Part shown: positions 1 through 64,000 of the stretch, one piece after another | Layout: every line of letters begins with the position of its first letter | Numbering within the stretch: position 1 is the stretch's first letter | Assembly (NCBI GenBank): GCA_000002445.1 | Contig: CM000208.1 | Coordinates: 320,001-384,000, forward strand | DNA: 64,000 nt | Direction of reading: 5' to 3' | Source of the DNA: Trypanosoma brucei | Lineage: Eukaryota | Made by a program: the position numbers and the translations under genes | Notes under the pieces: model-generated | The model's input: only the letters and a program-made list of their open reading frames with translations | What the model was told of the DNA's origin: nothing | Database searches by the model: none

Positions 1-1617
1 GTTTATGCCGGAAAACCCCCTCGCATACTCGTCGTACAACGGCCACTTAAGGATATTCGTCGGTCGCAATCGCCCCTGTGGAGGATCGGGTTGTAGTTGC
101 ACAAGCGCCTCGCTGTCACTATCATCACTGTCAGTGAAAGCTAAGCAACAGTCATCATTAGCACTCACCACACCAGCCTTCGCTTGCTGGGAATAGAAAA
201 TACGTGCAAAGCAAACATGGCGGTTTATTGGAATGGCGCTCTTGCGCAACCTATCCATCAACTTCCTGGCCTTAGCCCTTGCAATTATCGAGGTCGAAAT
301 TTCGTCAAGAAGCCTCGGTTTCATATAACGGGGAACAGGTTGAGCTTTGCGTCCCACTTCCGACAATGTAGAATTGGTCCCAGTGTAAGGTGCTTCGGCA
401 AGGCTTTTATCGCCGCTGAACGTAATCTCACTAATAGAAGGGTAAGATGCTTCTCCACCCACGGGGGAAGGTGACCCGGAGACGCAAGCTGAACGTCCCA
501 CATCTCTTCTGTGTTGCACTCGCTCTTGCGGCAACGAAGAGATTGTGATCGAAGCTTTGTCACGGACTGCATCCGAGACTGTCGATACTTGATTCTCGTA
601 TTGGGATTCCAGTTTCTCCAACGCATAAGCAATAGTTAAAGGATTACGAAAGTATTCAACGACTTCGGCATTAAAAACCCTCTCCAATGCCTCTGGAACC
701 AACGCAGCTAGGACGATACAGACTGCAGGGGGCTCACGTGTTGGTGGGAAGCTCCCCTGTACTTTCGCCGATGTGAAACCTCGTAGCTCCTTCGTCAACA
801 AAGCAAAAAAATCCGGAAGAGCAAGACAAAAGTTGATTCCCCCCGGTTTGTCAGTGCTCGGTTGAATGATGCAGACGGACTTCATCGAAGATATGGCGTT
901 CAAAACAATACGTTTTGGGGGTAATACAGGCTGATGAGCCTCGCAAGTCTGACTAAAGTCTTTCATAAACAGCGTTAATCCCAAGCCCCCTTGTTCAGAA
1001 GCCCCGCAGGCGACAAAAAGGGATATCAGCGCCGCGTTCAGATGCTCGCCTCCGGTAAACCACTGCTCGCATCTCTCCCTGACACGACACCTACTCCTTT
1101 CCACTCTACCAGGAGCGAAGGAGAACGAATTACGTTCTGGTTTAGCCTGCTCCGCGCGCGGAAGCCCAGTTTGGAACGGTGGTGCTGACAATCTCCCTTT
1201 GCGTGTGTATTTTTCCGCATCACTACGCGCACTGGCACATGTGCCTGTAACGCTAGAGCATCTTTGGGACTGTCTAACCGAACAACTCGCACTTTTTGGC
1301 CGTACTGGAGGGTACTCCTTCGAATGCCCATGTCGTGTACATGTTAACACCAATGACCTAGCACCATTCGTGTAAACGGGTTCTGATGCTGCGCTGGAAA
1401 GTTTCCTTTCGGGCCGCATCTTTTCTAAGCGTCTTATAATAGCGGCACGCCTAACACAACTGTCTTCATAAATAGTCACCGAAGTTCCCCTTCGGAGTGA
1501 ATGAGGCCTCAAATTTGTTGGTTCAGTCACACTACGAGCTCTGAGCGTCCTTTCTCCAGCATCGTTGCGGCTACTGGTACAAAGACATGAGCGACTGGCC
1601 TCCGAAATGGATGTCAT
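1..1617 (-). CDS. Hypothetical protein, partial. Start codon at 1617-1615. The reading frame stays open to position 1, so the C-terminus lies beyond the window. It is Ser/Arg-rich at the N-terminus and has an acidic Ser/Asp-rich tail.
   Basis: Manual reverse-complement translation of 1617->1 in 60-nt blocks gives about 539 codons with no stop. A TAG lies in frame immediately upstream of the first ATG. It is missing from the ORF track, presumably because no stop codon falls inside the window. No recognisable family motif; GGLG-containing segment is not a convincing GHMP signature. Confidence 0.45.
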   Translation of the reverse strand, partial: MTSISEASRSCLCTSSRNDAGERTLRARSVTEPTNLRPHSLRRGTSVTIYEDSCVRRAAIIRRLEKMRPERKLSSAASEPVYTNGARSLVLTCTRHGHSKEYPPVRPKSASCSVRQSQRCSSVTGTCASARSDAEKYTRKGRLSAPPFQTGLPRAEQAKPERNSFSFAPGRVERSRCRVRERCEQWFTGGEHLNAALISLFVACGASEQGGLGLTLFMKDFSQTCEAHQPVLPPKRIVLNAISSMKSVCIIQPSTDKPGGINFCLALPDFFALLTKELRGFTSAKVQGSFPPTREPPAVCIVLAALVPEALERVFNAEVVEYFRNPLTIAYALEKLESQYENQVSTVSDAVRDKASITISSLPQERVQHRRDVGRSACVSGSPSPVGGEASYPSISEITFSGDKSLAEAPYTGTNSTLSEVGRKAQPVPRYMKPRLLDEISTSIIARAKARKLMDRLRKSAIPINRHVCFARIFYSQQAKAGVVSANDDCCLAFTDSDDSDSEALVQLQPDPPQGRLRPTNILKWPLYDEYARGFSGIN

Positions 1618-2039
1618 GCTCGAGCCCCGAAGGTTCGTATGGCTCCTTCGCGAGCGCAAGTCCCTTCCTTCAACTACTGCGCTAAGTGGAGTGGCTTCCG
1701 TACATCCTCTACTGTGGGAAGCCATCCACTGGTAGTCGACGAAAAGAAAAAAGAGAAAAAAAAGGTTGACCTGAGAATACTAATAGACAGCAGTGATTCA
1801 TACGAGCATGTGTGGGTTGCAGCAGTAACCAAATTCAAAAGGAGTACGGTGAGGAAAAAGAAGGCTGACTCCAAAATTAATTTTCTCTGTAATGAGGTAC
1901 CAAAGGTCGGTGAAACGGTAGCGCCGATTTCCCCCCTCTGAAGGCCTGAGCTGCTTTCCTTACAACCCGTGTCAACGAGAGTGGATAAGCAGTCACACAT
2001 GGACACACACAAAAAAGAAAAATGAATTTGTCCCCCTTT

Positions 2040-3077
2040 CTACGTCCTTCCTGTCATAAAGGTGCGCAAATCCACTCGACCCTCCAAATTTTCGAGTTCG
2101 TCTTGTTGTTCGGGAGCTTTTTCGACAAAAACAAATTCTTTTCGGAGTGATGACCCAGAGCGGTCTTTCGAGCAATCCTTTGAACAGACGAAGACCGTTA
2201 CCGTACCCCAATCGACACCTTCGTCTCCCGACGGTGACCCCGAAGCTATATAGTCTCGAACACGAAGATAGTACACACTAGTTGGCATTATCTGCAGTTC
2301 GTGAATTAGAGCGGCCCCACAATCTCTACACGGTGGTATCCGGATGATTTCCTTAACCCTACTCGGTCGCATAAAGAGAGGTGGCGCAACTGCTGACACT
2401 AAGGTAACTCCACAAGATTCCGTGGGGAACCGTTCATAATAACGGATAACCTGACTTGGCTCTCTCGCCACCCTCCTCCGGAATTTATCAAATTCGTAAT
2501 CAGCAGGTTTGTCCTTTAGATCAATTGTTTGTTCCAATTCCTTTATGTCATTTTCGGTTATATCCGGGTTCTTAGCGTTCTCTTGGGCTGCACGGATCAT
2601 CTCTGCTTCAAGATCTGTCGGGACTACAATTTCTTTTCTTGGTTCGCTATCAATAGCCACATAGCACGGAGGAAATGTACTGGGGGGTAACTCCGATGCC
2701 ATAACAGGATCCGAGCGCGCAGCTTCCTCCGACTGGATATCGTCGAGCGCCTCTTCATCCATGTTCTCCGCCTGTAGAGTGAACGCGCACCAACTGCTTG
2801 AAGGCTGACGAGAGCATGCATCAGAGTTACAACAAAACACGTATATCATTCGGTGATGTCCAGCAGAAGATTGAGGCAAAGGGCTGAAGGCCTGGAGGAC
2901 GAGGAACATGTGACGCCCACATACACCACAAGTGGTCCACTCGCGTATTGTCATCAGTTGAGATTCAGAAAGTGAAGGTCGATATGTCGGGGAACCACCT
3001 ATTTTCGTTTCTGAAGTAAGTTTATTCCTCTCCAGAGGCATGTAGCCATCAAAAACACCAAGCAATACCTCTCGCAT
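2040..3077 (-). CDS. PDCD2/TSR4-like protein (programmed cell death protein 2 C-terminal domain family)
   Basis: 345-aa ORF. The N-terminal KIGGSPTY motif and the C-terminal CRDCGAALIHELQIMPTSVYY and TVFVCSKDCS cysteine pairs resemble PDCD2 N- and C-domains. This is family-level recognition only. Confidence 0.5.
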   Translation of the reverse strand: MREVLLGVFDGYMPLERNKLTSETKIGGSPTYRPSLSESQLMTIREWTTCGVCGRHMFLVLQAFSPLPQSSAGHHRMIYVFCCNSDACSRQPSSSWCAFTLQAENMDEEALDDIQSEEAARSDPVMASELPPSTFPPCYVAIDSEPRKEIVVPTDLEAEMIRAAQENAKNPDITENDIKELEQTIDLKDKPADYEFDKFRRRVAREPSQVIRYYERFPTESCGVTLVSAVAPPLFMRPSRVKEIIRIPPCRDCGAALIHELQIMPTSVYYLRVRDYIASGSPSGDEGVDWGTVTVFVCSKDCSKDRSGSSLRKEFVFVEKAPEQQDELENLEGRVDLRTFMTGRT

Positions 3078-3209
3078 ACCGCTTCACAAGAGCCTAACGA
3101 CGCTACCAGTGGAGATATATGAGGGGCAAGGGAAAACAAACACGGAAAATATTACACTACCACTATCCAGTTTAAAAAAGAAAAAAATCATTAGGTAAAA
3201 CGGGGAATG

Positions 3210-3240
3210 TTACGGTTTTTTTTTTAGAAAAAAACCGTAA
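3210..3240. repeat. Perfect 13-bp inverted repeat (hairpin) in the intergenic/UTR region
   Basis: ttacggttttttt ttt ag aaaaaaaccgtaa. Confidence 0.7.
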
Positions 3241-3645
3241 TACAGATCGATGACTGTAATTCTTCCATCCAGTGCCAACGAAAATACAAGCACGTGATTC
3301 ACTTTTTTCTTCCCTTCGTTTTTCGTACCTGATACCTCTTACAACGACAAACTGTTAAGAAAAACAGTAGGGGGCACAAATATGACACTAACAACAACGA
3401 TACCTCTGGAGGAGATTAGTCCCGTACGGGGGAGAGGGCGGAAGAACCACAGAAGACCATGTAACCATCCGACAATTACAAAATCAAACTGTAGCAAAAA
3501 GTGGTAGAAGCACATTGTAAGACATAATACCACGGAAATATATATTGACGGCAAAAAAATTATAAATCGAAGACAAATTTGCTAAATATCCGAAAATGTA
3601 GCTTACCGACACATACATTCGTCATAAACAAGATAAGATAGGTAA

Positions 3646-5727
3646 TCACACTGACCCCAGCTCTTCCGCCCACTTTTCAAACTGTTTGATTGAGCTCTGT
3701 GAAACAGAAGGTTGGATTTTCTTCAGAGCATCCTCAAAGTCATTCATTGTAACTGGGGAAACAATCATCTTGCCTCCCTCCTTCATCGCAGCGATCTCTG
3801 CCGGTGATCTGTCCGCGATTAACCTTCGCATTGGCATCATTGCGGCGTCACGAACAACTAGGTTCATGTCTGCGCCGCTAAATCCTTCCGTTCTTTTATC
3901 GGATATCTCCTCCAGATCAACAGAGGGGTCCAAAGACAAAGTAGCTGTTTGTTTCTTGAGTAAACTCAGTCGTCCAGCTTTATCCGGAAGAGGTATATAA
4001 ATGCGCTTTTCCAGCCTGCGGCGCATGGCCTCATCCAAATCCCATGGACGATTTGTAGTTGCGAGAACCAGCACGCGTTTATCATTTTCAGTGCACAATC
4101 CATCAAATTGCTGAAGCATCTCACTCTTAATACGTCGGCTCGCTTCATGTTCGTTTCCACCTCGAGCAGACATTAAAGCGTCAACTTCATCAAAAAATAT
4201 TGTTGATGGTGCGTAATGGCGCGCAAGATGGAACAGTGACCGCACAATCTTCTCGCTCTCGCCAAAATACTTGCTAATAAGGGACGAGGCGCTGATGTTG
4301 AAGAAGGTCGTTTTGGCGCTTGTAGCCACAGCTCGAGCAAGCATCGTTTTCCCTGTCCCAGGAGGACCAAACAATAGGACACCCTTCCAAGGTTGCACAA
4401 CCCCAGTGAAGAGCTCCGGTACCAACAGTGGTAATATTATGGCTTCCTTCAGTAAACGCTTAGCTTCGGGGATGCCGGCTATGTCATCCCACTCGACGTT
4501 GGGAGACCGTTCAATTATCTCTGCTTCAATGCGTTCAAGTAATTCAGGAGCAATACCTGGAGGAGCACAGGGTGCAACTGAGTTCAACACCTTATCTTTT
4601 GGTACTGCCTTATCAACCACTTTCCCCTTACGATTAGAAACCTTGTCAGGAAACGCTGCCTTTCCACTGGAGCAAAGGGGCTCCTCTTCCACTATTGGGA
4701 TACCCTTCTTGTTTGTGTCACTCTTCTTGGGAGACAAAGTAAACGGTGGTGGCCTACCGTACAGTTTGTTTGCCGGGGGTTTGTGTCCTTCTACTACGGC
4801 AACCTCTCTCACCGATATCTTTCCACCCGTCGCAAGAAGTATGGGAAGCGATTCACCCAACCGAACTCCAGGAGCGTGGAGGGTTGGGCAGACAACCTCA
4901 CCGTTGATTGATAAACTAAAATGCTCAGATGATACCAGCAACGTTATGGTTACGCGCTCTCTGATCAACCGGAGGGTCTTCATGGGTTCCAATAGTTCAA
5001 GTCGCTCAAACGTGTCTTGCTCCGTCATTCGCCACTTTTCCACCGAAAGAAAAATACCACCAGAGGAATCATAATGGACCAAAGCCACACAAAACCCCTG
5101 TCTCTCGTCTCCCGCCCTGGGAGTTATTCCCATACCAAACATTGCATACCGTCCTTGACTTACCAAGCTTTGGATTTGCGCAGTAAAGCAAGCGATGTTT
5201 TTGCCCTGTGGAAGAGGCGCTACCGTTCGAAGCGCCAACAGATCATTGCAGTGAATTTTCGTGTTCTGAGCATAGTGGACTTCTTCACATATAAAAAGTA
5301 TGTTCGATCCCATTGCATTTTGCCTCTGAATGCGGCCACCTGAGCACATCAAAGTCCATCCAGGTACACGATCGCTGGGTTGTTGGAGACGCACCGGCAT
5401 ATTCGGAATACAAGATTCTTCGTCCAGCGGGTTTACCCAAGGGGGTCGGTCCGTGTAGTCGCCAAACTGAGAAAATGTCCAACCAGTGGTGCTCCTGACT
5501 TGTTGGGACCGTGGTACTGTGGGCATGATACCCTCACGCAACAGGGCATTGCGCTTACCGTTGCGGGGAAAACTTCGAACCGTTCCATGACTTGGAGCAT
5601 TTCTAGAAAATCGGTTAAACGCATCTTGGGTCCGTTTGCTTTGAAGAGAGGAGTAAATTGCCTTTTGAAGCCCCACGTCGTCGTCCATTGGTAAAAACCC
5701 TTTGCAGCCGCAGTTTATCAGCACCAC
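3646..5727 (-). CDS. Meiotic-clade AAA ATPase (katanin p60 / spastin / fidgetin-like microtubule-severing family)
   Basis: 693-aa ORF with Walker A GPPGTGKT. It also has Walker B IFFDEVDAL, sensor ATTNRPWDLDEAMRRR and a Vps4_C-like tail. The long N-terminal region is non-catalytic. Confidence 0.8.
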   Translation of the reverse strand: MVLINCGCKGFLPMDDDVGLQKAIYSSLQSKRTQDAFNRFSRNAPSHGTVRSFPRNGKRNALLREGIMPTVPRSQQVRSTTGWTFSQFGDYTDRPPWVNPLDEESCIPNMPVRLQQPSDRVPGWTLMCSGGRIQRQNAMGSNILFICEEVHYAQNTKIHCNDLLALRTVAPLPQGKNIACFTAQIQSLVSQGRYAMFGMGITPRAGDERQGFCVALVHYDSSGGIFLSVEKWRMTEQDTFERLELLEPMKTLRLIRERVTITLLVSSEHFSLSINGEVVCPTLHAPGVRLGESLPILLATGGKISVREVAVVEGHKPPANKLYGRPPPFTLSPKKSDTNKKGIPIVEEEPLCSSGKAAFPDKVSNRKGKVVDKAVPKDKVLNSVAPCAPPGIAPELLERIEAEIIERSPNVEWDDIAGIPEAKRLLKEAIILPLLVPELFTGVVQPWKGVLLFGPPGTGKTMLARAVATSAKTTFFNISASSLISKYFGESEKIVRSLFHLARHYAPSTIFFDEVDALMSARGGNEHEASRRIKSEMLQQFDGLCTENDKRVLVLATTNRPWDLDEAMRRRLEKRIYIPLPDKAGRLSLLKKQTATLSLDPSVDLEEISDKRTEGFSGADMNLVVRDAAMMPMRRLIADRSPAEIAAMKEGGKMIVSPVTMNDFEDALKKIQPSVSQSSIKQFEKWAEELGSV

Positions 5728-5869
5728 AATAACAAACTTTTCGTGGGCAAAAGCAATCAGATTGCCGTAACTCTACGGGCGCTTTATGTATATATATACT
5801 ACAGTTCTCCCTTTACAAGTTACCAAAATGCAGATAAAGCAAATGGAACTCTTTAAAACTGGAATAACA

Positions 5870-6075
5870 AACTAACAATAAATAACTGCCTTCCCTCCTG
5901 AATCGGCAAAAAACAATTCGAAGGACTGGGGACAAGACAAAGTGAGCAACCAATACGTTCCAAAATAACAATAATTAAAGTAGTTCAAAAATAAAGTTAG
6001 AGAACAAACTGTAAACAATAAGTAGATGCACGTTCCCTCAATCAAGAAAAAAGGAAAACAATGCACAGTAACGTT
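5870..6075 (-). promoter_or_regulatory. Polypyrimidine-rich tract on the transcribed (minus) strand upstream of the AAA ATPase gene. Candidate spliced-leader acceptor and upstream polyadenylation signal region.
   Basis: The plus strand is A/G-rich here, so the minus strand is T/C-rich. This is the arrangement kinetoplastid trans-splicing uses. Confidence 0.35.
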
Positions 6076-7299
6076 AGAAAATAAACAATTCCTCCCTGTG
6101 TCACGAAACTGACCTGCATGGGTAAATCATTACATAGAGGTAACTACTTATTGGACCCGTCCCACTACGTAGTTATGCTGGAGAGGAAAGGATTGGGGCT
6201 CCGATCTCGGGAAACGGCACGTGCTCTATACATCTCTTCCTCCAAATAGATAGAAGTTAATAGAACATGCAAGCAGACAGCAGATGAGCGGAGAACTCAA
6301 AAGAAACTTCAAGCTAAATTGGATACTCGTACAATTTTGCAGCAGAAAACAAAATCCATTGATGTCAAAAAAAAAGCGACTGGAAAATGCTGTAGAGGCA
6401 ACCAACAACTGGCGGTGCTAACAATGAAAACGCCATCCCACATCAAAACATCAGACATCAGCCATATGCTAGAGCGATGAAAAAAGTGAAGACCTATATG
6501 ACCTCAACCCGAGGTATTGAATGAAAACTGTTGTCCGCAGCAGCCGCAACACACAATAAGGGTTTCCCACAAACAAACCCCATGAGACATAATATCTGCA
6601 ACATCAAGACAAAAGAAAAATCGTTCAAACAGCAATTTGAAAACAACGTAGTGAACGCGGGTGAAGGTACTCGTTAATGCGCATAGGGCATGCTGCGGTT
6701 CGATTTTTGAACACAAGCGGGTATAGCCATTCTCAGCCGCCACCACTTGGAGAGGCAAACACTCACGTCCGCAACGAAATCGTCCAACTAACAAGGACTG
6801 TACCTTAAACTGACGATGCCTTCGGCTACGGCAGTGGGGTTGCTGTGAGCACAGTAATCGTTGTTCCCTGCTCGGCAATAGAACCAGCTGATGTCCCCCG
6901 TAACACATTTAGAGTTGCATCGGAAAGAGCGCAGTGCAAAGCCACCGAGGGCTACATGTGAGACCTCCCGCTTCACAAATATCATAGTAATACATGCAGA
7001 AATAGCCATCAGCACCGTCGGTGACGATCAACAACAAGCGGTCTCCGACCTCTTCTCTCCGCACCTTTACGCCGAACATCACTATCGCAGAGATTGTCGG
7101 AGAACACTCTCGAGGTGCTGACCAGAACCACGGCAAACCAAAAAAGTTTCCGTTCATAAAACCCGACCCCTACCCTGCGACCATGATGAACAGTGGGCCC
7201 ATTCACAGCACGTCAGCATTGCACCTAGTTTATAAACACTGATCGCACTTTGAGGACCCTGGGCGACTACACCAAGTTACTTACAACGGCCAATCACAA

Positions 7300-8700
7300 C
7301 AATGTGGAAAGGGACCAGGCATCCGTTAAAAGCGTCTATCCCATCCAACTGTTGGTCACCTCTCGTGACGCCGACGGCGCGGCCCGTCAAGGCGGTGAGA
7401 ACGGTACGGCGTAAGAGGGTGAGCCCCCGTCAAAAAGGAAAACCAAAACCGCCACCAACGCCGCAAAGCCAGATGCAGCGCGGCCCCACGACAAACAATG
7501 CTTCGACCCTTCCCAAATCAAGCCCCGGATATACGAATTTGGGATAACCGGTGGCCGAACGCATACCAAGAGAACCGGGCCGCCCCGTCGACGGGGCGGC
7601 CATCGCGTGGACCCACCCGGCCTCGCACGAAGAAACCGGTTACAACCGGGGGGAGCGGAAGAGTTGATGAGTCAGATCCCGGGGAGTAAGGACGGCGTTC
7701 GTTCCTTTCGGTGGCCGTAACGCCTGGGGTGAAGGCTGTGCTCTGCCTTGTGAAGCAGCAGGGGGCTCGGCAGCCCCTGCGCTTCAGGGAGGCGTTCCTC
7801 TTCGCAGAGGATGCGGTAGTGCACAAGATTCGCGAGGAGCGTAGCTTTCCCCGCACAGGAGCGCCGTGTTCGCCGAAATAGGGCACCCAGCTCGCAAAAG
7901 TGTCCGAACTTTTTTCCAACCGCTCACCCCCCACCCTTAATCCAGGGCTTTCTGGGGGGTGTGGCAACCTCTGCTGTCCAGGAAGGTGACCGAAACATAG
8001 GAGGGAAAGCGCCACCGGGGTGCGTCCGCGAAGGTAATCAGAAGTGTACCTGAAAAATGTGAGGGGGACAAGGGGAAGTCTTGGCCCTTTCGATCCACGC
8101 TTTCTCCGGGAGCGCCGCGAATAGGTGTGTTGTCACTTTCGCGCCACTTCAAGGCCGCCTGAGGCCGGCGGGACCGCCGAGAGCTTTTAAACCGCCTCCG
8201 AGCTCTACTAGGGGGGGGGGGGTGGGCTGACGGTGAGATCGTGGTGCGGGTCGTATATGCCTGTCTTTCTCCCTGAGGAACGCGCTGTGGAGTGTTAACG
8301 AAGGAAATAGGAATACCTCTGTCGCGTATGTGATTGGTATGAAAGGCGGTGGCGAGAACAGCGGGATGAGATGTCATAACAGCTCCTTTCCGCTTCGGAA
8401 ATGCTTTGCTTTTGTCAGTGCTCAACTCCGATACCGCACCCGAGTAATGGCCTTCTCCCCCTTGTAGGGCGGCAAACGCCCAGCTACAGCGCAAGCACTG
8501 AGTACCCTCCCAAAGTACACTCGATCGTACGCCGCTTTCAACTACTTCAAAGGACGGAGGAAGCAGCCCAACCGTTAAGAATACCCCTCAGACCACCACA
8601 TCTGCGCGGTCAGCGACGGGCGGTACACAGATGAAACCGCTATTAGAGTCGGACCAAGCTAAGGGTGCCAAACCATCACGGTGTCAGAGTACCGGCATTG
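7300..8700. other. GC-rich island with no coding signal, inside a 6.7-kb ORF-free interval. It contains a G12 run at 8211-8222.
   Basis: Visibly higher G+C than the flanks. Only short ORFs overlapping in shifting frames on both strands. Confidence 0.4.
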
Positions 8701-11700
8701 CTCACCGTAGGGGTAATGGTGTTTCTAGATTAGTATCGAACAGACGAGTTTCCCATGACGATTTCCATTTTCCGAAGCAGACTCCAAAAACGCCTGCAGG
8801 CATGGGAACTTCTGCAGATGGTGGAAAGGATGCGCTTGAGATTGGGGTCCCAAGAGACTTCGACGCAGCAGTCCACGAGAGGAAAGTGCCAAAAAGGATT
8901 GTTGTGGCACCGTTCTCCACAGCCATTGTGGTTTCCTTGAAGCAGAGAAGTGCCGCGATGTTGGGCACGGAGCGCAGCCGGCGACCACTGCGGCGGCACA
9001 GAAATTCTTTTCACAATTGATTTAATTCATTGCCCCTGCTGTGAAGTCAAAGGCGGGAATTTCCGGAAGTAAACCAGATCATCGCGGTAGAAACTTTATC
9101 CTCGAATTTTCTTTCATCCCGCCGCCCAGCATTTTCCCCGTCAGCTTTGGCATACTGTCAGTTGGCTTCGCGGGTAGAAACAGCGCTGTCCCACTGGCGT
9201 TTTTGGTTGGATTCGGCAACGGCGCGGTGATACTATGCACATGTTTCTTTTGCTCTTTTCCAAACCGCATGAGCAGGTTAGGAGGCTGCGGCAGATGCCG
9301 CAACCCGCTCACCTACAGCTTCTTCGGTTCTCTCCCAAACGATTCTTCTTCCCCAGTTTCCACACCGCTGGAGCACCCCGTAAATGACGGCCCACGGTTA
9401 GATATTTACAATAGTTTTAAACATGCGGTCTGTAATTCCAGAAACTCAATACATTTTTGTGAGTGAATGTGTTGAGTGTTCCTTTGCGAGAGGGCTGTGC
9501 ATATGTGCCCGCCCTTGTATGCATCGGCTGCCTCTTTGGAAGGCGGTAACCACTAACAACCAGATTCCAAGTGGTTAACAGATACGGCGCGAATACCAAC
9601 TTTAGCAGCCTCCAACATTCCCCCCCCCCCCTGATGATGAATGGTTTTGAAGCCCCATATCCTCATTCCCGCACAACTGTTTCATTCGACACCTTCTTCA
9701 TTAGTACAATGAGGTCCACCCCCTTGATGTTTATGCGCCTCATGATTCTTCCGGGCGCCGCGGCTCCGCACCCCTTCCTCCTAGTAACTGCTTGAGCCGC
9801 AATTTGGCAAATAAAATGTGCAATGGCATCATTGAGATATTCTCCTCTCTTCAACAACTTTCTCACGTGTGGCACGGTACTCTGTCGCGCTCCGCCTCCA
9901 AATGTCGGTCAAACGACCACCCTCCACGAATACGATAGCCTCTAAGGCTTTCAACGTACAAATCTCCCTGTCATTCCCAAGTGTTGCATCGCAAGGGATC
10001 CAACTGCAACTGCTTCCAGAGTTCCTCAAAGCTTTCCATATTGTTATCTCAGAGTGTTTAAAGCAGATCACATAAGACGGGGGGAACTCTCCTTTAACTG
10101 ATCTTTATCGTATTAGGGCTCTTCTGTTGGCAACTGAAAATGCCTGTTCCATACATTCGCCAGTTATCAACTTAACATCCTTCTTCTGCGCAACGGTTCC
10201 GGCTTTTCCATGACTCCATTAGAGCCGTTTTATATTTGAGGGTGGGGAAGTAGGTTGATGTGACCTTGGGCTGCTCCTCATCCGAAAGCCCAAGCGGAGT
10301 TACCATGCTTTCTGGAGTTCCTTCTGTTTTCGATTCCTCAACAACGGACGCTCCACCACGAATAGACGCAGACGAGCTGCCGGCACCCATGTTGGAGGGG
10401 GTCGTTTGTAGGCTTTGATAAATGTAGAATGTTGGTAGTCAGCTTCCCCTAATTGTTATGGATGTCTCCCTTGAGGGCGCCAAAAGCCCACCATGTTTTA
10501 ATGAGCCATCCTCAAAAGGGACAACCTTTTGCCATCCGAGGCACCGCCCGTGTTTCGTTGTTCACAGTGAAATGGAAATTTCCCTACCTTGCAGTTGGTA
10601 TATCACTTGAAGGGTGAGAGGCGGTTACGGGCATCGCTTGTGACGAAACGCTTGGCAACGTTTCAAGTGCTGGGGGCGCGGCTTTGCATCATGCTTCTTT
10701 CCTCGTCTCAGCAATGTATGCCGCAGGAACCGCCCCGCATTCTGTGCAATGTCGAAAGTGTGGGGTCGGGTGGTAATGACGTGGTGATGGTTTTTGACGG
10801 TGGAGCCATGGCATTTGCTGGCGAACATAATCCCCATTGCACTGTTAGAAGGTTCACATCAAATATACCAATGAGAGCAGAAACCCTCAAGAGGATGAAG
10901 TGCAGAAAGGCGGCCCGAAAATCTCCGCCCCCGCTCGCTTCTGAAAAGGAGGGTTTTGCCACTCAACAGCAATTGAGCCTCATGTTTTCAGTGGAACGTG
11001 GGGGAGCAGAAAAGGAGGTTTGAAAAGTATCAAAGGCCAGAGCGGTTGGCTCGTAACGGCTGCTGCGGATGCTGAGGTTTTGGAGGGTCTATTATTGAAT
11101 TGTGATGGAGTAACTGAAGGGGTATGAACATTCAAAATGACGCTGGGAGGGTTTGCTAAGCTTTACGATACAAACGGTAAGTGTGGGTGCGACCCGACCG
11201 TTTGGACTACTTTCACGGAGCGTACATCATGCTAGGGGAGTGATTTTTTTTTTTTTTTACGAAAGGGTTTGTTTTTCTCGATCACGATCCAAGGTTATTT
11301 TTCATACCTCCCCATGCATTTCCCCAATTCGAAGCTTGGCATTGCAATTTCCTGGGTCTATTTTTGGGACTGGAAGTGGCTGTTTCCTTGTGTTGTGAAA
11401 AGGATGGGGGACGCGACGTATCAAGTGGTAGTCAGTGACCCCCCCCCCCAAAGCCCTCTTTTAGTGTCAACGGCAGAAAAACAAACTATAACTTCATGGA
11501 CGTTAGCAACATTGGCAATGCGTTAGGCTAAAAAGAAGTTGCCGTTACGCCTCATTGATGTAAAAACACAATGAAACGGTTCTGTTTGCGTACGTGTGTG
11601 TGTGCCCGCTTGTGTTTGGTAGGCGATTTTTTTTTTTTGTAGAGTGATCGTCAGACCACTGACCGGTGCGTGCCATTGGACAGCTTCATAGCCGTTATTT

Positions 11701-12413
11701 CAATTGGAAGCGCGCCTTGCTTTATAGCGCAAAGACTACAAATAGCGGTAGAGCCGCTGCCGCGGTGCTCGCCATCATGCGCATAGGCGATTGGAATGTG
11801 TAATGTCAGTCATTCCACCGATCCAGAGTTCCCTTTCCCCTTCTTTTACACTCCCTTCGGGCCCAAGTTTCCTTCCAACCGAACAAACCGGTGTTTGTGT
11901 TGCGTTATTGGTGCCCCTTATCGGTGTTGAGGTTTTTTTTTTCTCCGACTGACCTAGCTGGGGCAGCAACTGTTGTTTTACTTCAAGGGGCCGTTTGCTG
12001 CGCTGCCCCGTCCTCACACTAACGAAAAAAAAACGGGTTTTGTGGCAAGAATGGAAATAGAAGAGGGCACCTCTCAAAACTGGCGGAACCAGCACAAAGT
12101 GAAACGCATGGTGTTAAACTACGCACGCACGCCAAACAGCAGGAGATAAATGCGAAACGACCTTCACATATTGCGCGGATATTTATGAGGGCGCGTGCCT
12201 GGTAAATGGTTTCCGCAGACAACTTACACACTCGGCAGCAACTTAGCTTTCACTCTTAGTAAGGTGAAATGGGTCCTCTCCAACCTCCCCTTTACCCCTT
12301 CGCGCATACGCTCGAAAACAGTTCCGTCTCCCGCTAGCGCCACAGAAACGATGTCCCCCTAGCGACAACCACGCGCATTCTCCACGACCACTGTTTTTTC
12401 AACCACATCTTTT

Positions 12414-13508
12414 TTACACAGAAAGAGTGGTTGCCCACACGGCAGACCCGGACGCGCGGAAAATGACGTTGACGATCCACTCTAGCACCGTAACGGGGAA
12501 GAGGAGCAAATTAAGTGGAAAGGGTAGTGAAAAACCGTTCGCGGCTTGCCATGTGAATCCGATGACGGCGAGGCCGAAAGCGAATGCCTTCACCCAACTA
12601 TCATCGACCTTCACATCCTGTACCACGATTCCTCTTGTTTTGGCCAACTCGAGGGCACTATCCACAAGCATTTTTGAGCCTCGTGTGGCGCAGTGCAGGG
12701 TGATGGTGTATTGGCTCGCAAGCACGGCAATGGTTGTGCCTAGGGCTCCAAAAAGGAAGTTGGAAAAGGGGCCTGCAAGTTTCTGTAGCTCCGGTGGCAG
12801 CGACTCTTCGAGGATGGCTTTAAGTGGGAAAAAACGTGGGGCTGTATCTGCGAGAATACAACCCAGTGTGACGTAATAGGCGAAGCGATCCCGCAACGCT
12901 GCCACAACCGCCATGAATGCCAGGGCAACCGCAGCGAGTTCCTCCTTCACACTGACGGGGTCGACAGATTGCAGAAAGATACGTAACTTGCGCGAGAGCA
13001 GTTCATTCTTCGAGAGACTTTCGTCGCCTGTGGTAACAGTGTAACCATAGCCCGGGGCGTCATCTTTCCTACTGGCCTCCATCGCCGCGACGTAATTCCG
13101 GTGAATAACCTCGGCACTCTTTTTAATGCGATCCCAGCTGGTGAGGTAAACGATTTCCACGGTTGAAAACAGCGTGAAGAAGCAACCCCCAAAGAAACAA
13201 ATGGAAAAACCAGCGATGAGAGGGAGTATTTGGTTCAACTCGTGGGAAGACAGGGACTTAGCGTAGTCCATAAACCTGACGAACAGGGCCTCCACAAACG
13301 GGTAGAGAACGTCAAGAGCCCTCAGAATAGCCTGCGTCAGAGATTTTGCGCCCCCTATCAACGCTGTTTGCTTGGGAAACTGCCGCTCCAGGGCAGCGAA
13401 AAAGTATTCCATGGGTCCCTCCAGGCACCTTTCTTCCGCCATGTTCCTCTCTCTGTTGTTTTTTTTTCTTTTTGCTTCAACCCACTTGTGTTCGTCAGAG
13501 ACACCCAC
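12414..13508 (-). CDS. Hypothetical multi-pass membrane protein
   Basis: 364-aa ORF with at least five hydrophobic helices, e.g. LPLIAGFSICFFGGCFFTLF, LAAVALAFMAVVAAL and AFAFGLAVIGFTW. No family assignment. Confidence 0.4.
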   Translation of the reverse strand: MGVSDEHKWVEAKRKKNNRERNMAEERCLEGPMEYFFAALERQFPKQTALIGGAKSLTQAILRALDVLYPFVEALFVRFMDYAKSLSSHELNQILPLIAGFSICFFGGCFFTLFSTVEIVYLTSWDRIKKSAEVIHRNYVAAMEASRKDDAPGYGYTVTTGDESLSKNELLSRKLRIFLQSVDPVSVKEELAAVALAFMAVVAALRDRFAYYVTLGCILADTAPRFFPLKAILEESLPPELQKLAGPFSNFLFGALGTTIAVLASQYTITLHCATRGSKMLVDSALELAKTRGIVVQDVKVDDSWVKAFAFGLAVIGFTWQAANGFSLPFPLNLLLFPVTVLEWIVNVIFRASGSAVWATTLSV

Positions 13509-13990
13509 CAGCCGCGTTGTTAACGAATATGAATACCTTTAATCCGCACGTCTGCGTTTATTCCTCTCACTTGTCGGAGGTATTATATTATCGTTTTTTT
13601 CCTTTTTCCTTTATTCCTAGAACCCTGATCGTATTACGTAAATTCGTAGAGCGAAATGAGGAAAGATGCCGTGGATGTTCGCGTAGAACAACTAACTCCA
13701 TTTTCTCTCCGGAGAAGTAAATGACAGTCACTTATGAGGTGCTTTCAGCTTCCGAGTCTTGTCTTCGCATTTCCCCTCCTAAATGCTTGGGCACACATCC
13801 ACATATACAAATGATTGCACATTCATGCAAGTATGCTTATGTGAGTGTCCTTTGAAGTAAAACATGGGAAGGTTCAATACGAAACGCACTTATGGAAGTA
13901 GCTGTCACTAGCCGTACTGCAATGGCCTTAGTTTGTTTGTTTGTTTTTTTACAAAAAAATAAAAATAAAATGTACACACGCAAGGACGTG

Positions 13991-14977
13991 TTATTTCCGC
14001 AACCTCTTGGACTCTGGTGCTTGAAATCGAAGCCCTTCCGGGTCGTACACCAACACACTTGGTTTTCTTGAGAGCAGAGCGTGAGGAGTTCTCTCGCCAT
14101 CCGAAGCGTGGGCAGCTCTTGCTGCAGAAATAAAATACTCAACCTCGTGCGTCGGTACCACGATCCCGATTGCTACTATATTATTCCACACTGCCTGCAT
14201 CTTAATAAGCCGCCGCATCACATGGTACATCTGCACCCGAACGGGAATGAACGCGTCCACACGAAAGAACTCCATCATTATAGTTTCATTACTGGGTTCA
14301 TTATTGCTAGTCGGAACTACAACGGGAACGGGCAATGTGAGTGTTCCTGTCATTGGAAAGAATTCGTCATCATTGTGACTTGTGGAGTTCGCACTCGTTG
14401 CTGTGGGAGGGAGGGGTGCCACACCTGCAGCCGATACTTCACCTCTCAAGCGCACTGCGTTAAGGTATGAGTGCCACGCACAACTCCAACTTTCGTGCTG
14501 AAGCTGTGGTCGCTCCGGGGAAAACCCGTACGGCCGCAACCGCAACTCCCCTGATGAAAAACAGGACTCCTGTCGCCGTTGGTGGTTGGGTGATGCCTCA
14601 TCATCAAGTTCCCTTATCGTTTGCTTTACAGTTGCAGTGATTGAAGGACACACCTTTGCATGAAAATGTGAGAGCGTCACGGCGCGGCTGCTGCCAATGT
14701 TAAGCAGAACAGGGCAAAAAGGCCTACGTGTTGTTAACGACATGCGCATAAGGCGCCCATACAGGACTATGTTTCCCCCAGGGTTATACGCGTGGAAGCT
14801 GGGGTGCCACTGAATGCCTTTACTCGTCCTATTATTATATTCGAGCAAACCGTCGATCAACACACACGCCGCGTAGTTTGATGCGTAGGAGAGGCAAAAA
14901 GAAAAGAAAAAAGGTAGAACAATATTAAGCTGCACCCAATTGACGCAGCACCCCAGAAACAAAACCGGTAGAAGCAC
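13991..14977 (-). CDS. Hypothetical protein. The true start is probably an internal Met, because the first ~70 codons look like a translated polypyrimidine tract.
   Basis: 328-aa ORF. The N-terminal LPFFFSFCLSY segment corresponds to an A/G-rich plus-strand tract at 14880-14935. Only 257 bp separate it from the upstream gene, which is too short for a UTR plus a splice signal. Confidence 0.3.
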   Translation of the reverse strand: MLLPVLFLGCCVNWVQLNIVLPFFFSFCLSYASNYAACVLIDGLLEYNNRTSKGIQWHPSFHAYNPGGNIVLYGRLMRMSLTTRRPFCPVLLNIGSSRAVTLSHFHAKVCPSITATVKQTIRELDDEASPNHQRRQESCFSSGELRLRPYGFSPERPQLQHESWSCAWHSYLNAVRLRGEVSAAGVAPLPPTATSANSTSHNDDEFFPMTGTLTLPVPVVVPTSNNEPSNETIMMEFFRVDAFIPVRVQMYHVMRRLIKMQAVWNNIVAIGIVVPTHEVEYFISAARAAHASDGERTPHALLSRKPSVLVYDPEGLRFQAPESKRLRK

Positions 14978-15233
14978 ATATTGTTTGTTAGGAATGTATT
15001 ATTATCGCTACACATCCGGAATCGCTAACCACGGAACACACAACAACAAATAAGTGAACCGAGCTGTGCGCCCACACTGGTGTACGGGAGAAGTGAGGAG
15101 TGGCATCATACCCTTCCCCATTGTCAATGTTTCACTATTTTCCCACTACCATCTCTCATCCATCAGGTAGCCCGTAGGCGGACGTTCGTGTACGCCCGTT
15201 TACTGCTTTGAAAGAAGCAGCGACTTCTTGGTT

Positions 15234-16019
15234 TCAGTCCACCAACTGCCCCAACTCCTCAGCGCTTAGCGGTGTCGTGACGGACGCCACAATAGGTTTT
15301 ATCACCTCCATGAACTGCTCCACATCGACCCGCACTTTGCAGTCCACATGCCCACCACCCATCCAAAACACTGCCGGTGTAAGTTGTAAGATTTTGTCGC
15401 TCAGAATTACTGGAATTTCCGTCGGTGTGCCGAATGGAGCGACAGCGCCGTGACCAAAGCCGGTTAACTGTAGTGCAACATCTGGCGCGGCAAGGCGAAA
15501 GTTGAACTTTTTCTTGCCAAGTCCCTCGTTCAAACCCTTCACATGCCGCATGACCATCTCCGCGTCAAACTTCTCCGTGTAGGGGTACACAATAAGATAG
15601 TACCGAGAGTTTTCTCGGACGCCGCAATCCTTGTTGGTGCAGTGAGTATTTTCCATGAGAATTGACTTGCACAGATGATGAACGCTGGGGGCGGCAAGCT
15701 CGTCCCGACGCCACTGCAGCGTGTGCTGATAGTAGTCGGAGGGCACCCAACGAAAAACTGCAGTGGTGAGGGAATGCTCGATGCACCAGCGACGCAGAGC
15801 CGCCACTTCGGGAGTATCCTGAGGGCATGGCTGGAGTTCCTTTAAGTCACAAGGGTCACGATGATGTGCCACTGCCGTTGCCTCATTCCTGGGAGTTGTA
15901 TTTGCATTCTGCTGCCCTTCGCCCAGTGATGCCAAGGCCTTCCTCAACTTATTGATATTATTCTCCATGAGTGTATATCGCTGAACCAGCGCCTGGATGC
16001 GGGTTTCCACACTTGTCAT
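15234..16019 (-). CDS. YbaK/ProX-like aminoacyl-tRNA deacylase domain protein
   Basis: 261-aa ORF. The C-terminal GFGHGAVAPFGTPTEIPVILSDKIL resembles the Gly-rich substrate pocket of the YbaK/ProX family. Confidence 0.45.
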   Translation of the reverse strand: MTSVETRIQALVQRYTLMENNINKLRKALASLGEGQQNANTTPRNEATAVAHHRDPCDLKELQPCPQDTPEVAALRRWCIEHSLTTAVFRWVPSDYYQHTLQWRRDELAAPSVHHLCKSILMENTHCTNKDCGVRENSRYYLIVYPYTEKFDAEMVMRHVKGLNEGLGKKKFNFRLAAPDVALQLTGFGHGAVAPFGTPTEIPVILSDKILQLTPAVFWMGGGHVDCKVRVDVEQFMEVIKPIVASVTTPLSAEELGQLVD

Positions 16020-16456
16020 TTTTATCTTTTCCCTTAGTTATTTCTCTGATGGGGTAAATATGTGCCTTCCGCCTCGTGGGTCTCTCTACTAGTTCGCATT
16101 AATAACCACGTAGGGGGGCGGAGGAATAATATACCAAATGCGCGCCCTTAGGGTGACACCAGGGAACAGGTGCTTCTTGCAACTTTCATTTATTAAACAT
16201 AGTCTTCCCTTATGCCTGCGAATGAAGAACTGCAAACTTACAAAACAGTGGCACCAGATCCATTGAGCCACAAAAACATGGCAACCCATACCTACCTACA
16301 CGAATACGATTAATTCACGCGGTGCGGTCCACCTTAAATACACCGCTGAGCAGTTCCAAACGGGCCCAAACACGTGCACTATCAACGGCACTAGTGTGAC
16401 CCTACAAAGCGTAACAGCAGGTGTTTCTCAACAACAAGGAAACACAAAACATCTCA

Positions 16457-16474
16457 ACACACACACACACACAC
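16457..16474. repeat. (AC)9 microsatellite
   Basis: acacacacacacacacac. Confidence 0.85.
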
Positions 16475-16475
16475 G

Positions 16476-18101
16476 TCATGGCGCCAACCGCCTCGGATCA
16501 CGGGGAAATAGTGAAACACGCCTGATGTCACGCGCACCCAAGAGAAAAAGCACGATACGTTCAAGTCCGAGGCCGAAGCCACCGTGTGGCCACGCACCGT
16601 ACCGGAATGAGTCCACGTAGTCCCTCATATGTGCTGCTTCCATTCGCCGCTGCTCCATGCTATGAATGAGCTGCGCCACGTCGTGTATCCGCTGCCCGCC
16701 GCTACAAATTTCCTCTCCACGCAAATACATATCGAAGCCACAGGCTACACCCTCTTCACTCGGGTGTGGCATCGTGTAAAAGGGTCGTGCAGCCAGTGGG
16801 AATTGATCCACAACGTACAAATCGACGCCGTAGCGTAACCGAATCAACTCCCCGAGTGCCCGCTCCTGGTTGAGGTTGAAGTCGACCACAACCTCTTCGT
16901 CACTTTCCCCCACGACCTCTTGTTGCCTTCCAGCGTGTTGATGATCGTTATCCCGGATGAGTTGCAGTGCATCCCTGAATGTCATACGCAGCACCTTTGG
17001 CCCGCTTGTACCGATACGCGCATGATAGCGATCCTCCGAGGGTTCAGTCGGCACGGAAGGTGCTATTCGGCTCGCCGCGTCATCAAAACGTATATTGTAC
17101 ATGGCAATTATCTCCTCCGCTACCTCGCATACTATATCTTCACGACGAGGCACCACAGTGCCGCAGTCCTCAGTACTGTCCAACTCCATTAATGCCGCTC
17201 GTGCCTGGCTGATCCACTCGGCGTTTTCTGTCTGAAGTTTCCAAATCATGCCGCATAATATTGACTCTAGCACATCCAACAACTCAGTATAGAATTCGTC
17301 GACTGTAAATTCAGCATCCAGTCCTGTGAACTCCGTGAGATGACGATGCGTAAGACTCTTCTCCGCGCGGAAAACGGGCCCAATTTCGAACACTCGCATA
17401 CCATCACCCATTATTGCCATTTGCTTGTACAACTGAGGCGACTGCGCCAAGAAGGCTTGACGACCAAAGTAATCCAGTGAGAAGAGCGCACTACCACCCT
17501 CTGATGCTGTGCCTATGATCTTTGGCGTGTGAAGTTCCACAAAGTCGCGGGACAAAAGCTGCGTGCGGAAGCTCTGCGCAGCGGCTGAAACCAGACGTAT
17601 CATAGCAACCGCCAACGGTGTTCGCATGTCGATGTATCGGTTGTTCAGGCGCGTGTCCAGCTTCGCGTTCTGGTCGTGAAGCGGAAAAGGAAGCGGTACA
17701 GCTGCCTTGCTCACAACTTCTATAGATGTCGCATGCAGTTCATAGTTCGAGCAACTGACGGATGTCACGGGTCGCTCAGTAGGTTTGATTACACCAATAA
17801 CATCAACAATAGACTCAGGCGTAAGTTCCTTCACCTTGTGTGAGATTTCAGCCCCAGCAGCTACAACTTGAATGGAGTGCGATGGTGGTTGGCGGAGTTG
17901 AATGAAAGCCAGCTTGCCGCGGACACGAAAATTCTCCACACGACCGCGAACCCTTGCCGATGCCGCTGATTGTAACGCGCCGCGCTGTATGGCAGCAACA
18001 CCCACCATGGGTGGCTTTCCTGTAGCGCTGCAACACCAGCGATGGATGTTGAGGAGTTTCAAAGTTGGAAACGGCGAGAAGCTCGGCCAGAAACGATACA
18101 T
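16476..18101 (-). CDS. Aspartyl-tRNA synthetase, class IIb eukaryotic type, possibly the organellar isoform
   Basis: 541-aa ORF with an anticodon-binding OB fold (RVRGRVENFRVRGKLAFIQLRQ). It also has motif 2 FRAEKSLTHRHLTEFTGLDAEF, the QSPQLYKQ signature and motif 3 GGFGLGLERIVLFLL. A Lys-free, Arg/hydrophobic 40-aa N-terminal extension precedes the OB fold. Confidence 0.85.
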   Translation of the reverse strand: MYRFWPSFSPFPTLKLLNIHRWCCSATGKPPMVGVAAIQRGALQSAASARVRGRVENFRVRGKLAFIQLRQPPSHSIQVVAAGAEISHKVKELTPESIVDVIGVIKPTERPVTSVSCSNYELHATSIEVVSKAAVPLPFPLHDQNAKLDTRLNNRYIDMRTPLAVAMIRLVSAAAQSFRTQLLSRDFVELHTPKIIGTASEGGSALFSLDYFGRQAFLAQSPQLYKQMAIMGDGMRVFEIGPVFRAEKSLTHRHLTEFTGLDAEFTVDEFYTELLDVLESILCGMIWKLQTENAEWISQARAALMELDSTEDCGTVVPRREDIVCEVAEEIIAMYNIRFDDAASRIAPSVPTEPSEDRYHARIGTSGPKVLRMTFRDALQLIRDNDHQHAGRQQEVVGESDEEVVVDFNLNQERALGELIRLRYGVDLYVVDQFPLAARPFYTMPHPSEEGVACGFDMYLRGEEICSGGQRIHDVAQLIHSMEQRRMEAAHMRDYVDSFRYGAWPHGGFGLGLERIVLFLLGARDIRRVSLFPRDPRRLAP

Positions 18102-18591
18102 TTGACTTTTTTTTTCCCCCCCAACACTGACCCCGGCACCTTCTGCAGCGCGATGCAGTTAACTTCTCCGGATGCAACGTTAGTGAGGGATGGGCAACGA
18201 TAGCTGCAAATTCCCGCTATGAGCTCCTAAGGACAACTCACATGCACCTCTCCAAACAAAAGTGCCGCCAGCAAGAAAATAAAAAGAAGTATGGGACAAA
18301 CAAAAGGAAAAAATAGACCACTTCGCCCGGGCAGTGTCCCATCAATAGAAATAGTTTCCGGTTATGGGAATGGGGACAAAAGAAGTGATAATAAAAACGC
18401 TGGCACTACTGACGCAGAAATTCGTAAAAAAAAACAAATGGTAAGCGTGTGGTAATGTTTCCACTCGTCTTAGCATTGATCCATAAGTCGAAATTAACAC
18501 AAACAAATGCAATAGGGGTTGAACACGCAACAAATAACAACCAAAAAAAAAAAAAGGAAAGCACCCTCGACGATACCTCTCAAGCAATGAG

Positions 18592-21500
18592 TCACTCAGT
18601 AGAGGAACCGCATGGTGACAGCTGCAACATTTTTGACAAATCCACTGCTCCTCCCTCGAGACAAGTATGACGTAGGCAACGAGAGTTCGAAGCAACGCTT
18701 ATATCCTCGCTGTGGTTACCACTAATTCTGTTTCCGCCTATCATACTTAGCTCCTCTTTGTTGCACGTACTTGGAGAAACAACAGGGGGGCTTTTGGCCA
18801 CATCCGCAACTACCTTGTCAGCAACACGAACACAACATGGGCTTCCAGCGCTATGGAAACTTTTTATTTCGCTTTCATCAATAGTCGCTGCTACCGCCTC
18901 GTCACCTGCACCTTCATGACTCCTACCGCCTTCCCTTCCCCCAATGAGGGGTAACAGTTCCCACGCCAACTTGAGCGCAGGAGCGTAGAAGCCAACGCGG
19001 GAGGCAAGCCGCAATCCGTAGCAATCCACATGCGAAGGACCGGGTTGCAGACGGTATTCGAAACGGAGAGTGCACGACTTCTTGCTTGCTGGCTTTGATC
19101 CGCTTTCAACATTAGTAAGAGGAGCAGTTCCGCCCACCAGCACCACCATTCCGTCATCCCCTACGGGGATGCTACCACCGGCGCCGTCTTCGACAGCCAC
19201 CACAAAGTGCACATTCTTTACCGCACCAGCAGTGCCCTCTTCAAGGCGCGTCAACCGGCTATAGTGCGTCGCAAATATTGTTCGGCAACGCTTCTCCACT
19301 AGAAACTCAACTGTCGCCCACGCAATGGCCATGCCTTCACGCGCCGCTGTACGGCGCCCCAGTTCATCCACGAGTACTACACTTTCCCTTGTGGCGTTCA
19401 TGCAAAGATACGACAGTTCCCGCATCTCCCTTGCAAACGACGACGTGGCTGCGTCCTCCAAATCATCACAGAGCATATGTGCTATAATTCGGTCACACGG
19501 TTGGATGGCGGCTTCCCGTGCCGGGACAAAGCAGCCGCTCTGCGCAAGAGCAATCAACTGCCCAACCTGCCTCAACAACGTAGTTTTTCCGGATGCATTG
19601 GGGCCCGTCAGTAGCAGCACATTTGTCCGGTCACTCCATTGTACGGTATTGGCTGTGAAGAGTCCACCAGGGTGGCGCGCCTCAATAAAATAGGTACCAC
19701 TACTGTTGAAAGAAGTCCCTTGTCGCAGTACTGTTGGCCGCACACAGGCATTCAGACGCGAATACGTGGCAAAAGCGATTAGAAGATCCAACATAGCGAC
19801 CCCATCACAAACCGCCTGCAACTTCCCAAGGCGCTGTCGAAGGTACTCAATGAGGCGGTGCACAACCCCGTTTTGCGTATGGAGAATCTCAGCGACAACA
19901 TCATCAGCACCACGGCGCAGTAGAAGCATCTCTTTTGTTGTGCATGTAACTCGTCTTCCCCGCACTTGGTGTTTGGTCACCGCAGCGCGCTGAGCGGCAG
20001 TGTTCAATGGCTCCGGTGTTTCAACATGTAAGACCGAGGAGCCGTAGAATGGCGGTCTCTGCTGTTGAGAGTCACCATGAAGATCACCCCCGACGTCAAC
20101 ATCCATCATGGCTCGACCACTGTGATAAAGTGCGTAGTGTTTGCCACCAGAATATTTCTGTAGGAAGATTGAATCGGGTGCATTACGCTCATGCCGCGAG
20201 TCGTAACACAAATGGTACCCACGAACGCCGTCGTACACGACGCGAAGCGACCCAACCCCGTACTGCTGCTTCAAACTTTCAGCGTGAGCAAACATCGACT
20301 CAATGGTTTGACTGTATTGGTGTCGGGCGGCATCAAGAGTGCCGTTGATATTTGATTTTACCGCGAAGCATTGTTGGACTTGTAACACCGCACCACCAGT
20401 GCGTCGTGGCCGCCGCCCTACGCTCGCACCGTCCCCACCTGTAACATGAACAACACTTTCATCGAGATAGTGGGCGATCTCCGCGCATATTTCTTCCATG
20501 TGACATGTAGTCAGAGTCTGGAGTAGTTTACGCAACAACATGGGAGGTTTACGGTGACCCTCGGAGGTACTGCATAAGGAGCTTCGTGGCGGAACGGGCC
20601 AGTGAAAATTTTCTTTTTCCATCACCCCTTCCCTTTCGTGGAGTTCCACTTGGCTTTCATAGCTGCAGTCAACACCGTCAGAGCTGAGATTAGAGTGGTC
20701 CCCCACGTCGTCACACTCCTCGCTTTCTGGTGCATTGCCCGTTCCGCCTTTACTGAGCAACCCGCGCAACGTGTACAGTAGTTGGGTTGTGGCACGAAGA
20801 AATTGCCACAGCGTCACGACTGCATCGATACAACGCTGCATTGTTTTGAGAGTTGCTAACTTAGGTGTGTGTGAAAAATTTGATATGACGCGCTCCAAAT
20901 CATCACCGGTCAGTAACCGCAGTGAGCGTCGTATGGCGGCGAGGGCTTCGTTGTCTCTGCAGAGCCACTCCACCGCATCATAGCGCAACTCGATGCTCGT
21001 GGGATCACGCAATGGTTGCAGTACCGTGGAGCGGAGTAAACGGCGGCCAACAGCCGTTATTGTGTAGTTAACAGCAGTTGCAAGTGGTACAAAGAGTGCG
21101 TCTTTTTTCAACTCACGTGACGAACGGAAGAGTGTTTTGCGCACCGGTGGCTTTCTGTTACCGGTCTTGACACTCTCTTCAGTTGTCTCCTTGTCTAACT
21201 TCTGGTTGGGGAACCTGGCAAGATGGTCGGTTCCAGTTGCAATGATGTTTAGCGCCCGCGCTGAGAGCCTTGACACTTCCATGTAGTTCTCCAGAGCCAA
21301 GTACTTCACACGCACCGTGTGAGGAAGCAGGGTGTAGTTGTATGTCATTTCCAAGAACTCAACGAGTGCGTTGGCGGCGGCAAGGCAGAGGTAGCGGTCG
21401 GTATTGCTCACCTCGAGGGCCGCCTCATCCGTAGACATGAGTTCCAACAGCCGATGGGCTCCTTGCGCCTCATCAAACGAGCGCCGCTGCACGCCCGTGA

Positions 21501-22089
21501 TTGTTGTGTCGTTGAAATGCCTCAGAAGTGTCTGTACAAAATTGCTTCCAACAACCGTCTCAGGGACAAGCAGCTCGGCGGGACCACGAGAAAAGATGAA
21601 GGACAACGTTTTCGCGTACGTCACGCTGTCGCCATACTGCGTGATGATAATGGTCAGTGAGGGCAATTGGCAAATCGCAGCCCCAACCTCGCCGGCACGG
21701 TTGTCGATTAGTGCCATAATGCAATCACCACACCCCTGACTCGTGCCGGTACGTCTCGCTGTTGAGAGAGTTAAAGTGCCGGCTGCTGTTCTGGTAAAAG
21801 TTTGCGCGCTGGATCCGCGACCCACGCCCCGCAAACGTTGTGTCTGCTGCGCTGTTGGTGTCAACACATTAAAGAGGTTGGCCGCAGCTGGCGCAGACGC
21901 ATCTGTGAAGAAGTTGCCCCTCGAGTGCGGGTCTTCCAAAGGCATTGATAGAGCAGACACGTCCTCATTGGTTGGATACGCACCGTTGGCACTGAACATT
22001 TGCCTGCTGTCGTCAGTCATTGAAGTGATGGGGACGGAGTAGCGCACTCCAAGCTTGTACTGCAAGGGAATCGGGAAATTGTTGCGCAT
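18592..22089 (-). CDS. MSH4: MutS homolog, most like MSH4 of the meiotic crossover clade (domain I absent)
   Basis: 1165-aa ORF. The ABC ATPase has Walker A LLTGPNASGKTT and Walker B VLVDELGRRT plus FATHY. There is no N-terminal mismatch-binding GxFxE motif. The N-terminal GEVGAAICQLPSLTIIITQYGDSVTYAKT and YLCLAAANALVEFLE match the MSH4 pattern as I recall it from human MSH4 (EIGMASIDL...QFADNTTYAKV; YYCLAAVAALLKYVE). Confidence 0.65.
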   Translation of the reverse strand: MRNNFPIPLQYKLGVRYSVPITSMTDDSRQMFSANGAYPTNEDVSALSMPLEDPHSRGNFFTDASAPAAANLFNVLTPTAQQTQRLRGVGRGSSAQTFTRTAAGTLTLSTARRTGTSQGCGDCIMALIDNRAGEVGAAICQLPSLTIIITQYGDSVTYAKTLSFIFSRGPAELLVPETVVGSNFVQTLLRHFNDTTITGVQRRSFDEAQGAHRLLELMSTDEAALEVSNTDRYLCLAAANALVEFLEMTYNYTLLPHTVRVKYLALENYMEVSRLSARALNIIATGTDHLARFPNQKLDKETTEESVKTGNRKPPVRKTLFRSSRELKKDALFVPLATAVNYTITAVGRRLLRSTVLQPLRDPTSIELRYDAVEWLCRDNEALAAIRRSLRLLTGDDLERVISNFSHTPKLATLKTMQRCIDAVVTLWQFLRATTQLLYTLRGLLSKGGTGNAPESEECDDVGDHSNLSSDGVDCSYESQVELHEREGVMEKENFHWPVPPRSSLCSTSEGHRKPPMLLRKLLQTLTTCHMEEICAEIAHYLDESVVHVTGGDGASVGRRPRRTGGAVLQVQQCFAVKSNINGTLDAARHQYSQTIESMFAHAESLKQQYGVGSLRVVYDGVRGYHLCYDSRHERNAPDSIFLQKYSGGKHYALYHSGRAMMDVDVGGDLHGDSQQQRPPFYGSSVLHVETPEPLNTAAQRAAVTKHQVRGRRVTCTTKEMLLLRRGADDVVAEILHTQNGVVHRLIEYLRQRLGKLQAVCDGVAMLDLLIAFATYSRLNACVRPTVLRQGTSFNSSGTYFIEARHPGGLFTANTVQWSDRTNVLLLTGPNASGKTTLLRQVGQLIALAQSGCFVPAREAAIQPCDRIIAHMLCDDLEDAATSSFAREMRELSYLCMNATRESVVLVDELGRRTAAREGMAIAWATVEFLVEKRCRTIFATHYSRLTRLEEGTAGAVKNVHFVVAVEDGAGGSIPVGDDGMVVLVGGTAPLTNVESGSKPASKKSCTLRFEYRLQPGPSHVDCYGLRLASRVGFYAPALKLAWELLPLIGGREGGRSHEGAGDEAVAATIDESEIKSFHSAGSPCCVRVADKVVADVAKSPPVVSPSTCNKEELSMIGGNRISGNHSEDISVASNSRCLRHTCLEGGAVDLSKMLQLSPCGSSTE

Positions 22090-22576
22090 CCCACCCTGCT
22101 CTGCATCTGCGGTTGCAAAAGGGCTGGTCTTCGCGCTTTTCGCTCCGGCCTCTTCTTTGTTGAAAACACGCGCGCGCGAATACGCTATATTTGTCTAACT
22201 GCGGTGTCCGAATAAAAAAACAAGAAGGGAAACGAAACATTGGTACGAACTGGTTACGGCGAACAGTCGCCGCAGCATACATCCCATAAACAATAACTTC
22301 TTCCCATATACGCCAGTTCCCTACTTTCGTGCTTGCAGCAATTCCCCAGACCCTTGTTGTAAACGCGTTCAGTGTCTCGGAATGGGAAGAAGCTAAAAGC
22401 AGAAGGAAATTGAGTACAAGTATATATTGTAACTAGTTAAAAAGGTAAGAAATGAAAAAGATAATCAAGGCGGGGTTTGAAGAGTAGTCAAGTGAAGACC
22501 AGCCGGCCGAACTCATACGATCAACCATCTTCCCCGACACATCATTCTCGCGTGCCCTTTGTTTTTTCATTTACTA

Positions 22577-23098
22577 CTATGCCTTCTTCGATACGTCGTC
22601 CTTCGTTGTAATGTTTGTGGTGTCCTTCAAGTAGTCCTTTTCTGCCTCAAAGAGCGGGCCGAGCTGCGTGGCGCCACCCAAAAGCGTTAATACAGTGTAC
22701 AATCCGAATGTCCTTCGGTCTGCCTTGCAGCGAATGCAAATCCCTGCTGCAAGCCCTGCTTCCCCACAATGTATTACGAACGCTAGCACAGCCACAAGTT
22801 GAATCACTTTCATCTCGCGAAACATAAATAGCCCAACGCGAAACAAACTTCGCATCAAGCGGTCCTCAAACAATAACTGCAGCTTCGAAAGGGATGAAGT
22901 ATTGTTGTCACCAAGGCCCGAGGGTACAACAAGGTCAGTTCCCTCTTCGTCGACGGTCGTCCCAAACGCAAGGTAGTTTAACAGAAGAAAACATATTAAT
23001 GTGGGGACGAACGTAGCCCACGGTCTGCGGTATGACAAGCCCTTCGCAACACCGGGTTTATGTGCTTTCTTTATTGTTTCCTTTTTTCTCATTCCCAT
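22577..23098 (-). CDS. Hypothetical small membrane protein (3-4 predicted TM helices)
   Basis: 173-aa ORF with hydrophobic segments FVPTLICFLLLNYLAF, IQLVAVLAFVIH and LYTVLTLLGGATQL. Confidence 0.35.
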   Translation of the reverse strand: MGMRKKETIKKAHKPGVAKGLSYRRPWATFVPTLICFLLLNYLAFGTTVDEEGTDLVVPSGLGDNNTSSLSKLQLLFEDRLMRSLFRVGLFMFREMKVIQLVAVLAFVIHCGEAGLAAGICIRCKADRRTFGLYTVLTLLGGATQLGPLFEAEKDYLKDTTNITTKDDVSKKA

Positions 23099-23859
23099 TT
23101 GGGCTGTTCGACTAATTCGAGTAGAAGGGTCATAAGGAAAGATAGCACTACTCCGTGGTAAACCTTCACCTCGTACGGTCGCTTTTTTTTTCTTTTTGCT
23201 GTTTCTATCACACGTCTTCTCTCACTGCAGTCAAACACGGGTCCGCACAACAATGATGCCCAGTAGTGTCAGAAAGGGAAAACACTCGAGTGGTAAAAGT
23301 CGGAGACAATAAACTCGGATACCCGCAAACAATGACGATGAGGTGGTGGTAGTGGTGGGGCGAGGTAGGAAAGAATCACACAAAATATTAGCAATGAACC
23401 CTTGGCGGTGCAAATGTCCCCATATGGGTTTGCACAACACCGCAGTTCCTGGCAACACGCATCTCCATACTGCCGTGTTTACATCGATACTTCATGGTTT
23501 AAAGCAGCGCATCCACATACCCCCGGAGCCGCTTAGCGCCTCAACAAACGTTTTGCTCCACCCAACACGTTCCACACTACCGGTGGCACACCACCGTGCG
23601 CATCAATCGCCGCAAAGGCCACAGCTGTCATGGCAAATGTGGCTGTGCAGAGCAATGTGGACCAAACGTCCCTTCGCCTTTCCGCCTCGCTCTTTGAACT
23701 GTTGTAAACGTTCCGCAGCCGTCCCCCAACGGTCCAAAGAGTTGAAATGCCTTCGCAGCACATATCCCACTTTTCGCGCCACATGGCACTAAACCACTGC
23801 TTCTCCCAGTGGAAGCGAAATGTTGCTATTGTGAAGTAACCGATCTTGTGGGGAATACG

Positions 23860-24200
23860 ATAGAAAAGGCAAAAAAAAAATGCGCAGGAAGTATAAGTAA
23901 CACACAAAAAAAAATCAAAAGAAAGGGGTTTGTTACACAAGAAGTTGACATAAACAAGGCTACATATTTTACCACACCGCATTCCGGCAGGTAGAAACAA
24001 ACAAATATACAAAAAGAAACGAAAAATAGCTAAGCGAATCCCACGCGATAGTATGGGGGAAGAATAAACGCACGCACGTTTGCGAAAAAAAAAAAATGAA
24101 CATTTTTCTCTCTTTTAAAAATAATCAAACAATACCAACGGAGCAACGACAAAAAACAAAAAAAATATTAGACGAACCAAAGACTCACTTTTTGTCACCT
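23860..24200 (-). promoter_or_regulatory. Polypyrimidine-rich tract on the minus strand between the 24456-25763 gene and the 22577-23098 gene. Candidate splice-acceptor and polyadenylation signal region.
   Basis: Long A-runs on the plus strand (aaaaaaaaaa, aaaaaaaaaaaa), so T-runs on the coding strand. Confidence 0.3.
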
Positions 24201-24426
24201 TCACCTCAAATGATCGCCAGGTGAGGCGCACACCTCCTTCCTCCCCCCCCCAAAAAAATTCGGATGCGTCACGCCCCCACCCTTTTTTCTCTTCTTCCAA
24301 ATAATCTCCACGTAAGTGAGCGTACAGGTTTTTTTAAATTGCAAACTTAAAGTACAGCACACAGCTTTATTTCAGCGCACTACTAGCAGTACGGCATAGG
24401 GAGCGGTTCCAGTTTACAAGCCAGAA

Positions 24427-24442
24427 ATATATATATATATAT
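24427..24442. repeat. (AT)8 microsatellite
   Basis: atatatatatatatat. Confidence 0.85.
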
Positions 24443-24455
24443 GCGTTTACCGTTC

Positions 24456-25763
24456 TCAAGAGAAGTCGACGGGAGGGTCCCCGCAGAACATTCGTGTGGC
24501 GGCAACCAGCTCTCGCGTCGGCAGCGTTGCTTCGTCCACTACTTCTGATGCCAACATTTGCGTCAACCGCTGCAGGCGCCACTGAAGCCGCGAAAGGAAC
24601 CGCTGACCCGCCTCTCGCTCCTCCGAGCAGAGGCACTCGGTTCTTGTGTTGATGTGCTGTAAAATACGCAGCGCAGCGACGGCGGCACGGTCGCCAATAG
24701 AGCCATTACCAGCACTCCGAAGAATTTCGAGGGCGAGTTGCCGCGCCACTGCGCAATAAATCCGCGGCACCGCGAGGCCCGGATAGGGCTCCAACGTGTA
24801 GGACATGGCGTCAACAATATCGTAGCGACTCGGTACGTCTGCAGCGGTGCGTACGAGGGAGTACTGCCAAGTTGGGTTGGAGGTTGCCCGGTCTGTGAGC
24901 GTAGCAGGTTCGATAAGACCCTTCAAGACGCGTACGGCACTCAATATAGAAACAGACAACTCCACCGAAGTGCCTTTGGATGTGTGGCTCTTTGCAACCG
25001 AGTCCTGCAATGCAGCGCCACCGCGACACGGCAGCCGCTCCTGACTTACCCCCAAATTTGGTGGGACCAGCAAAATAGTCTCCGTCACACTACGCTCAAG
25101 GTAAACCAAATGCTCAATGGCCTTCATGTACTCACAGCGAAGTTCTGAAGAAACACCACGAGCGGCAGCAACACCTCCCAACTTCTCACAGTCGCGCTGT
25201 GCGATCTTTTTGCATCGAACAATAGTCGATGAAAGAACAAGTAGATGCGCGAGCCGATCATCGCAATGGCCAACGACATTACCGCTTGGCCAAAGTGACG
25301 CGGCTAATCCTAGGGCAACGTCGTTCTCGAGCCTTGCGGCGATACTTGGAAACAACGAACCCTTTCCTCCGAAAGCAGAGGGCAACTGAGGTCTGGCTAC
25401 CTTGTTATTGCAGTACGGCTCAACCCTGCAGTAGTTAGCACTCAGCAGTTTGGGCTGGCAGTAGCATTCCTTTCGATCCTGTCTTGTGGTGCCTCCCCAA
25501 GTGTTCAGCAGTTCGCTGCTGAGGGCTATAGGTTGATTCTCGGTGCGCCTCAGCATTTGTAGAGGTGATGCGTACTGTTTGGGAAACATGCGAACACACG
25601 GATCGGTTGCTATGGGCTCAGCACCACAGTGTTTTAACTCTCGTTGAATGTGGATGGCCTCCACTAACAAATATTGGTTCTCTTCCTCATAGCCACTGAT
25701 AAGACTTTGACAGACAGCTGGCATACACACCCTTTTCCTCCTAGTCTTAGAAAGGTACCACAA
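24456..25763 (-). CDS. Hypothetical protein
   Basis: 435-aa uninterrupted ORF, co-directional with the transcription unit. No motif recognised. Confidence 0.35.
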   Translation of the reverse strand: MWYLSKTRRKRVCMPAVCQSLISGYEEENQYLLVEAIHIQRELKHCGAEPIATDPCVRMFPKQYASPLQMLRRTENQPIALSSELLNTWGGTTRQDRKECYCQPKLLSANYCRVEPYCNNKVARPQLPSAFGGKGSLFPSIAARLENDVALGLAASLWPSGNVVGHCDDRLAHLLVLSSTIVRCKKIAQRDCEKLGGVAAARGVSSELRCEYMKAIEHLVYLERSVTETILLVPPNLGVSQERLPCRGGAALQDSVAKSHTSKGTSVELSVSILSAVRVLKGLIEPATLTDRATSNPTWQYSLVRTAADVPSRYDIVDAMSYTLEPYPGLAVPRIYCAVARQLALEILRSAGNGSIGDRAAVAALRILQHINTRTECLCSEEREAGQRFLSRLQWRLQRLTQMLASEVVDEATLPTRELVAATRMFCGDPPVDFS

Positions 25764-25985
25764 AAATCGCGTGTATAAGCATCATTGCACAAACGCAAAT
25801 AAGAAAAAGAGACACGTTATACGCACAGAAAAGGTCACAGCAACAACAACAATCGATGGGATTTCCACACACAAAAAAAAGACGTGTGTACACACTTCTG
25901 GGATGCGAGAGGTGCATAATGAGCTTTTCTCTCGATAACTTGTCCCCAGTGTACGCCGTGCGCTTCCCAACCCCGATCTTTCACC

Positions 25986-28820
25986 TCACCCCAAAAGACC
26001 TTCTGCCACAAGAATCGTCCGGAATTCAGCGAAAATGCACTGCAGTTCGGCACTCGATGTTGCACCAGTGATCATCACGCTCAACCCCTGCCGCAACGCC
26101 GCCCTCAAGGCGCCCTGCTCCTTGTACTGGGCGTATGTCTCCGTTGTGTCTCCAATAACCTCCCGCAGTGCACCACACAGCGCGCGGGCCACCACAGGTG
26201 TGAGGTCCGCTGTGGCGTATCGCCCCGCAGTAAGGCACGACGGGGGGACTCGCGCGAGGGCTGAAGCGGCTTGCGTACGGACCTTGAAAATGCGATCACT
26301 ACATACCACAGTGCACAGCCGTTCAACAGCAGAAGTCGCTCCTTTTGGCTCCGCATCGAAAACCACCTCCCGCGCGAGACCGAACCCAAGAGCGCATGAA
26401 GCATTCCATCTTAATTTGGCATCACAGCTGAAGGGGTTTAAAAATCGTAGAAGAGTGTCAAAGAATGCCTCCGCGACAACCTGTTGCTGCTCCTCACACT
26501 CCGCCCTCGCCTCGGCGATTAGTTCCTCGAAGGTAAGGCACCCCAAGAGGTGACTCATTATGCGAATGCCATGCCCCATTATGGCAGCGTCGTCATACTG
26601 CTCGGCAGCATGCAGAGCAACCTCACAGAGTAGCTGAATGTGGCGTGGAGACTGCCTAAGGGGGTTCTCATGAGCGGCAGCGCTTTCTACGCCGTCATCA
26701 CCATCGCCCTCCGCTGAATTCTCAATCAATCGTGAGGTGATGTTTGAGAGAGCGAAAGCCGCCTTCCCTCGGACGGTGGAGCAAGGGTCATTGAAGAGAC
26801 AGGAGACCGCAAGGTCGACGAAGTCCAGTGTCTTGCTGTCGAGGGCGGTGTACTTCCACGCCCACACGCCAATAGTTGTGAAGGCCTCCGCTCTGCCGCT
26901 GCTCTCCGTTGCAGATGTCGCGGCGACAACCTTTTCGATAATCTCCTGGCGAGCACTGTCGGAAAGGGAGAGCAAATACTCATCCCCCACTTGAGCAAGG
27001 CAACGTAAAGCAGCCCGGCGGGCCTCGATGTGCCGAGAATCCCCAACTGCCATTCGTAGCACCGGAAGGACAAGCTCCGCCACGATTTGTTCCTTCTGCA
27101 ACTGCGTTGCCCGGTGGGAGGCATAGTTGGGTCGAAGCGCGGGGTCCGCCGACTGTCCATCGAAGGGTTGCCAGACATAACCCATGAAATGCACCCACCC
27201 CCGCAGACACTCACCAAGAGTTGCATCAGCAGCTCCTCCCGCAGGGCATGTGGTCCCCTCTAACCCCGTACTCAATCGTAGAACGGCACGGGAAGCTGTG
27301 ATAAGTTGTGAGAAGTGGGCCCCCACGGTAGCAGGATGCAAGCGGGAGAGTTGCACAACACACCTCCAAACCTCCACGCGTGCCGCGGCATGCGTTAAAA
27401 GTGAATCAACCAGTGCCCTGAAACCGTCACAACGTGGCTCGCTTCGACTGAAGGGCTCGAGATTTTTTACTTCTACTTTAACGTTTTCTTCGTCCCACAA
27501 GAGGCAGTCGTGCACCACACTAATAAGAGACTCGGATTTTAACACTTCACAAAGGAAGGCCGTTGCCGCCTTAAACCTACCGCTGTCACATGTGACAAGG
27601 CACTCGCGGAGCACATTCATGCGCAAGACACTGCCCACCATCTCACGGCACTGTGGGCACCGATTGTACGGCGTGACTGCGACGAGTACGGAAAAAACAG
27701 AAAAGTGAATGCCAGTGCGGTGATTTTGCACATTAACCGCTTTGGAACAGACACCTTGCATTAGCTCAGGGGTATCCGGCGTCTGCGTTGCCCACAGTAG
27801 TGCATAATGTATAGAAGCTAAAACCCGACCACTCAGTGACGCCAAAGACAGGAAAGACTGCCGTTTCTGTTGTGGCTCTTCTGCATATGTGAAATTGGTG
27901 CTCAGCTTGCGGAGCAAGGCGGAGAGCAGGGCAGCCGCCGCCGCTCGAATTCGTTCCTCTCTATGCCACAACAATGGAGTGAGCAGCGGGTGTGAAACCC
28001 GGGCATCTCTCGCATCCACTTCAGGAAACAACACAGGTAAGTATCGAGTAACGTTAAAGGGCGAATTGCGAAACCGCATCAGCGCAGCCACAAGCATATA
28101 AAAAGCCGACATACGCACCATGTGGCAGAGTTCGTCAGAAGCACACTCTCCGCTACCGTCGCCACCCTGAGTAGCATGAGCGTCAACCATTCCTTTGTTA
28201 ATGTTACTGACGGAAGCATAAACCACCGCTTCCACCCCTACACCAAATATTTTTTCGGCCATCTGCCCATCTTCAATTAGGTGAGAACTGCTAGTAGATT
28301 TGCTGTCACTGCCATTCACATTCCTCCGCACTGGTCGCTGCTGCCTCGACGCATCCTGGCGGTTGGCAGCTAGTAACGAGAAGTCGAAAGTGTTCTCCGA
28401 CACCGGTACGGCTGCCCAACAGTACCATGTGATTACCTGCGCAAGAGTATTTATTCGTTGCATATGTTCTGACTCAGTTAGGGAGTGGACGTGGCCTCTT
28501 CCGTCACCACCGCATTTTCTATTTTCGTGCAGTAGCCTCCCTAACATCGCGGTAGCCGCGGTTATCAGCGAGTCTTCCGGAATAGCTGGTCCCCTTGCAT
28601 GAGAAGAGTACGAGCCATTTCGCGTTAAGTCATGTCTTTCCGATCCAGCTGCTTTTCCCCATCCCCGGCGATGGGATCCTTCCTCACCAAGTCCTGTTAT
28701 TTCCACAGCGGCAGAAACCACCTCATCAGCACTGGAACGCAGCGCGGTGTAAAATACCCAAAGGTGATGCTTCACGACTCCACTGCACTCTGCCGCTGTG
28801 GCAGGGGGGGCTGTCTGCAT
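25986..28820 (-). CDS. HEAT/ARM-repeat protein
   Basis: 944-aa ORF. The C-terminal third has repeated helical pairs with HEAT-like signatures (CSTVRGKAAFALSNI, KVRTQAASALARV, LRWNASCALGFGLA). Confidence 0.45.
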   Translation of the reverse strand: MQTAPPATAAECSGVVKHHLWVFYTALRSSADEVVSAAVEITGLGEEGSHRRGWGKAAGSERHDLTRNGSYSSHARGPAIPEDSLITAATAMLGRLLHENRKCGGDGRGHVHSLTESEHMQRINTLAQVITWYCWAAVPVSENTFDFSLLAANRQDASRQQRPVRRNVNGSDSKSTSSSHLIEDGQMAEKIFGVGVEAVVYASVSNINKGMVDAHATQGGDGSGECASDELCHMVRMSAFYMLVAALMRFRNSPFNVTRYLPVLFPEVDARDARVSHPLLTPLLWHREERIRAAAAALLSALLRKLSTNFTYAEEPQQKRQSFLSLASLSGRVLASIHYALLWATQTPDTPELMQGVCSKAVNVQNHRTGIHFSVFSVLVAVTPYNRCPQCREMVGSVLRMNVLRECLVTCDSGRFKAATAFLCEVLKSESLISVVHDCLLWDEENVKVEVKNLEPFSRSEPRCDGFRALVDSLLTHAAARVEVWRCVVQLSRLHPATVGAHFSQLITASRAVLRLSTGLEGTTCPAGGAADATLGECLRGWVHFMGYVWQPFDGQSADPALRPNYASHRATQLQKEQIVAELVLPVLRMAVGDSRHIEARRAALRCLAQVGDEYLLSLSDSARQEIIEKVVAATSATESSGRAEAFTTIGVWAWKYTALDSKTLDFVDLAVSCLFNDPCSTVRGKAAFALSNITSRLIENSAEGDGDDGVESAAAHENPLRQSPRHIQLLCEVALHAAEQYDDAAIMGHGIRIMSHLLGCLTFEELIAEARAECEEQQQVVAEAFFDTLLRFLNPFSCDAKLRWNASCALGFGLAREVVFDAEPKGATSAVERLCTVVCSDRIFKVRTQAASALARVPPSCLTAGRYATADLTPVVARALCGALREVIGDTTETYAQYKEQGALRAALRQGLSVMITGATSSAELQCIFAEFRTILVAEGLLG

Positions 28821-29286
28821 TTCGATCGTTGCCTCAATAGTCTACTCGATAGATCGACGCCACTTTCCTGTCCTTCCTTTTACCTCTTTAGGTCCACTTG
28901 ATACTCTATTGAAGCTTTTCCCCACTTGAAGCAAAGTCCAGGGACCTCGTACGAGGGTGGCAGTGAGCGAACCATTCAAATAAAAAGAAAAGAGGAAGGG
29001 AAAACAAATGCGCCCCAAACAACGTATGGACAAACTACAGTGAGATCGCCAGAGGCACACACGCAACACTTACACCACAAGACGGCAAAGAGGAACTTGA
29101 TTACACGTCCAAGTGTGCGTCCGTATGTTACCAGTAATGATTCGACCGTATTAAGTCAGGTATTTCCACCAAGGAAGTTCGTTACAGCATGGATAAAGGC
29201 AATGGACCCTAACAGTGCAGCCAACCTTACAGCGTCTAATCGTAACTACACCACGGGAAAGAGAAAGAAGAAACAGCCTGTAAATA

Positions 29287-31539
29287 CTACGACAGGCGAG
29301 AGGCGCCAATGCCCTTCTTTCTTATCTTCAGCGTGCGTTTGTCCTCCGGATGATCATCTGAGGTCAAAGAATCGGGGACTACTGCACCAGTTCCATTCCT
29401 TGTTGCAGTGCCATGCAGACGTAGTTTCTGTGGTTTCATTTGTATTTCTTCCCCCCAAGACTCCTCATCGTCCTCACGCACAGACGGCGACGATTGTGAA
29501 CCCCACACTTTCTGTGGGAATGGGGACGCTTTCGACGCTGCTGGTATGGAGTTTTCCATCCCCCCCTTTGTGGTGGATTCCAATTGAATGACACTACTGC
29601 TACCACTGCTCCCCCAACCTTTTGTATCCAACGCCGCGTTACTGCCCTTTACCTCATTTCCGGCCCCGTTTGTATTGTTGTTAACAACCCCAGCAGGGGG
29701 AATGACATTACCTTCATTCGCTGTACTCGACGATATTTCCCTGTGGTTCGCATCTAAGCGGGAAACGGCGGCATGTATGACGTCCAAGGCCACTGCTCGC
29801 ACCTCTGCCACTTTATCCATGGAAAGCGGGGAAACACCTGGAATCACCAACTCTGCGATATCTTGCGCGGTGAAGTGCTTCAATGTTGTGTGAAAAGAAC
29901 GAAGGGCCGCGGTACGGCTGGGAGCAAAAGGATCCTTCAACATCCTACCAAACCTTTGGGCGAACAGTTTTGACCTATACTCCGCTGGAATGGTGTCAGC
30001 AATCAAACAAAGGGCGATGGTGGCATTCGTGCGAATAGGGCCCTCAGAGTCCTGCTGCAACTGGGCAATATACTTTGGAACATCATTTACGATCCTTTTT
30101 TCCGTCAGCAAAGGCGCGATAGGAACGAGGGCCCTAGCACTGTGCTCTCGAATAGCCGCTATCGGACTCTCAAAACCTGAAGCATATTCGCTCCACACCT
30201 CACCATCGACGACGGCAGGCGGCATTTGCGGAAGCAGCTCTGCTGCGTGTTGAAGGATCCGCAACCTAACCATTCTCTCCTTAGAGCGAAACAAAGCTAC
30301 AATAACCGGGGAGACATGAGTCGCATATTCCTCCGGTGACGGCATCCGAGCCGCTATCTTCACCACCGTATCCACGACACCAGGTAATATCCCGAAAGTA
30401 AAGGAAGCCCGAAGTTTCTGGAGCACCAGGTGCTTACAAGCATCCCTGGGAAATGTGTGGACGACGTTCGCGAGGTGTTCCATGAACCGCTCTCGCTCCG
30501 CAGCATCCTTTAGGGAATAGTCATCTAGCATTTGCATAGATTGGACGTAGTCACTTGAGATGATGAAATCGCTTGTTCGCAGGAATCGATCTACATCATG
30601 TCTCATTTTCGGATTAACTGCGCAAAGCCCGCTGAAGCCACTTTGCAGAGTCCGTGGAAGTGTTCGACAGCTACGCAGATCTTCTGTACTACAAGACTGT
30701 GACAACTTGCCTGAGGTCTGATCGTTCACTCCCAGAACTTCGTATATGAGACAGGCCAATCCCCACGAATCGATAGCGCACGTTTTCCCACCGCTCTCAT
30801 AGTTCGTGTGCTGCGTTTCTGGCGGACGGCGGTACGCCGGAAGTAACGAACAATATGAAAGATATGAACTTCCAACGTCATCAAAACCGCTAACAAGCTC
30901 AAGACCAAAGAGCCTCCACTCGCCGGTCGAGATAACAAACACGGAGTCACGCCCTACGTTTCCGTGAATCAACTTATTCTTGTGAAGTGCACTCACGGCG
31001 GATCCAACGGCCTTCAGCCCCAATGCAACAATGTCATTAAAGGCTTCACCCTCATCATCGTCATCACCAGACGTGGCTAAGGGACTCCCCATTTGTCCAC
31101 ATTTCATTTTACTCAGTGGTTCACAAGGCTCGGTGGCAAGATACACCGTGTCTCGGTGTTCAGCAGCCCCATAGCAACGCAATATACCAGGAAGAAGCAA
31201 GCTCTTAGCCCTCTTCATTGCATGGCGTACTAACTCCCTTTTCCGTGGCTCCATATCTGCCAAATTCACGGAAAATATTGTGACGGATCGCTTGCTTTCA
31301 TCACATTCACCCTGCCGCATGGTCCATGTGATGGTCGGAGTGTCAGCAGTAGTGGTGCTGGAACCACTGCACGGAGTGTAGGGGAATCCTGGTATGGATT
31401 CCGTGAAACCAATCGCCCTCAGGAGGAAGGCCATATATTTTTTTTTTGAGAAGGGTAATGTTTCTCCGCTTTTCCACGGAGCCGCTTTTCTAATATTTAA
31501 AGTACTACAGCAAAAATAACAGCAAACCTTCTTAACCAC
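29287..31539 (-). CDS. SCY1-like pseudokinase (N-terminal kinase-like protein) with C-terminal HEAT repeats. The real start is probably the internal Met at MAFLLRAIGF.
   Basis: 750-aa ORF. It has a kinase-like fold but the catalytic loop is KLIHGNVGRDSVFV rather than HRD, as in SCYL1. HEAT-like repeats follow, then a Ser/Gly/Asn-rich tail. Confidence 0.6.
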   Translation of the reverse strand: MVKKVCCYFCCSTLNIRKAAPWKSGETLPFSKKKYMAFLLRAIGFTESIPGFPYTPCSGSSTTTADTPTITWTMRQGECDESKRSVTIFSVNLADMEPRKRELVRHAMKRAKSLLLPGILRCYGAAEHRDTVYLATEPCEPLSKMKCGQMGSPLATSGDDDDEGEAFNDIVALGLKAVGSAVSALHKNKLIHGNVGRDSVFVISTGEWRLFGLELVSGFDDVGSSYLSYCSLLPAYRRPPETQHTNYESGGKTCAIDSWGLACLIYEVLGVNDQTSGKLSQSCSTEDLRSCRTLPRTLQSGFSGLCAVNPKMRHDVDRFLRTSDFIISSDYVQSMQMLDDYSLKDAAERERFMEHLANVVHTFPRDACKHLVLQKLRASFTFGILPGVVDTVVKIAARMPSPEEYATHVSPVIVALFRSKERMVRLRILQHAAELLPQMPPAVVDGEVWSEYASGFESPIAAIREHSARALVPIAPLLTEKRIVNDVPKYIAQLQQDSEGPIRTNATIALCLIADTIPAEYRSKLFAQRFGRMLKDPFAPSRTAALRSFHTTLKHFTAQDIAELVIPGVSPLSMDKVAEVRAVALDVIHAAVSRLDANHREISSSTANEGNVIPPAGVVNNNTNGAGNEVKGSNAALDTKGWGSSGSSSVIQLESTTKGGMENSIPAASKASPFPQKVWGSQSSPSVREDDEESWGEEIQMKPQKLRLHGTATRNGTGAVVPDSLTSDDHPEDKRTLKIRKKGIGASRLS

Positions 31540-31793
31540 CTTCAGTTAACGGGGAAAAAGTGAATAAGAAGCTCAATAGAAACTTTTAAGGGGATGTGGA
31601 AGTCACCGAGGAAAACGAGTTAAAAAATGTGAGTTCATCTGCCAACCTAATGGCAAGACAGGGAATGAAGCGTAAAGGAGTGGATGAGAAGTCGACTCAC
31701 GGACGTGCGATTCGACTGTAATCGGTAAACATATCATCTATAATACTTTTCTCTCTATGGAACTTTCTGTGCAGAGTTTTCCTCTCCGACTTT

Positions 31794-33617
31794 CTAGTTT
31801 GTCGGTTCCGCCTGCTGAGGCGATTTGGGGTTTCCACGGCTGTTGACACGCTTCTGCTGCAGAAGTTTTCTACTAATCGCCAGTTGTTCCTCCATAATGG
31901 CCGCCACATTTCTATACCTCATGACAAATGCCTTCTTTTCATTAAGCCTATTGAGGAGGGCGCTCAGAGCAGCATCGCCAGTTGACAGGGCTTTCCGAAG
32001 TTTCTCCATGGCACGCATCCTTTCAAAGGCTTCTTCACCTTTTCCCTTCCGCAATTTTTCTAGTTTCTCCTCATACTTTTTGATAGCCCGCTGGTGAGTC
32101 TCCACGACATTTTTTTCGTTGTCCAGCATTCCAGGAATAGACGCTGGCCACACAAAACCCTCTTTCATAACAACTTCAACGTCTTCCCTACTCCCCTCGG
32201 GGGCCAGAGAGAGGCTCGTGTCCTGATTTGAATTAACGAAGCTATTCTCATGGCTACTGTCAGTAAGGTAACTACTATTGTTACTCCCAGTACCGTACGC
32301 TATCTTAAAAGTGCCGGCCGGAGCAACCACCTCAAGCGCATCCTCAGACTCCTTCAACGTCCATGATTCTTCATCCATCGACGTTTTCAGACACAACAAC
32401 CGGTCCGCATTGGCACACAGGCGCTGCCGTTGACCCGAGTAATAAGACAACGTCTCCAGCTCGCGCCATATGCACTCCCTAATAGACTGCATCTCTGCCC
32501 TTAATTCAGCGCTGATGACCCACCACCACGGCACCTCAAAACCGTCAGTACATTCTCCACCATTTTGCTTAGCAGCTGTCGCCGTTGCGCCTTCACATCC
32601 AGCAAGACCGCCATCCGCACTTGAAGCGGGTGCGGTATCACTCTTTGCTTTGTATGCTACTAGACTTTGTTGTAACTGACTGACATACTGTTTCAGTGTC
32701 GCGGCGTCAAACTGATCTCCATGATTTTTCCCCTCATTTTCCCCCTCTTGCAGCTGCTGACTTCCACATGTCTCGTTCCGAGAGGTGCAGGCACCAACCA
32801 GGTTTTGACGGACAGCCTGTAACCGGTCAGTGACGCTGTTCAACCACTCAACTTCCATGTCGAGCTCCACAAACTGCCCACGCAGCTCCCCTACCGCCTC
32901 TTCAAAATTGTCACGGTAGTCCATATCTCCGTGACGGGACTGAGGCATCTTCCGGAGCTTTCCTCTTCGTCCGATGGTCTCCTCAGGAAGCTTGCGGGCT
33001 GACAGGACACAAGCAGCGTCACGAAGTTCATTACCCGTGGTTGTTCTGTCACCTTTCCGGATTACTTCAGTCTCAGCGCCGCCACTTCCGTCAGGCATTT
33101 CCCGCTCACTCTCGTCTGGGAGACAACGCACTCGCGTAAATAAGACATTACATTCCGCGTCATCAGCGGTGTTCGCCACTTCTGATTCCCCTGAAACGTG
33201 GAAGTCCAGGCTGATACGATCGCACCCCGGCCGCTTGAGGTTTCCGTGATTCCTCACAGCTCTCTGTGCTGGTGGTTCAGCGTCAGTCACCACACTGCCT
33301 CCTTCCATGAAAAATTCGGGGCATCCATCGGTTTTCGTAACGCTCTCGTTTTCATTTTCAAGAGGGCAACCCACACTAACTCCGGAACTTTCACCGTTGC
33401 CAGCTTTTACATCTTTCTTTTTTACGGTGTAAGCTAATGGAAACAACCCCATACGTTCGCCAAGTTTCAAAACGGCCCAACCTCCAACCTGACGAACAAC
33501 CTGCACCTCCTCTCCCGCCTTTGCCTGCAGGCAGAGATTGGCATACTTAGCTTCGGGTGGTGGGGTGTACGGAAAGGCCACAACCCGATTGGACAAGTTC
33601 ATCCGCCTGATACTCAA
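31794..33617 (-). CDS. SH3-domain protein with a long coiled-coil region
   Basis: 607-aa ORF. The N-terminal VAFPYTPPPEAKYANLCLQAKAGEEVQVVRQVGGWAVLKLGERMGLFPLAYTV fits the SH3 pattern (ALYDY...GE.v.vv...gWw...G.FP.nYV). The remainder is E/Q/K/L-rich. Confidence 0.45.
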   Translation of the reverse strand: MSIRRMNLSNRVVAFPYTPPPEAKYANLCLQAKAGEEVQVVRQVGGWAVLKLGERMGLFPLAYTVKKKDVKAGNGESSGVSVGCPLENENESVTKTDGCPEFFMEGGSVVTDAEPPAQRAVRNHGNLKRPGCDRISLDFHVSGESEVANTADDAECNVLFTRVRCLPDESEREMPDGSGGAETEVIRKGDRTTTGNELRDAACVLSARKLPEETIGRRGKLRKMPQSRHGDMDYRDNFEEAVGELRGQFVELDMEVEWLNSVTDRLQAVRQNLVGACTSRNETCGSQQLQEGENEGKNHGDQFDAATLKQYVSQLQQSLVAYKAKSDTAPASSADGGLAGCEGATATAAKQNGGECTDGFEVPWWWVISAELRAEMQSIRECIWRELETLSYYSGQRQRLCANADRLLCLKTSMDEESWTLKESEDALEVVAPAGTFKIAYGTGSNNSSYLTDSSHENSFVNSNQDTSLSLAPEGSREDVEVVMKEGFVWPASIPGMLDNEKNVVETHQRAIKKYEEKLEKLRKGKGEEAFERMRAMEKLRKALSTGDAALSALLNRLNEKKAFVMRYRNVAAIMEEQLAISRKLLQQKRVNSRGNPKSPQQAEPTN

Positions 33618-34112
33618 CCCTCCTCCACGAAAAAAAGGAATGCAAGTAAAGAGAACACCGACAAGAATTTAGGCTGCCGGTACCTCCCGCCACTTTTTCT
33701 GTTTCAGTGTTTCCCGGTTCTCCTTTTTTTTTCGTAGGGAGTAGCCCCTATGGATTCGAACCAATAACACCAGTGTGGTTTGTCCACGCGTACGCCCTTG
33801 CCTCATAACGTTGACAGGGGGGAAAAGGTAGGAAGCATATTATAAACTACAGGCACTGGGGGTTGCAAAGGAAACACGCAAGTTATGTGCAGGGTTTGAG
33901 TGAGGCATTGGCATTGTGTTTTGGGGGCGGTGCTGCTGTCCGCCCATGTTGCACGTTATCCCGCCAGCACATACCCATTCTGCTGCCACACATTGCGAAC
34001 AGAGACAACAATAATATATTACCATTACGCGAATCTTATACACCAAGCGCTTCGGTTACAATTACCACCTTCTCCCCTCTAGCGCAAATAATCGGTAGAA
34101 CGTATAAAAGGA

Positions 34113-35738
34113 TCATTTCGCTGGTGCCACTTTGTTATCCACCCGACTGTCCACTGGCCGTTCCTCCCCACATGCGCAGACCACCTTTTCCCGATAGTTT
34201 TGCCGCTGGCAATTGAAACAATACCAATCGCCTCGTGACCAAAAGGAGAGAACGTCCGAGCGGATGCCATCGGCTGCGGGAAGAAAGCACACTTGGCAGC
34301 GCGTGTCCTCACGTTTATTCACCTTGTGGCAGGCACATCGCCAGTACTGTCCGTCATTAACCGGCTGGTGGTGCCACTTCTGCCCGCAGCGTTCGCACTT
34401 GGCCGTTCCATGTGAAATACGAGCAAATTTTACACTTGCGTCCTTCGCAACGGAGGCGTCAGTGAAACTCCCACTGGTCCCCAGGTTGGTACCGCCATTG
34501 GGGCAGCTCTTGCTATTATTTTTGCAGCTGCGATCCAGAGCTACAACGTGTCGCGAGGATTTATTGACATGATTGCATGACTCACAGAACCAATTCGTCG
34601 CACTAGCAAAGTCCCAGACCCGCACAAGTTCTTCCAACGTCGACTGATGAGCGAATCGACGAGGGATGCGACATCGAGTACATGACACCAGTGAGGCGTT
34701 GCATACAACACCACACCCGCACAGCCACGCATCGCTGCGAGTAGATGCAGTTGCACCATGCAGCGGAACTCTGCAACGATTGCAGCGTTGTTCCGGAGCG
34801 AGTCGGGGGAAACAGTTGTGCAAACCGAAGGGACGCGCAACATGGATGCGGTCTGCAGGTTCGGAGCCGTACAACTGGGAGTTGCTCAGTTTCTGTTGCC
34901 CTCCACAATTCCAGCAGGACACAGAGAGGTCAAAGCGACCAGTCTCGCAGTTCCTGCAAATAGACGACTGAAGGGCATTTGACTCGCTACATACAAAGCA
35001 CCGCCACCGAGCAACTCGGTTACGTGTTACAATTACGGAGCCCACAGGGGAACGCTGTATCTCGTCCGCTACGCGTTCATGCTGGGCAACGTGAAGTTCT
35101 GTCTGCGCCTCCCGTGCTAGATTACAGCAGCGACACACCGCATCCCTTTCGAAGTTGAACTCGTGACAACGACTACAGAACCATGTAGTGGGATTGCCGC
35201 GCCAGCGAGCCACCGCCGTCGCCGCGTCATGACGCACGGTGTGACAAGAGTCACAAACAGATCGAGAGCGATATGGCATACAATGCAAACACGAACCACA
35301 TACCCAACCACCCGCTTCAAGAGCACCAGCACCTTCTTCGGTTGTTGACTCTACGCGACGAACTTCAGATTTCTGCTCTTCAGTCAACCGCTGGGGCTGG
35401 AGACAAGAAAGGTGCGTAGTAGAGGAAACTGATGGCAGGTTACCGGAGTCTTCGTCGATGCCTGTTAGAACCGCTGCTTGCTGCTCGTGAGCCCGGCGAA
35501 TATCGTGGCCGCCCATTGGTGCGCGTGTGTTGAACTCAATTTCGTCCACAGGCCATGGTGGTAAATCGTCCGCAGGGGTAATTTCTCCCTTTCCATCCGT
35601 ACGAGAAGTTAGGCCTTCTGTTTTTCGCCAAATGCCTTCCCGACTAAGATGCAAGGGCGGTGGGGGCTTTATGCCTAAGACCTGCCGGTATCGAAGCAGA
35701 GGGAATACGTTGGACGCGATATTAAGCCATCGCCGCAT
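34113..35738 (-). CDS. Protein with at least five RanBP2-type zinc fingers
   Basis: 541-aa ORF with repeated W-x-C-x2-C-x3-N-x6-C-x2-C modules. Examples are WRCFVCSESNALQSSICRNC, WFCSRCHEFNFERDAVCRCC, WYCFNCQRQNYREKVVCAC, WRCACHKVNKREDTRCQVC and WFCESCNHVNK. Confidence 0.55.
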   Translation of the reverse strand: MRRWLNIASNVFPLLRYRQVLGIKPPPPLHLSREGIWRKTEGLTSRTDGKGEITPADDLPPWPVDEIEFNTRAPMGGHDIRRAHEQQAAVLTGIDEDSGNLPSVSSTTHLSCLQPQRLTEEQKSEVRRVESTTEEGAGALEAGGWVCGSCLHCMPYRSRSVCDSCHTVRHDAATAVARWRGNPTTWFCSRCHEFNFERDAVCRCCNLAREAQTELHVAQHERVADEIQRSPVGSVIVTRNRVARWRCFVCSESNALQSSICRNCETGRFDLSVSCWNCGGQQKLSNSQLYGSEPADRIHVARPFGLHNCFPRLAPEQRCNRCRVPLHGATASTRSDAWLCGCGVVCNASLVSCTRCRIPRRFAHQSTLEELVRVWDFASATNWFCESCNHVNKSSRHVVALDRSCKNNSKSCPNGGTNLGTSGSFTDASVAKDASVKFARISHGTAKCERCGQKWHHQPVNDGQYWRCACHKVNKREDTRCQVCFLPAADGIRSDVLSFWSRGDWYCFNCQRQNYREKVVCACGEERPVDSRVDNKVAPAK

Positions 35739-36357
35739 GTGACCACCTCACCTCTACCTCCCTGTTCTTTCTCTGTCAGGTTCACCTAACCTAACTTAGT
35801 TCTAGGATTCCGACACGAATTAACGCTCGACATTGTTCAAGTGATGACAACAGAAATAAAGTAAGGGATAAGGGGGGGAATAGACGTACAATGCGAATAG
35901 GTGCCAAGATCTATAAAAAAAAAAAAGCCGATGACGAATAAAAATCAGGTAGATGAAGCCATGGTAACGGAAGAAAAAGTGGTCACTTCAGATCATGAAC
36001 GGTAAACCGTCCCTGAAGTAGTTTAGTCCTCTCCACTTTTATGACGCTCACTGTCATATCACTCTTAATTCCGTCCCTCGCTTTACCCTTTTCCTTCTTT
36101 ACGAAGCATATCCCTCCAAAAGACGCCAATGTCATCACGTGAGTAGACACATGGTTGAAGAAATTGCAGCTCTGTTTGTATCTGTAAAAGAATTAAGAAA
36201 GAGGTGTATGTGTGCTGGGAGTGTAAAATGAGGGTTTAAACTCTATGCGATGGGGTCCTGTTACGAGACCCCTGGTGAGTTAGAACTCAAAAGAAGACAG
36301 AGAAGCAAGTCTAAAATATGCGAAGGTAAACACCTAGCTTCGTGGGAACGGGTAAAA

Positions 36358-36374
36358 CAACAACAACAACAACC
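36358..36374. repeat. (CAA)5 microsatellite
   Basis: caacaacaacaacaacc. Confidence 0.7.
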
Positions 36375-36835
36375 GAAAACACATCATTCGCGCACTCACC
36401 TCCCCTAATAACCTTTGCCTCTCCCTAAGCAAACTACACCACCCAATGGCACTTCTATACCGTCCACCAAAACCGGTGTCACTCCACGATGGAAAAATGA
36501 ACCAAAGCTAACGAAAATGTGTCTATGTATCTATGCAAACATGTGGTCGCTCTTATGTTGCTGAATAAATTGGTCTGCGATGATGCGGCACCTCGATTGG
36601 CTGATTACCTGCAGCCGATCGGTCCACTTGATAAATTCGCTCCGCGAAAAGATGAATAGGGTAAGAAAAACAGAAAAGAGGAACGAAAAGAAGCAACTCC
36701 CTAAAATGTACGCTGGTATATGGATATACACGGATATATTCTCTAATCTTATTCTATAGTTGCACGGAGACCTTTTGCAGCATGTGCCGAAGCTACGCTG
36801 CAATGAGGATTACCTTTCTTCAATTGTATTTTGCA

Positions 36836-38788
36836 TCACGAAACCCTAGTGACAAATCGGCTGTCGTCTGTGCAGTGGACCAATTCCTCTCCATCGATCC
36901 AGTGTTTGGTAGCCGGATACTTCGAGTCACGTGGCGGTGAATACGAGAGCCTACGCGGCAGCAGTGACGTGTTGGGCGTACCGTCTGTGAGTGGAGTCCT
37001 GTTTTGCCATATTTGACTCCATGGTGAAGCGCTGCCACTCTGTGCCTCCTTTTCGTCCACCCTGAGCTCGTTATCCTCCCTCATTTTGGGGGACGTGAGG
37101 GGAATAGGATTTTTAATGCGAGTGAAAGCCTTGTACTTTCTCTGCTGTTGCTGTCTTCGTTCATCCTGCTTTTGCACCATATCCCGCAACATATTCAACA
37201 AGTCGTTCGTTGTACGGCCTTGAGGGTTGCTGCTAGCAGTCGATTCCGGCATGGGCCACTGCCTCGCCACGTTGACAGCGTCCGCACCGTCCGGAGAGTC
37301 ACGGAGCGTTTTGTTGCTCATGTCTCCCCCGTTTGTGTCTTCTGCAGTTAAATAATCCCTTTGCAATGGTTGGCGATGCAGGACCGAGGGGTCACTTACT
37401 CTTATCCTCGGCTTGTCATCCGTAACAACGCTGTAAGCACTCGCGTCCGACTCATCCTCAGGAGTTAGGTCAGATACCTCCACATGAACCGTTTTCCCCT
37501 GATCCGGCTTGTCAGTTAGCGGGGTAGACAAACGAGGAACCCGCGGGTCTACAGAATCGTGGAGTGGAACGGGAGGTGACAGCCTTCGCCTTTCCTTCTG
37601 TCTTTGTTGCTCCATCACGTGGGACAAGAAGGCAGCGCTGACAGTTTCATCCATCACACATGAAGCAACGGCACCAACGGATGCTGAAAGCGTGGAACAG
37701 TTAATGAAATCAACAGTGTCTACTGCGGTGTCACCCGCTCCCGGATCCATCATAGATAAATGAGGGGTGAATGTTTCGGCACTATCCACATACTCTCGCC
37801 GATCCCTCTGTTGTCCTGACTCTTGTTGCAACTGCCGGTGTTGCTGCATGGGAGGGTCATGTTCCACCCCTCGGGCCTCATCTTTCATGCAGGCTGCTGT
37901 GTCCAAACCATCGGTACCATCACCCGACACGGGTTTACCTCCAGAAGGGCAATGCTGGGGGCCGTATTTGCAGTCGTGGTTTGTGGTTGCATCCCCTGCG
38001 GATATTTCACCAGCAGCGGACGTGCCCGTGAGTGAACACGGGTCAATTCGCCGAGTTTGTGTGACCTCGACATGGACAGGAGTGGCGATGGACAAGCTGC
38101 TCTCGCTTCCGGGTTGCAACTCCCTCCTGCTCGTTCGGCTGCAACATTTAGAGCGTTGAGGCGGAGGGGAAGACGAGTGGACCATGCTGCACGGTGCCGA
38201 TACGGAAAGGGAAAATCTTCCCTGCGGCCAGTGTAGTGCGCCAATATCACAGGTCTCGGTGCCTCCGACACTATTAAGCGTATTACATTCCCCAGATACT
38301 TCCGCACTGATCTCCGTAGCCCCGTCATCCACAACCATGGAAATTTGGCTGATTTCTCGCGCTGGCGATAACATTCCTCCACTCATCGAAGAGCGCACGG
38401 ATTCCGCAGACAAACTGGCTTCCACAGCTTCTCCCACAGCAGATGAGGAATCGTTTCCTCGGGGCTCCGACTTTTCGCTCGGTTGGGCGGGTAGGGTCTC
38501 AGAGGATCGACGAATGCTCAGCGGAACAGAGGTAAGAGAGAGATCGTCCGCCCTCTCTGGTGCCGCTTCCTTACCAGAGCATGAAGTGAATTTCTCACAG
38601 TCCACACCATCGGAACAATTGCCGTCATTTACTATCGCAGGCACGCGAGGCCCACTGCTAGACCGCCCTGCGGAGCCATTGTCTTCCCTGTCAGGTGCAG
38701 TTACCGTTTCTGCCGGTTTCTCTTTCTTCACCTGTTTGTCCTCGGCCACATCGCCTTCTCGAGAGCATTTGGTGCACGCGGCTCCCAT
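36836..38788 (-). CDS. Ser-rich low-complexity protein with an N-terminal dual-acylation motif (MGAACTKCS)
   Basis: 650-aa ORF. Gly2 with Thr6 fits the N-myristoylation consensus, and Cys5 and Cys8 are palmitoylation candidates. The rest is S/D/P-rich and predicted to be disordered. Confidence 0.4.
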   Translation of the reverse strand: MGAACTKCSREGDVAEDKQVKKEKPAETVTAPDREDNGSAGRSSSGPRVPAIVNDGNCSDGVDCEKFTSCSGKEAAPERADDLSLTSVPLSIRRSSETLPAQPSEKSEPRGNDSSSAVGEAVEASLSAESVRSSMSGGMLSPAREISQISMVVDDGATEISAEVSGECNTLNSVGGTETCDIGALHWPQGRFSLSVSAPCSMVHSSSPPPQRSKCCSRTSRRELQPGSESSLSIATPVHVEVTQTRRIDPCSLTGTSAAGEISAGDATTNHDCKYGPQHCPSGGKPVSGDGTDGLDTAACMKDEARGVEHDPPMQQHRQLQQESGQQRDRREYVDSAETFTPHLSMMDPGAGDTAVDTVDFINCSTLSASVGAVASCVMDETVSAAFLSHVMEQQRQKERRRLSPPVPLHDSVDPRVPRLSTPLTDKPDQGKTVHVEVSDLTPEDESDASAYSVVTDDKPRIRVSDPSVLHRQPLQRDYLTAEDTNGGDMSNKTLRDSPDGADAVNVARQWPMPESTASSNPQGRTTNDLLNMLRDMVQKQDERRQQQQRKYKAFTRIKNPIPLTSPKMREDNELRVDEKEAQSGSASPWSQIWQNRTPLTDGTPNTSLLPRRLSYSPPRDSKYPATKHWIDGEELVHCTDDSRFVTRVS

Positions 38789-39513
38789 CCTTCACTCTAG
38801 TGCGAATCAATAGTCTGATTACTGCTTGGGTAAGACAAAAAGAGTAAAAACAAGTAGAATTACAGAAACATTCATTCAGTCCACGTGAACTTACAGAAAT
38901 AAAGGGAGGCATGCATTGACAAGCGAGTGAACAGCGGCCAAGGGGAAAACGGCACAAGCTTCCCCCATTGCACTTCGACTGCATCACCCCGAAGCGGAAC
39001 TGACTACCTCATCCGCGCGAACAGTAGCCCCACACGCGCCTGTACGTATGTAGCTCAAAGAAGGGCCAATCCATTCAGCCACATCGTGAGGAATACTAGC
39101 ACTCACTAGAAGTAACGGGGAGCGAAGGGAGAATGTATCGAGCGCAATAGAGGAAGCACGAGAAAATGTTGTGTAATTTATCCTTCTAGGTACCGCTCCA
39201 CCCACAAAATCCTCCTGGCACCGCGACCCAATAACCCCACAAACTGCTCCCTTCCTGCCATCCGCTGATGGGACTTCACACCATGCAGAGGGGGGCGCAC
39301 AAAAGGTCTCGGTGGGCAGTGAAGCACCCATACACTGGTTTACCACACAACAGCAACGATAAATCCAAACATAAATTCTAGCAATGAAACTGGGTAAGAG
39401 GATGTGGCGTCTCGGCGTCACACAGCCGTCACCATTCTGATACAGAGAAACGCCCAAACTGCAGGCTTCAACCAGGTGCGGCCACCGCTGCTATTACTTC
39501 TCTGCAGCAACAG

Positions 39514-40470
39514 TCACCAAGTGCCTAGAGGCAGGTACATCCATTTAGCAATGCACTCCGCAAAAACAGAGGTGGAAGACATTAGAGCCTCACGTCTCAG
39601 TTTCAATGAGAGATTGTCTCCTACAGGTATCATAGTAAGCTGAGTTATTAGCTGTGTAAGTAAGTCATCTGCATCCATTGTCTTGATGTGGAGGAGCTTA
39701 CGCAGCGACCCCGCTTCCTCATTTTTTACGCTCGAACCCTTCGCACCTGCAACCTTCTCCCCGACGGGAACACTAACGGCTCCTCTCACCAGCGTTGCCG
39801 CGTGAAGTAGCCGCTGTCCCACACACTCCACCTCCGCCAACATCAGCAACAGCGGCGCGACATATTTTCGCTCCAAACGCCGGCGGTGCCAATCGAAGGA
39901 CCTCTCGGCCACATCTGTGGAGTTAACATCCTCATCAACGCACAACGTGGCACCAGGCGATAAGGGTGTGGAAGATGTAGAAGTAGAGGTTATCGACGAC
40001 GACTGATAGGAGCAAAAACTTCCTTCAACACTAACCGCGTCCTCCTGCTGCCTAAAAGGGGGATCACAGCTGCGTGCTCGTCTCAGCCATACCTGACAAC
40101 CCTTTAGGAGTTTCCACGGGCCACTCACCCCCCTCCTTGCAATAGGATGACGAAAATGCCGCATGACACACGTGACGGCAACGACACAAATGCAGCCAGC
40201 GGTGACATACCGATGAACCTTCCGACACCGCGAAATGCGTCCAAGAAACGCTAAGAAGTCGCTTAGCGCCCTTGACTGCCCCGGTAGAGCCGTCCAACCG
40301 TTTCGCGCCAGCCATGAAGATCTCGTCGTTAGCGACTCACATACAGTGAAGCAGGAGGCGGACATCCTCCCACAGGTGGATACGAGTGGTGGATGAATGG
40401 TGGTGTCGGACTTTGCTGGTGTGCTCGACGCGCACCCGCACCAAACGTCGAACAAAACTCCGACGGGCAA
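39514..40470 (-). CDS. Hypothetical protein
   Basis: 318-aa ORF co-directional with its neighbours. No motif recognised. Confidence 0.3.
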   Translation of the reverse strand: MPVGVLFDVWCGCASSTPAKSDTTIHPPLVSTCGRMSASCFTVCESLTTRSSWLARNGWTALPGQSRALSDFLAFLGRISRCRKVHRYVTAGCICVVAVTCVMRHFRHPIARRGVSGPWKLLKGCQVWLRRARSCDPPFRQQEDAVSVEGSFCSYQSSSITSTSTSSTPLSPGATLCVDEDVNSTDVAERSFDWHRRRLERKYVAPLLLMLAEVECVGQRLLHAATLVRGAVSVPVGEKVAGAKGSSVKNEEAGSLRKLLHIKTMDADDLLTQLITQLTMIPVGDNLSLKLRREALMSSTSVFAECIAKWMYLPLGTW

Positions 40471-41481
40471 ATGGTCAGAAAACTGCTACTGTGGCAAAGA
40501 TATTGTGCCTACTTGGATCCCTTCGGCAAGTTGCTGGAGGAGGAGGAGGGAAGACCAGATCCACGACAGCGCCACGGGAAGATAAAACTACTTCCTCACG
40601 TAGAGGTGGCAATTATGGTAAATAATCCCGTGCAGCATGGCCAGCTCCTCAGAAACGCAAAAATAAATAAGAAAAGAAAAGAGATCGTCCCCTTACATTT
40701 TCTCATAGCCGAACGCGCGACAAGAAAGGTCATTTGAATCGTTCCCTCTCTGACAGCGGTCGTGCTAAGCAGAGTGACATTAGAATAAACGACAGGTTAA
40801 ATTATTCGAAGGTTTCAACGACAAGTGCACCATACCACAATGAGTCCAACGCTTTTAAAACGACATACTGGCACCCACTGCGGCTTCAGGCCCACAAAAA
40901 ACGGAGAGGCCAGCAGTTGCCGTGGGGTCCAAGGAAACCGAAACTCCTTCACTTGAGACTTTATTTCTACGGGGCGTGGTGCACGTTGCAACGCGGCGTG
41001 AATGAACCACCTCACGGTCCAACATAAGGACATGAAGTTACCTCCAGCGGTCCCCATCGTTTCCCCAACCTGTATGTACTGATAAGATCACTTGCTGAGT
41101 CTCTCTCCTCTCGACCACATATCAACCTACAGCAGTGCAATGCACTAATCTCATAAACACGAAGAAAGACGATAAATATAAACGTTCTGTGAAGCTGGAG
41201 AGTTAGGACGCAACTCAGGTAGAATAGAACGACGAAACAATATACGGCCGAAGAGGTTACGTATGACGATCACTTGCACAAACGAGAGTTTAAACCAATG
41301 AACAACGTCTGACAAGCAATGCAGCAAGGATCCAAGGGGAGAAAACGAAACAAGAGGGTGCGCGGAAAACTTTCCTTAACCGAGTCACCTCGGCGGGACA
41401 TCCCTCTGGCACAAGTGTTCAGACCGTGTGGCGGTTCACTAACTCATAGAGATACTCATACAAGGAAATATACTGGATAAG

Positions 41482-44445
41482 TTATGACATAGCCATCCAT
41501 AGTTGTAGCCAGGACTGATTCATGTTTTTACGCCAGTCCCGCAGGGTATACCGCCAGTCAGAGGGTTCTGACACCACGACCGCATCCCCAGCGCTATCCA
41601 CGTAGCGAAGGGAAAGTTCCTCAGCGCCTACTTGTTCGTCATCATCAATATCAAGTGGAAACAACAGGACGTGGTCAAGACCATTGGCCTTTAGCGCTTC
41701 CTTCACTCTCCAAACGATGCCTCTAAGCCGTGTGCGCCGACGGATGGGCTTCAGAGCAACACTCATCGGAAGTGCAAGTAAACCATCGCACACGTCTGAC
41801 ACAATGGACGTTCTGCTGCAAGAGACATCAATGTCGCTCCGTACTATGTAAAGAGATATTGGTATGGTGTATATCGCCGTATTCATTCCTCGGCTTGGGT
41901 CCCCTACCGAGCTGCTATAACTACAGCTCATGCTCCTTCCGTCCGAGTTCCGAAAATCCAACCTCAAGGGCGGGTGCGCCGCGAACTCGGCGCGGCGGGC
42001 GGCCACAGCAGCGGCATCTGCCGCCATGCGAACAATCTCCGCCGCGAGCTTGCTCGGTTGAAGTACCGTACTTTCTGGGCGGTGCGGCTTACAACATGAA
42101 AGTTCCGCCAATTTATCGATGGTTTTCGTAACAGCTGTGGAATCGTGTGAAAAGTTCCCCGACTCAAACCTTAGCCCCGTTACTTGGGCCAGCTGGCACG
42201 GTGCCCGCGTCATTTGCAGTTCATCAGGAGGGTAAGGAAATTGATCAGCGCGGCTGCTGCCCCCTTGAGCAAACATATGGCGACATTTCTCGGTGTAAGA
42301 CCTTGCATACAGCTCGTTCAACTCTGCACGTAGCCGCTTGCTTTCTTCTTCACGGGCTTTCTGGGCTTCGCGCACTGCCCTAAGTTTGCGCTGCCGACGC
42401 AAGTAACTGAAGTATATCTTTTTGCGCAGGATGGCCTCTAAGGTTTGTGTAGAATATCCTCGGCAGCGACCGACTAACATATGCGGTCCTCCTGAATTTT
42501 CGCACTCTTTATCAGCCTCCCCTTCCATTTCCTGTCGTTTCGCAGTCCGATTCGCTTCCAAAGTGATAACGCACTCCGTGGTCCGTGATTTCTCAGTTAA
42601 TGACGATGCCATCGGGCTCTGCGACACCTCCAATAACCTTGCCTCCAGCAACTCAGACATTGATTTGGATCCCGCGTCGACACCACTGAGTGGCTCAGCA
42701 AACAGAGCTAGCTGCCCCATAACTGACAGGCCATCCGACACACGACTGCGCCGAAGGCCTGGTGTAGAGTTCCTGTGTTTATGGGGCGATGACACAAGCG
42801 TGAAGTTCTCCCCGTCTTTCCAATCCACACGCACAACTTCACCATCGTAGCCCTCGCACAGACTCAACCTGGAAAAAGCCTCCGCATGGCGTAGCCATGG
42901 TATTCGGGAAATCTTTGCATTTATCATCTCTTGAGTGAAGGTATCAAACGCGTCTGTGCCACCTGGGTCTGCAATGTCGCTGGCGGCACCCTGACTTGTT
43001 ACGGGTCGCGAAGACGCAGGAGTTGAGTAGCCCGATCGCTCCGATATGTGGAGTACATCATATCGTCGCTCCACGGGCATTAGGCTGCTAACCAGCTCCT
43101 CGTATGAGCCTGCTACCCGGCTTGCAAGTGGCGATGACGTTGTCGGAATAGCTGCTGCGAGGGGAAATATATCGTCCATTTCCCCACCGCTTCCTATTCG
43201 ACAACATAAGCGGTTGACTCTGTTGGTTTGAGTAGCGATACCGTTGGTGGCCCATAAGTCACAAACCTCTGCTGCTGAAAGCCGCGATGGAGGGGGCGTT
43301 GCCGCAGGCGTAGGGCAACGAGAAGGGTTGAAAATAAAAAACTCGCGAAGTAATTGCGCCGCTGAAGGGCGTTCCATCGGATCCATGACAAGCATCCGCT
43401 CCACCAAAACAACCACAAGCTGATGCAGAGTTTTTTCTTGTCGAGTAAAAGCATCGCCGTATTGTGATTCCAACAAATGCAGTTGTTTTGGTGTAAAAGT
43501 GTGCTCACAATGCAGCGCCTCTCTGTCGTATTGCCCTTCTGTAACGACATGAATTTGAGCGAGCACATTGTCAGCAGCAAATGGGAGTTTCATGCAGTAA
43601 AGTTCGTAAGTAAGTACCCCAAGTGCCCATATATCAGCCCCAAACGAATATGGCTCACCAAGACAGAGCTCTGGACAAAGGTAAAACGGTGTGCCGATGA
43701 AGGTAACAAGCTTTGGATCCGTAGGGCTGACGACCTTGCTAACACCAAAGTCACCGATCTTCACCACATCGCTCTCCGTCAGGTACACATTAGCCGGCTT
43801 CACGTCACGGTGAATGATGCCACACTCATGTAGGTGAGCGAGCCCATCAAGGCATTGCCGAACCAAATCCACAATGCGGAAGGATTCAATCCATTGCTGA
43901 TGCTCTTCGCTGGGAGACTTATCCCCCCTAGATGTAGTCTTCCATGCATTCCGGCGCCCACTGGATCTCGACCCACAACGCATGGATGCATCTCCTCCAC
44001 CGCTACAGACACTCCTCCGTTTCTCGTTGGAGCCGGATCTACTCCCACAAACCCCACTGCCGCGAAGAAGCAAAGATAGGTCGCCCCCTGCCATGTACTC
44101 AGTAACGAGGCAAAGCTGCTGTTCATCATCCACAAAGCTGTCGACGTACTGCAGAACGTTTGTATGTCGTAAGTTCTTGAGAATGGCAACCTCGTTCATC
44201 GCATGGGCAACCTCGTCGTCGGAGATGGCTTTCAATTGTATTACCTTTACCGCGACCAACTGTCCGTACCACTCACTCCCCGGAAGCGTGTCGTGGCTGA
44301 GAAAAACACTACCGAAGCTTCCACTGCCGATCTGTTGGCCACGTGGAAAACGCCTCCATCCTGAGAGATGATGGCTTTGAGCTCCATTGCCCATTTGTGG
44401 AGTGGATTGAGTGGTACACGCATCCCAAGGGGCTCGGCTTGTCAT
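41482..44445 (-). CDS. Ser/Thr protein kinase, NEK-like, with a ~75-aa insert in the catalytic domain and a long C-terminal tail
   Basis: 987-aa ORF with GSGSFGSV, VAVK, HRDVKPANV, DFGVSK and GTPFYLCPE (NEK-type GTPxYxSPE). Confidence 0.8.
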   Translation of the reverse strand: MTSRAPWDACTTQSTPQMGNGAQSHHLSGWRRFPRGQQIGSGSFGSVFLSHDTLPGSEWYGQLVAVKVIQLKAISDDEVAHAMNEVAILKNLRHTNVLQYVDSFVDDEQQLCLVTEYMAGGDLSLLLRGSGVCGSRSGSNEKRRSVCSGGGDASMRCGSRSSGRRNAWKTTSRGDKSPSEEHQQWIESFRIVDLVRQCLDGLAHLHECGIIHRDVKPANVYLTESDVVKIGDFGVSKVVSPTDPKLVTFIGTPFYLCPELCLGEPYSFGADIWALGVLTYELYCMKLPFAADNVLAQIHVVTEGQYDREALHCEHTFTPKQLHLLESQYGDAFTRQEKTLHQLVVVLVERMLVMDPMERPSAAQLLREFFIFNPSRCPTPAATPPPSRLSAAEVCDLWATNGIATQTNRVNRLCCRIGSGGEMDDIFPLAAAIPTTSSPLASRVAGSYEELVSSLMPVERRYDVLHISERSGYSTPASSRPVTSQGAASDIADPGGTDAFDTFTQEMINAKISRIPWLRHAEAFSRLSLCEGYDGEVVRVDWKDGENFTLVSSPHKHRNSTPGLRRSRVSDGLSVMGQLALFAEPLSGVDAGSKSMSELLEARLLEVSQSPMASSLTEKSRTTECVITLEANRTAKRQEMEGEADKECENSGGPHMLVGRCRGYSTQTLEAILRKKIYFSYLRRQRKLRAVREAQKAREEESKRLRAELNELYARSYTEKCRHMFAQGGSSRADQFPYPPDELQMTRAPCQLAQVTGLRFESGNFSHDSTAVTKTIDKLAELSCCKPHRPESTVLQPSKLAAEIVRMAADAAAVAARRAEFAAHPPLRLDFRNSDGRSMSCSYSSSVGDPSRGMNTAIYTIPISLYIVRSDIDVSCSRTSIVSDVCDGLLALPMSVALKPIRRRTRLRGIVWRVKEALKANGLDHVLLFPLDIDDDEQVGAEELSLRYVDSAGDAVVVSEPSDWRYTLRDWRKNMNQSWLQLWMAMS

Positions 44446-44501
44446 TCCAGACTAGCGTGGATTGGCAGGGCAGGTTCAGCTGAGCCCCTCTTCCCGTACC
44501 T

Positions 44502-44530
44502 TATATATATATACATATATTTATATATAT
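44502..44530. repeat. TA-rich microsatellite
   Basis: tatatatatatacatatatttatatatat. Confidence 0.8.
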
Positions 44531-45460
44531 GTGGTGCGCCATCAAAATATGGGAGGAAATTCGGTGGGATGAGATTAGAAAGAAAAGATATAGGCCAATG
44601 GATTGTCAAAACGGCGTACATTCGTAAACAAGTGCGTCTACACATTCACCCACTCTCGTGCCGCATGTTTTTAGCACTTCACACATCCGGTGCGCCACGA
44701 TAAGGGGAGGTGGGAAGACTTTAATTTGCAACAGCCGCCTAGCCTCCGTTAATTTTCTCACCCCCAACGGCCAACACAGCACCATTAATTAAATGCGCAA
44801 CAAATCGAAGTGAATAGAAAAGAAATATAAAACCGCAAATAAATGTCCAGGCTTCTGGAACCTACGAACATAAGACCTTAACCTCCCCTAATGGTTCTGG
44901 CCGTTGAGCACGACTGCAAATAAACAAACGCAGCGCACAGGTCCACGCACAAAGCAACCACGCGCCTCATTCCGTTTCCGTATAATTTCCCTACTAACCA
45001 AGTTAAATCACCTTCATCTGAAGCTCACGATGTGTTATAAAGACTGGGGTGCGATGAACATGGCGAAATACCACGAAGAGACAAACCGCTCCGTACGAGC
45101 CTTCTCCTGTCCTTTATGTCACCGTATGGTCATCATTCATCAGAAAAAAAAAAAACGATCCAACCTTTCTTCTTTCCAGGGTAGACAACTACAAGTGACG
45201 GCATAATGTAGCATCTGTTCTCTATCGCCTATATCAAAACAAAACACAACGATGAAAATAATGATAATAATACGGAGGTAACGGCACCAACAACAATACA
45301 ATAGGACAAATAGACAGACCAGTATATATGAATGCATCCAGTTGTCAAATGCATACGTATGTATTGTTAAATAAATTACCTAACTTTACCTCCAGAGGCG
45401 ATTTTATCGACGTCCTCCATCTTACCCCAACATGTCGGTCTTACCCTAAGAGATTCAGTG

Positions 45461-45510
45461 ATATATATATATATATATATGTAGGTAGATAGGTAGGTAG
45501 GTAGGTAGAT
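45461..45510. repeat. Compound microsatellite: (AT)10 followed by GTAG/GATA-type tetranucleotide repeats
   Basis: atatatatatatatatatat gtaggtagataggtaggtaggtaggtagat, read directly. Confidence 0.9.
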
Positions 45511-45935
45511 GCACATGTGGCACGGACCCGCCTTACGGCTAAGGGATGCGCATCCCACTTATTTTAAAGTTCCTTTTCTTTATTTTTTATTTGTTTTGTC
45601 CTCCTCCCTTTGCTGCTACGTTGTATCAACACTGTTACCATCAGCATCATCGCCGTTGGACACCCCCCACCCTGTGCCGCGTAATTTTGACCAGAGAAGG
45701 CAGCTCTTACTTCGTGTTACGCTCGGCACTCCTCCTTCTTACAGGGTTCCCAGGCTGTCTCGGAAAGTAGTTTTTAACTTCTTCCCACCCCCCCCCGCAT
45801 CTCTGAAGGAAATGAAAACAAAACAAAAAAGGAACACAATAAAATAATTTTTCTCTGAAAGGAAAAAAAAACAAAAAAACAAAAATGGAATTCATACGGA
45901 ATAAGTATCTATTAGATGGGGAGATAGCATGGCGA

Positions 45936-46640
45936 TTACAATTTGCTCGGGTACCGTTTCGCATACTCCGGTTTTAAAACAAAGACGTGACGGTAGTTCC
46001 TGTACCTGTCATTCACCTCGAAGCCGTAACCAACCACGTATCTAGTTGGTGCAGTCAGGCAAACAAATTCGGGCTTAAAGTCCACAACGCGACCACCGGG
46101 CTTGTCCACAAGTACGCACACCTTCAAACTGGCAGGTCGGTACTCCCGGCGGATCTTCTCCACCAAAAGCTTCATTGTACGCCCCGTGTCGGCAATGTCT
46201 TCCATAATAAGTACATGTTTCCCCGTTAATTCAGTGAAGCGCAGGTTATCCAGCACCTGCACGGTGCCACTGCTTTTCGTGGTTCCCCTGTATGAAGTAA
46301 TGCGTATAAAGTCCACAACGTTAGGTAGCCCACAGTCTCCAAGGTAACGAACCATGTCTGCCGTGAAAATATAACTGCCCTTCAGGACAGAAATAATAAT
46401 TAGTGGATTTTCATCGGTGATTGGGGCCAATGCGCTATTACCCTTATTGTGGGTATCGCGGTGCTTAAGTGTCTTGTAAGCGTTGGCAAGCGTCTGTGCC
46501 ATTTCCTTCATGCTTCGGTGAATTGTGCTCTCCGTGGCGACAACACTTTCCGCCATGGGATATGATCTGCCATCAACCGTAACATTTCCGTCAGCATCCC
46601 TGCCAACAAAGTTCGGTTTGAGAGGATGGCCCGAGTGCAT
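45936..46640 (-). CDS. Hypoxanthine-guanine(-xanthine) phosphoribosyltransferase paralog carrying a C-terminal PTS1 (SKL), so probably glycosomal. The true start is probably an internal Met.
   Basis: 234-aa ORF with the PRPP-binding motif VLIMEDIADTGRTM. It is about 70% similar to the downstream HGPRT through the core and ends in ...RYPSKL. Confidence 0.85.
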   Translation of the reverse strand: MHSGHPLKPNFVGRDADGNVTVDGRSYPMAESVVATESTIHRSMKEMAQTLANAYKTLKHRDTHNKGNSALAPITDENPLIIISVLKGSYIFTADMVRYLGDCGLPNVVDFIRITSYRGTTKSSGTVQVLDNLRFTELTGKHVLIMEDIADTGRTMKLLVEKIRREYRPASLKVCVLVDKPGGRVVDFKPEFVCLTAPTRYVVGYGFEVNDRYRNYRHVFVLKPEYAKRYPSKL

Positions 46641-47843
46641 TATCGAAATTTACTGCGGTGTGCTGAATAGGTACAATTTTAGTCTGATTCAAGTATCGCA
46701 ACTAAAGTGAGTACCTACTTGTTTCGCACCTTCTGTTATAAACAATACGCCGGTCTTCCAGTTTTTCTTTCTTGAAACAAAAACTTACCTTGTAGAGAAC
46801 TGTTCGTCTCCAGTTCGCCTTCCTTATACACAAAGACGGGTAAACTCTTCTCAATAGTAAATCGGGTTAACAACGCCCCTTCACGTCATAAATGAGAAAC
46901 AAAAAAAAAGATGGTAAGACACAAATAAAACCGACAACATGGTGAGCAAATAAAGAAAGACAATAATTCTCAGCACCGTGACCAATTATAATACTGTTCA
47001 AGAGGTCATATTATTGAAAAATATGTGGGCTGTGATGCAGTAAAGGTAACTACAGCACTCTCCCAACAAGAGTTTCTAAAGACTACATCGCCATGAACCC
47101 GTAATTGCTCACAACAGCAGAGGAACACATATATATTATCTCAAAAATAAGGAAATATCAAAATATGGCGAAAAAACATTTAAAACCCTCTAGAAAATTG
47201 TTTAGAAAAAGATAGAGAGAGAAAGGGAGCTATCATCGTCGAGCACACAAAGCAACGACAACACTTCACAAACGATGGTGGTATATTGCCTCGGAGAGAT
47301 GCAAACGGAGCTTGAAGTAGGAATTATATGCACCGCTGGAATTAGTCTCACCCACTCGTAAGCATCCTCATGACTCATCCATCCTCAACTCCTCAAGTGA
47401 GGCACAACACCACCGACCAGGACTCACAGGGCAAAAAAGCAAGTGATTGACAAGCAACTGTTACCAGTACACCACCATCAACCACCGAGGTCGGCACACA
47501 TTACAGGAACAACGGTAATGTTATCCATCGCTTCGTTCATCGCTACGCTCCATGTGTTACACGGGAAAGAACTCTCCTCTCTTCTCATACCGGTTTCTTT
47601 ATTAGCTATTCTTCGCATCCTTTTCCCATTCATTCATCCCTTGTGCTCACATATCTTCCCCAAGTATGATCATTGTGAAACAAGCGTAGGGGAAATAACA
47701 AAACAAGCACAAGGCACAAGAGCTACCTGCTTACACAGGTAACATTAAATAGGGAGGAAGCATGGGAAAGAACAAATTTACGTACGGGTAATTGCACCAC
47801 AGAACCCCGTTGCCTCCCACCATCAGCACATCAGCGACCGCAT

Positions 47844-48503
<660 letters not shown>

Positions 48504-48870
48504 TCACGCGAGCTTTATGATATCTCTTGTGAAACCTTGTTACCGCAGAAGGAAAAGAAGATGCTAACATTGCACGATAATTGGGTTAGGTTCAAGGTAG
48601 TGGACTACCAGGTACTGCATGATACCTGTGGGGACGGCCGCATTCACGTCAATATTGCCAGATTAAACAAAGACAGAGGGAAAAAAAAATAAGAGGAGGG
48701 TGGAGGGAGAGGAACGTAACCATCTGGAGGCAAACGATCTTCCAAGCAAACAGCGAGCAAGGAAGTTACTGCCATATTTTCCAGTCCCTTCTCTGAGTCT
48801 GCCTAATCACGTGGGATGTTAATACAACACGATAATTTGTAAGCTATTAAGAATATGGAATTCGTTAACA

Positions 48871-49605
48871 TCATACGCTTTGGTGTCCTCTTGTTCTACC
48901 GCTCTCGCGGACTTCCCGTTCCCACGACGTTTCCACGTTTCGGCTATTTCGTTTAGCGGAAGTGAACAGATTTTCGTTGAAACTTCCGGCGCCGCTCACT
49001 GAACGAGTCCGTTCTCTTGCGCTACTATCCTGTTGTCGCTCTGGCTGAACCCCGTAAAGCTCCTCGCGGTGGACATAATGTCTCCGAACCCAAACCCAAA
49101 AGGCAAATGAAAGGACCGTACAAATGGTTAAAACGATGCGATGGTCTCGGCTGTACATTTCCTGTTGCTCACGCATCTTCACTAAGGCCTCCCGACTAAT
49201 CTGTAGCGAACCAAGCTGCATCTTTCCGTGCACCTGCGAGAGCTGGAGTGCCTTTTCGTGATAATCGAACACCATTGTTCGGAAGCATTTGTCCACTTCA
49301 TAATGAAAATTTTCATAGACCACCCGCAACTGACGAACTTGTTGCTCACGCTGCTTCAAGAGGGTTTCGAGTTCCGTGTTGGTCATTGCCCGGTAGGTTT
49401 CAATAGTGGGTCTCACAGCGGCACTCCCGCCGCTACCGCGCTTTGCGGACCCGCTCCAGCCTTCATCCTCAGCCGTTCCCGTGTGCCTTGTTCTCATGGA
49501 CTCAAGCCTCTCATTCTCTTCGCCGAGACCGGCCGTAAAGGAGGCGGAGGAAAACCCTGCAGGGGTCGTTGAGCTGAGCAGTGGCAAACCACATCGCCGA
49601 AACAT
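48871..49605 (-). CDS. Hypothetical coiled-coil protein with a single TM helix near the C-terminus
   Basis: 244-aa ORF with hydrophobic IVLTICTVLSFAFWVWV preceded by heptad-like Q/E/L-rich sequence. Confidence 0.35.
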   Translation of the reverse strand: MFRRCGLPLLSSTTPAGFSSASFTAGLGEENERLESMRTRHTGTAEDEGWSGSAKRGSGGSAAVRPTIETYRAMTNTELETLLKQREQQVRQLRVVYENFHYEVDKCFRTMVFDYHEKALQLSQVHGKMQLGSLQISREALVKMREQQEMYSRDHRIVLTICTVLSFAFWVWVRRHYVHREELYGVQPERQQDSSARERTRSVSGAGSFNENLFTSAKRNSRNVETSWEREVRESGRTRGHQSV

Positions 49606-51031
49606 TCCCCCGTTTTTCCTATTTCACCCTCCGATCAATTCGGTTCCACAGTCTTTCGTAGTTAGCGACACTTTTGTTAGCCGTAACAATGTGCGCACTC
49701 CTCGTCAAGCGATAGAGGAGGTTTCGACGGTTTCTACAGGAACCAAGTTTGAACACAACAGCTCGCACCTCGTGCGGTGACGGCGGTAATAAAAATAATA
49801 ATGTGCGATAATCATTATGTTGAGAAAAGTAAATAAGGGCATGCATATATATATATCGATACAGATACACACATTAGTGTATCTCACGTGAGGAAGAGCG
49901 CAGAAAGAAATTAGATCTTTAGGATGGCCCACAATGGGGGAGGAACGGTTTAATAAATCGCCGTTAACATCGTTACCTTGCTCGCACTCTTTTCTCGCTG
50001 TTTCCCCCGCCAAACCCACAATCTGTGAGGTCGACGGAGATTCCGTTGCTTGCTTTCCGCACTACAGTCCTTCCTTCGCTTTGTTTGTGTACCTTCCCCT
50101 CCATTCGTAATGTACCTTATAGATTGCGCAATGCTCACCCATTTCATATTGCCCCTTTCACTTACCTGTCCCATTCCTCTTATGTAACCCACCGCACCCA
50201 TCTCTCCTATAAATTTAGGCGGTAAGGTTTCTTCCAATAGGTGTGAGCTCCGGGTTGAAAGAAAAAAAAGGGAAGACACAACACAATGACTCTTAAAGGG
50301 AAATGACGACATATATTCGTGTTCACACGTGTAGAAAACCATTGAAAGGGGAAACAACCGCAGTTACCCAACGAGACGAAAAAGTTCCGACTCCACATCC
50401 CATTGTAGAGAAACCTAGTGTCTCGCTACGTGACATGAAGTGGGAATACGCGAATAACACACAGATACACACAAATGTCGTGCATTCAGTTTCCAGTGGG
50501 GAGACATGTTGAAAACAAACCACGTTTGTTTCTGTTTGATCGTCCTTGACATCCCTGGTCGCATTTAATTCGTCGCACGGGAAACACAAGCAGGCCGAAA
50601 ACCAAGGGAGGAAAGGGACTGCTGTTGCTCCTGCTTGTAGCTGCGGCACTTAATGCTTATTTATTTATTTATTAGCTGCACTCCATCTCCACCATGACGA
50701 CGCATGCATACACTATTCGGTTTCGTCGCAGAAACCATTGCGGTCCCAACAGAATGGTGAAGGAAGAATTAAAAAGAGAAACGGATTCGAAACTCAAACT
50801 TGGACTTAAACGTTAACAACTCGAGCGGGGAGTGGAAGCATTACGCTCGTAGTTGTTGTCATGTATGTGTGTTTGCTCATCCCTTCCTACATCTTTCCTT
50901 CCCTTCCCCTTTAACATTCACTGAAACTATGACTCCACCCACAGGAACCGGATGAAATGTCTTGACCCGATCCCCTCATGCGCCCTCCTAAAGGAAACTT
51001 ACACGAATGCCATCACCTCCAACGAAATAAA

Positions 51032-52423
51032 TTAGTAGTCGTCGCCCTTAGAAAGGATTTCCTTTGCGGTAGGTTTCAAAATAAGAGTATGCTCCAGTTG
51101 AGCAGTGTAGCAGCCACGTATGTCACAGAGGGGTGGGTATTTGTTCACTGCACCAGCCTCCACCAACTGGTTCAAATTCAGCAGATGCCTGTCGTGCCCG
51201 TCACGGTCCAACCACTTTCTCGCGAAGGCCAGCGTGTTGTATGTTTTATGAATGTGCCTTAGCAACTGCTGCGCCTTGTCCGAACGTACCTGTGTCTTTT
51301 CGCCCCCTGGTACCATCATGTAATGCGAGCATTCCATGTCCTCCTGCACGAACCCACGACCAGTGGAGCCGAATGTCTCGATAGCGAACAACTCGCCTTC
51401 TTCCATGCGTGTCGCCTCTCCACCACGTACAATCGGCACCGACTTTCCCCCATGAATGACATATGGCGCAATGGTATGCCCCGAGAGGTTTCGTATACTC
51501 TTCACGGGGTACACCTTCCCATTCAGTTCCACTTCATAGGACTCCATTACCTCCTGAATTGCCGCCCCAACATCACACAGTCGTACATCGATGCCAGCCT
51601 GCTTAACACCCTCATATGTCGCCTCCTTAACCGCGGTAAGCAAAGGCTCGTACTCGTCCTTGAAAGCAACCGTCCAGGCGCAGTCAATAATTCTACCGTT
51701 AATCTGAGTCCCAAAGTCCACTTTCATAACATCGTCATACATCAACACGCATTTATCACCAGTGTTCGGTGTGTAATGAGCAGCGACGTGATTGAGCGAG
51801 CAACCTGTTGGAAACGCCTGACCGCGATTAAGGCCATCCTTCTCAATAAGTTCCTCCAGCTTCTTTTCAATGCGGTCAGTCATGCTGAGGAGAGAAATAC
51901 CGGGCTTTATGAAGCTTTGGGCGTAGCGGCGCACCTGTCGATGCACTTCGGCCGCACACCGCAGGTCCTGCACCTGTTCCTCAGTCGCGTGCTCCATTGC
52001 ACGTTTCTCCTCGCTGCTGTAGCGGTACGCATTAACCTCACCAGGATGCTCACAAATGATACCGACAGGAAAATTGCCCCTCGCAAACTGCTGACTGACG
52101 GGAATAGTCGGTTCCGGCCACGTCTGCCGCTTCATTCCTTCCGCCACTTGTGGGTACGGGTTGTCGGGGTGGTCAGCGGTGCTGACAACCTTCGGGTCGC
52201 TGGCGTCATTGTTGTCATTCGCTTCCCCATTGCTCTCCTGCTTACTCGTTCGTTGCTTTCCTTTTTGTGCCTTTTTGTTAGCGTCACCACCTTGTTTGTC
52301 TTTGCTCACTTGAACCTCTTGCAACGCTTTGGCCAGTTGTGCATCGAAATCAGCTTCATCATCCTTGCATTTCTTACCGCCCTGTTGCTTCTTTGAGCCC
52401 GCTCCCCCGCCTTTAGGTGGCAT
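51032..52423 (-). CDS. Methionine aminopeptidase 2
   Basis: 463-aa ORF with the Lys-rich N-terminal block typical of MetAP2. It also has the pita-bread fold signatures (FPTGCSLNHVAAHYTP, the D...D...H...E...E metal ligands context, NLSGHTIAPYVIHGGKSVP). Confidence 0.85.
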   Translation of the reverse strand: MPPKGGGAGSKKQQGGKKCKDDEADFDAQLAKALQEVQVSKDKQGGDANKKAQKGKQRTSKQESNGEANDNNDASDPKVVSTADHPDNPYPQVAEGMKRQTWPEPTIPVSQQFARGNFPVGIICEHPGEVNAYRYSSEEKRAMEHATEEQVQDLRCAAEVHRQVRRYAQSFIKPGISLLSMTDRIEKKLEELIEKDGLNRGQAFPTGCSLNHVAAHYTPNTGDKCVLMYDDVMKVDFGTQINGRIIDCAWTVAFKDEYEPLLTAVKEATYEGVKQAGIDVRLCDVGAAIQEVMESYEVELNGKVYPVKSIRNLSGHTIAPYVIHGGKSVPIVRGGEATRMEEGELFAIETFGSTGRGFVQEDMECSHYMMVPGGEKTQVRSDKAQQLLRHIHKTYNTLAFARKWLDRDGHDRHLLNLNQLVEAGAVNKYPPLCDIRGCYTAQLEHTLILKPTAKEILSKGDDY

Positions 52424-53462
52424 GCACGCGGTCCTTTTCCTCTTTGGAATGTGCTGAGCCAGTGTCGCCGTGTAGTCGGCAGTTTATGTGTGGAGTAAAG
52501 CATTACAAAGAAAGTAGAAAGAAAGAAAAAGTGCGAGGTAATGCACATACACACAAAACTGATGAATATAAAACTAAATCGCGCGGGACTGGGTTTTTTA
52601 TCGGCAACAATGCAAAAGCAAAATGTCAAAGAGCGGAGAGCATACGGTGAAGACAAGGCGGCAACCACACGATGTGCACACACTGACACATAGTATGGAT
52701 CGCTCAACATGCGCATACAAAAAAAGAGGAAGAAAGAAAGAAAGATAGAGAGAGAGCAACCAAACAAAACCAAATAAAAGAAGATGGGGCGACATATAAA
52801 TATACTCAAAAGCTGCACACCCCGATCCTTTTCCCTCTCCATATCGGAGACATTTAGTGGCATCGCTCGCATCCTTCACAAGCACATACGCCGCACACGA
52901 GAGTTTTCAGTGTTTCCCTACCCACAAACACGTATATTGGAGGGTAACAGAGGAAAGATTGTTCTTATCCGTTTATTTAAATCCCCAGTATCACCACGGT
53001 CGGTCTCCCTTCCTGTGGTTTTTGCCCGGGTAGTAAGAGAGGGAAAGGGAAAGAGGTAGTGAAAATATTCAGCGTTGGACTGAAGTACATAGGTAAAGAA
53101 AGAGAGGAAGAAGAGCAGTTGAGGGACATTCGTGAATTTCCCACGCTTTTTCATTCCCTTCCCTCCCATCCGTGTACCCCACCCCCATTCGTTACTATTA
53201 TTGCCGTTTCTCCGTGACTTCTCGTTGGCCGGAATATATTCATATTTTTAAAAACCTAATGCACCTGACATTTTGTTTTTTGTTTACCTTTTCCACAGCG
53301 TCTTTAACGACACCCCTTCTTTCCTGTTTTTCTCTTGCCCATTCTTCATGATCTCGCTTAGCCCCGGTATAAATAAAGCAACAAGAAACAAGTAAAAAAA
53401 ACTAGCAATAACAATACCAGACAGTACTGATGGTACAAGAAGGAAAATTCATTGAACTTTAT

Positions 53463-54200
53463 TCAGGGCGCCTTCTTCTCGTATGTGTCGCTCCCTTTGT
53501 CAACAGACACCCCAAAGACTTCGATGTAGTTCACCGTTGGAAGTTCATAAAAATGCTTAGGTTCTGTGCTACTTACATAAATTTTCTTGACGACGCTCAG
53601 CTCACCCCCGATAACTGCGATAAGGGCAACGGCTGTGTCATTTTCTTCGCCATTTGAGTCTTTCACAGGTTTTAGCGTCAGCAGCAGCGTCGGGTATTTG
53701 GCCAGCGCCACATACGAAAGCGTATATGGGTCGAACGCGCTCATCCACCGCTTGAAATCTGCCGGGTTATCGCACTCCCGGGACGCCGAGGCTACGTCAA
53801 AGCTCTTGCCACTGCAACCATACGCCATCTTCCTTTGCACAAAGTTGAGATCATCAATGAGACTCGTGCGGCCCTTCGCCCGAAGTTTTTCCATCTGCTG
53901 AGGATCGAGGGTTATAAAGTAGGCATGAACGGGACCATCATGCTTGATGATACAATCTCTTCCGACACCGGAGGGGACGGGTTTCTTCGTCTCGGCATCT
54001 ACAAAACGGGCAGTGTAAGCCACAACATTCGCGTTCTTACTGCGCTCGATGTACAGGAAAGTATCGGGATGGTCCTCCGTGAAGCGATCACCGCGTTTGC
54101 CTATGCGATCCCGCAAAAGGCGGTTGAAGGTTGTGGAGTCTTTGCCGTGTGTTGTAAACAAAGCCTGAGCAATCGCCGCGGCGCTCTTATATTCCACCAT
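53463..54200 (-). CDS. Hypothetical protein
   Basis: 245-aa ORF. No motif recognised. Confidence 0.35.
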   Translation of the reverse strand: MVEYKSAAAIAQALFTTHGKDSTTFNRLLRDRIGKRGDRFTEDHPDTFLYIERSKNANVVAYTARFVDAETKKPVPSGVGRDCIIKHDGPVHAYFITLDPQQMEKLRAKGRTSLIDDLNFVQRKMAYGCSGKSFDVASASRECDNPADFKRWMSAFDPYTLSYVALAKYPTLLLTLKPVKDSNGEENDTAVALIAVIGGELSVVKKIYVSSTEPKHFYELPTVNYIEVFGVSVDKGSDTYEKKAP

Positions 54201-54759
54201 TATCCCACCTTAGTCAGTAACCTTTACCAAACCCCCAAGGAACAGGAATTTTTTAAAAGCTAATGTATATATATGTATGTACCTGCGCCTTGTGAATTAA
54301 TTCTCAGCGCAGGGGTGTTGCAGCAGTGGCAGTGCAACAACAGAAGAAAAGGGATTCAACAGAAGAGGGGGTAAATCACGGGGCGCATATCCCGCTAAGA
54401 GCGTCAGTAAATGAATGGCAACGTCGCTGTGGCCCGTCCCACAGGAGTCGGAGCCGTGATTAGTTATATAAGCGCAAGCTCCTTTCTAATGTCGGCGGCG
54501 GCCAGTTGCACCTGTTACCATTTGACGGGGAAGGTAAAGCACCGCAAGCACACACAGACGTGAGTATCAGAAAGGTGGAAGGTGGATGGAGAAAAATGTG
54601 TTAGGCAAAATAACTCGCTGACACATAACCAGTGCAACGTTATGTAACAGACTTTTCCCCGGCCACTCCTAGAACAACAGCGCACTGTGAACGGATAGAG
54701 AAGGAACTTGAACGCTAAGTGGGCCCCACGGCATCCGTGTTCGCACCTACACCTATACC

Positions 54760-54760
54760 T

Positions 54761-54792
<32 letters not shown>
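54760..54792. repeat. Compound (AC)n(AT)n microsatellite
   Basis: cacacacacacacatatatatatatatatat. Confidence 0.85.
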
Positions 54793-54936
54793 GCTACAAG
54801 ATCATCGCAACGAAAAATAATAGCATACGCAGAATCTGCTGGAGTAATCATCACCATCCTATGACACCACGTTCATCCATCTCCTCCCTAACGCATTGAC
54901 AGTTATATCGAAAAGCCGACAAACACCCGCGGAAAT

Positions 54937-55584
54937 TTACTTGTTGTACGGCAGACGGGGTCGCTTGCCATAACCATCAGTCTTCACGTAGCGTGCGCCA
55001 AACGAGAATTGTTTTGGTCTCCGCCCATACGCATGACCATTCTGCTGCCGCTCTCGCACAAGTTTTTCCTGCGCGTAAAAGTGCCGCCAGTCGTGCGGTC
55101 GGTGTTGAAACGGTTTTGTGTGGTTATCTGACACGTTTTGTATGAACCAGTCGTTGAACTCCCAACACGCCTCACTCATTGCCCGCCGTAGGTGTCCAAC
55201 CCGCCCAAGACATGAATCCAGAGCCCGACTCTCTCGCTCGCAGGTCTCTTTTCCCGCCTTCGCCATACACAACCGAAGTGCCATCGTCTCGGATTGGCAC
55301 ATCGTCAACTGTTCCTCTCCACTGAGGCCAATGAGTTTCGCTTGTGTGAATACCGGTGAGCCGCTGTGGGACGGGGAGGAATCAATCTCACCGCGACCCG
55401 CACGCCTTACGCCCAAATTGTCAAAAGTTGTACCACGTCCAAAGTTAATAAGATTCGTCGGGTTGATGTAATCGTAGGCGTTTGTGGGTTTCAAACCATA
55501 TTGGTTCACACCGCTGTCATGCTGTCGACTCTTAAAAACAACGGGGGTGAGACGGTATGCAAAGAATATGTCGGACGACTTCAT
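54937..55584 (-). CDS. Twin Cx9C (CHCH-like) protein, a candidate mitochondrial intermembrane-space protein
   Basis: 215-aa ORF containing CQSETMALRLC...CERESRALDSC, i.e. two C-x9-C pairs separated by 8 residues. Confidence 0.4.
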   Translation of the reverse strand: MKSSDIFFAYRLTPVVFKSRQHDSGVNQYGLKPTNAYDYINPTNLINFGRGTTFDNLGVRRAGRGEIDSSPSHSGSPVFTQAKLIGLSGEEQLTMCQSETMALRLCMAKAGKETCERESRALDSCLGRVGHLRRAMSEACWEFNDWFIQNVSDNHTKPFQHRPHDWRHFYAQEKLVRERQQNGHAYGRRPKQFSFGARYVKTDGYGKRPRLPYNK

Positions 55585-55956
55585 GGAGTTTATTCGCTAG
55601 CTATATCCACCTCTAGTGCACTCGTACGGCACACGCATACACACACAAAGGCAATCGCGTTTCTTTGGCTTATTTTGCTTCGCTACCCCTCCACTCTGAA
55701 AAAAAAAATATTCCACCTTCCTTGCGACACAGCTTCCTGTATCTCCAAGTGCTTTCCCTTTTCCACTGCTACAGCCACTTACACCTGATCTGTGAAAAAG
55801 AGAAAAAAAAACTACAACACTAATCCAGAGCCCCGTGGCGCAACAAGTCCGTGCGGTTAGAAGAAAATAAAGAAATGGGTGAAGGGAAAAGTCAATAACT
55901 CTTGAACACCTTTGGAGTCCGAATTGCGCAACAAACATTAACCGGGTTTCTATCCT

Positions 55957-55972
55957 TCCCCCCCCCCCCCCC
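55957..55972. repeat. C16 homopolymer (G16 on the transcribed strand)
   Basis: cttcccccccccccccccctc in the intergenic region upstream of the twin-Cx9C gene. Confidence 0.9.
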
Positions 55973-56452
55973 TCAATGCATATAGCGGGGGGAGTTCGGA
56001 GTCTCCTTAAACAAGCAAAGTAACTGAATGCCACTGAAATTATCCATAATAGGGGCAAATGTTCATATATGAGAGAAGCAATTAAAAAAGGCACAATAGA
56101 AAGCGCAATAAACGAGAAGACACGTTGCCGCAAGAACACCCCGCTGACACGAAACCAAACGGCAACTATACATCCAACCAGTGTGAAACCACACCAGATC
56201 AGATATATATGTCTACAGATACACAACAACACAAGTTGGGTACAAGTCCTTCAATTTCTCTCTGCCGTTGTGAAAGGTCAGTCCGCATATTTCATTATAA
56301 CAGCAACGTCGGTCGCGTCGTCACGTGGAAGGGATGGTCCGTGTGGTAGAAAGTAGGAAACCATGACCCGCAACCGCGGGAAAGGAAGTGCAGAAAACAA
56401 CCCATAATAACAACGTCTGCCACCGCTTGCTTATGAAAATGGAACCCACGGT

Positions 56453-56473
56453 AATAATAATAATAATAATAAT
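56453..56473. repeat. (TAA)7 microsatellite
   Basis: taataataataataataataa. Confidence 0.85.
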
Positions 56474-57002
56474 ATTGAATTTCGACCGTCTCAACCATGT
56501 TTCTTCTACATATAAACCACAAGGACACTCAACAGCAAATGGCAACACGCGCATCGCAACAAACCACCGTTTCATTACCACATAAGTAAAGGCAATAGGA
56601 GCTGTACACAGTAGTACCACGTCAAGTAGCAGCAACAGCAAAAAAAAAAAGCAGTAGGACCCTAACGGACAGAACGAGGGTGCGGGTTGCACTCCGGTCC
56701 AAAGGAGGAGTGCGTCATTTTTATCCTGAATTCAAAAATGGTACAAAAGACGGAGTGAATCATGGCCCGATTCTCACAACGCCTTTGCTAACTGGTAACA
56801 TGCTCAGCGACTTTTTCGCACTCCTTCACAATACTACGAGGATTTCAGGATTTAAAAAAATTGATGCTCCCTGCACCTCAGGCTTCCCTACTGGTCGTGC
56901 CATCACAACCCGTCCCGCACCACTTTGCAATACGCTCGAGTGCTCTTCACTAAAACGAGATTATTCTGTTGCGAGAAGCTTCTATTGAAAAATAAACATT
57001 GA

Positions 57003-60000
57003 TCATCTGGCATCCGTGCTTTCATCCCCTCCCCCACTAACACGTTCTTTAGGAGTAGCAGCTGATGAGAAATTCAGTACGGCTTCCGGATTTGTACTGG
57101 AGTTCGGTGAAACCTCCGCATTCGCAGGGTCCCGGGATCCCGACCCCGTGCTGTCAGTGCTAGGCTCCCGCACCACCCGCGAGAGGCGACCGAGTCGGAG
57201 TAACAAGTTATGCATTATATTGTTCAACAATAATTCCCTCTGATCCACCGGCGCCAAGGCTTTCGAGCCAAGTTGTGCGTTCCTTGCTTCTTGCACGACA
57301 TGTACAATAGCGGTCTTCATCTCGCTGTACAACGACTCCACCTGAGCCTCTCTTTCCTCTAGGAGCAGAGATTTCTGTGCCACAATGTTTCGCAGCCGTG
57401 CAATCGACTTCTGGCTCGCTGACCCTTGCGTTTTTTGGGAGTCGCAACATCCGGCAGGTGCTGAAGTTAGGGAACAAGTTTCTCGCGTACCACATTCTCT
57501 CTGTGGAGTGTACGGCACACTCGGGGATTTTTGTACACTACATTCATCGCTGCAGCTCCGCAGAAATTTGAGTCCCGTTTCATGCAGATACCCCCGCTCC
57601 TGTGCAAGGAGCTCCTGGTATTCGCGCAGCTGAAGCCGGACAGCCCTGATCTGCTCGTGGTTGCTTGTCCTCTCCACCTGCAACATACTTATCGTGTCCC
57701 GCATGGCGTTTTGCTGAGCCTCCGCCTCTTCTAAGGTGTGGCGCCACTTGCTGAGCTCCTCCCGTGCACCATTCAGCGTTTCCTGGGCAGCTTGTATTTC
57801 ACTTTCATAGGACTCCCGCTGCCACTGTATCTCATTTTGCAGCCGTTCCTTCTGTTGATTACACCTCTCGAGATTTTGCTTGATCCGTTCGGTCTCTTGG
57901 GCGGCACCCACTTGCTCCCGAACCAACTGCTCCCTATCGGCAACCAGTCCGTCGTGAGCCTCCTGCAGTTGCTTGACCTCAAGCTGTAGCGCCTCCACTT
58001 GCTCATTGAGCTGCTGAACGCGGCGGTTGTGCATTTGTTCTGCATTTTGAGTTGTATCGGCCGCTTGACGAAGGCGCTCCTTCAGTTCGTCGCAACACCC
58101 CTGAAGTTCACAATTCTTCCGTCGTACGTGATCTACCTCTTCTTGTAGAGCTGCTTTACGTGGTTCGAGAGCAGCAATACGCATTTCGGCAGCCCGCAGA
58201 GCTGCGGCGGCTTCCTCGACCTGAAGGGTGCTCGAAGATTCCAACTCACATAACTTTCCATTTAAGCGTTGGGCATCACTTTCTTGCTGTGTTGCTCGCA
58301 TACGCAACCGCTCCAACTCGGTTTCAGCAACGGCCAACTGCGCCTTCAACGAATCCAATTGGGCCTGTTGCTCTTTGCAGGATTCTCCCAACTTCGTGTT
58401 GGCTTCCCGTAGCTCCTCCACAGTTGCAGTGAGGGCGTCTGCCTGTCGACGGGAGGCTTCTTCAGCTGTACGGTTTCTCTGGGTCAACAACTGTACTTCC
58501 TGCGTGGCATCAAGCAGCTGAGACTCCAGGGAGTCCCGTTCCGTTTCGGCACGCTCAAGACGGGGAATAACGCGATCAAGACTTGACTTGGTTGACCGCA
58601 GCTGTTTCTCCAAGTCTTCGCGCGAACACTTGCACTGGTCAACCTCCTCCAATGCTGCTGCGAGTTTCTGCTCCGTTAGTTCGAGTAGTTCACGAGAGGT
58701 GTGCGTCTTTTCCCTCAGCGCCTCCTGAAGCCGAACAACCTCCCGTCGCTGTTCGTCCTCAACATCTGCTGCTGTTTTCTTCAGTTCGGAAAATAGGTGC
58801 AGGACGTTTGCGTTCTCAGTTTTCACGAGTTCCATCTTGTGTAAAGAGTTTGCATACTCGACCTTGACCACCTCCATCTCATGCTGTGTGGCGTCAAGTT
58901 TTTCATGTAACTTTCTTATAACCTTGCTGTGCTCCTCCTTATTGGAACAAAGTTCAGACTCAACTCTTTCTGAAGAGGCTTTGAATGTAGCAACTTCCTG
59001 CTGAAGTTCAGTAATTTGACGTAGCAGACCTTGTCGCTCCACCTCCGCACCCTCAACAACGGCCATGAACTCTTCGCACTGCCGCTCACCCTCGATCATA
59101 GCATCACTGGCTGCTCGCTCAATAACATCGCAACGACTAAGCAATTTACGTTGGAAGTTTACGTGGTGCCGTACAAGGTATTCATGCGCGTCCAAAACAG
59201 CCCTAAACAGATATTCCACAACGAGAGGTATTGTCAGCACCTTCTCGGCAAAGAGGTCTTCGACAACGTTATGCTTCAGCGTGGTATGATCCAGCTCCGC
59301 AGTGTGTACCTCTTTCTCAGAGCCTCCATTCTCGCTGTGCAAACGTGACTGTTCTTCCCTTTGCAGTTCAACACGATTTCTCGTCACATCCGGCAACGTT
59401 TGACAATCCTCAACGCGCAACTCGGCTTCATTACTATCATCAAGTGGAACCACGCCATCATCTACCTGGCAACTCTTGTTGCATTTAGACTGCTTGCGGC
59501 AGATCACCAAGTTACCCATGCCGATATCATCGGGAATGTCCCCACTAAAATTACAGTACGATAAACCATTTAAGTTCCCATAATCAACCCTTTCACCATT
59601 TTCTCGATCCTCGGTCATATCAACAAAAGACCGACACACAACGCCGATTGCTTCCGGGGAATCAGTTTGCACCCGCGAGGACACCTTTTCAGAACCCTTC
59701 AATACATCGACACAGTGACTACCATTTCCGACAACCTCCCTATGAGAAATGCAGCATTCCGCTTCTTTAGCACCGCAGTCAGCGGTCTCTAGATTTATAC
59801 AAGGTAAACAACTATCTGCACCCAAAAGCGATCTAACACTACCAACACTACTTGAAGTAGAAGCAACAAAAACAGTAACACCACAATATCCACGAGTTCC
59901 ACCTGCCTCCTGTGTCACATTAGCTAATTCTACTTGCTGCCTTTCTTCCAGTTCACGAAGTTCTTCCTTTAACTGATCGTTACAAGCTTGGAGAGCATTA

Positions 60001-63000
60001 AGGCGTTCAAGAATGGCATCATCCGACTCGTTACCTGTGCGGCACGTTTCAAGTTCTTCAAGAAACTTCGCCTCCTGCTCAGCCTTGTATTCCTCCAATT
60101 TCTGTCTGAGAAGTTCATCATGCTCAGCGATACGGTCAGCTGCTTCCTGTGTCACATTAGCTAATTCTACTTGCTGCCTTTCTTCCAGTTCACGAAGTTC
60201 TTCCTTTAACTGATCGTTACAAGCTTGGAGAGTATTAAGGCGTTCAAGAATGGCATCATCCGATTCGTTACCTGTGCGGCACGCTTCAAGTTCTTCAAGA
60301 AACTTCGCCTCCTGCTCAGCCTTGTATTCCTCCAATTTCTGTCTGAGAAGTTCATCATGCTCAGCGATACGGTCAGCTGCTTCCTGTGTCACATTAGCTA
60401 ATTCTACTTGCTGCCTTTCTTCCAGTTCACGAAGTTCTTCCTTTAACTGATCGTTACAAGCTTGGAGAGTATTAAGGCGTTCAAGAATGGCATCATCCGA
60501 CTCGTTACCTGTGCGGCACGCTTCAAGTTCTTCAAGAAACTTCGCCTCCTGCTCAGCCTTGTATTCCTCCAATTTCTGTCTGAGAAGTTCATCATGCTCA
60601 GCGATACGGTCAGCTGCTTCCTGTGTCACATTAGCTAATTCTACTTGCTGCCTTTCTTCCAGTTCACGAAGTTCTTCCTTTAACTGATCGTTACAAGCTT
60701 GGAGAGTATTAAGGCGTTCAAGAATGGCATCATCCGATTCGTTACCTGTGCGGCACGCTTCAAGTTCTTCAAGAAACTTCGCCTCCTGCTCAGCCTTGTA
60801 TTCCTCCAATTTCTGTCTGAGAAGTTCATCATGCTCAGCGATACGGTCAGCTGCTTCCTGTGTCACATTAGCTAATTCTACTTGCTGCCTTTCTTCCAGT
60901 TCACGAAGTTCTTCCTTTAACTGATCGTTACAAGCTTGGAGAGCATTAAGGCGTTCAAGAATGGCATCATCCGATTCGTTACCTGTGCGGCACGCTTCAA
61001 GTTCTTCAAGAAACTTCGCCTCCTGCTCAGCCTTGTATTCCTCCAATTTCTGTCTGAGAAGTTCATCATGCTCAGCGATACGGTCAGCTGCTTCCTGTGT
61101 CACATTAGCTAATTCTACTTGCTGCCTTTCTTCCAGTTCACGAAGTTCTTCCTTTAACTGATCGTTACAAGCTTGGAGAGTATTAAGGCGTTCAAGAATG
61201 GCATCATCCGATTCGTTACCTGTGCGGCACGCTTCAAGTTCTTCAAGAAACTTCGCCTCCTGCTCAGCCTTGTATTCCTCCAATTTCTGTCTGAGAAGTT
61301 CATCATGCTCAGCGATACGGTCAGCTGCTTCCTGTGTCACATTAGCTAATTCTACTTGCTGCCTTTCTTCCAGTTCACGAAGTTCTTCCTTTAACTGATC
61401 GTTACAAGCTTGGAGAGTATTAAGGCGTTCAAGAATGGCATCATCCGACTCGTTACCTGTGCGGCACGTTTCAAGTTCTTCAAGAAACTTCGCCTCCTGC
61501 TCAGCCTTGTATTCCTCCAATTTCTGTCTGAGAAGTTCATCATGCTCAGCGATACGGTCAGCTGCTTCCTGTGTCACATTAGCTAATTCTACTTGCTGCC
61601 TTTCTTCCAGTTCACGAAGTTCTTCCTTTAACTGATCGTTACAAGCTTGGAGAGTATTAAGGCGTTCAAGAATGGCATCATCCGATTCGTTACCTGTGCG
61701 GCACGCTTCAAGTTCTTCAAGAAACTTCGCCTCCTGCTCAGCCTTGTATTCCTCCAATTTCTGTCTGAGAAGTTCATCATGCTCAGCGATACGGTCAGCT
61801 GCTTCCTGTGTCACATTAGCTAATTCTACTTGCTGCCTTTCTTCCAGTTCACGAAGTTCTTCCTTTAACTGATCGTTACAAGCTTGGAGAGCATTAAGGC
61901 GTTCAAGAATGGCATCATCCGACTCGTTACCTGTGCGGCACGCTTCAAGTTCTTCAAGAAACTTCGCCTCCTGCTCAGCCTTGTATTCCTCCAATTTCTG
62001 TCTGAGAAGTTCATCATGCTCAGCGATACGGTCAGCTGCTTCCTGTGTCACATTAGCTAATTCTACTTGCTGCCTTTCTTCCAGTTCACGAAGTTCTTCC
62101 TTTAACTGATCGTTACAAGCTTGGAGAGCATTAAGGCGTTCAAGAATGGCATCATCCGATTCGTTACCTGTGCGGCACGCTTCAAGTTCTTCAAGAAACT
62201 TCGCCTCCTGCTCAGCCTTGTATTCCTCCAATTTCTGTCTGAGAAGTTCATCATGCTCAGCGATACGGTCAGCTGCTTCCTGTGTCACATTAGCTAATTC
62301 TACTTGCTGCCTTTCTTCCAGTTCACGAAGTTCTTCCTTTAACTGATCGTTACAAGCTTGGAGAGTATTAAGGCGTTCAAGAATGGCATCATCCGACTCG
62401 TTACCTGTGCGGCACGCTTCAAGTTCTTCAAGAAACTTCGCCTCCTGCTCAGCCTTGTATTCCTCCAATTTCTGTCTGAGAAGTTCATCATGCTCAGCGA
62501 TACGGTCAGCTGCTTCCTGTGTCACATTAGCTAATTCTACTTGCTGCCTTTCTTCCAGTTCACGAAGTTCTTCCTTTAACTGATCGTTACAAGCTTGGAG
62601 AGTATTAAGGCGTTCAAGAATGGCATCATCCGACTCGTTACCTGTGCGGCACGTTTCAAGTTCTTCAAGAAACTTCGCCTCCTGCTCAGCCTTGTATTCC
62701 TCCAATTTCTGTCTGAGAAGTTCATCATGCTCAGCGATACGGTCAGCTGCTTCCTGTGTCACATTAGCTAATTCTACTTGCTGCCTTTCTTCCAGTTCAC
62801 GAAGTTCTTCCTTTAACTGATCGTTACAAGCTTGGAGAGTATTAAGGCGTTCAAGAATGGCATCATCCGATTCGTTACCTGTGCGGCACGCTTCAAGTTC
62901 TTCAAGAAACTTCGCCTCCTGCTCAGCCTTGTATTCCTCCAATTTCTGTCTGAGAAGTTCATCATGCTCAGCGATACGGTCAGCTGCTTCCTGTGTCACA

Positions 63001-64000
63001 TTAGCTAATTCTACTTGCTGCCTTTCTTCCAGTTCACGAAGTTCTTCCTTTAACTGATCGTTACAAGCTTGGAGAGTATTAAGGCGTTCAAGAATGGCAT
63101 CATCCGACTCGTTACCTGTGCGGCACGCTTCAAGTTCTTCAAGAAACTTCGCCTCCTGCTCAGCCTTGTATTCCTCCAATTTCTGTCTGAGAAGTTCATC
63201 GTGCTCAGCGATACGGTCAGCTGCTTCCTGTGTCACATTAGCTAATTCTACTTGCTGCCTTTCTTCCAGTTCACGAAGTTCTTCCTTTAACTGATCGTTA
63301 CAAGCTTGGAGAGCATTAAGGCGTTCAAGAATGGCATCATCCGATTCGTTACCTGTGCGGCACGCTTCAAGTTCTTCAAGAAACTTCGCCTCCTGCTCAG
63401 CCTTGTATTCCTCCAATTTCTGTCTGAGAAGTTCATCATGCTCAGCGATACGGTCAGCTGCTTCCTGTGTCACATTAGCTAATTCTACTTGCTGCCTTTC
63501 TTCCAGTTCACGAAGTTCTTCCTTTAACTGATCGTTACAAGCTTGGAGAGTATTAAGGCGTTCAAGAATGGCATCATCCGATTCGTTACCTGTGCGGCAC
63601 GCTTCAAGTTCTTCAAGAAACTTCGCCTCCTGCTCAGCCTTGTATTCCTCCAATTTCTGTCTGAGAAGTTCATCATGCTCAGCGATACGGTCAGCTGCTT
63701 CCTGTGTCACATTAGCTAATTCTACTTGCTGCCTTTCTTCCAGTTCACGAAGTTCTTCCTTTAACTGATCGTTACAAGCTTGGAGAGCATTAAGGCGTTC
63801 AAGAATGGCATCATCCGATTCGTTACCTGTGCGGCACGCTTCAAGTTCTTCAAGAAACTTCGCCTCCTGCTCAGCCTTGTATTCCTCCAATTTCTGTCTG
63901 AGAAGTTCATCATGCTCAGCGATACGGTCAGCTGCTTCCTGTGTCACATTAGCTAATTCTACTTGCTGCCTTTCTTCCAGTTCACGAAGTTCTTCCTTTA
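57003..64000 (-). CDS. Giant coiled-coil protein, partial (N-terminus beyond the window). At least 17 tandem 79-aa repeats are followed by a ~950-aa non-repetitive coiled-coil C-terminal region.
   Basis: The ORF is open from 57003 to the window edge. Repeat unit: ANVTQEAADRIAEHDELLRQKLEEYKAEQEAKFLEELEACRTGNESDDAILERLNALQACNDQLKEELRELEERQQVEL. The C-terminal region is E/Q/L/R-rich heptad-like sequence. Confidence 0.75.
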   Translation of the reverse strand, partial: KEELRELEERQQVELANVTQEAADRIAEHDELLRQKLEEYKAEQEAKFLEELEACRTGNESDDAILERLNALQACNDQLKEELRELEERQQVELANVTQEAADRIAEHDELLRQKLEEYKAEQEAKFLEELEACRTGNESDDAILERLNTLQACNDQLKEELRELEERQQVELANVTQEAADRIAEHDELLRQKLEEYKAEQEAKFLEELEACRTGNESDDAILERLNALQACNDQLKEELRELEERQQVELANVTQEAADRIAEHDELLRQKLEEYKAEQEAKFLEELEACRTGNESDDAILERLNTLQACNDQLKEELRELEERQQVELANVTQEAADRIAEHDELLRQKLEEYKAEQEAKFLEELEACRTGNESDDAILERLNTLQACNDQLKEELRELEERQQVELANVTQEAADRIAEHDELLRQKLEEYKAEQEAKFLEELETCRTGNESDDAILERLNTLQACNDQLKEELRELEERQQVELANVTQEAADRIAEHDELLRQKLEEYKAEQEAKFLEELEACRTGNESDDAILERLNTLQACNDQLKEELRELEERQQVELANVTQEAADRIAEHDELLRQKLEEYKAEQEAKFLEELEACRTGNESDDAILERLNALQACNDQLKEELRELEERQQVELANVTQEAADRIAEHDELLRQKLEEYKAEQEAKFLEELEACRTGNESDDAILERLNALQACNDQLKEELRELEERQQVELANVTQEAADRIAEHDELLRQKLEEYKAEQEAKFLEELEACRTGNESDDAILERLNTLQACNDQLKEELRELEERQQVELANVTQEAADRIAEHDELLRQKLEEYKAEQEAKFLEELETCRTGNESDDAILERLNTLQACNDQLKEELRELEERQQVELANVTQEAADRIAEHDELLRQKLEEYKAEQEAKFLEELEACRTGNESDDAILERLNTLQACNDQLKEELRELEERQQVELANVTQEAADRIAEHDELLRQKLEEYKAEQEAKFLEELEACRTGNESDDAILERLNALQACNDQLKEELRELEERQQVELANVTQEAADRIAEHDELLRQKLEEYKAEQEAKFLEELEACRTGNESDDAILERLNTLQACNDQLKEELRELEERQQVELANVTQEAADRIAEHDELLRQKLEEYKAEQEAKFLEELEACRTGNESDDAILERLNTLQACNDQLKEELRELEERQQVELANVTQEAADRIAEHDELLRQKLEEYKAEQEAKFLEELEACRTGNESDDAILERLNTLQACNDQLKEELRELEERQQVELANVTQEAADRIAEHDELLRQKLEEYKAEQEAKFLEELETCRTGNESDDAILERLNALQACNDQLKEELRELEERQQVELANVTQEAGGTRGYCGVTVFVASTSSSVGSVRSLLGADSCLPCINLETADCGAKEAECCISHREVVGNGSHCVDVLKGSEKVSSRVQTDSPEAIGVVCRSFVDMTEDRENGERVDYGNLNGLSYCNFSGDIPDDIGMGNLVICRKQSKCNKSCQVDDGVVPLDDSNEAELRVEDCQTLPDVTRNRVELQREEQSRLHSENGGSEKEVHTAELDHTTLKHNVVEDLFAEKVLTIPLVVEYLFRAVLDAHEYLVRHHVNFQRKLLSRCDVIERAASDAMIEGERQCEEFMAVVEGAEVERQGLLRQITELQQEVATFKASSERVESELCSNKEEHSKVIRKLHEKLDATQHEMEVVKVEYANSLHKMELVKTENANVLHLFSELKKTAADVEDEQRREVVRLQEALREKTHTSRELLELTEQKLAAALEEVDQCKCSREDLEKQLRSTKSSLDRVIPRLERAETERDSLESQLLDATQEVQLLTQRNRTAEEASRRQADALTATVEELREANTKLGESCKEQQAQLDSLKAQLAVAETELERLRMRATQQESDAQRLNGKLCELESSSTLQVEEAAAALRAAEMRIAALEPRKAALQEEVDHVRRKNCELQGCCDELKERLRQAADTTQNAEQMHNRRVQQLNEQVEALQLEVKQLQEAHDGLVADREQLVREQVGAAQETERIKQNLERCNQQKERLQNEIQWQRESYESEIQAAQETLNGAREELSKWRHTLEEAEAQQNAMRDTISMLQVERTSNHEQIRAVRLQLREYQELLAQERGYLHETGLKFLRSCSDECSVQKSPSVPYTPQRECGTRETCSLTSAPAGCCDSQKTQGSASQKSIARLRNIVAQKSLLLEEREAQVESLYSEMKTAIVHVVQEARNAQLGSKALAPVDQRELLLNNIMHNLLLRLGRLSRVVREPSTDSTGSGSRDPANAEVSPNSSTNPEAVLNFSSAATPKERVSGGGDESTDAR
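59903..64000. repeat. Tandem array of 237-bp units (period 237 = 79 codons), at least 17.3 copies, near-identical, continuing past the window end
   Basis: Plus-strand shadow ORFs recur every 237 nt from 60013 to 63568. The units differ at only about three nucleotide positions (gagcattaag/gagtattaag; cacgcttcaag/cacgtttcaag; ccgactcg/ccgattcg). Confidence 0.95.

What the first reader, a model, noticed from the sequence alone, without database searches (positions are those of the whole stretch)
5728..12413. A 6.7-kb stretch without a convincing gene in an otherwise densely packed transcription unit
Elsewhere in the window adjacent CDSs are 0.2-1.5 kb apart. Here 6.7 kb carries only short ORFs of 134-185 aa or less. 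Several of them are chained head-to-tail on the minus strand in different frames (6504-6908, 6788-7015, 6909-7157, 7009-7206, 7518-8015, 7937-8494, 8730-9014). That pattern is what a frameshift-riddled pseudogene or degenerate retroelement looks like, but it can also be produced by high GC, because stop codons become rare. Long homopolymers are present in the same interval: T15 at 11244-11258, C12 at 9620-9631, C10 near 11441 and G12 at 8211. The options are a decayed gene or retroposon (an ingi/DIRE-like remnant in a T. brucei context), a long non-coding transcript, or an unusually long UTR.
Basis: partly seen in the sequence, partly recalled or inferred. Interest (0 to 1): 0.65.

Follow-up and report, generated by a model that had tools for sequence, protein, structure and literature searches.

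The report
Transcription-unit boundary and inversion breakpoint
The 6.7-kb gene-free stretch on Trypanosoma brucei chromosome 10 is not a dead gene or retroelement: it is an already mapped boundary where one polycistronic transcription unit ends and the next begins, and it carries one of two 1.1-kb inverted repeats that flank a known ~55-kb inversion between T. brucei subspecies.

Summary
Window 5728-12413 has no credible gene, and the next-largest intergenic gap in the window is 1.5 kb. The window is T. b. brucei TREU927 chromosome 10, 320,001-384,000; this offset was checked to the nucleotide against published splice and poly(A) sites.

The chained ORFs match what shuffled sequence gives. 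Six-frame Pfam and Rfam searches are empty. The longest ORF, the annotated orphan Tb10.70.6870, has no homologue outside T. brucei. Nothing in the gap is similar to the same interval in T. cruzi (665 bp) or T. theileri (2.3 kb).

Kolev et al. 2010 (Table S14) end one Pol II unit at Tb10.70.6830, the gene upstream of the gap. They start an "Internal" unit at Tb10.70.6870, inside the gap. They also list a 788-nt processed transcript, Tb10.NT.7, at 12018→11230.

In T. b. gambiense DAL972 and T. b. equiperdum, that whole internal unit (katanin to the carboxypeptidase genes) is inverted. The breakpoints are at window 9458 and 10574. The 1117-bp segment between them sits at both ends in inverted orientation. 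This corresponds to the 55-kb inversion of Jackson et al. 2010.

Verdict: known biology (an internal transcription start region plus a known inversion). The repeat-flanked breakpoint structure is a modest new detail.

The parts
5728..12413 (-). The gene-less interval. It equals Tb927_10_v4 325,728-332,412 and lies between the last gene of one Pol II polycistronic unit and the first conserved gene of the next.
12414..13442 (-). Tb10.70.6830 (EAN77553), a conserved hypothetical protein of 342 aa. It is the last annotated ORF of the upstream unit Tb10.70.6250->6830.
   Evidence: Identical to P0126. The old ID was assigned by position: Tb10.70.6810 is window 15234-16019, from its poly(A) site and its 243-nt UTR. 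Unit ends are from Table S14.
11230..12018 (-). Tb10.NT.7, a published 788-nt novel transcript at 0.65 RNA per cell. Its longest ATG ORF is 43 aa.
   Evidence: Kolev Table S7 gives coordinates 332018->331230. The 5' end falls directly after an AG preceded by a polypyrimidine tract.
10001..12000 (+). Block with reversed strand polarity. It is G+T-poor on the minus strand, including the lowest values in the window, so it is G+T-rich on the plus strand. Bin 11001-12000 has the most plus-strand matches to 7-mers of the Wedel GT-rich promoter in the whole window. This fits antisense initiation from a bidirectional start region.
9458..10574 (.). Repeat R (1117 bp), one arm of a pair of inverted repeats flanking the invertible unit. 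Both inversion breakpoints are at its ends. It contains a non-coding 72-aa ORF (10172-10390).
9620..9631 (-). G12 run on the coding (minus) strand, inside R. Its length varies between strains (6-8 G in the others).
   Evidence: G8 runs are among the coding-strand 10-mers used in the synthetic GT-rich promoter.
11439..11449 (-). G11 run on the coding (minus) strand.
8211..8222 (+). G12 run on the plus strand, with polarity opposite to the two runs above. A short-read contig of T. equiperdum OVI starts here.
7937..8377 (-). Tb10.70.6870 (EAN77552), an annotated 146-aa 'hypothetical protein' whose DAL972 orthologue is labelled 'unlikely'. It is named as the first ORF of the 'Internal' unit. It is an orphan and probably not a gene.
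   Evidence: Exact look-up. Only T. brucei hits among 1.84 billion representatives. No Pfam match.
7578..7601 (.). Perfect 24-bp palindrome GGCCGCCCCGTCGACGGGGCGGCC in the GC-rich core. It is identical in three other Trypanozoon genomes.
5751..7750 (-). Block of 2 kb that is G+T-rich on the coding (minus) strand (0.56-0.61 against a window mean of 0.525). It leads into the katanin splice-acceptor region.
3646..5688 (-). Katanin p60 (EAN77551), the first conserved gene of the internal unit, which runs on to the carboxypeptidase genes (Tb10.70.7100).
   Evidence: Identical to P0127. Pfam AAA, AAA_lid_3 and Vps4_C.

Best explanation
The interval is the boundary between two RNA polymerase II polycistronic transcription units of T. 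brucei chromosome 10. The upstream unit ends after Tb10.70.6830 and one short processed RNA, Tb10.NT.7. A broad, non-divergent ('internal') transcription start region follows. From it the katanin-to-carboxypeptidase unit is transcribed on the minus strand, probably with weaker antisense initiation on the plus strand. Start regions of this kind have no focused promoter and are marked by special chromatin. They span several kb and are gene-poor, which is why there is no gene here.

The interval also contains a 1117-bp segment R (9458-10574). A second copy of R, in inverted orientation, lies beyond the far end of the same unit. Recombination between the two copies has flipped the entire unit of roughly 50 kb in T. 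b. gambiense and T. b. equiperdum relative to TREU927. Because the unit carries its own start region, it can be expressed in either orientation.

Shown here: the absence of any gene, the exact breakpoints, and the repeat pair in two genomes. Taken from the literature: the unit boundary and start-site assignment, the processed transcript, and the inversion itself. Inferred: where initiation happens within 8.4-11.2 kb, bidirectionality at this particular site, recombination as the mechanism, and the second repeat copy in TREU927.
For: IDENTITY AND COORDINATES
- The katanin and the 342-aa protein are identical to the TREU927 entries EAN77551 and EAN77553.
- An offset of 320,000 places Tb10.70.6770 and Tb10.70.6700 exactly on window ORF ends.
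- The same offset places both Tb10.NT.7 and Tb10.NT.8 5' ends directly after AG, and reproduces the 243-nt 3' UTR of Tb10.70.6810.

UNIT BOUNDARY
- Kolev 2010 Table S14 lists the unit Tb10.70.6250->6830 (-) and then an 'Internal' unit Tb10.70.6870->7100 (-).
- Tb10.70.6870 is the ORF at 7937-8377, inside the gap.
- The paper states that such sites show 5'-triphosphate reads on both strands and coincide with histone-variant peaks.
- Wedel 2017 describes initiation within H2A.Z regions about 10 kb wide, counts 57 non-divergent start regions, and reports GT-rich elements, including G and T homopolymers, on the coding strand.

SEQUENCE POLARITY
- 5.75-7.75 kb is G+T-rich on the minus strand. 10-12 kb is G+T-rich on the plus strand, at the extreme of the window.
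- Bin 11001-12000 is the top plus-strand bin for GT-promoter 7-mers.
- Three of the four G/C runs >=10 nt in the window lie in the gap.

NO GENE
- Pfam; Rfam; tRNA; ORF lengths at chance; orphan ORF.
- The 72-aa ORF in R has 4 non-synonymous and 0 synonymous differences between strains.

LINEAGE-SPECIFIC EXPANSION
- The same two genes are 665 bp apart in T. cruzi and 2.3 kb apart in T. theileri, with no similarity to this gap.

INVERSION
- DAL972 and equiperdum are colinear with the window from 23.4 kb down to 9458 on one locus, and from 10574 down to 1 on another locus on the opposite strand.
- R is present at both places in inverted orientation, 48.3 kb apart in equiperdum and 54.1 kb apart in DAL972.
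- Beyond R' come the carboxypeptidase genes on the opposite strand.
- Jackson 2010 reports a 55-kb inversion at 275-330 kb of chromosome 10.
- Outgroups share the TREU927 adjacency.
- Coordinate arithmetic leaves about 1,116 bp, the length of R, between the X and Y flanks in TREU927.
Against: - I examined no chromatin, nascent-RNA or 5'-triphosphate data directly. The start-region assignment rests on one published table, which names only flanking ORFs, so the initiation zone is bounded only to about 8.4-12.4 kb.
- On the coding strand, the match to the GT-rich promoter k-mers is ordinary (27-45 per kb against 34 +/- 15 for the window), so the sequence support is mostly compositional.
- From memory, Kolev et al. 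used a strain other than TREU927. If so, the orientation of the unit in that strain is not known to me.
- The source of the extra 4-6 kb relative to T. cruzi and T. theileri is unexplained. An ancient mobile-element origin eroded beyond detection cannot be excluded.
- The second copy of R in TREU927 is inferred from coordinates, not read. If it is absent, the repeat pair arose with the inversion (staggered breaks) rather than causing it.
Confidence: 0.8

Rival explanations
1. A degenerate retroelement (ingi/DIRE/SIDER-like) or a frameshift-riddled pseudogene fills 6.4-9.1 kb, and the chained ORFs are its remains.
For: Several ORFs of 65-185 aa follow one another on the minus strand. The interval is 4-6 kb longer than in T. 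cruzi or T. theileri, so DNA was gained from somewhere. An A15 run lies on the minus strand at 11258-11244. Short-read contigs of T. equiperdum OVI break in the interval.
Against: ORF lengths and their total are what local composition gives. There is no reverse transcriptase, endonuclease or any other Pfam domain in six frames at E<=1. The longest stop-free stretch has no homologue outside T. brucei. There is no copy elsewhere in the 64-kb window or in the 5-kb X and 7-kb Y flanks. 5728-8221 assembled as single-copy sequence from short reads. The contig breaks sit at a homopolymer and inside R, not at element ends. I had no ingi/RIME/DIRE/SIDER consensus sequences, so a direct nucleotide comparison was not done.
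Confidence: 0.06
2. The interval is chiefly RNA: a very long 3' UTR of the upstream gene, a very long 5' UTR of katanin, or a long non-coding RNA locus inside one continuous transcription unit.
For: Tb10.NT.7, a 788-nt spliced and polyadenylated RNA with little coding potential, maps to 12018->11230. Table S14 treats the orphan ORF Tb10.70.6870 as the first ORF of the internal unit.
Against: Tb10.NT.7 covers only 12% of the interval, and no other novel transcript is listed between 325.7 and 332.4 kb. The splice-acceptor site at 12018 caps the upstream 3' UTR at under about 400 nt. A published map places a unit boundary here rather than a continuous unit. No Rfam family matches, even at E<=1.
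Confidence: 0.06
3. Functionless spacer. The DNA accumulated at a rearrangement-prone site, and the 'internal start site' is a by-product of read mapping or of strain differences in orientation.
For: There is no conservation outside T. brucei. Synteny is also broken just upstream of katanin in T. vivax. R differs from the other strains' copies by 2.2%, against about 1.2-1.4% for the long colinear alignments.
Against: In the inverted arrangement of DAL972 and equiperdum, the katanin unit points away from the unit that precedes it in TREU927, so that unit cannot feed it. It may therefore need its own initiation site in the sequence that travels with it, unless the plus-strand unit upstream of X reads through. 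Strand polarity of composition flips inside the gap as at divergent start regions. G/C homopolymers are enriched. A 24-bp palindrome is perfectly conserved among four genomes that differ by 1-2% around it.
Confidence: 0.08

Closest known systems
Non-divergent ('internal', head-to-tail) RNA polymerase II transcription start regions of T. brucei (Siegel et al. 2009, from memory; Kolev et al. 2010, PMC2936537; Wedel et al. 2017, PMC5579346)
   Same: It lies between two same-strand units and is listed as the start of an 'Internal' unit. It is several kb wide, gene-poor and lacks a focused promoter motif. It has G/T-rich and homopolymer-rich sequence whose polarity differs on the two sides.
   Different: This instance also carries an inverted-repeat arm and an inversion breakpoint. 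The coding-strand GT k-mer signal is unremarkable. The interval is absent from stercorarian trypanosomes, where the two flanking genes are 0.7-2.3 kb apart.
Inversions between inverted repeats by homologous recombination (for example plastid genome isomers, the yeast 2-micron plasmid, and NAHR inversion polymorphisms in human and Drosophila genomes); alternatively, inverted duplications created by staggered breaks at inversion breakpoints (described in Drosophila). All from my own knowledge.
   Same: Two copies of about 1.1 kb lie in opposite orientation exactly at the two breakpoints. Both orientations exist among close relatives. The copies within one genome are more alike (0.2-0.9% different) than either is to the TREU927 copy (2.2%).
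   Different: The flipped segment is exactly one polycistronic transcription unit together with its start region. No site-specific recombinase is implied. Whether flipping recurs or happened once is unknown.
ingi / RIME / DIRE non-LTR retroelements of T. brucei
   Same: They are a common cause of indels and rearrangements in this genome (Jackson 2010), and they leave frameshifted ORF chains of similar appearance.
   Different: No reverse transcriptase or endonuclease signal, no repeat copies and no excess of open reading frames were found here.

Membership tests
T. brucei non-divergent Pol II transcription start region | Experimental marks of initiation: 5'-triphosphate or primary-transcript reads, and H2A.Z/H2B.V/H4K10ac enrichment | not testable with these tools
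   Taken from the literature. Kolev 2010 Table S14 starts an 'Internal' unit at Tb10.70.6870, inside the gap, and ends the previous unit at Tb10.70.6830. The text says these sites coincide with histone marks. I did not see the raw tracks.
T. brucei non-divergent Pol II transcription start region | Lies between two units on the same strand, several kb wide and gene-poor | tested here: met
   All genes of the window are on the minus strand. The gap is 6.7 kb with no credible gene. Regions about 10 kb wide are described.
T. brucei non-divergent Pol II transcription start region | GT-rich elements and G/T homopolymers enriched on the coding strand | tested here: inconclusive
   5.75-7.75 kb is G+T-rich on the coding strand (z +0.8 to +2.2), and G12 and G11 runs lie on that strand. 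However, 7-mers of the synthetic GT promoter are at the window average on the coding strand, and are highest on the opposite strand at 11-12 kb.
Inversion flanked by inverted repeats | Two copies of the same sequence in opposite orientation at the two breakpoints | tested here: met
   T. b. equiperdum: L003 5116-6228 and L001 12873-13984, on opposite record strands, with 10 mismatches. DAL972: L004 5125-6235 and L015 12898-14013, with 2 mismatches.
Inversion flanked by inverted repeats | Homology to the other arrangement ends exactly at the repeat boundaries | tested here: met
   Colinearity with the window stops at 9458 in L001 and L015, and at 10574 in L003 and L004.
Inversion flanked by inverted repeats | The non-inverted genome (TREU927) also has both repeat copies | tested here: inconclusive
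   The second copy lies outside the window. Published TREU927 coordinates put the end of flank X at 276,267 (anchored on Tb10.70.7110 and Tb10.70.7120). They put the start of flank Y at 277,384 (anchored on the Tb10.70.7100 stop codon). That leaves 1,116 bp between them, against 1,117 bp for R. The sequence itself was not read.
ingi/RIME/DIRE non-LTR retroelement | Reverse transcriptase and AP-endonuclease coding remnants | tested here: not met
   Six-frame translations with stops masked, searched against Pfam at E<=1, gave 0 families.
ingi/RIME/DIRE non-LTR retroelement | Dispersed multi-copy sequence | tested here: not met
   There is no second copy in the 64-kb window or in about 12 kb of other T. 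brucei sequence fetched, apart from R at the inversion ends. This is a limited sample of the genome.
ingi/RIME/DIRE non-LTR retroelement | Nucleotide similarity to the element consensus (5' signature, RIME halves), poly(A) tail and target-site duplication | not tested
Pseudogene of a known protein family | Significant similarity of the translated sequence to a protein family or to a gene at the syntenic position in relatives | tested here: not met
   tblastx against the T. theileri, T. cruzi, T. vivax and T. grayi loci found nothing in 5728-12413. A chimeric-query search failed its positive control and is not counted.
Structured RNA gene cluster (snoRNA, tRNA, rRNA) | Match to a covariance model or tRNA predictor | tested here: not met
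   Rfam at gathering threshold and at E<=1 gave 0 matches. ARAGORN gave 0.

The most novel reading that the evidence does not exclude
The katanin-to-carboxypeptidase unit is a self-contained invertible cassette: one complete Pol II transcription unit with its own start region, bracketed by 1.1-kb inverted repeats. One repeat lies within the zone where initiation is mapped. Homologous recombination can flip the cassette, and it is found in both orientations among T. brucei subspecies. Each flip swaps a head-to-tail boundary and a convergent boundary between its two ends. If flipping recurs, it would be a natural experiment on how unit orientation, termination and replication direction interact in a genome without regulated promoters.
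Probability: 0.55. Interest if true: 0.45.

Novelty: already known. Interest (0 to 1): 0.27.

Why it matters
The result removes a false lead: there is no hidden gene, pseudogene or retroelement here. The practical lesson for a genome scan is that large gene-free gaps inside apparently continuous trypanosome gene arrays are likely to be internal transcription start or termination regions. The modest new point is that a published subspecies inversion corresponds exactly to one transcription unit plus its start region, and is bracketed by 1.1-kb inverted repeats with base-precise breakpoints. That offers a simple reason why the rearrangement could be tolerated, and it gives ready PCR junction markers for typing the orientation in field isolates.

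Tried and rejected
- Retroelement or pseudogene. Pfam on ten individual ORFs and on all six masked frames found no family for any ORF inside the gap.
- Structured RNAs. Rfam at two thresholds and tRNA prediction found nothing. Tandem repeats were limited to the T15 run.
- Small myristoylation-like ORF MGAGSS... (10172-10390) as a missed gene. Rejected: it has 4 non-synonymous and 0 synonymous differences between strains, it is not in the protein collection, and it has no listed transcript.
- Paralogous katanin fragment in the gap. This was an artefact of my reading a multi-record FASTA file as one locus.
- One large search with all stop-free stretches >=80 aa joined by X spacers. It returned nothing, not even the identical annotated ORF, so it failed its positive control and is uninformative.
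- Exact look-ups of the window's katanin and PDCD2_C proteins. These found no TREU927 contig because the reference is not in the gene-position index, so the far end of the inversion in TREU927 could not be read.
- A second coordinate-level source for the start region. It gave no coordinates.
- GT-promoter 7-mer counts. Only weakly informative.

Full report
WHAT THE WINDOW IS

All large ORFs are on the minus strand. The 364-codon ORF next to the gap matched a T. brucei hypothetical protein. From their ATG codons, this ORF (342 aa) and the katanin ORF on the other side are identical to the TREU927 proteins EAN77553 and EAN77551.

Published coordinates fix the position. With window = Tb927_10_v4 minus 320,000:
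- Tb10.70.6770 (343533-343982) and Tb10.70.6700 (358984-359331) end exactly on window ORF ends 23533 and 38984.
- The 243-nt 3' UTR of Tb10.70.6810 is reproduced.
- The 5' ends of two published novel transcripts fall on the first base after an AG that follows a polypyrimidine tract.

The finding is therefore chromosome 10, 325,728-332,412.

THE OBSERVATION

Other gaps between the large ORFs in the window are at most 1.5 kb.

The ORF chain carries no information:
- In 300 shuffles that keep local dinucleotide content, the longest stop-free stretch on the minus strand averaged 175 +/- 39 aa. The observed value is 216 aa.
- The total length in long stretches was average.
- The longest ORFs lie in a 58-65% GC core.

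The homopolymers are enriched. Six of 16 runs >=10 nt, and three of four G/C runs, lie in the gap.

IS ANYTHING ENCODED?

- There are no Rfam matches at gathering threshold or at E<=1, and no tRNA.
- Pfam finds nothing on individual ORFs or on all six frames with stops masked.
- The only annotated gene in the interval is the 146-aa ORF at 7937-8377. This is 'hypothetical protein Tb10.70.6870' (EAN77552), and its DAL972 counterpart is labelled 'unlikely'.
- The 216-aa stop-free stretch containing that ORF found only T. brucei copies among 1.84 billion representative proteins.
- A 72-aa ORF starting MGAGSS has four amino-acid changes and no silent change between strains, so it is not under coding constraint.
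- A pooled search of all long stop-free stretches returned nothing. It also missed the identical annotated ORF, so I disregard it.

COMPARISON WITH OTHER TRYPANOSOMES

- In T. cruzi the orthologues of the two flanking genes are 665 bp apart. In T. theileri they are 2.3 kb apart, on the same strand.
- Neither BLASTN nor TBLASTX finds any part of the gap in the syntenic loci of T. theileri, T. cruzi, T. vivax or T. grayi.
- In T. vivax, the 10 kb upstream of katanin contains no orthologue of the 342-aa gene and resembles nothing here.

The interval is thus a lineage-specific expansion at a place where gene order is unstable in salivarian trypanosomes.

WHAT THE LITERATURE SAYS ABOUT THIS PLACE

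Kolev et al. 2010 (PMC2936537) mapped putative Pol II initiation sites with 5'-triphosphate RNA-seq. They state that these coincide with histone-variant peaks and give sense and antisense reads.

Their Table S14 lists, on the minus strand of chromosome 10, a unit from Tb10.70.6250 to Tb10.70.6830. It then lists an 'Internal' unit from Tb10.70.6870 to Tb10.70.7100.
- Tb10.70.6830 is the 342-aa gene. I assigned this by position, counting from Tb10.70.6810 at 15234-16019.
- Tb10.70.6870 is the orphan ORF inside the gap.
- Tb10.70.7090 and Tb10.70.7100 are serine carboxypeptidase genes.

A unit boundary with an internal start region therefore lies between about 8.4 and 12.4 kb of the window. Their Table S7 also lists one processed transcript in the gap, Tb10.NT.7, at 12018->11230. 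It is 788 nt, present at 0.65 copies per cell, and its longest ATG ORF is 43 aa.

Wedel et al. 2017 (PMC5579346) describe initiation within H2A.Z regions about 10 kb wide, and count 57 non-divergent start regions. They also report GT-rich elements with G and T homopolymers on the coding strand.

SEQUENCE FEATURES THAT FIT

- Composition flips inside the gap. 5.75-7.75 kb is G+T-rich on the minus (coding) strand. 10-12 kb is G+T-rich on the plus strand, and holds several of the most extreme values in the window.
- Bin 11001-12000 has the most plus-strand matches to 7-mers of the synthetic GT promoter in the whole window. Coding-strand counts are only average.
- G12 and G11 runs lie on the coding strand at 9620 and 11439. 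A G12 run lies on the opposite strand at 8211.

This resembles a small divergent start region embedded in a same-strand array. It is circumstantial evidence.

THE INVERSION

Fetching the loci that encode the flanking proteins in other genomes showed that they are not neighbours there.
- In T. b. equiperdum IVM-t1, the 342-aa gene locus follows the window from 23.4 kb down to 9458. It then continues into a carboxypeptidase gene, a TCP-1 chaperonin and a kinase on the opposite strand.
- The katanin locus follows the window from 10574 down to 1, on the other strand of the same chromosome. It is preceded by 5 kb of unrelated gene-less sequence, which I call X.
- T. b. gambiense DAL972 shows the same two breakpoints and four carboxypeptidase copies after the breakpoint.

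The 1117 bp between the breakpoints (R) is present at both loci in inverted orientation. The copies are 48.3 kb apart in equiperdum and 54.1 kb apart in DAL972. Divergence between copies:

| Comparison | Mismatches |
|---|---|
| R vs R' within DAL972 | 2 |
| R vs R' within equiperdum | 10 |
| TREU927 R vs any other copy | 24-25 |

Jackson et al. 2010 (PMC2854126) reported a 55-kb inversion at 275-330 kb of chromosome 10 between TREU927 and DAL972. This matches it in position and size. The inverted segment matches, gene for gene at its two ends, the 'Internal' unit of Kolev et al. together with the katanin-side part of the gap. The TREU927 gene adjacency is the one shared with T. cruzi and T. 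theileri, so it is the older arrangement.

DOES TREU927 HAVE THE SECOND REPEAT?

It lies outside the window and I could not fetch it, so this rests on coordinates.
- The equiperdum ORF L003 4150-4623 has exactly the length of Tb10.70.7110 (474 bp). A neighbouring ATG matches the start of Tb10.70.7120 with the same offset to within 2 bp. This puts the end of X at 276,267 in TREU927.
- The last carboxypeptidase gene ends at 278,259, from its poly(A) site at 278,038 plus a 221-nt UTR. The flank Y between that gene and R' is 875 bp. Y therefore starts at 277,384.
- That leaves 1,116 bp between X and Y, the length of R.

I therefore favour recombination between two pre-existing inverted repeats, but this is an inference.

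MECHANISM, WITH STATUS OF EACH STEP

- Shown: there is no gene, and the two breakpoints and the repeat pair exist in two independent assemblies.
- From the literature: the upstream unit ends here, the next one starts here, and initiation at such sites is broad and bidirectional.
- Inferred: polymerase from the upstream unit terminates after Tb10.NT.7. Initiation occurs somewhere in 8.4-11.2 kb, a zone that includes R. Because the start region travels with the unit, the unit could stay expressed in either orientation. Each flip exchanges a head-to-tail boundary and a convergent boundary between the two ends.

WHAT REMAINS OPEN

- Where the extra DNA came from.
- Whether R contributes to promoter activity.
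- Whether the inversion happened once or recurs.
- What the perfectly conserved 24-bp palindrome at 7578-7601 does.

VERDICT

The interval is real and unusual for the window, but it is explained by known features of this genome. The only new element is the base-level structure of the inversion.

Noticed in passing
window 7578-7601: A perfect 24-bp GC-rich palindrome, GGCCGCCCCGTCGACGGGGCGGCC. It is the only palindrome >=16 bp in the 64 kb that is not an (AT)n run. It is identical in DAL972, T. b. equiperdum IVM-t1 and T. equiperdum OVI, although these differ from TREU927 by 0.4-1.4% nearby. Its function is unknown; a protein-binding or cruciform site within the start region is possible.
   Followed up: partly
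L008 1-10000 (T. vivax SOPI01000078.1) and L012 (T. grayi): In T. vivax, the 10 kb upstream of katanin has only two small called ORFs and no similarity to the T. brucei, T. theileri or T. cruzi loci. Synteny therefore also breaks immediately upstream of katanin there. The T. grayi contig ends 337 bp upstream of katanin.
   Followed up: partly
L015 14888-21029 (DAL972); L001 14860-16263 (equiperdum): The number of serine carboxypeptidase (Peptidase_S10) copies at the far end of the unit differs between assemblies: at least four tandem copies in DAL972, but only one called in the same stretch of equiperdum. This probably accounts for the different repeat spacing (54.1 against 48.3 kb).
   Followed up: no
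window 44623-45228 (-): The published novel transcript Tb10.NT.8 (605 nt) lies in the 1.5-kb gap between the 987-aa and 234-aa ORFs. Its 5' end is directly after an AG.
   Followed up: partly
window 1-23400 vs L003, L004, L005, L013: In this region TREU927 is 99.4-99.6% identical to most of the aligned length of the T. equiperdum OVI contigs (one 1.3-kb piece 98.8%, one 107-bp piece 97.2%). It is only 98.6-98.8% identical to DAL972 and to T. b. equiperdum IVM-t1. The two 'equiperdum' assemblies therefore carry different haplotypes here. The orientation of the unit in OVI could not be determined, because its contigs end at 10160 (inside R) and at 8221 (the G12 run).
   Followed up: partly
window 9620-9631: The G12 run on the coding strand inside R varies in length: 12 in TREU927, 8 in both equiperdum copies, 6 in DAL972.
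   Followed up: no
L003 1-5115 / L004 1-5124 (segment X): The far breakpoint also lies in a gene-less stretch of more than 5 kb. It contains only the non-expressed ORFs Tb10.70.7110 and Tb10.70.7120. In TREU927 it is the convergent region between the plus-strand unit ending at Tb10.70.7140 and the carboxypeptidase end of the inverted unit.
   Followed up: partly
tool behaviour: A 3086-aa query made of ORF translations joined by runs of X returned no hit from the search for homologous proteins. An identical 146-aa protein is in that collection, so results for such chimeric queries should not be read as negative evidence.
   Followed up: yes

What the first reader, a model, noticed from the sequence alone, without database searches (positions are those of the whole stretch)
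7300..8700. GC-rich island with a G12 tract and possible RNA-like structure
Base composition changes sharply to GC-rich for about 1.4 kb (for example ...ggccgccccgtcgacggggcggccatcgcgtggacccacccggcctcgcacg...). That stretch holds self-complementary segments such as ccgtcgacgg and ggccgccccg/cggggcggcc. The G12 run at 8211-8222 is followed by tgggctg, which gives G-quadruplex potential. An island like this is atypical for trypanosomatid intergenic DNA, which is usually AT- and homopolymer-rich. It could be a structured ncRNA, a fossil of a sequence with foreign composition, or the core of a decayed element.
Basis: seen in the sequence. Interest (0 to 1): 0.55.

Follow-up and report, generated by a model that had tools for sequence, protein, structure and literature searches.

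The report
GC-rich core of a trypanosome promoter region
The GC-rich island is real, but it is not an RNA gene or foreign DNA: it sits in a published internal RNA polymerase II transcription start region of Trypanosoma brucei chromosome 10, so it is an ordinary, known kind of feature.

Summary
The window is T. brucei TREU927 chromosome 10, 320,001-384,000. Window 7300-8700 is 58.8% GC, against 45.7% for other non-coding DNA. G12 sits at 8211-8222, and there is a unique 24-nt perfect palindrome at 7578-7601.

- There is no Rfam hit and no excess folding energy.
- Divergence between strains is neutral.
- No protein domain or homologue was found.
- No plasmid or phage similarity was found.
- The G-run differs in every strain.

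The island lies in the 6.7-kb spacer where one polycistronic unit ends and the next begins. Kolev et al. 2010 list the island's own ORF, Tb10.70.6870, as first ORF of an "Internal" Pol II unit. The spacer's strand composition flips at about 7600, as at a divergent start region.

A 565-bp core (7810-8377) has a second copy exactly at the strand-composition switch of the HDAC1 divergent start region. T. theileri has an unalignable GC-rich island (57% against 31%) at the syntenic spot. The known 55-kb TREU927/gambiense inversion flips exactly this transcription unit.

Verdict: GC-rich core of a bidirectional Pol II start region. The site is already catalogued, so interest is low to moderate.

The parts
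5689..12413 (-). 6.7-kb spacer between the last gene of the upstream polycistronic unit (342-aa gene, inferred to be Tb10.70.6830, at 12414-13442) and katanin (3646-5688). It is the head-to-tail boundary between two Pol II transcription units.
   Evidence: It holds no ORF of 200 aa or more. It is 5-25 times longer than most other intergenic regions in the window. Kolev 2010 Table S14 ends one unit at Tb10.70.6830 and starts the next, typed 'Internal', at Tb10.70.6870. The coordinate offset of 320,000 is fixed by two genes.
7300..8700 (.). GC-rich island (chr10 327,300-328,700 in assembly v4), proposed compositional core of the internal transcription start region.
   Evidence: 58.8% GC against 45.7% for non-coding background. 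A syntenic GC-rich island exists in T. theileri.
5700..7600 (-). Arm that is G+T-rich on the minus (coding) strand, 55-64%, leading into katanin. 7300-7600 is its GC-rich part.
   Evidence: Keto-skew profile. AT skew is +0.4 to +0.5 and GC skew is negative on the + strand. This matches the G/T-rich coding strand reported for T. brucei start regions (Wedel 2017).
7578..7601 (.). Perfect 24-nt palindrome GGCCGCCCCGTCGACGGGGCGGCC, at the point where strand composition flips.
   Evidence: It is identical in TREU927, T. b. equiperdum, T. b. gambiense and T. equiperdum OVI. As single-stranded DNA the 61-nt stretch 7560-7620 around it folds at -16.7 kcal/mol into a 10-bp stem with a 4-nt loop.
7600..8400 (+). 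Arm that is G-rich or G+T-rich on the plus (non-coding) strand, taken to be the antisense arm of a bidirectional start region.
   Evidence: GC skew is +0.04 to +0.33 on the + strand, against a window norm of about -0.07. GT(+) is 0.51-0.58.
8211..8226 (+). G12 run plus TGGG: a homopolymer of the kind typical of start regions, a canonical quadruplex motif, and hypervariable.
   Evidence: Alleles: G12 in TREU927, GGGGTGGGTGGG in T. b. equiperdum, an 8-nt deletion in T. b. gambiense, and a 3-nt deletion plus a G-to-T change in the HDAC1 copy. The T. equiperdum OVI contig ends inside it. GGGGGGGGGG is the 10-mer most enriched in the 5' fifth of T. brucei start regions (132 on the coding strand, 17 on the non-coding strand).
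7810..8377 (.). Duplicated core of about 565 bp. A second copy lies 1.37 kb upstream of HDAC1 (DAC1), in the divergent strand-switch region where the upstream unit starts.
   Evidence: 96% identity over 568 aligned columns in T. b. gambiense (L004, L012) and T. b. equiperdum (L011). The ORF part is about 99% identical. In that strand-switch region the keto-skew switch falls inside the copy.
7937..8377 (-). Annotated ORF Tb10.70.6870 (146 aa, XP_822380.1). It is almost certainly not a protein gene. It serves as the 'first annotated ORF' of the internal unit in the literature.
   Evidence: Exact match. The T. b. gambiense paralogue at the HDAC1 strand-switch region is annotated 'hypothetical protein, unlikely'. 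No homologue outside one Trypanozoon cluster. The frame is broken in 2 of 5 copies. No Pfam domain.
9458..10574 (.). 1113-bp segment that occurs as an inverted repeat at both ends of the 55-kb inversion separating TREU927 from T. b. gambiense and T. b. equiperdum. It marks the edge of the transcription unit that the island heads.
   Evidence: The inversion at 275-330 kb is published (Jackson 2010).
9620..9631 (-). G12 on the coding (minus) strand, upstream of the island in the direction of transcription.
   Evidence: It is G8 in T. b. equiperdum.
11439..11456 (-). G11 run and quadruplex motif on the coding (minus) strand.
11230..12018 (-). Published novel transcript Tb10.NT.7 (788 nt, 0.65 RNA per cell), the last processed RNA of the upstream unit.
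   Evidence: Kolev 2010 Table S7 gives coordinates 332018-331230, converted with the 320,000 offset.

Best explanation
The island is the GC-rich core of an internal (head-to-tail) RNA polymerase II transcription start region. It heads the polycistronic unit that runs from Tb10.70.6870 and katanin to the serine carboxypeptidase genes (Tb10.70.7100).

Proposed mechanism. Stiff homopolymer runs and GC-rich, strand-asymmetric sequence disfavour canonical nucleosomes and favour H2A.Z-type open chromatin. Pol II then starts over a broad zone in both directions. Productive sense transcription runs leftwards on the minus strand, through the G+T-rich arm (7600 down to 5700) into katanin. Weaker antisense transcription runs rightwards from the G-rich arm (7600-8400, with the G12).

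What is shown:
- the compositional anatomy;
- the published assignment of a unit start at this ORF;
- the second copy of the core at the skew switch of a bona fide divergent start region;
- a GC-rich island at the syntenic position in T. theileri.

What is inferred:
- that the island, rather than another part of the 6.7-kb spacer, is where initiation is centred;
- the nucleosome and H2A.Z mechanism, taken from Wedel 2017;
- any role for the palindrome or for a quadruplex.
For: (1) The window is TREU927 chr10 320,001-384,000. Kolev et al. 2010 Table S14, built from 5'-triphosphate RNA-seq, lists 'Tb10.70.6870 -> Tb10.70.7100, minus strand, Internal' as a Pol II unit, and ends the preceding unit at Tb10.70.6830. 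Tb10.70.6870 is the ORF at 7937-8377, inside the island. The same paper reports that all such sites are bidirectional and broad, and compares them with mammalian CpG promoters.
(2) Strand composition flips at about 7600. The minus strand is G+T-rich from 5700 to 7600. The plus strand tends to be G+T-rich from 7600 to about 12100, and some of the most GT(+)-rich stretches of the 64 kb lie there.
(3) Three of the six G/C runs of 9 nt or more, and two of the three quadruplex motifs of the window, lie in this spacer. G10 is the hallmark 10-mer of T. brucei start regions, and G4s are reported enriched at start sites in T. brucei chromatin.
(4) The 565-bp core recurs, in two independent assemblies, exactly at the skew switch of the HDAC1 divergent start region. 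There its G-rich strand is the HDAC1 coding strand.
(5) T. theileri has the same gene order, with a spacer 4-7 times longer than its neighbours. That spacer holds an island of 57% GC against an intergenic mean of 31% (sd 7). All 12 top GC windows of the 21-kb locus lie in the island, and 3 of the locus's 4 quadruplex motifs lie in that spacer (one of them inside the island). Yet there is no alignable similarity to T. brucei.
(6) The 55-kb inversion flips exactly this unit together with the island. That is expected to be tolerated if the unit carries its own promoter.
Against: - The published table resolves the start only to 'upstream of or around Tb10.70.6870'. I could not view read or ChIP profiles, so initiation could be centred elsewhere in the spacer, for example near the coding-strand G-runs at 9620 or 11439.
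- The island's own G12 is on the non-coding strand. Start-region G-runs are mostly on the coding strand (132 against 17).
- The G-run is hypervariable, and the quadruplex motif is lost in T. b. gambiense.
- Divergence within T. brucei is neutral, so there is no sign of base-by-base constraint.
- GC-richness as such is not an established defining property of T. brucei start regions.
- The T. theileri island abuts an assembly gap.
Confidence: 0.7

Rival explanations
1. Neutral patchwork. The spacer is a rearrangement-prone junction that has accumulated segmental duplications (the 565-bp core and the 1.1-kb inverted repeat). The GC-rich island is functionless filler, and its composition is a by-product, for example of biased gene conversion between paralogous copies.
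For: Divergence between strains equals or exceeds that of other non-coding DNA. The G-run is hypervariable. There are no homologues, domains or RNA-family hits. The spacer adjoins an inversion breakpoint. The ORF part of the two copies is about 99% identical, which is compatible with recent conversion.
Against: It does not explain why the unrelated species T. theileri has a GC-rich island at the same syntenic position. It does not explain why the published unit boundary falls here, or why the second copy sits exactly at the skew switch of a divergent start region.
Confidence: 0.15
2. Relic of a mobile element or of foreign (horizontally acquired or viral) DNA. The 565-bp repeat would be the remnant of a once multi-copy element.
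For: The composition is unlike surrounding intergenic DNA. At least two copies of a 565-bp piece exist. An Illumina contig breaks inside it.
Against: No reverse transcriptase, endonuclease or other Pfam domain in six frames of 6400-9100. No poly(A) tail or target-site duplication at the copy's edges. No internal or terminal repeats. No plasmid or phage similarity. Only one protein cluster of four members exists for the ORF, where a multi-copy element should give many. I could not search the full T. brucei genome at the DNA level, so copy number is a lower bound.
Confidence: 0.05
3. A structured non-coding RNA gene lies in the island.
For: Local hairpins exist: the 24-nt palindrome, and windows at 7680-7860 on the minus strand with z-scores of -3.5 and -2.7. 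The region is transcribed as part of a Pol II unit.
Against: No Rfam match. No tRNA. The island-wide z-score of -0.3 is the same as in the flanks, and equally low z-scores occur outside the island. Divergence is neutral. There is no alignable conservation in T. theileri.
Confidence: 0.03
4. Tb10.70.6870 is a real Trypanozoon-specific protein-coding gene, and the GC-richness reflects coding sequence.
For: It is annotated in TREU927 and T. b. equiperdum. The ORFs of 165 and 185 codons on the sense strand are somewhat longer than chance predicts for this composition; this is my own estimate, not a tool result. It is not listed among ORFs without a transcript in Kolev Table S2.
Against: The T. b. 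gambiense paralogue at the HDAC1 strand-switch region is annotated 'hypothetical protein, unlikely'. The frame is broken by the poly-C length change in the T. b. gambiense katanin copy and in the T. b. equiperdum HDAC1 copy. There are no homologues in 5.8 billion or 1.84 billion protein sets beyond the protein itself. There is no Pfam domain. Hexamer coding scores fall between coding and non-coding values, with no consistent frame or strand. Two synonymous against two non-synonymous differences between paralogues is uninformative.
Confidence: 0.02

Closest known systems
T. brucei RNA polymerase II transcription start regions (dispersed, bidirectional 'GT-rich' promoters; Siegel 2009, Kolev 2010, Wedel 2017), specifically the internal or head-to-tail class
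   Same: It lies at a boundary between two same-strand polycistronic units and is listed as 'Internal' in Kolev Table S14. The spacer is long. It holds homopolymeric G runs and a G+T-rich coding strand leading into the first gene. Its two-armed strand asymmetry fits the reported bidirectional initiation.
   Different: The most conspicuous G-run of the island is on the non-coding strand. The island is defined by high GC (59-63%), which is not a stated property of these regions. It carries a unique perfect 24-nt palindrome at the skew switch. Part of it is a near-identical paralogue of another start region.
Mammalian CpG-island promoters
   Same: Both are broad, motif-poor, GC-rich, bidirectional and nucleosome-disfavouring. 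Kolev et al. draw this analogy themselves.
   Different: There is no CpG depletion in the surrounding genome, so CpG observed/expected is not elevated (0.98 against 0.96). The organism has no known cytosine-methylation logic. One promoter drives about 20 genes.
Divergent strand-switch regions of trypanosomatids (for example the HDAC1/DAC1 region between Tb10.70.6250 and Tb10.70.6220)
   Same: The same polarity switch in G+T content is seen, and the same 565-bp sequence sits at the switch.
   Different: Here there are no annotated genes on the antisense side. The nearest candidates are only an 'unlikely' 110-aa ORF and poly-T tracts on the plus strand.
G-quadruplex motifs at T. brucei transcription boundaries (G4 ChIP-seq, NAR 2026, PMC13316426)
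   Same: There is a canonical motif in the island and another in the spacer. G4s are reported enriched at transcription start and termination sites.
   Different: The motif is polymorphic and is absent from both T. b. gambiense copies, so any G4 here is dispensable.

Membership tests
T. brucei Pol II transcription start region (internal class) | Enrichment of 5'-triphosphate RNA ends, sense and antisense, at the site | tested here: met
   This was a literature look-up, not a re-analysis. Kolev 2010 Table S14 lists the unit Tb10.70.6870 -> Tb10.70.7100 (minus strand, 'Internal'). Tb10.70.6870 is the ORF at window 7937-8377. Resolution is to the first ORF only; I saw no read profile.
T. brucei Pol II transcription start region (internal class) | H2A.Z/H2B.V, H4K10ac and BDF3 chromatin peak | not testable with these tools
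   No ChIP-seq data are accessible. Kolev states that 5'-triphosphate enrichment was seen at all sites previously marked by these histones.
T. brucei Pol II transcription start region (internal class) | Position at a boundary between polycistronic units, with an unusually long spacer | tested here: met
   The spacer is 6.7 kb, against 0.2-2.4 kb for other intergenic regions.
T. brucei Pol II transcription start region (internal class) | Long G runs and G/T-rich 10-mers on the coding strand in the 5' part of the region | tested here: inconclusive
   Coding-strand G12 (9620) and G11 (11439) lie in the spacer, and the coding strand is G+T-rich over 5700-7600. The G12 of the island itself is on the non-coding strand.
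T. brucei Pol II transcription start region (internal class) | Promoter activity of the fragment in a reporter assay | not testable with these tools
   This needs the dual-luciferase assay of Wedel 2017 or a deletion experiment.
Structured ncRNA (any Rfam family) | Covariance-model match at or near the gathering score | tested here: not met
   There were 0 hits at gathering score in 64 kb. The best sub-threshold hits scored 16-19 bits against cut-offs of 45-75.
Structured ncRNA (any Rfam family) | Folding energy below composition-matched shuffles, and sequence constraint | tested here: not met
   Mean z-score is -0.3 inside the island, against -0.2 and 0.0 outside. Divergence is 1.5-1.6%, against 1.2-1.4% for other non-coding DNA.
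Non-LTR retroposon relic (ingi / RIME / DIRE type) | Reverse transcriptase or endonuclease remnants; poly(A) tail and target-site duplication; many copies | tested here: not met
   No Pfam domain in six frames of 6400-9100. There is no poly(A) tail or duplication at the edges of the 565-bp copy. Only two copies were seen. The rest of the spacer, and genome-wide copy number, were not tested.
Protein-coding gene | Intact reading frame across strains and detectable homologues | tested here: not met
   The frame is broken in 2 of 5 copies. There are no homologues.
Canonical G-quadruplex motif (G3+ N1-7, four tracts) | Four G-tracts present and conserved | tested here: inconclusive
   The motif is present in TREU927 and T. 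b. equiperdum and absent from both T. b. gambiense copies. Folding in vivo was not testable.

The most novel reading that the evidence does not exclude
GC-rich islands with a two-armed strand asymmetry would be the sequence-encoded cores of trypanosome Pol II promoters. Their position and composition, but not their sequence, would be maintained since the split of T. brucei and T. theileri. Core modules such as the 565-bp piece could be copied from one start region to another. Here that piece links the two start regions that bracket a single polycistronic unit. That would make a 'promoterless' genome's promoters recognisable from sequence alone.
Probability: 0.2. Interest if true: 0.6.

Novelty: already known. 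Interest (0 to 1): 0.3.

Why it matters
How RNA polymerase II chooses where to start in trypanosomes is still only partly understood. Start regions are usually described as broad, motif-poor and defined by chromatin.

This site is already catalogued as an internal start, so the finding itself is not new. The anatomy seen here adds three things:
- a sharply bounded GC-rich island with a strand-composition switch marked by a perfect palindrome;
- a near-identical 565-bp module shared with the divergent start region at the other end of the upstream unit;
- an unalignable but compositionally equivalent island at the same syntenic spot in T. theileri.

Together these give a concrete and cheap hypothesis about sequence determinants. 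It could be checked genome-wide with existing ChIP and 5'-triphosphate data.

The site also illustrates why the known 55-kb inversion between T. b. brucei and T. b. gambiense is tolerated: it flips one complete transcription unit with its own start region.

Tried and rejected
RNA and simple repeats:
- Rfam at gathering score on the whole window, and at E<=10 on 5700-12450, gave nothing.
- The tRNA scan found none.
- Tandem and dispersed repeat searches in the spacer found only the palindrome and a T15 run.

Protein-coding tests:
- Pfam on six frames of 6400-9100 gave nothing. My first attempts with raw DNA references failed on stop codons.
- I did not scan 9100-12413 against Pfam.
- The word-indexed homology search with the 146-aa ORF found only its own cluster.
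- The full HMMER search of 1.84 billion representatives with the 165-aa ORF found only itself.
- Hexamer coding-potential scoring, trained on the window's own genes, was weakly discriminating and showed no consistent frame.
- dN/dS between the paralogous ORFs had too few differences, 2 against 2.

Foreign origin:
- blastn against plasmids and phages gave no match.

Folding:
- The first sliding MFE z-score run timed out. The second found no island-specific signal.

Closer outgroups:
- The N-terminal katanin query returned only T. grayi, whose contig ends 337 bp upstream of katanin.
- TREU927 itself is not in the contig look-up.

Other dead ends:
- Guessing modern Tb927.10.xxxx identifiers for literature searches led nowhere.
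- The two 541-aa ORFs in the window are unrelated.
Full report
**Where the window comes from.** An exact-sequence look-up identifies the window as Trypanosoma brucei brucei TREU927 chromosome 10. Katanin (3649-5688, minus strand) is XP_822379.1. The ORF at 7940-8377 (minus strand) is XP_822380.1, 'hypothetical protein Tb10.70.6870'. Two genes with published v4 coordinates fix the offset at exactly 320,000. Tb10.70.6680 lies at 361482-364445, which is window 41482-44445. Tb10.70.6620 lies at 371032-372423, which is window 51032-52423. The island is therefore chr10 327,300-328,700. All long ORFs of the window are on the minus strand. They encode housekeeping proteins: PDCD2-like, a katanin-type AAA ATPase, a tRNA-editing domain protein, aspartyl-tRNA synthetase and a MutS homologue.

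**Checking the observation.**
- 7300-8700 is 58.8% GC and is the GC maximum of the window.
- The window mean is 49.6% and coding sequence is 51.6%, so against those the excess is modest. One coding stretch reaches 58.2%.
- Against the proper background of non-coding DNA the island is a clear outlier. That background is 45.7% overall. Its 500-bp windows average 46.6% (sd 3.9) and never exceed 53.4% outside the island, whereas the island peaks at 62.6%.
- G12 at 8211-8222 is exact. With the following TGGG it forms the only canonical quadruplex motif on the plus strand.
- The quoted self-complementary pieces are one perfect 24-nt palindrome at 7578-7601. It is unique in the window apart from (AT)n runs, and none of 200 block shuffles reached that length.

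*Structured RNA.* No Rfam family reaches its gathering score anywhere in the window. The permissive scan of the spacer gives only two chance-level hits. There are no tRNAs. Sliding-window folding against dinucleotide shuffles gives a mean z-score of -0.3 in the island on both strands. That is the same as in the flanks, and isolated low z-scores occur inside and outside the island alike.

*Coding sequence, or a fossil of one.* Six-frame Pfam finds nothing. The 146-aa ORF has no relatives beyond one four-member Trypanozoon cluster; its T. b. gambiense member, the paralogue at the HDAC1 strand-switch region, is annotated 'hypothetical protein, unlikely'. The 165-aa ORF finds only itself among 1.84 billion representatives. 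Hexamer scores show no consistent frame. The 146-aa frame is broken in two of the five copies available.

*Foreign or mobile DNA.* There is no plasmid or phage similarity. There are no terminal or internal repeats. The edges of the one extra copy show no poly(A) tail or target-site duplication. The island is present in T. b. equiperdum, T. b. gambiense and T. equiperdum OVI, so it is not a cloning artefact.

**No constraint within T. brucei.** Substitutions between TREU927 and T. b. equiperdum or T. b. gambiense run at 1.5-1.6% in the island. Other non-coding DNA shows 1.2-1.4%, and coding sequence 0.2-0.5%. The G-run is a hypervariable microsatellite:
- G12 in TREU927;
- GGGGTGGGTGGG in T. 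b. equiperdum;
- an 8-nt deletion in T. b. gambiense;
- a 3-nt deletion plus a G-to-T change in the paralogous copy.

An Illumina contig of T. equiperdum OVI ends inside the run. The quadruplex motif is lost in both T. b. gambiense copies.

**What the surroundings show.** The island sits in a 6.7-kb stretch with no long ORF. This stretch lies between a 342-aa conserved hypothetical gene (12414-13442) and katanin, and is much longer than the window's other intergenic regions.

Comparison with other assemblies revealed two duplications in this spacer.

*The inverted repeat.* Window 9458-10574 is present at both ends of a roughly 50-kb segment that is inverted in T. b. equiperdum and T. b. gambiense relative to TREU927. 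In T. b. equiperdum the two copies are a 1113-bp inverted repeat, 99% identical. This is the 55-kb inversion at 275-330 kb reported by Jackson et al. 2010. T. theileri has the TREU927 gene order at this junction.

*The 565-bp core.* Window 7810-8377, the part of the island holding the G-run and the annotated ORF, has a second copy 1.37 kb upstream of histone deacetylase 1. That copy lies in a divergent strand-switch region further along the chromosome and is present in both T. b. gambiense and the independently assembled T. b. equiperdum. Identity is 96% overall and about 99% over the ORF part.

**The literature settles the identity.** Kolev et al. 2010 mapped putative Pol II initiation sites with 5'-triphosphate-enriched RNA-seq. 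Their Table S14 lists, for chromosome 10, a unit 'Tb10.70.6870 -> Tb10.70.7100, minus strand, Internal'. It is preceded by a unit 'Tb10.70.6250 -> Tb10.70.6830, minus strand, Divergent'.

Tb10.70.6870 is the island's ORF. Tb10.70.6830 is, by inference, the 342-aa gene at 12414-13442. This follows from the consecutive GenBank accessions EAN77552 and EAN77553, and from Tb10.70.6810 having its poly(A) site at 334,991, which is window 14,991.

The island therefore lies at a head-to-tail boundary where one polycistronic unit ends and the next begins. The same paper reports that all such sites show sense and antisense 5'-triphosphate reads over broad regions, and likens them to mammalian CpG promoters. 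It also lists a novel processed transcript, Tb10.NT.7, at window 11230-12018 (minus strand). That places the end of the upstream unit to the right of the island.

The divergent region where the upstream unit starts lies between Tb10.70.6250 and Tb10.70.6220. The latter is DAC1 from my memory of the gene's old identifier, which I have not verified. This is most likely the HDAC1 region that holds the second 565-bp copy. If so, the two copies bracket a single unit.

**The anatomy fits a bidirectional start region.**
- From 5700 to 7600 the minus (coding) strand is G+T-rich (55-64%).
- From about 7600 to about 12100 the plus strand tends to be G+T-rich instead. Several of the most GT(+)-rich stretches of the whole window lie there.
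- The flip falls at the palindrome.
- Wedel et al. 2017 showed that G- and T-rich 10-mers mark the coding strand of T. brucei start regions. GGGGGGGGGG is by far the most enriched: 132 against 17 in the 5' fifth of 199 regions. They also showed that synthetic GT-rich elements drive directional transcription and H2A.Z deposition and are depleted of nucleosomes.
- Three of the window's six G/C runs of 9 nt or more lie in this spacer: G12 on the plus strand in the island, and G12 and G11 on the coding strand at 9620 and 11439. Two of the window's three quadruplex motifs lie there too.
- In the HDAC1 divergent region the G+T polarity switch falls inside the 565-bp copy, and its G-rich strand is the HDAC1 coding strand.

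**Positional conservation.** T. theileri has the same gene order. Its spacer between the orthologous gene and katanin is 2.3 kb, which is 4-7 times its neighbours. It contains an assembly gap followed by an island of 57% GC (L002 11961-12800). The genes of that locus are 36-47% GC, and its intergenic 300-bp windows average 31% (sd 7, maximum 47%). All twelve top GC windows of the 21-kb locus fall in this island. Three of the locus's four quadruplex motifs lie in this spacer, one of them inside the island. There is no alignable nucleotide similarity to T. brucei. What is shared is position and composition, not sequence. That fits a dispersed promoter better than an RNA or protein gene, and better than neutral filler.

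**Best explanation and its limits.** I conclude, with confidence of about 0.7, that the island is the GC-rich core of an internal, bidirectional Pol II transcription start region heading the katanin-to-carboxypeptidase unit.

Shown:
- the composition;
- the skew switch;
- the published unit start at the island's ORF;
- the paralogous copy at a divergent start region;
- the syntenic island in T. theileri;
- the coincidence of the inversion with the unit.

Inferred:
- that initiation is centred on the island rather than elsewhere in the spacer;
- the nucleosome-exclusion and H2A.Z mechanism;
- any role for the palindrome or a quadruplex.

Points against:
- the island's G12 is on the non-coding strand;
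- the G-run and its quadruplex motif are dispensable across strains;
- there is no base-level constraint;
- I could not inspect read or ChIP profiles.

The main rival, at 0.15, is that the island is functionless patchwork at a rearrangement-prone junction.

**Novelty.** The site is already catalogued as an internal Pol II start, and the inversion is published. The kind of feature and this particular instance are therefore both known. I found three details not described in the papers I read: the sharply bounded GC island with its palindrome at the skew switch, the 565-bp module shared between two start regions, and the compositional conservation in T. theileri. They are modest additions that suggest a cheap genome-wide test.

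Noticed in passing
window 9458-10574; L003 7806-8918; L001 12873-13984; L006 5125-6235: A 1113-bp segment is present as a 99%-identical inverted repeat at both ends of a roughly 50-kb segment that is inverted in T. b. equiperdum and T. b. gambiense relative to TREU927. This is the published chr10 275-330 kb inversion (Jackson 2010). It flips exactly the Pol II unit Tb10.70.6870 -> Tb10.70.7100. I could not check whether TREU927 also carries the second copy of the repeat, because it would lie outside the window.
   Followed up: yes
window 9620-9631 and 11439-11456: There are two further long homopolymers in the same spacer: C12 and C11 on the plus strand, which are G-runs on the coding strand. 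The second forms a quadruplex motif. The first is G8 in T. b. equiperdum, so these runs are also length-polymorphic.
   Followed up: partly
window 11230-12018 (-): The published novel transcript Tb10.NT.7 (788 nt, 0.65 RNA per cell, Kolev 2010 Table S7) maps here, between the last gene of the upstream unit and the island. It lies in a stretch that carries T15, T12 and T10 runs on the opposite (plus) strand.
   Followed up: partly
L007 position 1 (= window 8221); L010 position 1; L002 11685-11960: Three independent assemblies break in this spacer. The T. equiperdum OVI contig ends inside the G-run. The T. grayi contig ends 337 bp upstream of katanin. The T. theileri scaffold has an N gap next to its GC-rich island. 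This suggests that the region is generally hard to sequence or assemble.
   Followed up: partly
window 10691-11023 (+): A 110-aa plus-strand ORF is annotated in T. b. gambiense as 'hypothetical protein, unlikely' (CBH15061.1). It lies in the part of the spacer where the plus strand is G+T-rich, so it may mark the antisense arm of the start region rather than a gene.
   Followed up: no
window 55958-55972: A C15 run (G15 and a quadruplex motif on the coding strand) lies inside the mechanically listed ORF 55597-56232 (minus strand, 211 aa, GTG start). That ORF has the lowest GC of the listed genes (44.7%). The ORF may be spurious, or the run may sit in an untranslated region.
   Followed up: no
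window 51323-52396 (+) overlapping 51032-52423 (-): A 357-aa plus-strand ORF lies entirely inside the methionine aminopeptidase 2 gene (Tb10.70.6620), on the opposite strand. It coincides with one of the most GT(+)-rich stretches of the window (52100-52500). It is probably a chance antisense ORF.
   Followed up: no
L004 8935-9080 (T. b. gambiense HDAC1 strand-switch region): A long (AC)n microsatellite of about 145 bp lies between HDAC1 and the 565-bp copy, inside the divergent start region.
   Followed up: no

What the first reader, a model, noticed from the sequence alone, without database searches (positions are those of the whole stretch)
57003..64000. Giant coiled-coil protein gene with an N-terminal array of near-identical 79-aa repeats
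At least 17 head-to-tail copies of a 237-bp unit. The reading frame is conserved through all copies. Each unit encodes a highly charged, predicted alpha-helical 79-aa module with two conserved cysteines (EACRTGNE and QACNDQ). The array is fused to a ~950-aa non-repetitive heptad-rich C-terminus. The nucleotide units are almost identical, with only three variable sites, two of which change an amino acid (A/T). This implies ongoing concerted evolution or very recent expansion. The protein may be larger still, because the array continues past the window edge. Proteins of this architecture in kinetoplastids are usually cytoskeleton- or flagellum-associated and are often immunodominant repeat antigens. 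I do not recognise this particular 79-aa unit.
Basis: partly seen in the sequence, partly recalled or inferred. Interest (0 to 1): 0.8.

Follow-up and report, generated by a model that had tools for sequence, protein, structure and literature searches.

The report
Known trypanosome Golgi tether gene CAAP1
The repeat-filled giant gene is real, but it is the already characterised Trypanosoma brucei protein CAAP1 (Tb927.10.1450), a long coiled-coil scaffold that links the Golgi to a flagellum-associated cytoskeletal bar, so it is a known gene and not a new discovery.

Summary
Window 59903-64000 (minus strand) carries 17.3 in-frame copies of a 237-bp (79-aa) unit at 99% identity, followed by 968 non-repetitive codons and a stop at 57003.

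The window is T. brucei brucei TREU927 chromosome 10. [quoted passage not shown]

Published work localises CAAP1 to the bilobe/centrin arm and the Golgi periphery. It shows that kinesin KIN-G recruits CAAP1 and that CAAP1 is needed for Golgi-centrin arm association and Golgi biogenesis.

- The array is central, not N-terminal. About 486 non-repeat residues lie beyond the window edge.
- There are four variable nucleotide sites, not three.
- Only about 570 of the 968 C-terminal residues are helical and heptad-rich.

What seems unreported:
- Array copy number differs between assemblies (18, 12 and 9), with array-wide fixed differences, which indicates concerted evolution.
- Orthologues across Trypanosoma carry homologous modules with an invariant core, RIAEHD(E/D)LL(R)(Q/H)KLEE. 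Leishmaniinae repeats keep only the shorter RIAE core.
- The family carries conserved NPF (plus DPF in Leishmaniinae) motifs.
- The "plectin" label and the published "Lava Lamp homologue" claim are not supported by my searches.
- I found no evidence of antigenicity.

The parts
57003..64000 (-). 3' 6998 nt of the CAAP1 (Tb927.10.1450) coding sequence, covering residues 542-2872 of the 2872-aa protein plus the stop codon. The first 541 codons lie beyond the window edge.
   Evidence: ORF and translation. Exact match to P0005 = EAN77575.1/Q38C95 from residue 542 onward.
59903..64000 (-). Tandem array of the 237-bp (79-aa) unit. It has 17 full units (59970-63998), a 67-nt partial unit (59903-69) and 2 nt of an 18th unit at the window edge.
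   Evidence: TRF: 17.3 copies, 99% matches. Unit-by-unit table with 4 variable sites. AF2 on 3 units shows 74-77-residue helices broken at CRTGNES.
59265..59909 (-). Post-array linker (residues 1-215 of the 968-aa C-terminal part). It is rich in Cys, Pro and Gly, is predicted to be disordered, and is poorly conserved between species.
   Evidence: No heptad signal and 13 Cys. pLDDT around 30 with no secondary structure. Orthologue matches start at about residue 165-217.
57543..59264 (-). Conserved non-repetitive coiled-coil core (residues 216-789 of the C-terminal part). This is the only region shared with all trypanosomatid orthologues.
   Evidence: phmmer best stretches cover about 217-772 in T. 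vivax, T. cruzi, T. rangeli, T. melophagium, Porcisia, Novymonas and Leptomonas. Strong a/d heptad pattern. Long helices in AF2.
57006..57542 (-). C-terminal tail (residues 790-968): a disordered stretch, then a helical block at residues 834-914 (window 57168-57410), then a disordered Ser/Pro-rich end.
   Evidence: AF2 secondary structure. Heptad scan. P0039 matches residues 824-944. Tail alignment.
57003..57005 (-). Stop codon of CAAP1.

Best explanation

Shown by others: CAAP1 is an experimentally characterised coiled-coil scaffold of about 320 kDa. [quoted passage not shown] The orphan kinesin KIN-G recruits it there. It is required to keep the new Golgi attached to the centrin arm and hence for Golgi biogenesis.

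Inferred here: the 18 x 79-aa array forms a very acidic, segmented alpha-helical rod. Each unit is a helix of about 74 residues with a short break at CRTGNES. If extended, each unit is about 11-12 nm long, so the array is about 200 nm. The rod separates an N-terminal part bearing an NPF motif from the conserved C-terminal coiled-coil core. It also displays a family-invariant RIAEHDELLRQKLEE motif many times, which could be a repeated docking site.

Shown here by comparing strains: the near-identity of the DNA units is maintained by unequal crossing-over or gene conversion (concerted evolution). This also changes copy number between strains.
For: Identity:
- Six proteins encoded in the window, including the 871-aa C-terminal part of this gene, are found by exact sequence in Trypanozoon records. 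The MetAP2 and HGPRT-I sequences match TREU927 entries (EAN77572.1, EAN77570.1), and the 871-aa part clusters with the full-length TREU927 protein EAN77575.1/Q38C95, 2872 aa.
- The window translation equals residues 542-2872 of Q38C95.
- Gene order relative to Tb927.10.1390.1400 and .1470 places the gene at .1450.
- PMC9585242 lists Tb927.10.1450 = Q38C95 = CAAP1, and the bioRxiv preprint 10.64898/2026.04.03.716285 gives the same name.

Function:
- The protein was recovered in TbPLK BioID. McAllaster et al. (PMC4551316) list it as bilobe-localised and credit it to Morriswood et al. 2013.

Architecture:
- AF2 shows long helices broken once per unit.
- The C-terminal part is a disordered linker followed by a helical core of about 570 aa.

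Concerted evolution:
- Copy number is 18 motifs in TREU927, 12.0 units in DAL972 and 9.0 units in T. b. equiperdum.
- Substitutions are fixed across every unit of one strain's array and absent from another's, for example L66F in 11 of 12 gambiense units and 0 of 18 brucei units.

Module conservation:
- Homologous units occur in T. melophagium (80 aa, 52% identity), T. cruzi, T. vivax and the MetaClust protein P0001, all with the invariant RIAEHD(E/D)LL core.
Against: - No experiment addresses the repeat array itself. The CAAP1 paper I read does not mention it.
- The rod/spacer and docking-site roles are inferences from sequence and from a single-chain AF2 model of moderate confidence (pLDDT 75).
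- 79 is not a multiple of 7, and each unit has net charge -13, so a canonical uninterrupted dimeric coiled coil is not assured.
- Copy numbers come from assemblies of near-identical repeats and may be collapsed or mis-estimated.
- The orientation of the molecule (which end faces the Golgi) is unknown.
Confidence: 0.9

Rival explanations
1. The array is mainly a multivalent binding platform and not a passive spacer. Each unit would present the invariant RIAEHDELLRQKLEE motif to a partner (KIN-G, a centrin-arm component or a Golgi matrix component), so copy number would set avidity.
For: The 15-residue core is 100% identical between T. brucei and P0001, whose C-terminal regions are only 45-50% identical. 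It is also kept in T. vivax, T. melophagium, T. theileri and, as RIAEHDDLLRHKLEE, in T. cruzi. An RIAE core persists in Leishmaniinae repeats.
Against: No binding data exist. Conservation could reflect a coiled-coil trigger or stability element. Strains tolerate 9-18 copies. This idea is compatible with the spacer role and does not exclude it.
Confidence: 0.3
2. The array is an immunodominant tandem-repeat B-cell antigen or immune decoy.
For: Large near-identical repeats in intracellular cytoskeletal proteins of trypanosomes are often seroreactive. This is general knowledge (for example GM6 and the MARPs) and was not tested here.
Against: No paper links this protein or its motif to serology. 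The protein is intracellular and has a defined cell-biological role. Insect-only or non-pathogenic relatives also carry such arrays (Novymonas, Leptomonas), which argues that the arrays are not an adaptation to vertebrate immunity.
Confidence: 0.07
3. The array is an assembly artefact, with only a few real copies.
For: Near-identical 237-bp repeats are hard to assemble. The T. equiperdum OVI contig breaks 127 nt into the array. Copy number differs between assemblies.
Against: Three independent chromosome-scale assemblies each contain an in-register array of 9-18 units, with strain-specific fixed variants and interspersed variant units. Orthologues in every trypanosomatid examined have arrays too.
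Confidence: 0.03
4. The protein is an orthologue of Drosophila Lava Lamp (as published) or a plectin (as the database names say).
For: PMC11633155 reports 22.7% identity and 53.2% similarity to Lava Lamp over about 94% of the length. NCBI and UniProt name several orthologues 'plectin'.
Against: An exhaustive phmmer search of the C-terminal 968 aa against 1.84 billion representatives gives only 14 hits. The 11 whose origin I looked up are trypanosomatid or unnamed sequencing-read or metagenome assemblies, and none is a metazoan protein. No Pfam domain of any kind (plakin, plectin repeat, spectrin, CH or GRIP) is found in the N-terminal part, the repeats, the C-terminal part or two orthologues. 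About 23% identity between two charged coiled coils is what composition alone would give.
Confidence: 0.05

Closest known systems
CAAP1 / Tb927.10.1450 (UniProt Q38C95), T. brucei centrin arm-associated protein 1
   Same: Identical sequence over all 2331 window-encoded residues, and the same chromosomal neighbourhood.
   Different: Nothing differs: this is the gene itself. The published descriptions I could read do not discuss the 79-aa array, its strain polymorphism or the conserved motifs.
Golgins (long coiled-coil Golgi tethers such as Drosophila Lava Lamp, GMAP-210 and giantin)
   Same: It works in a similar way. It is a very long, mostly helical peripheral Golgi protein that links the Golgi to a cytoskeletal element through a motor: KIN-G here, dynein for Lava Lamp (PMC11633155).
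   Different: No detectable sequence homology outside the trypanosomatids. No GRIP, GRAB or other Pfam anchor domain. It has a central near-identical tandem array, which canonical golgins lack.
Repeat-containing trypanosome cytoskeletal giants (FAZ1, FAZ10/Tb927.7.3330, ClpGM6, MARP1)
   Same: These are large, charged, helical, flagellum- or cytoskeleton-associated proteins with near-identical tandem repeats. Several were co-recovered with CAAP1 in TbPLK BioID.
   Different: The repeat unit is different (79 aa here; no sequence similarity was tested or claimed). The localisation differs (centrin arm/Golgi interface versus FAZ or subpellicular corset).
Sfi1-type centrin-binding repeat proteins
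   Same: An elongated helical protein with many repeats that is associated with a centrin-containing structure.
   Different: The Sfi1 consensus needs a conserved Trp (general knowledge), and the 79-aa unit contains no Trp at all. [quoted passage not shown]
Plectin/plakins (the name attached to orthologues in databases)
   Same: Only size and predicted helicity.
   Different: No plakin, spectrin, CH or plectin-repeat domains were detected.

Membership tests
CAAP1 (Tb927.10.1450, Q38C95) | Amino-acid sequence identity to the reference protein | tested here: met
   The window translation equals residues 542-2872 of P0005 (EAN77575.1/Q38C95) exactly, including the order of A/T variant units.
CAAP1 (Tb927.10.1450, Q38C95) | Genomic position on chromosome 10 between Tb927.10.1440 and Tb927.10.1460, in the HGXPRT (.1390) to HGPRT-II (.1470) interval | tested here: met
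   The neighbours are EAN77569-77574, in order. HGXPRT = .1390, HGPRT-I = .1400 and HGPRT-II = .1470 according to PMC5843355. PMC9585242 maps Tb927.10.1450 to Q38C95.
CAAP1 (Tb927.10.1450, Q38C95) | Localisation at the centrin arm/Golgi periphery and KIN-G dependence | not testable with these tools
   Taken from the literature only: PMC4551316, PMC11633155 and PMC12239596.
Golgins | Predominantly long coiled-coil/helical architecture | tested here: met
   AF2 helices in the repeat units and at residues 216-789 of the C-terminal part. Heptad scan.
Golgins | Recognisable C-terminal Golgi-anchoring element (GRIP or GRAB domain, or a transmembrane anchor) | tested here: not met
   No Pfam family reaches its cut-off on the C-terminal 968 aa. 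The tail is a helix followed by a disordered Ser/Pro-rich end.
Lava Lamp orthologue | Statistically significant sequence similarity to the Drosophila protein | tested here: not met
   phmmer of the C-terminal 968 aa against 1.84 billion representatives gave 14 hits. The 11 looked up are trypanosomatid or unnamed sequencing-read or metagenome assemblies. The N-terminal 486 aa had no hits and the repeat unit hit only T. theileri in the indexed search. No direct pairwise or profile test against Lva was possible.
Plectin/plakin | Plakin domain, spectrin repeats, CH domains and plectin repeats | tested here: not met
   Pfam scans of the N-terminal part, 4 repeat units, the C-terminal part, and the T. 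cruzi and Leptomonas orthologues found none of these.
Tandem-repeat B-cell antigens of trypanosomatids | Seroreactivity of the repeat with infection sera | not testable with these tools
   No literature hit for the motif, the accessions or the gene in an antigen context.
Sfi1-like centrin-binding repeats | Repeat consensus with a conserved Trp | tested here: not met
   The 79-aa unit has no Trp (unit sequence). The consensus itself is recalled from general knowledge.

The most novel reading that the evidence does not exclude
CAAP1 may be more than a passive coiled-coil tether. It may be a trypanosomatid-specific multivalent adaptor built from an ancestral two-part module: an NPF-acidic linker (NPF plus DPF in Leishmaniinae), which is a ligand type for EH domains and adaptor appendages, followed by an RIAE helix.

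Different lineages have amplified different parts of this module. T. brucei amplified only the helix, 9-18 times. T. vivax and T. cruzi amplified the whole module about 20 times.

On this reading, copy number, which changes quickly through concerted evolution, would tune the length or valency of the centrin arm-Golgi link and couple it to the vesicle-trafficking machinery.
Probability: 0.2. Interest if true: 0.5.

Novelty: already known. Interest (0 to 1): 0.2.

Why it matters
As a discovery it matters little. The gene is annotated in the reference genome, named, localised and functionally characterised.

Its residual value is descriptive:
- The central 79-aa array, its copy-number polymorphism between Trypanozoon strains and its array-wide homogenisation are not discussed in the CAAP1 literature I could read.
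- The database label "plectin" and the published "Lava Lamp homologue" claim look like coiled-coil composition artefacts and should be treated as analogy, not homology.
- The published RNAi fragment (nt 4142-4556) falls inside the array if TREU927 gene coordinates were used.

Tried and rejected
- Pfam on the C-terminal part, 4 repeat units, the N-terminal part and two orthologues gave nothing above the cut-offs. The sub-threshold AMP-binding_C, Cupin and DUF hits on the repeats are repeat-inflated noise.
- The PDB sequence search of the C-terminal part gave no hit.
- The indexed homology search was nearly blind. The C-terminal query returned 1 hit, the N-terminal query 0 hits and the repeat query 1 partial T. 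theileri hit. Only the exhaustive phmmer search recovered the orthologue set.
- A full-text search for the peptide motif and for the protein accessions found nothing beyond one proteomics table.
- A search for tandem-repeat antigen literature found nothing on this gene.
- Morriswood et al. 2013 (PMC3571296) and Pham et al. 2020 (PMC7489904) are not held, so I could not read the first localisation or naming reports.
- Rfam, tRNA and other tandem-repeat scans of the window found nothing relevant.
- I did not run fold searches. Models of isolated long helices give meaningless matches.
- I considered and rejected a functional role for the two cysteines, such as a disulfide-stapled rod. They are not conserved in T. 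cruzi or P0001, and only the first is kept in T. melophagium.

Full report
**Observation.** Tandem Repeats Finder reports a single array at window 59903-64000, with period 237 bp, 17.3 copies, 99% matches and no indels. The minus strand is open from the window edge to a stop codon at 57003-57005, and no other ORF of 150 aa or more, on either strand, overlaps 57003-64000. Splitting the array in register gives 17 complete units (59970-63998) and a 67-nt partial unit.

Among the full units only four nucleotide positions vary:
- position 86 (synonymous, one unit);
- position 159 (A54T, three units);
- position 179 (synonymous, seven units);
- position 210 (T71A, six units).

The 79-aa unit is 42% charged with net charge -13.

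**Where the window comes from and which gene this is.** All ORFs of 200 aa or more, except a few antisense overlaps, lie on the minus strand, as expected for a kinetoplastid polycistronic cluster. Six proteins encoded in the window, including the 871-aa C-terminal part of this gene, are found by exact sequence in Trypanozoon records. The MetAP2 and HGPRT-I sequences match TREU927 entries (EAN77572.1, EAN77570.1). The 871-aa part falls in one cluster with the full-length TREU927 protein EAN77575.1/XP_822403.1/UniProt Q38C95, which is 2872 aa. The window's 2331-residue translation is identical to residues 542-2872 of that protein.

The gene identifier follows from gene order. HGXPRT is Tb927.10.1390, HGPRT-I is .1400 and HGPRT-II is .1470 (PMC5843355), which places the giant gene at Tb927.10.1450. 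[quoted passage not shown]

**What is already known about CAAP1.**
- Tb927.10.1450 was recovered in TbPLK BioID, and McAllaster et al. 2015 list it as bilobe-localised and credit it to Morriswood et al. 2013 (PMC4551316).
[quoted passage not shown] - A 2025 paper finds CAAP1 again in KIN-G and WDR2 BioID (PMC12239596).

The "undescribed protein" reading fails.

**Architecture, corrected.** The full protein has about 486 non-repetitive N-terminal residues, which lie beyond the window edge. These are followed by 18 RIAEHDELL-containing units and then 968 C-terminal residues. The array is therefore central, not N-terminal.

AlphaFold2 on three units (single sequence, pLDDT 75) gives helices of 74-77 residues interrupted once per unit at CRTGNES.

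The C-terminal 968 residues are not uniformly heptad-rich:
- residues 1-215 are rich in Cys, Pro and Gly, show no a/d periodicity and have pLDDT around 30;
- residues 216-789 are long helices with a strong heptad signal;
- residues 790-833 are disordered;
- residues 834-914 are helical;
- the last roughly 55 residues are disordered.

**Relatives.** The word-indexed protein search was almost blind. An exhaustive phmmer search of the C-terminal 968 aa against 1.84 billion representatives gave only 14 hits. Besides T. b. gambiense (P0003) and the MetaClust protein P0001, I looked up ten of them. Eight are from T. vivax (two entries), T. rangeli, T. melophagium, T. cruzi, Porcisia, Novymonas and Leptomonas. 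The other two are an unnamed sequencing-read assembly and a JGI metagenome protein. The two weakest hits (P0039, P0040) were not looked up. The shared region is residues about 217-772, the coiled-coil core.

The T. cruzi orthologue EAN84241.1 has an accession adjacent to EAN84242.1, which is the orthologue of the downstream 215-aa gene. This suggests conserved synteny, though it is inferred only from accession order.

No Pfam domain is detected anywhere in the protein or in two orthologues. Two labels are therefore unsupported here. One is the database name "plectin". The other is the published description of CAAP1 as a "close homolog/ortholog" of Drosophila Lava Lamp, based on 22.7% identity. 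Resemblance to golgins is functional analogy. I could not run a direct profile comparison with Lava Lamp.

**The repeat in evolutionary context** (I did not find this in the literature I could read; one search shows the CAAP1 paper never mentions repeats).

Copy number and sequence differ between Trypanozoon assemblies:
- TREU927 has 18 motifs.
- T. b. gambiense DAL972 has 12.0 units.
- T. b. equiperdum GCA_003543875.1 has 9.0 units, one of which carries a 2-bp deletion that splits the ORF. This explains the truncated 871-aa "plectin" annotation.
- The T. equiperdum OVI contig simply ends 127 nt into the array.

Each array carries substitutions present in essentially all of its own units and absent from the other arrays. 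For example, C195T (L66F) is in 11 of 12 gambiense protein units and in 0 of 18 brucei units, and G135A is in the equiperdum units only.

Orthologues all have their own arrays with different periods:
- 59 aa in P0001;
- 80 aa in T. melophagium, 52% identical to the brucei unit;
- composite units of 173 or 246 aa, about 21 copies, in T. vivax;
- composite units of 237 or 159 aa in T. cruzi, whose protein length ranges from 2323 to 5861 aa between strains;
- 61-82 aa in Leishmaniinae.

Across Trypanosoma the core RIAEHD(E/D)LL(R)(Q/H)KLEE is invariant or nearly so, while the rest of the unit drifts. The two cysteines are not conserved.

[quoted passage not shown] The rest is my inference.

The array probably forms an acidic, segmented helical rod. 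At about 0.15 nm per residue each unit is about 11-12 nm long, so 18 units span about 200 nm. The rod would separate the N-terminal part from the conserved C-terminal core. The invariant motif, repeated many times, may act as a docking or coiled-coil trigger element. Copy-number changes would alter reach or valency. I rate the identity and the general scaffold function at about 0.9, and the specific roles proposed for the array much lower.

**Rivals.** A pure docking-platform role is compatible with the data and untested. The immunodominant-antigen idea has no support, and similar arrays occur in monoxenous insect parasites. An assembly artefact is very unlikely, because three chromosome-scale assemblies carry strain-specific arrays, although the exact copy numbers need long reads to confirm.

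**Verdict.** It counts as "already known" and is of low interest as a discovery. There is modest added value in the repeat-evolution and motif observations and in the corrections to the homology labels.

Noticed in passing
Outside the window (P0005 residues about 411-445, roughly 90 aa upstream of the array); orthologues P0030, P0033, P0054, P0035, P0036, P0038: A conserved NPFA motif followed by an acidic patch occurs in the CAAP1 family. T. brucei has a single copy (LNPFAKMVIQGEASQPRVEDDDDAVVFGVG). T. vivax has 24 copies and T. cruzi 4-19 copies, inside their composite repeats. In Leishmaniinae the motif reads NPFADAEDPFG (NPF plus DPF) inside each repeat, just before an RIAELEAA helix. NPF and DPF are classical ligands of EH domains and adaptor appendages (general knowledge). 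The motif is not mentioned in the CAAP1 paper.
   Followed up: partly
L005 about 4202-4436 (T. b. equiperdum GCA_003543875.1, CM010681.1): One of the nine 237-bp units is 235 bp long. This splits the CAAP1 ORF into 2021-4357 and 4488-8588 and explains the truncated 871-aa 'plectin' annotation. It could be a long-read consensus error or a genuine frameshift in this tsetse-independent lineage.
   Followed up: partly
Window about 59444-59858, if TREU927 gene numbering applies (nt 4142-4556 of the CDS = residues about 1381-1519, inside the array): The published CAAP1 RNAi fragment (415 bp, nt 4142-4556; PMC11633155 methods) would lie wholly inside the tandem array in TREU927 coordinates, covering about 1.75 units. 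The authors may instead have used a strain 427 gene model with a different copy number.
   Followed up: no
Window 45936-46640 and 47844-48476 (minus strand): Two 6-oxopurine phosphoribosyltransferase paralogues lie downstream: HGXPRT (Tb927.10.1390, ending in the glycosomal signal SKL) and HGPRT-I (Tb927.10.1400). The near-identical third copy, HGPRT-II (.1470), lies beyond the window on the other side of CAAP1, so CAAP1 sits inside a segmentally duplicated interval.
   Followed up: partly
Window 55597-56232 and 52306-52872 (minus strand); 51323-52396, 4271-5074, 28926-29591 and 38184-38813 (plus strand): Several long ORFs in the mechanical ORF list are probably not genes. Some are Cys/Phe/Leu-rich translations of intergenic pyrimidine-rich sequence. 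Others are antisense overlaps of real genes (for example 51323-52396, antisense to MetAP2). None was called as a gene in the public annotations of the same locus.
   Followed up: no
C-terminal tails of orthologues (alignment): T. cruzi, T. rangeli, T. melophagium and the Leishmaniinae share a tail motif, LQE...(D/A)E.Y.L.PFNELL. It is only weakly recognisable in T. brucei (DQRELLLNN) and absent from T. vivax. It could be a lineage-variable anchoring element.
   Followed up: no

What the first reader, a model, noticed from the sequence alone, without database searches (positions are those of the whole stretch)
59903..64000. Higher-order periodicity of variant sites inside the 237-bp array
The variant that yields RHV rather than RHA in the plus-strand shadow ORFs (the same site as ETCRTG versus EACRTG in the real minus-strand protein) recurs at units starting 60013, 61435 and 62620. 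That is every 6 and then 5 units. The A/T variant at LNA/TLQ shows its own pattern. This suggests the array expands by duplication of multi-unit blocks of about 1.2-1.4 kb rather than single units. It also means the copy number in any short-read assembly is probably collapsed.
Basis: seen in the sequence. Interest (0 to 1): 0.55.

Follow-up and report, generated by a model that had tools for sequence, protein, structure and literature searches.

The report
Variant pattern in CAAP1 coding repeat
The 237-bp array is the known in-frame repeat region of the Trypanosoma brucei cytoskeleton-to-Golgi tether gene CAAP1; the variant positions are exactly as reported, but their "every 5-6 units" spacing is no more regular than chance, so this is an ordinary tandem repeat, not a demonstrated higher-order repeat.

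Summary
The facts are right. A 237-bp array (17.3 units in the window, 99% identical) has three recurrent variant sites. The RHV/ETCRTG variant sits in the units whose shadow ORFs start at 60013, 61435 and 62620.

The minus-strand protein is identical over 2331 aa to T. brucei TREU927 Tb927.10.1450 (CAAP1, 2872 aa, 18 units of 79 aa). Only 0.7 unit lies outside the window, and it lacks that variant.

The periodicity is not established.
- Three marks among 17-18 units are near-equally spaced 25% of the time by chance.
- No lag is significant across the three sites.
- The best candidate duplication is 61088-62272 versus 62273-63457 (3 differences in 1185 bp). It gives P = 0.03-0.39 depending on the test.

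The interspersion does show that pure one-unit slippage cannot explain the map. Copying over more than one unit, gene conversion, or assembly mixing is needed.

Other genomes show strain-specific fixed differences, assembled copy numbers of 12 and 9, and divergent edge units. That is classical concerted evolution.

TREU927 chromosome 10 was shotgun-assembled from both homologues, so unit order and number are uncertain. A short-read T. equiperdum contig breaks 124 bp inside the array, which supports the warning about short-read assemblies. Low interest.

The parts
59903..64000 (-). In-frame tandem array of 237-bp (79-codon) units in CAAP1. The window holds 17 full units plus 69 bp of the 18th, which is the most N-terminal unit.
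   Evidence: TRF period 237, 17.3 copies, 99% matches. Unit table. Translation into 79-aa units. The full protein has 18 units.
57003..59902 (-). C-terminal non-repeat part of CAAP1 (Tb927.10.1450), about 965 aa, with the stop codon at 57003-57005.
   Evidence: The ORF ends at 57003. The 2331 aa read from the window equal the C-terminus of XP_822403.1/Q38C95. Q38C95 = Tb927.10.1450 = CAAP1.
60047..62654 (-). Span holding the three copies of the reported variant, at 60047, 61469 and 62654. Plus-phase 145 C>T equals coding-phase 93 G>A, GCG>ACG, Ala>Thr (EACRTG>ETCRTG). It occurs in plus-order units 1, 7 and 12.
60027..63108 (-). Span of the synonymous variant: plus-phase 125 T>C, coding-phase 113 A>G, GAA>GAG. 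It lies at 60027, 60501, 61449, 61923, 62397, 62634 and 63108. All three Ala>Thr units carry it.
   Evidence: Linkage P = 0.051.
59996..63788 (-). Span of the LNA/LNT variant: plus-phase 94 T/C, coding-phase 144 A/G, ACT/GCT, Thr/Ala. The C state is at 59996, 60944, 61892, 62129, 63314 and 63788. This minority state (G on the coding strand) is the one carried by every unit of the gambiense and equiperdum arrays, so it is probably ancestral.
59903..60139 (-). Terminal (C-terminal-most) unit. It is a hybrid of derived 93A+113G with the presumed ancestral 144G and 233G (59907). 233G survives in no other TREU927 unit.
   Evidence: OVI has 144A+233G in the same unit.
61088..63457 (-). The only candidate multi-unit duplication: two adjacent 5-unit (1185-bp) blocks, 61088-62272 and 62273-63457. 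They differ at 3 positions, against a mean of 7-8 for other registers.
   Evidence: Not significant: P = 0.39 (5-unit) and 0.19 (4-unit) for the best block pair. P = 0.03-0.19 for gapped self-alignment.

Best explanation
The array is the central, in-frame 79-aa repeat region of the known T. brucei gene CAAP1 (Tb927.10.1450). [quoted passage not shown]

The array evolves like any coding minisatellite. Out-of-register homologous recombination and gene conversion between units, and between the two homologues, keep units nearly identical within a genome, change copy number, and leave edge units behind.

In TREU927 three young point variants form a nested series. With x = the presumed ancestral 144G unit, c = the array consensus (144A), y = 113G and z = 93A+113G, the series is x > c > y > z. 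Two recombinant types also occur: v = 113G+144G and t = all three. These unit types are caught part-way through homogenisation and lie interspersed.

The 6-then-5 spacing of one variant is a chance feature of that interspersion, not a higher-order repeat.

Shown here: the anatomy, the gene identity, the lack of significant periodicity, the strain-specific fixed differences and the divergent edge units. Inferred: the recombination mechanism.
For: Identity:
- The window translation equals the last 2331 aa of XP_822403.1/Q38C95.
- Q38C95 is Tb927.10.1450, CAAP1. Its function is described in PMC11633155.

No period:
- Searches give P between 0.03 and 0.9. None is robust to the choice of test.

Concerted evolution:
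- TREU927 units differ from each other at about 1.3 sites (99.3% identical).
- All of them carry 173G, and all but the last carry 233A.
- All gambiense units carry 144G, 173A, 209G and 233G, and all but one carry 129T. All equiperdum units carry 69A, 144G, 173A and 233G.
- Flanking divergence is 1.6-1.8%.

Copy number and edges:
- Assembled copy numbers are 18, 12 and 9.
- Edge units carry private or retained states: TREU927 terminal 233G, and the first and last gambiense units.

Exchange inside units:
- All four allele combinations exist for sites 113/144 and 93/144.

Age of the array:
- An orthologue from another trypanosome has a 59-aa array at the same place. It shares only AERIAEHDELLRQKLEE with the 79-aa unit, so the array is old and its unit turns over.
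Against: - Lag 5 does show the fewest differences between 5-unit blocks: a mean of 4.6 against 7-8.
- The best gapped self-alignment is at lag 5, then lag 6.
- Neighbouring units are never identical (P = 0.026), and consensus and variant units alternate over 9 units (P = 0.017). Both tests are post hoc. A plain random interspersion does not predict either.
- The recombination process itself was not observed.
- All three complete arrays come from assemblies with known weaknesses in repeats.
Confidence: 0.6

Rival explanations
1. The array grew at least once by tandem duplication of a block of about 5 units (about 1.2 kb). That block was an unequal exchange with a 5-unit offset, giving an incipient higher-order repeat: coding-order units u4-8, u9-13 and, with one extra unit, u14-18.
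For: - Blocks 62273-63457 and 61088-62272 differ at 3 of 1185 positions.
- The unit-type strings are x y c z y / x v c z c / x c y c t.
- Each Ala>Thr unit is preceded by a consensus unit and then by a 113G unit.
- The best gapped self-alignment runs at lag 5, then lag 6, with P = 0.03-0.06 under five of nine scorings.
- One-unit steps alone cannot produce the interspersion.
Against: - P rises to 0.15-0.19 with a stricter mismatch penalty. For the best pair of 4- or 5-unit blocks it is 0.19 and 0.39.
- Ungapped lag 5 gives P = 0.15, and lag 6 is below expectation.
- The third block matches only with a gap and 8-9 differences.
- The singleton at 63201 is not shared between the two blocks.
- The gambiense and equiperdum arrays show no block structure.
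- Gene conversion explains the same map.
Confidence: 0.17
2. Assembly artefact. The six unit types are real sequences. Their order and number in the TREU927 reference are a product of assembling about 600-800-bp Sanger reads from two homologues into one consensus. On this reading the pattern belongs to neither chromosome.
For: - PMC2854126 states that TREU927 chromosomes 1 and 9-11 were shotgun-sequenced and hold data from both homologues (pi 0.0022). [quoted passage not shown]
- Four 2-unit words recur while every 3-unit word is unique (unit-type string; noted). Placement therefore depends on reads spanning at least about 530 bp of clean sequence.
- OVI, 99.8% identical in the flank, has the other allele at site 144 in the flank-anchored terminal unit.
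Against: - All 3-unit words being unique means the array was in principle resolvable with Sanger reads and read pairs.
- The variants are transitions recurring at three sites, not random errors.
- The nested series of haplotypes and the linkage of 93A with 113G look biological.
- No reads were available to test this.
Confidence: 0.3
3. Independent recurrent mutation or sequencing error at three hot sites, with no copying of variants between units.
For: All changes are transitions.
Against: - The same base change would have to arise more than ten extra times at just 3 of 237 sites, while the remaining 234 sites collected two singletons. The order of magnitude is (3/237)^10, about 1e-19.
- 93A is always on a 113G background.
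- Site 144 is also variable in OVI.
Confidence: 0.01

Closest known systems
Coding minisatellites and tandem-repeat protein genes under concerted evolution. This is the classical unequal crossing-over and gene conversion model, as read from minisatellite variant-repeat maps. Tandem gene arrays of T. brucei are the local precedent (PMC1855330, seen by title and abstract only).
   Same: Head-to-tail units are nearly identical within a genome. There are strain-specific fixed differences, assembled copy number differs between strains, variant units are interspersed, and edge units are divergent.
   Different: Nothing essential differs. Here the unit is an in-frame 79-codon module inside one gene, not a whole gene or a non-coding minisatellite.
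Higher-order repeats of satellite DNA, such as alpha-satellite HORs.
   Same: There is a weak dip in differences at lag 5.
   Different: The dip is not significant. At most two clean block copies exist. There are only three informative sites. No such structure is seen in the other two assembled arrays.
CAAP1 (Tb927.10.1450), centrin arm-associated protein 1 of T. brucei.
   Same: It is this gene: 2331 of 2331 aa are identical to the TREU927 protein. [quoted passage not shown]
   Different: A term search of that paper found no passage discussing the repeat array, its variant units or its assembled copy-number differences.

Membership tests
Higher-order repeat (HOR) array | Units one HOR period apart are significantly more similar than neighbouring units. 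| tested here: not met
   Lag 5 identity is 4/12, P = 0.15. Lag 6 is 1/11. The maximum over lags gives P = 0.71. The block-level dip at lag 5 is not significant.
Higher-order repeat (HOR) array | Three or more tandem copies of the same multi-unit string. | tested here: not met
   Two 5-unit blocks differ at 3 sites. The third differs at 8-9 sites unless a one-unit gap is allowed. The array has only 18 units in all.
Higher-order repeat (HOR) array | The same multi-unit structure is present in related genomes. | tested here: not met
   The DAL972 array (12 units) and the T. equiperdum GCA_003543875.1 array (9 units) are nearly homogeneous. Caveat: the latter, if it is the IVM-t1 draft, was built from very few PacBio reads and polished with short reads.
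Tandem array under concerted evolution (unequal exchange / gene conversion) | Units are more alike within a genome than between genomes, with genome-specific fixed differences. | tested here: met
   173G and 233A are fixed or nearly fixed in TREU927. In DAL972, 209G is in all units and 129T in all but one. 69A is fixed in the equiperdum assembly. Within-array identity is about 99.3%, against 97.7-98.2% for array-to-array alignments between genomes.
Tandem array under concerted evolution (unequal exchange / gene conversion) | Copy number differs between strains. | tested here: inconclusive
   The assemblies give 18, 12 and 9 units. All three assemblies are unreliable for repeat number.
Tandem array under concerted evolution (unequal exchange / gene conversion) | Edge units escape homogenisation. 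| tested here: met
   The TREU927 terminal unit alone keeps 233G. The first two and the last DAL972 units carry private changes.
CAAP1 / Tb927.10.1450 | Sequence identity to the named protein and conserved gene neighbourhood. | tested here: met
   There is an exact 2331-aa match. The same neighbours are present in L001-L003: Pkinase upstream; DUF4833, M24 peptidase and two phosphoribosyltransferases downstream.

The most novel reading that the evidence does not exclude
The CAAP1 array really contains an incipient super-repeat of about 5 units (1185 bp, 395 aa). It would be produced by a preferred multi-unit recombination register. [quoted passage not shown] The assemblies give 18, 12 and 9 units. 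Each unit would add about 12 nm if it is a continuous coiled coil; that figure is my own estimate from 0.15 nm per residue.
Probability: 0.12. Interest if true: 0.3.

Novelty: already known. Interest (0 to 1): 0.12.

Why it matters
It matters little for biology at large. The gene, its protein and its repeat region are already in public annotation. Variant interspersion in a tandem array is textbook concerted evolution.

The practical value is a caution. The length and unit order of CAAP1 in the T. brucei reference are uncertain: 2872 aa in TREU927, 2398 aa in DAL972, and truncated 871-aa 'plectin' models in two T. equiperdum assemblies. Anyone using CAAP1 size, RNAi or tagging designs, or repeat number as a strain marker should first size the array with long reads.

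If strain differences in unit number are real, they would alter the length of a structural tether. That could be tested by imaging.

Tried and rejected
- One search was a frame error.
- The first homology search, with the C-terminal region plus one unit, was swamped by coiled-coil words. It returned only one distant orthologue (P0001) and not the T. brucei proteins. An exact cluster look-up solved the identification instead.
- Look-ups of the TREU927 protein and of P0001 found no contig on record. The DNA of the 18th unit and the orthologue's array therefore could not be read.
- The look-up of the 871-aa C-terminal product found only OVI.
- Rfam found nothing in the window, and TRF found no other sizeable array.
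- Pfam found nothing for the ORFs at 6.5-12.1 kb, and only a sub-threshold DUF4164 hit for the CAAP1 C-terminus.
- The literature search on collapsed repeats in TREU927 gave nothing specific. The useful statements came from the gambiense genome paper.

Models rejected:
- Recurrent mutation or sequencing error, because of the distribution of variants.
- Pure one-unit slippage, because it cannot intersperse variants.
- A 3-unit period, suggested by 18, 12 and 9 all being multiples of 3. Lag 3 shows the most differences.
- A 2-unit period. Lag 2 is not significant, although consensus and variant units alternate over 9 units.
- Simple collapse of identical neighbours as the cause of 'no identical neighbours'. 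Reads of about 3 units would still preserve runs of two.

No structure prediction was run. It would not bear on the periodicity question.

Full report
**What is at the coordinates**

Tandem Repeats Finder reports one array at 59903-64000: period 237, 17.3 copies, 99% matches and no indels. It runs off the end of the window.

Cutting the array into 17 full units gives a consensus from which units differ at only five positions.
- Three sites recur. In plus-strand phase they are 94 T/C (6 units), 125 T/C (7 units) and 145 C/T (3 units).
- Two are singletons, at 59907 and 63201.

The real reading frame is on the minus strand. It is an ORF with its stop at 57003, made of 79-aa units followed by about 965 aa of non-repeat sequence. 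The plus-strand 66-aa and 58-aa ORFs and the out-of-frame minus-strand 50-aa ORFs recur once per unit. They are mechanical shadows of the repeat.

**What gene this is**

The window's neighbour genes are found, with identical products, on chromosome-scale records of T. brucei gambiense DAL972 (FN554973.1) and a T. brucei equiperdum assembly (GCA_003543875.1). They are also on a 50-kb contig of T. equiperdum OVI.

All long ORFs in the window are on the minus strand, as expected for a kinetoplastid polycistron.

An exact cluster look-up gave four members of one 90% cluster:
- DAL972, 2398 aa;
- TREU927 XP_822403.1/Q38C95, 2872 aa;
- two 871-aa 'plectin' models from the T. equiperdum assemblies.

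The 2331 aa readable in the window are identical to the C-terminal 2331 aa of the TREU927 protein. The flank is 99.8% identical to OVI and 98.2-98.4% identical to the other two. The window is therefore, almost certainly, TREU927 chromosome 10.

Q38C95 is Tb927.10.1450, CAAP1 or centrin arm-associated protein 1. It is a bilobe/hook-complex protein. [quoted passage not shown]

The full protein has exactly 18 units. The unit outside the window has EACRTG and LNT, the consensus state at both protein-visible sites.

**Check of the observation**

- 145T lies at 60047, 61469 and 62654, in units 1, 7 and 12.
- The shadow ORFs starting at 60013, 61435 and 62620 read VRHV, and the other 14 read VRHA.
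- On the coding strand this is GCG>ACG, Ala>Thr.
- Site 125 is synonymous (GAA>GAG).
- Site 94 is the Thr/Ala of LNT/LNA.

**Is it more than chance?**

No test that I could devise is robust.

| Test | Result |
|---|---|
| Three marks among 17 or 18 units with spacings equal within one unit | 26% or 25% of all placements; 18% with one mark fixed on the end unit |
| Identity of unit types at lag 5 | 4/12, P = 0.15 |
| Identity of unit types at lag 6 | 1/11, below expectation |
| Maximum over lags 1-9 | P = 0.71 (unit types), 0.91 (sites) |
| Rarity-weighted gapped self-alignment | P = 0.03-0.06 under five scorings, 0.15-0.19 under the others |
| Closest pair of non-overlapping blocks | P = 0.19 (4 units), 0.39 (5 units) |

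Coding-order units u4-9 align with u9-14, and after a one-unit gap u10-12 align with u16-18.

At the DNA level the 5-unit blocks 61088-62272 and 62273-63457 differ at 3 of 1185 positions. The mean for other registers is 7-8.

With 17 units and three informative sites, the power is simply too low. This assembly holds no further units to look at.

**What the variant map does show**

I polarised the sites with the other two arrays. On the coding strand, 144G, 113A, 93G and 233G are the states found in the gambiense and equiperdum arrays.

I name the unit types as follows:
- x = 144G only, the presumed ancestral type;
- c = the array consensus (144A);
- y = 113G;
- z = 93A+113G;
- v = 113G+144G;
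- t = all three.

The types form a nested series x > c > y > z, plus two recombinant types, v and t. All four allele combinations occur for sites 113/144 and for 93/144. Exchange has therefore occurred inside units between sites 31 bp apart.

In coding order u2-u18 the map is: x c x y c z y x v c z c x c y c t.

The three variants occur in 3, 6 and 5 separate runs. Independent recurrence at these sites, while 234 other sites collected two singletons, is of the order of 1e-19. One-unit duplication cannot intersperse variants either. So variants were carried across more than one unit by one of the following:
- unequal exchange with a multi-unit offset;
- gene conversion within the array or between homologues;
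- the assembler.

The terminal unit is a hybrid. It has derived 93A+113G on its 5' side and the presumed ancestral 144G+233G next to the unique flank. 233G survives nowhere else in the array. This is what unequal exchange with a breakpoint inside a unit predicts for an edge unit.

**Other genomes**

| Genome | Units | Features |
|---|---|---|
| DAL972 | 12 | 209G in all units, 129T in all but one; private changes only in the first two and the last unit |
| T. equiperdum GCA_003543875.1 | 9 | Identical units, fixed for 69A; one unit with two 1-bp deletions, which explains the truncated 871-aa model |
| TREU927 (window) | 18 | Fixed for 173G; fixed for 233A except in the last unit |

This is the signature of concerted evolution.

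The OVI contig ends at unit position 114 of the terminal unit, 124 bp into the array. There it has 144A where TREU927 has 144G.

An orthologue from another trypanosome (P0001, source unknown) has a 59-aa array at the same position. It shares only AERIAEHDELLRQKLEE with the 79-aa unit. The array is therefore old, and its unit turns over.

**How far the assemblies can be trusted**

The gambiense genome paper makes two relevant statements (PMC2854126).
- TREU927 chromosomes 1 and 9-11 were produced by shotgun sequencing and contain data from both homologues (pi = 0.0022).
[quoted passage not shown] Such polishing could homogenise units. That GCA_003543875.1 is this strain rests on my memory plus the organism name.

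In the TREU927 map every 3-unit word is unique, but four 2-unit words recur. Correct placement therefore needed reads with at least about 530 clean bases.

The order and number of units in the window are thus plausible but unverified.

**Mechanism and rivals**

Best explanation (0.6): this is ordinary concerted evolution of a coding tandem array. Three young variants are caught interspersed, and the 6/5 spacing is chance.

Rivals:
- A unit order and number that belong to neither homologue (0.3). This is not exclusive of the others.
- Recurrent mutation or sequencing error (0.01).

Two post hoc oddities remain unexplained.
- No two neighbouring units are identical (P = 0.026).
- Consensus and variant units alternate over nine units (P = 0.017).

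**Verdict**

- The periodicity is not shown.
- The block-duplication interpretation is possible but unsupported.
- The short-read warning is supported.
- The feature is a known gene's known repeat region behaving in a known way.

Noticed in passing
window 59903-64000: No two neighbouring units are identical: 0 of 16 pairs, permutation P = 0.026. Consensus and non-consensus units alternate strictly over 9 units (P = 0.017). Both tests are post hoc, and neither random interspersion nor simple assembly collapse explains the result.
   Followed up: partly
window 59903-60139; L003 1-124: The terminal unit is a hybrid: derived 93A+113G joined to the presumed ancestral 144G+233G. T. equiperdum OVI is 99.8% identical in the flank and has 144A+233G in the same unit. 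Site 144 therefore flips between very close genomes, or one assembly is wrong there.
   Followed up: partly
L001 4269-4503; L003/L007/L011 409-3024: Both T. equiperdum assemblies annotate CAAP1 as an 871-aa 'plectin'. In GCA_003543875.1 one unit carries two 1-bp deletions, probably consensus errors. In OVI the contig ends inside the array. These look like annotation artefacts, not real truncations.
   Followed up: yes
P0001 residues 272-640: A CAAP1 orthologue from an unidentified trypanosome (50% identical in the C-terminal region) has 59-aa tandem units at the same place. They share only the motif AERIAEHDELLRQKLEE with the 79-aa T. brucei unit. No contig was on record for it.
   Followed up: partly
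L001 3558-5688; L002 2827-5670; window array: The assembled copy numbers 18, 12 and 9 are all multiples of three. Lag 3 nevertheless shows the most differences in TREU927, so there is no sign of a 3-unit period. It is probably coincidence or assembly arbitrariness.
   Followed up: partly
window 5728-12413: A stretch of about 6.7 kb inside the minus-strand polycistron has no ORF of 200 aa or more. Its seven 100-185-aa ORFs have no Pfam hit, and there is no Rfam match. AT skew is strong, +0.235 at 6001-8000. Its nature is unknown.
   Followed up: partly
window 45936-48476: Two adjacent phosphoribosyltransferase genes (234 and 210 aa, PF00156) lie on the minus strand. From my own knowledge these are likely the tandem HGPRT pair of T. 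brucei chromosome 10. They are unrelated to the finding.
   Followed up: no
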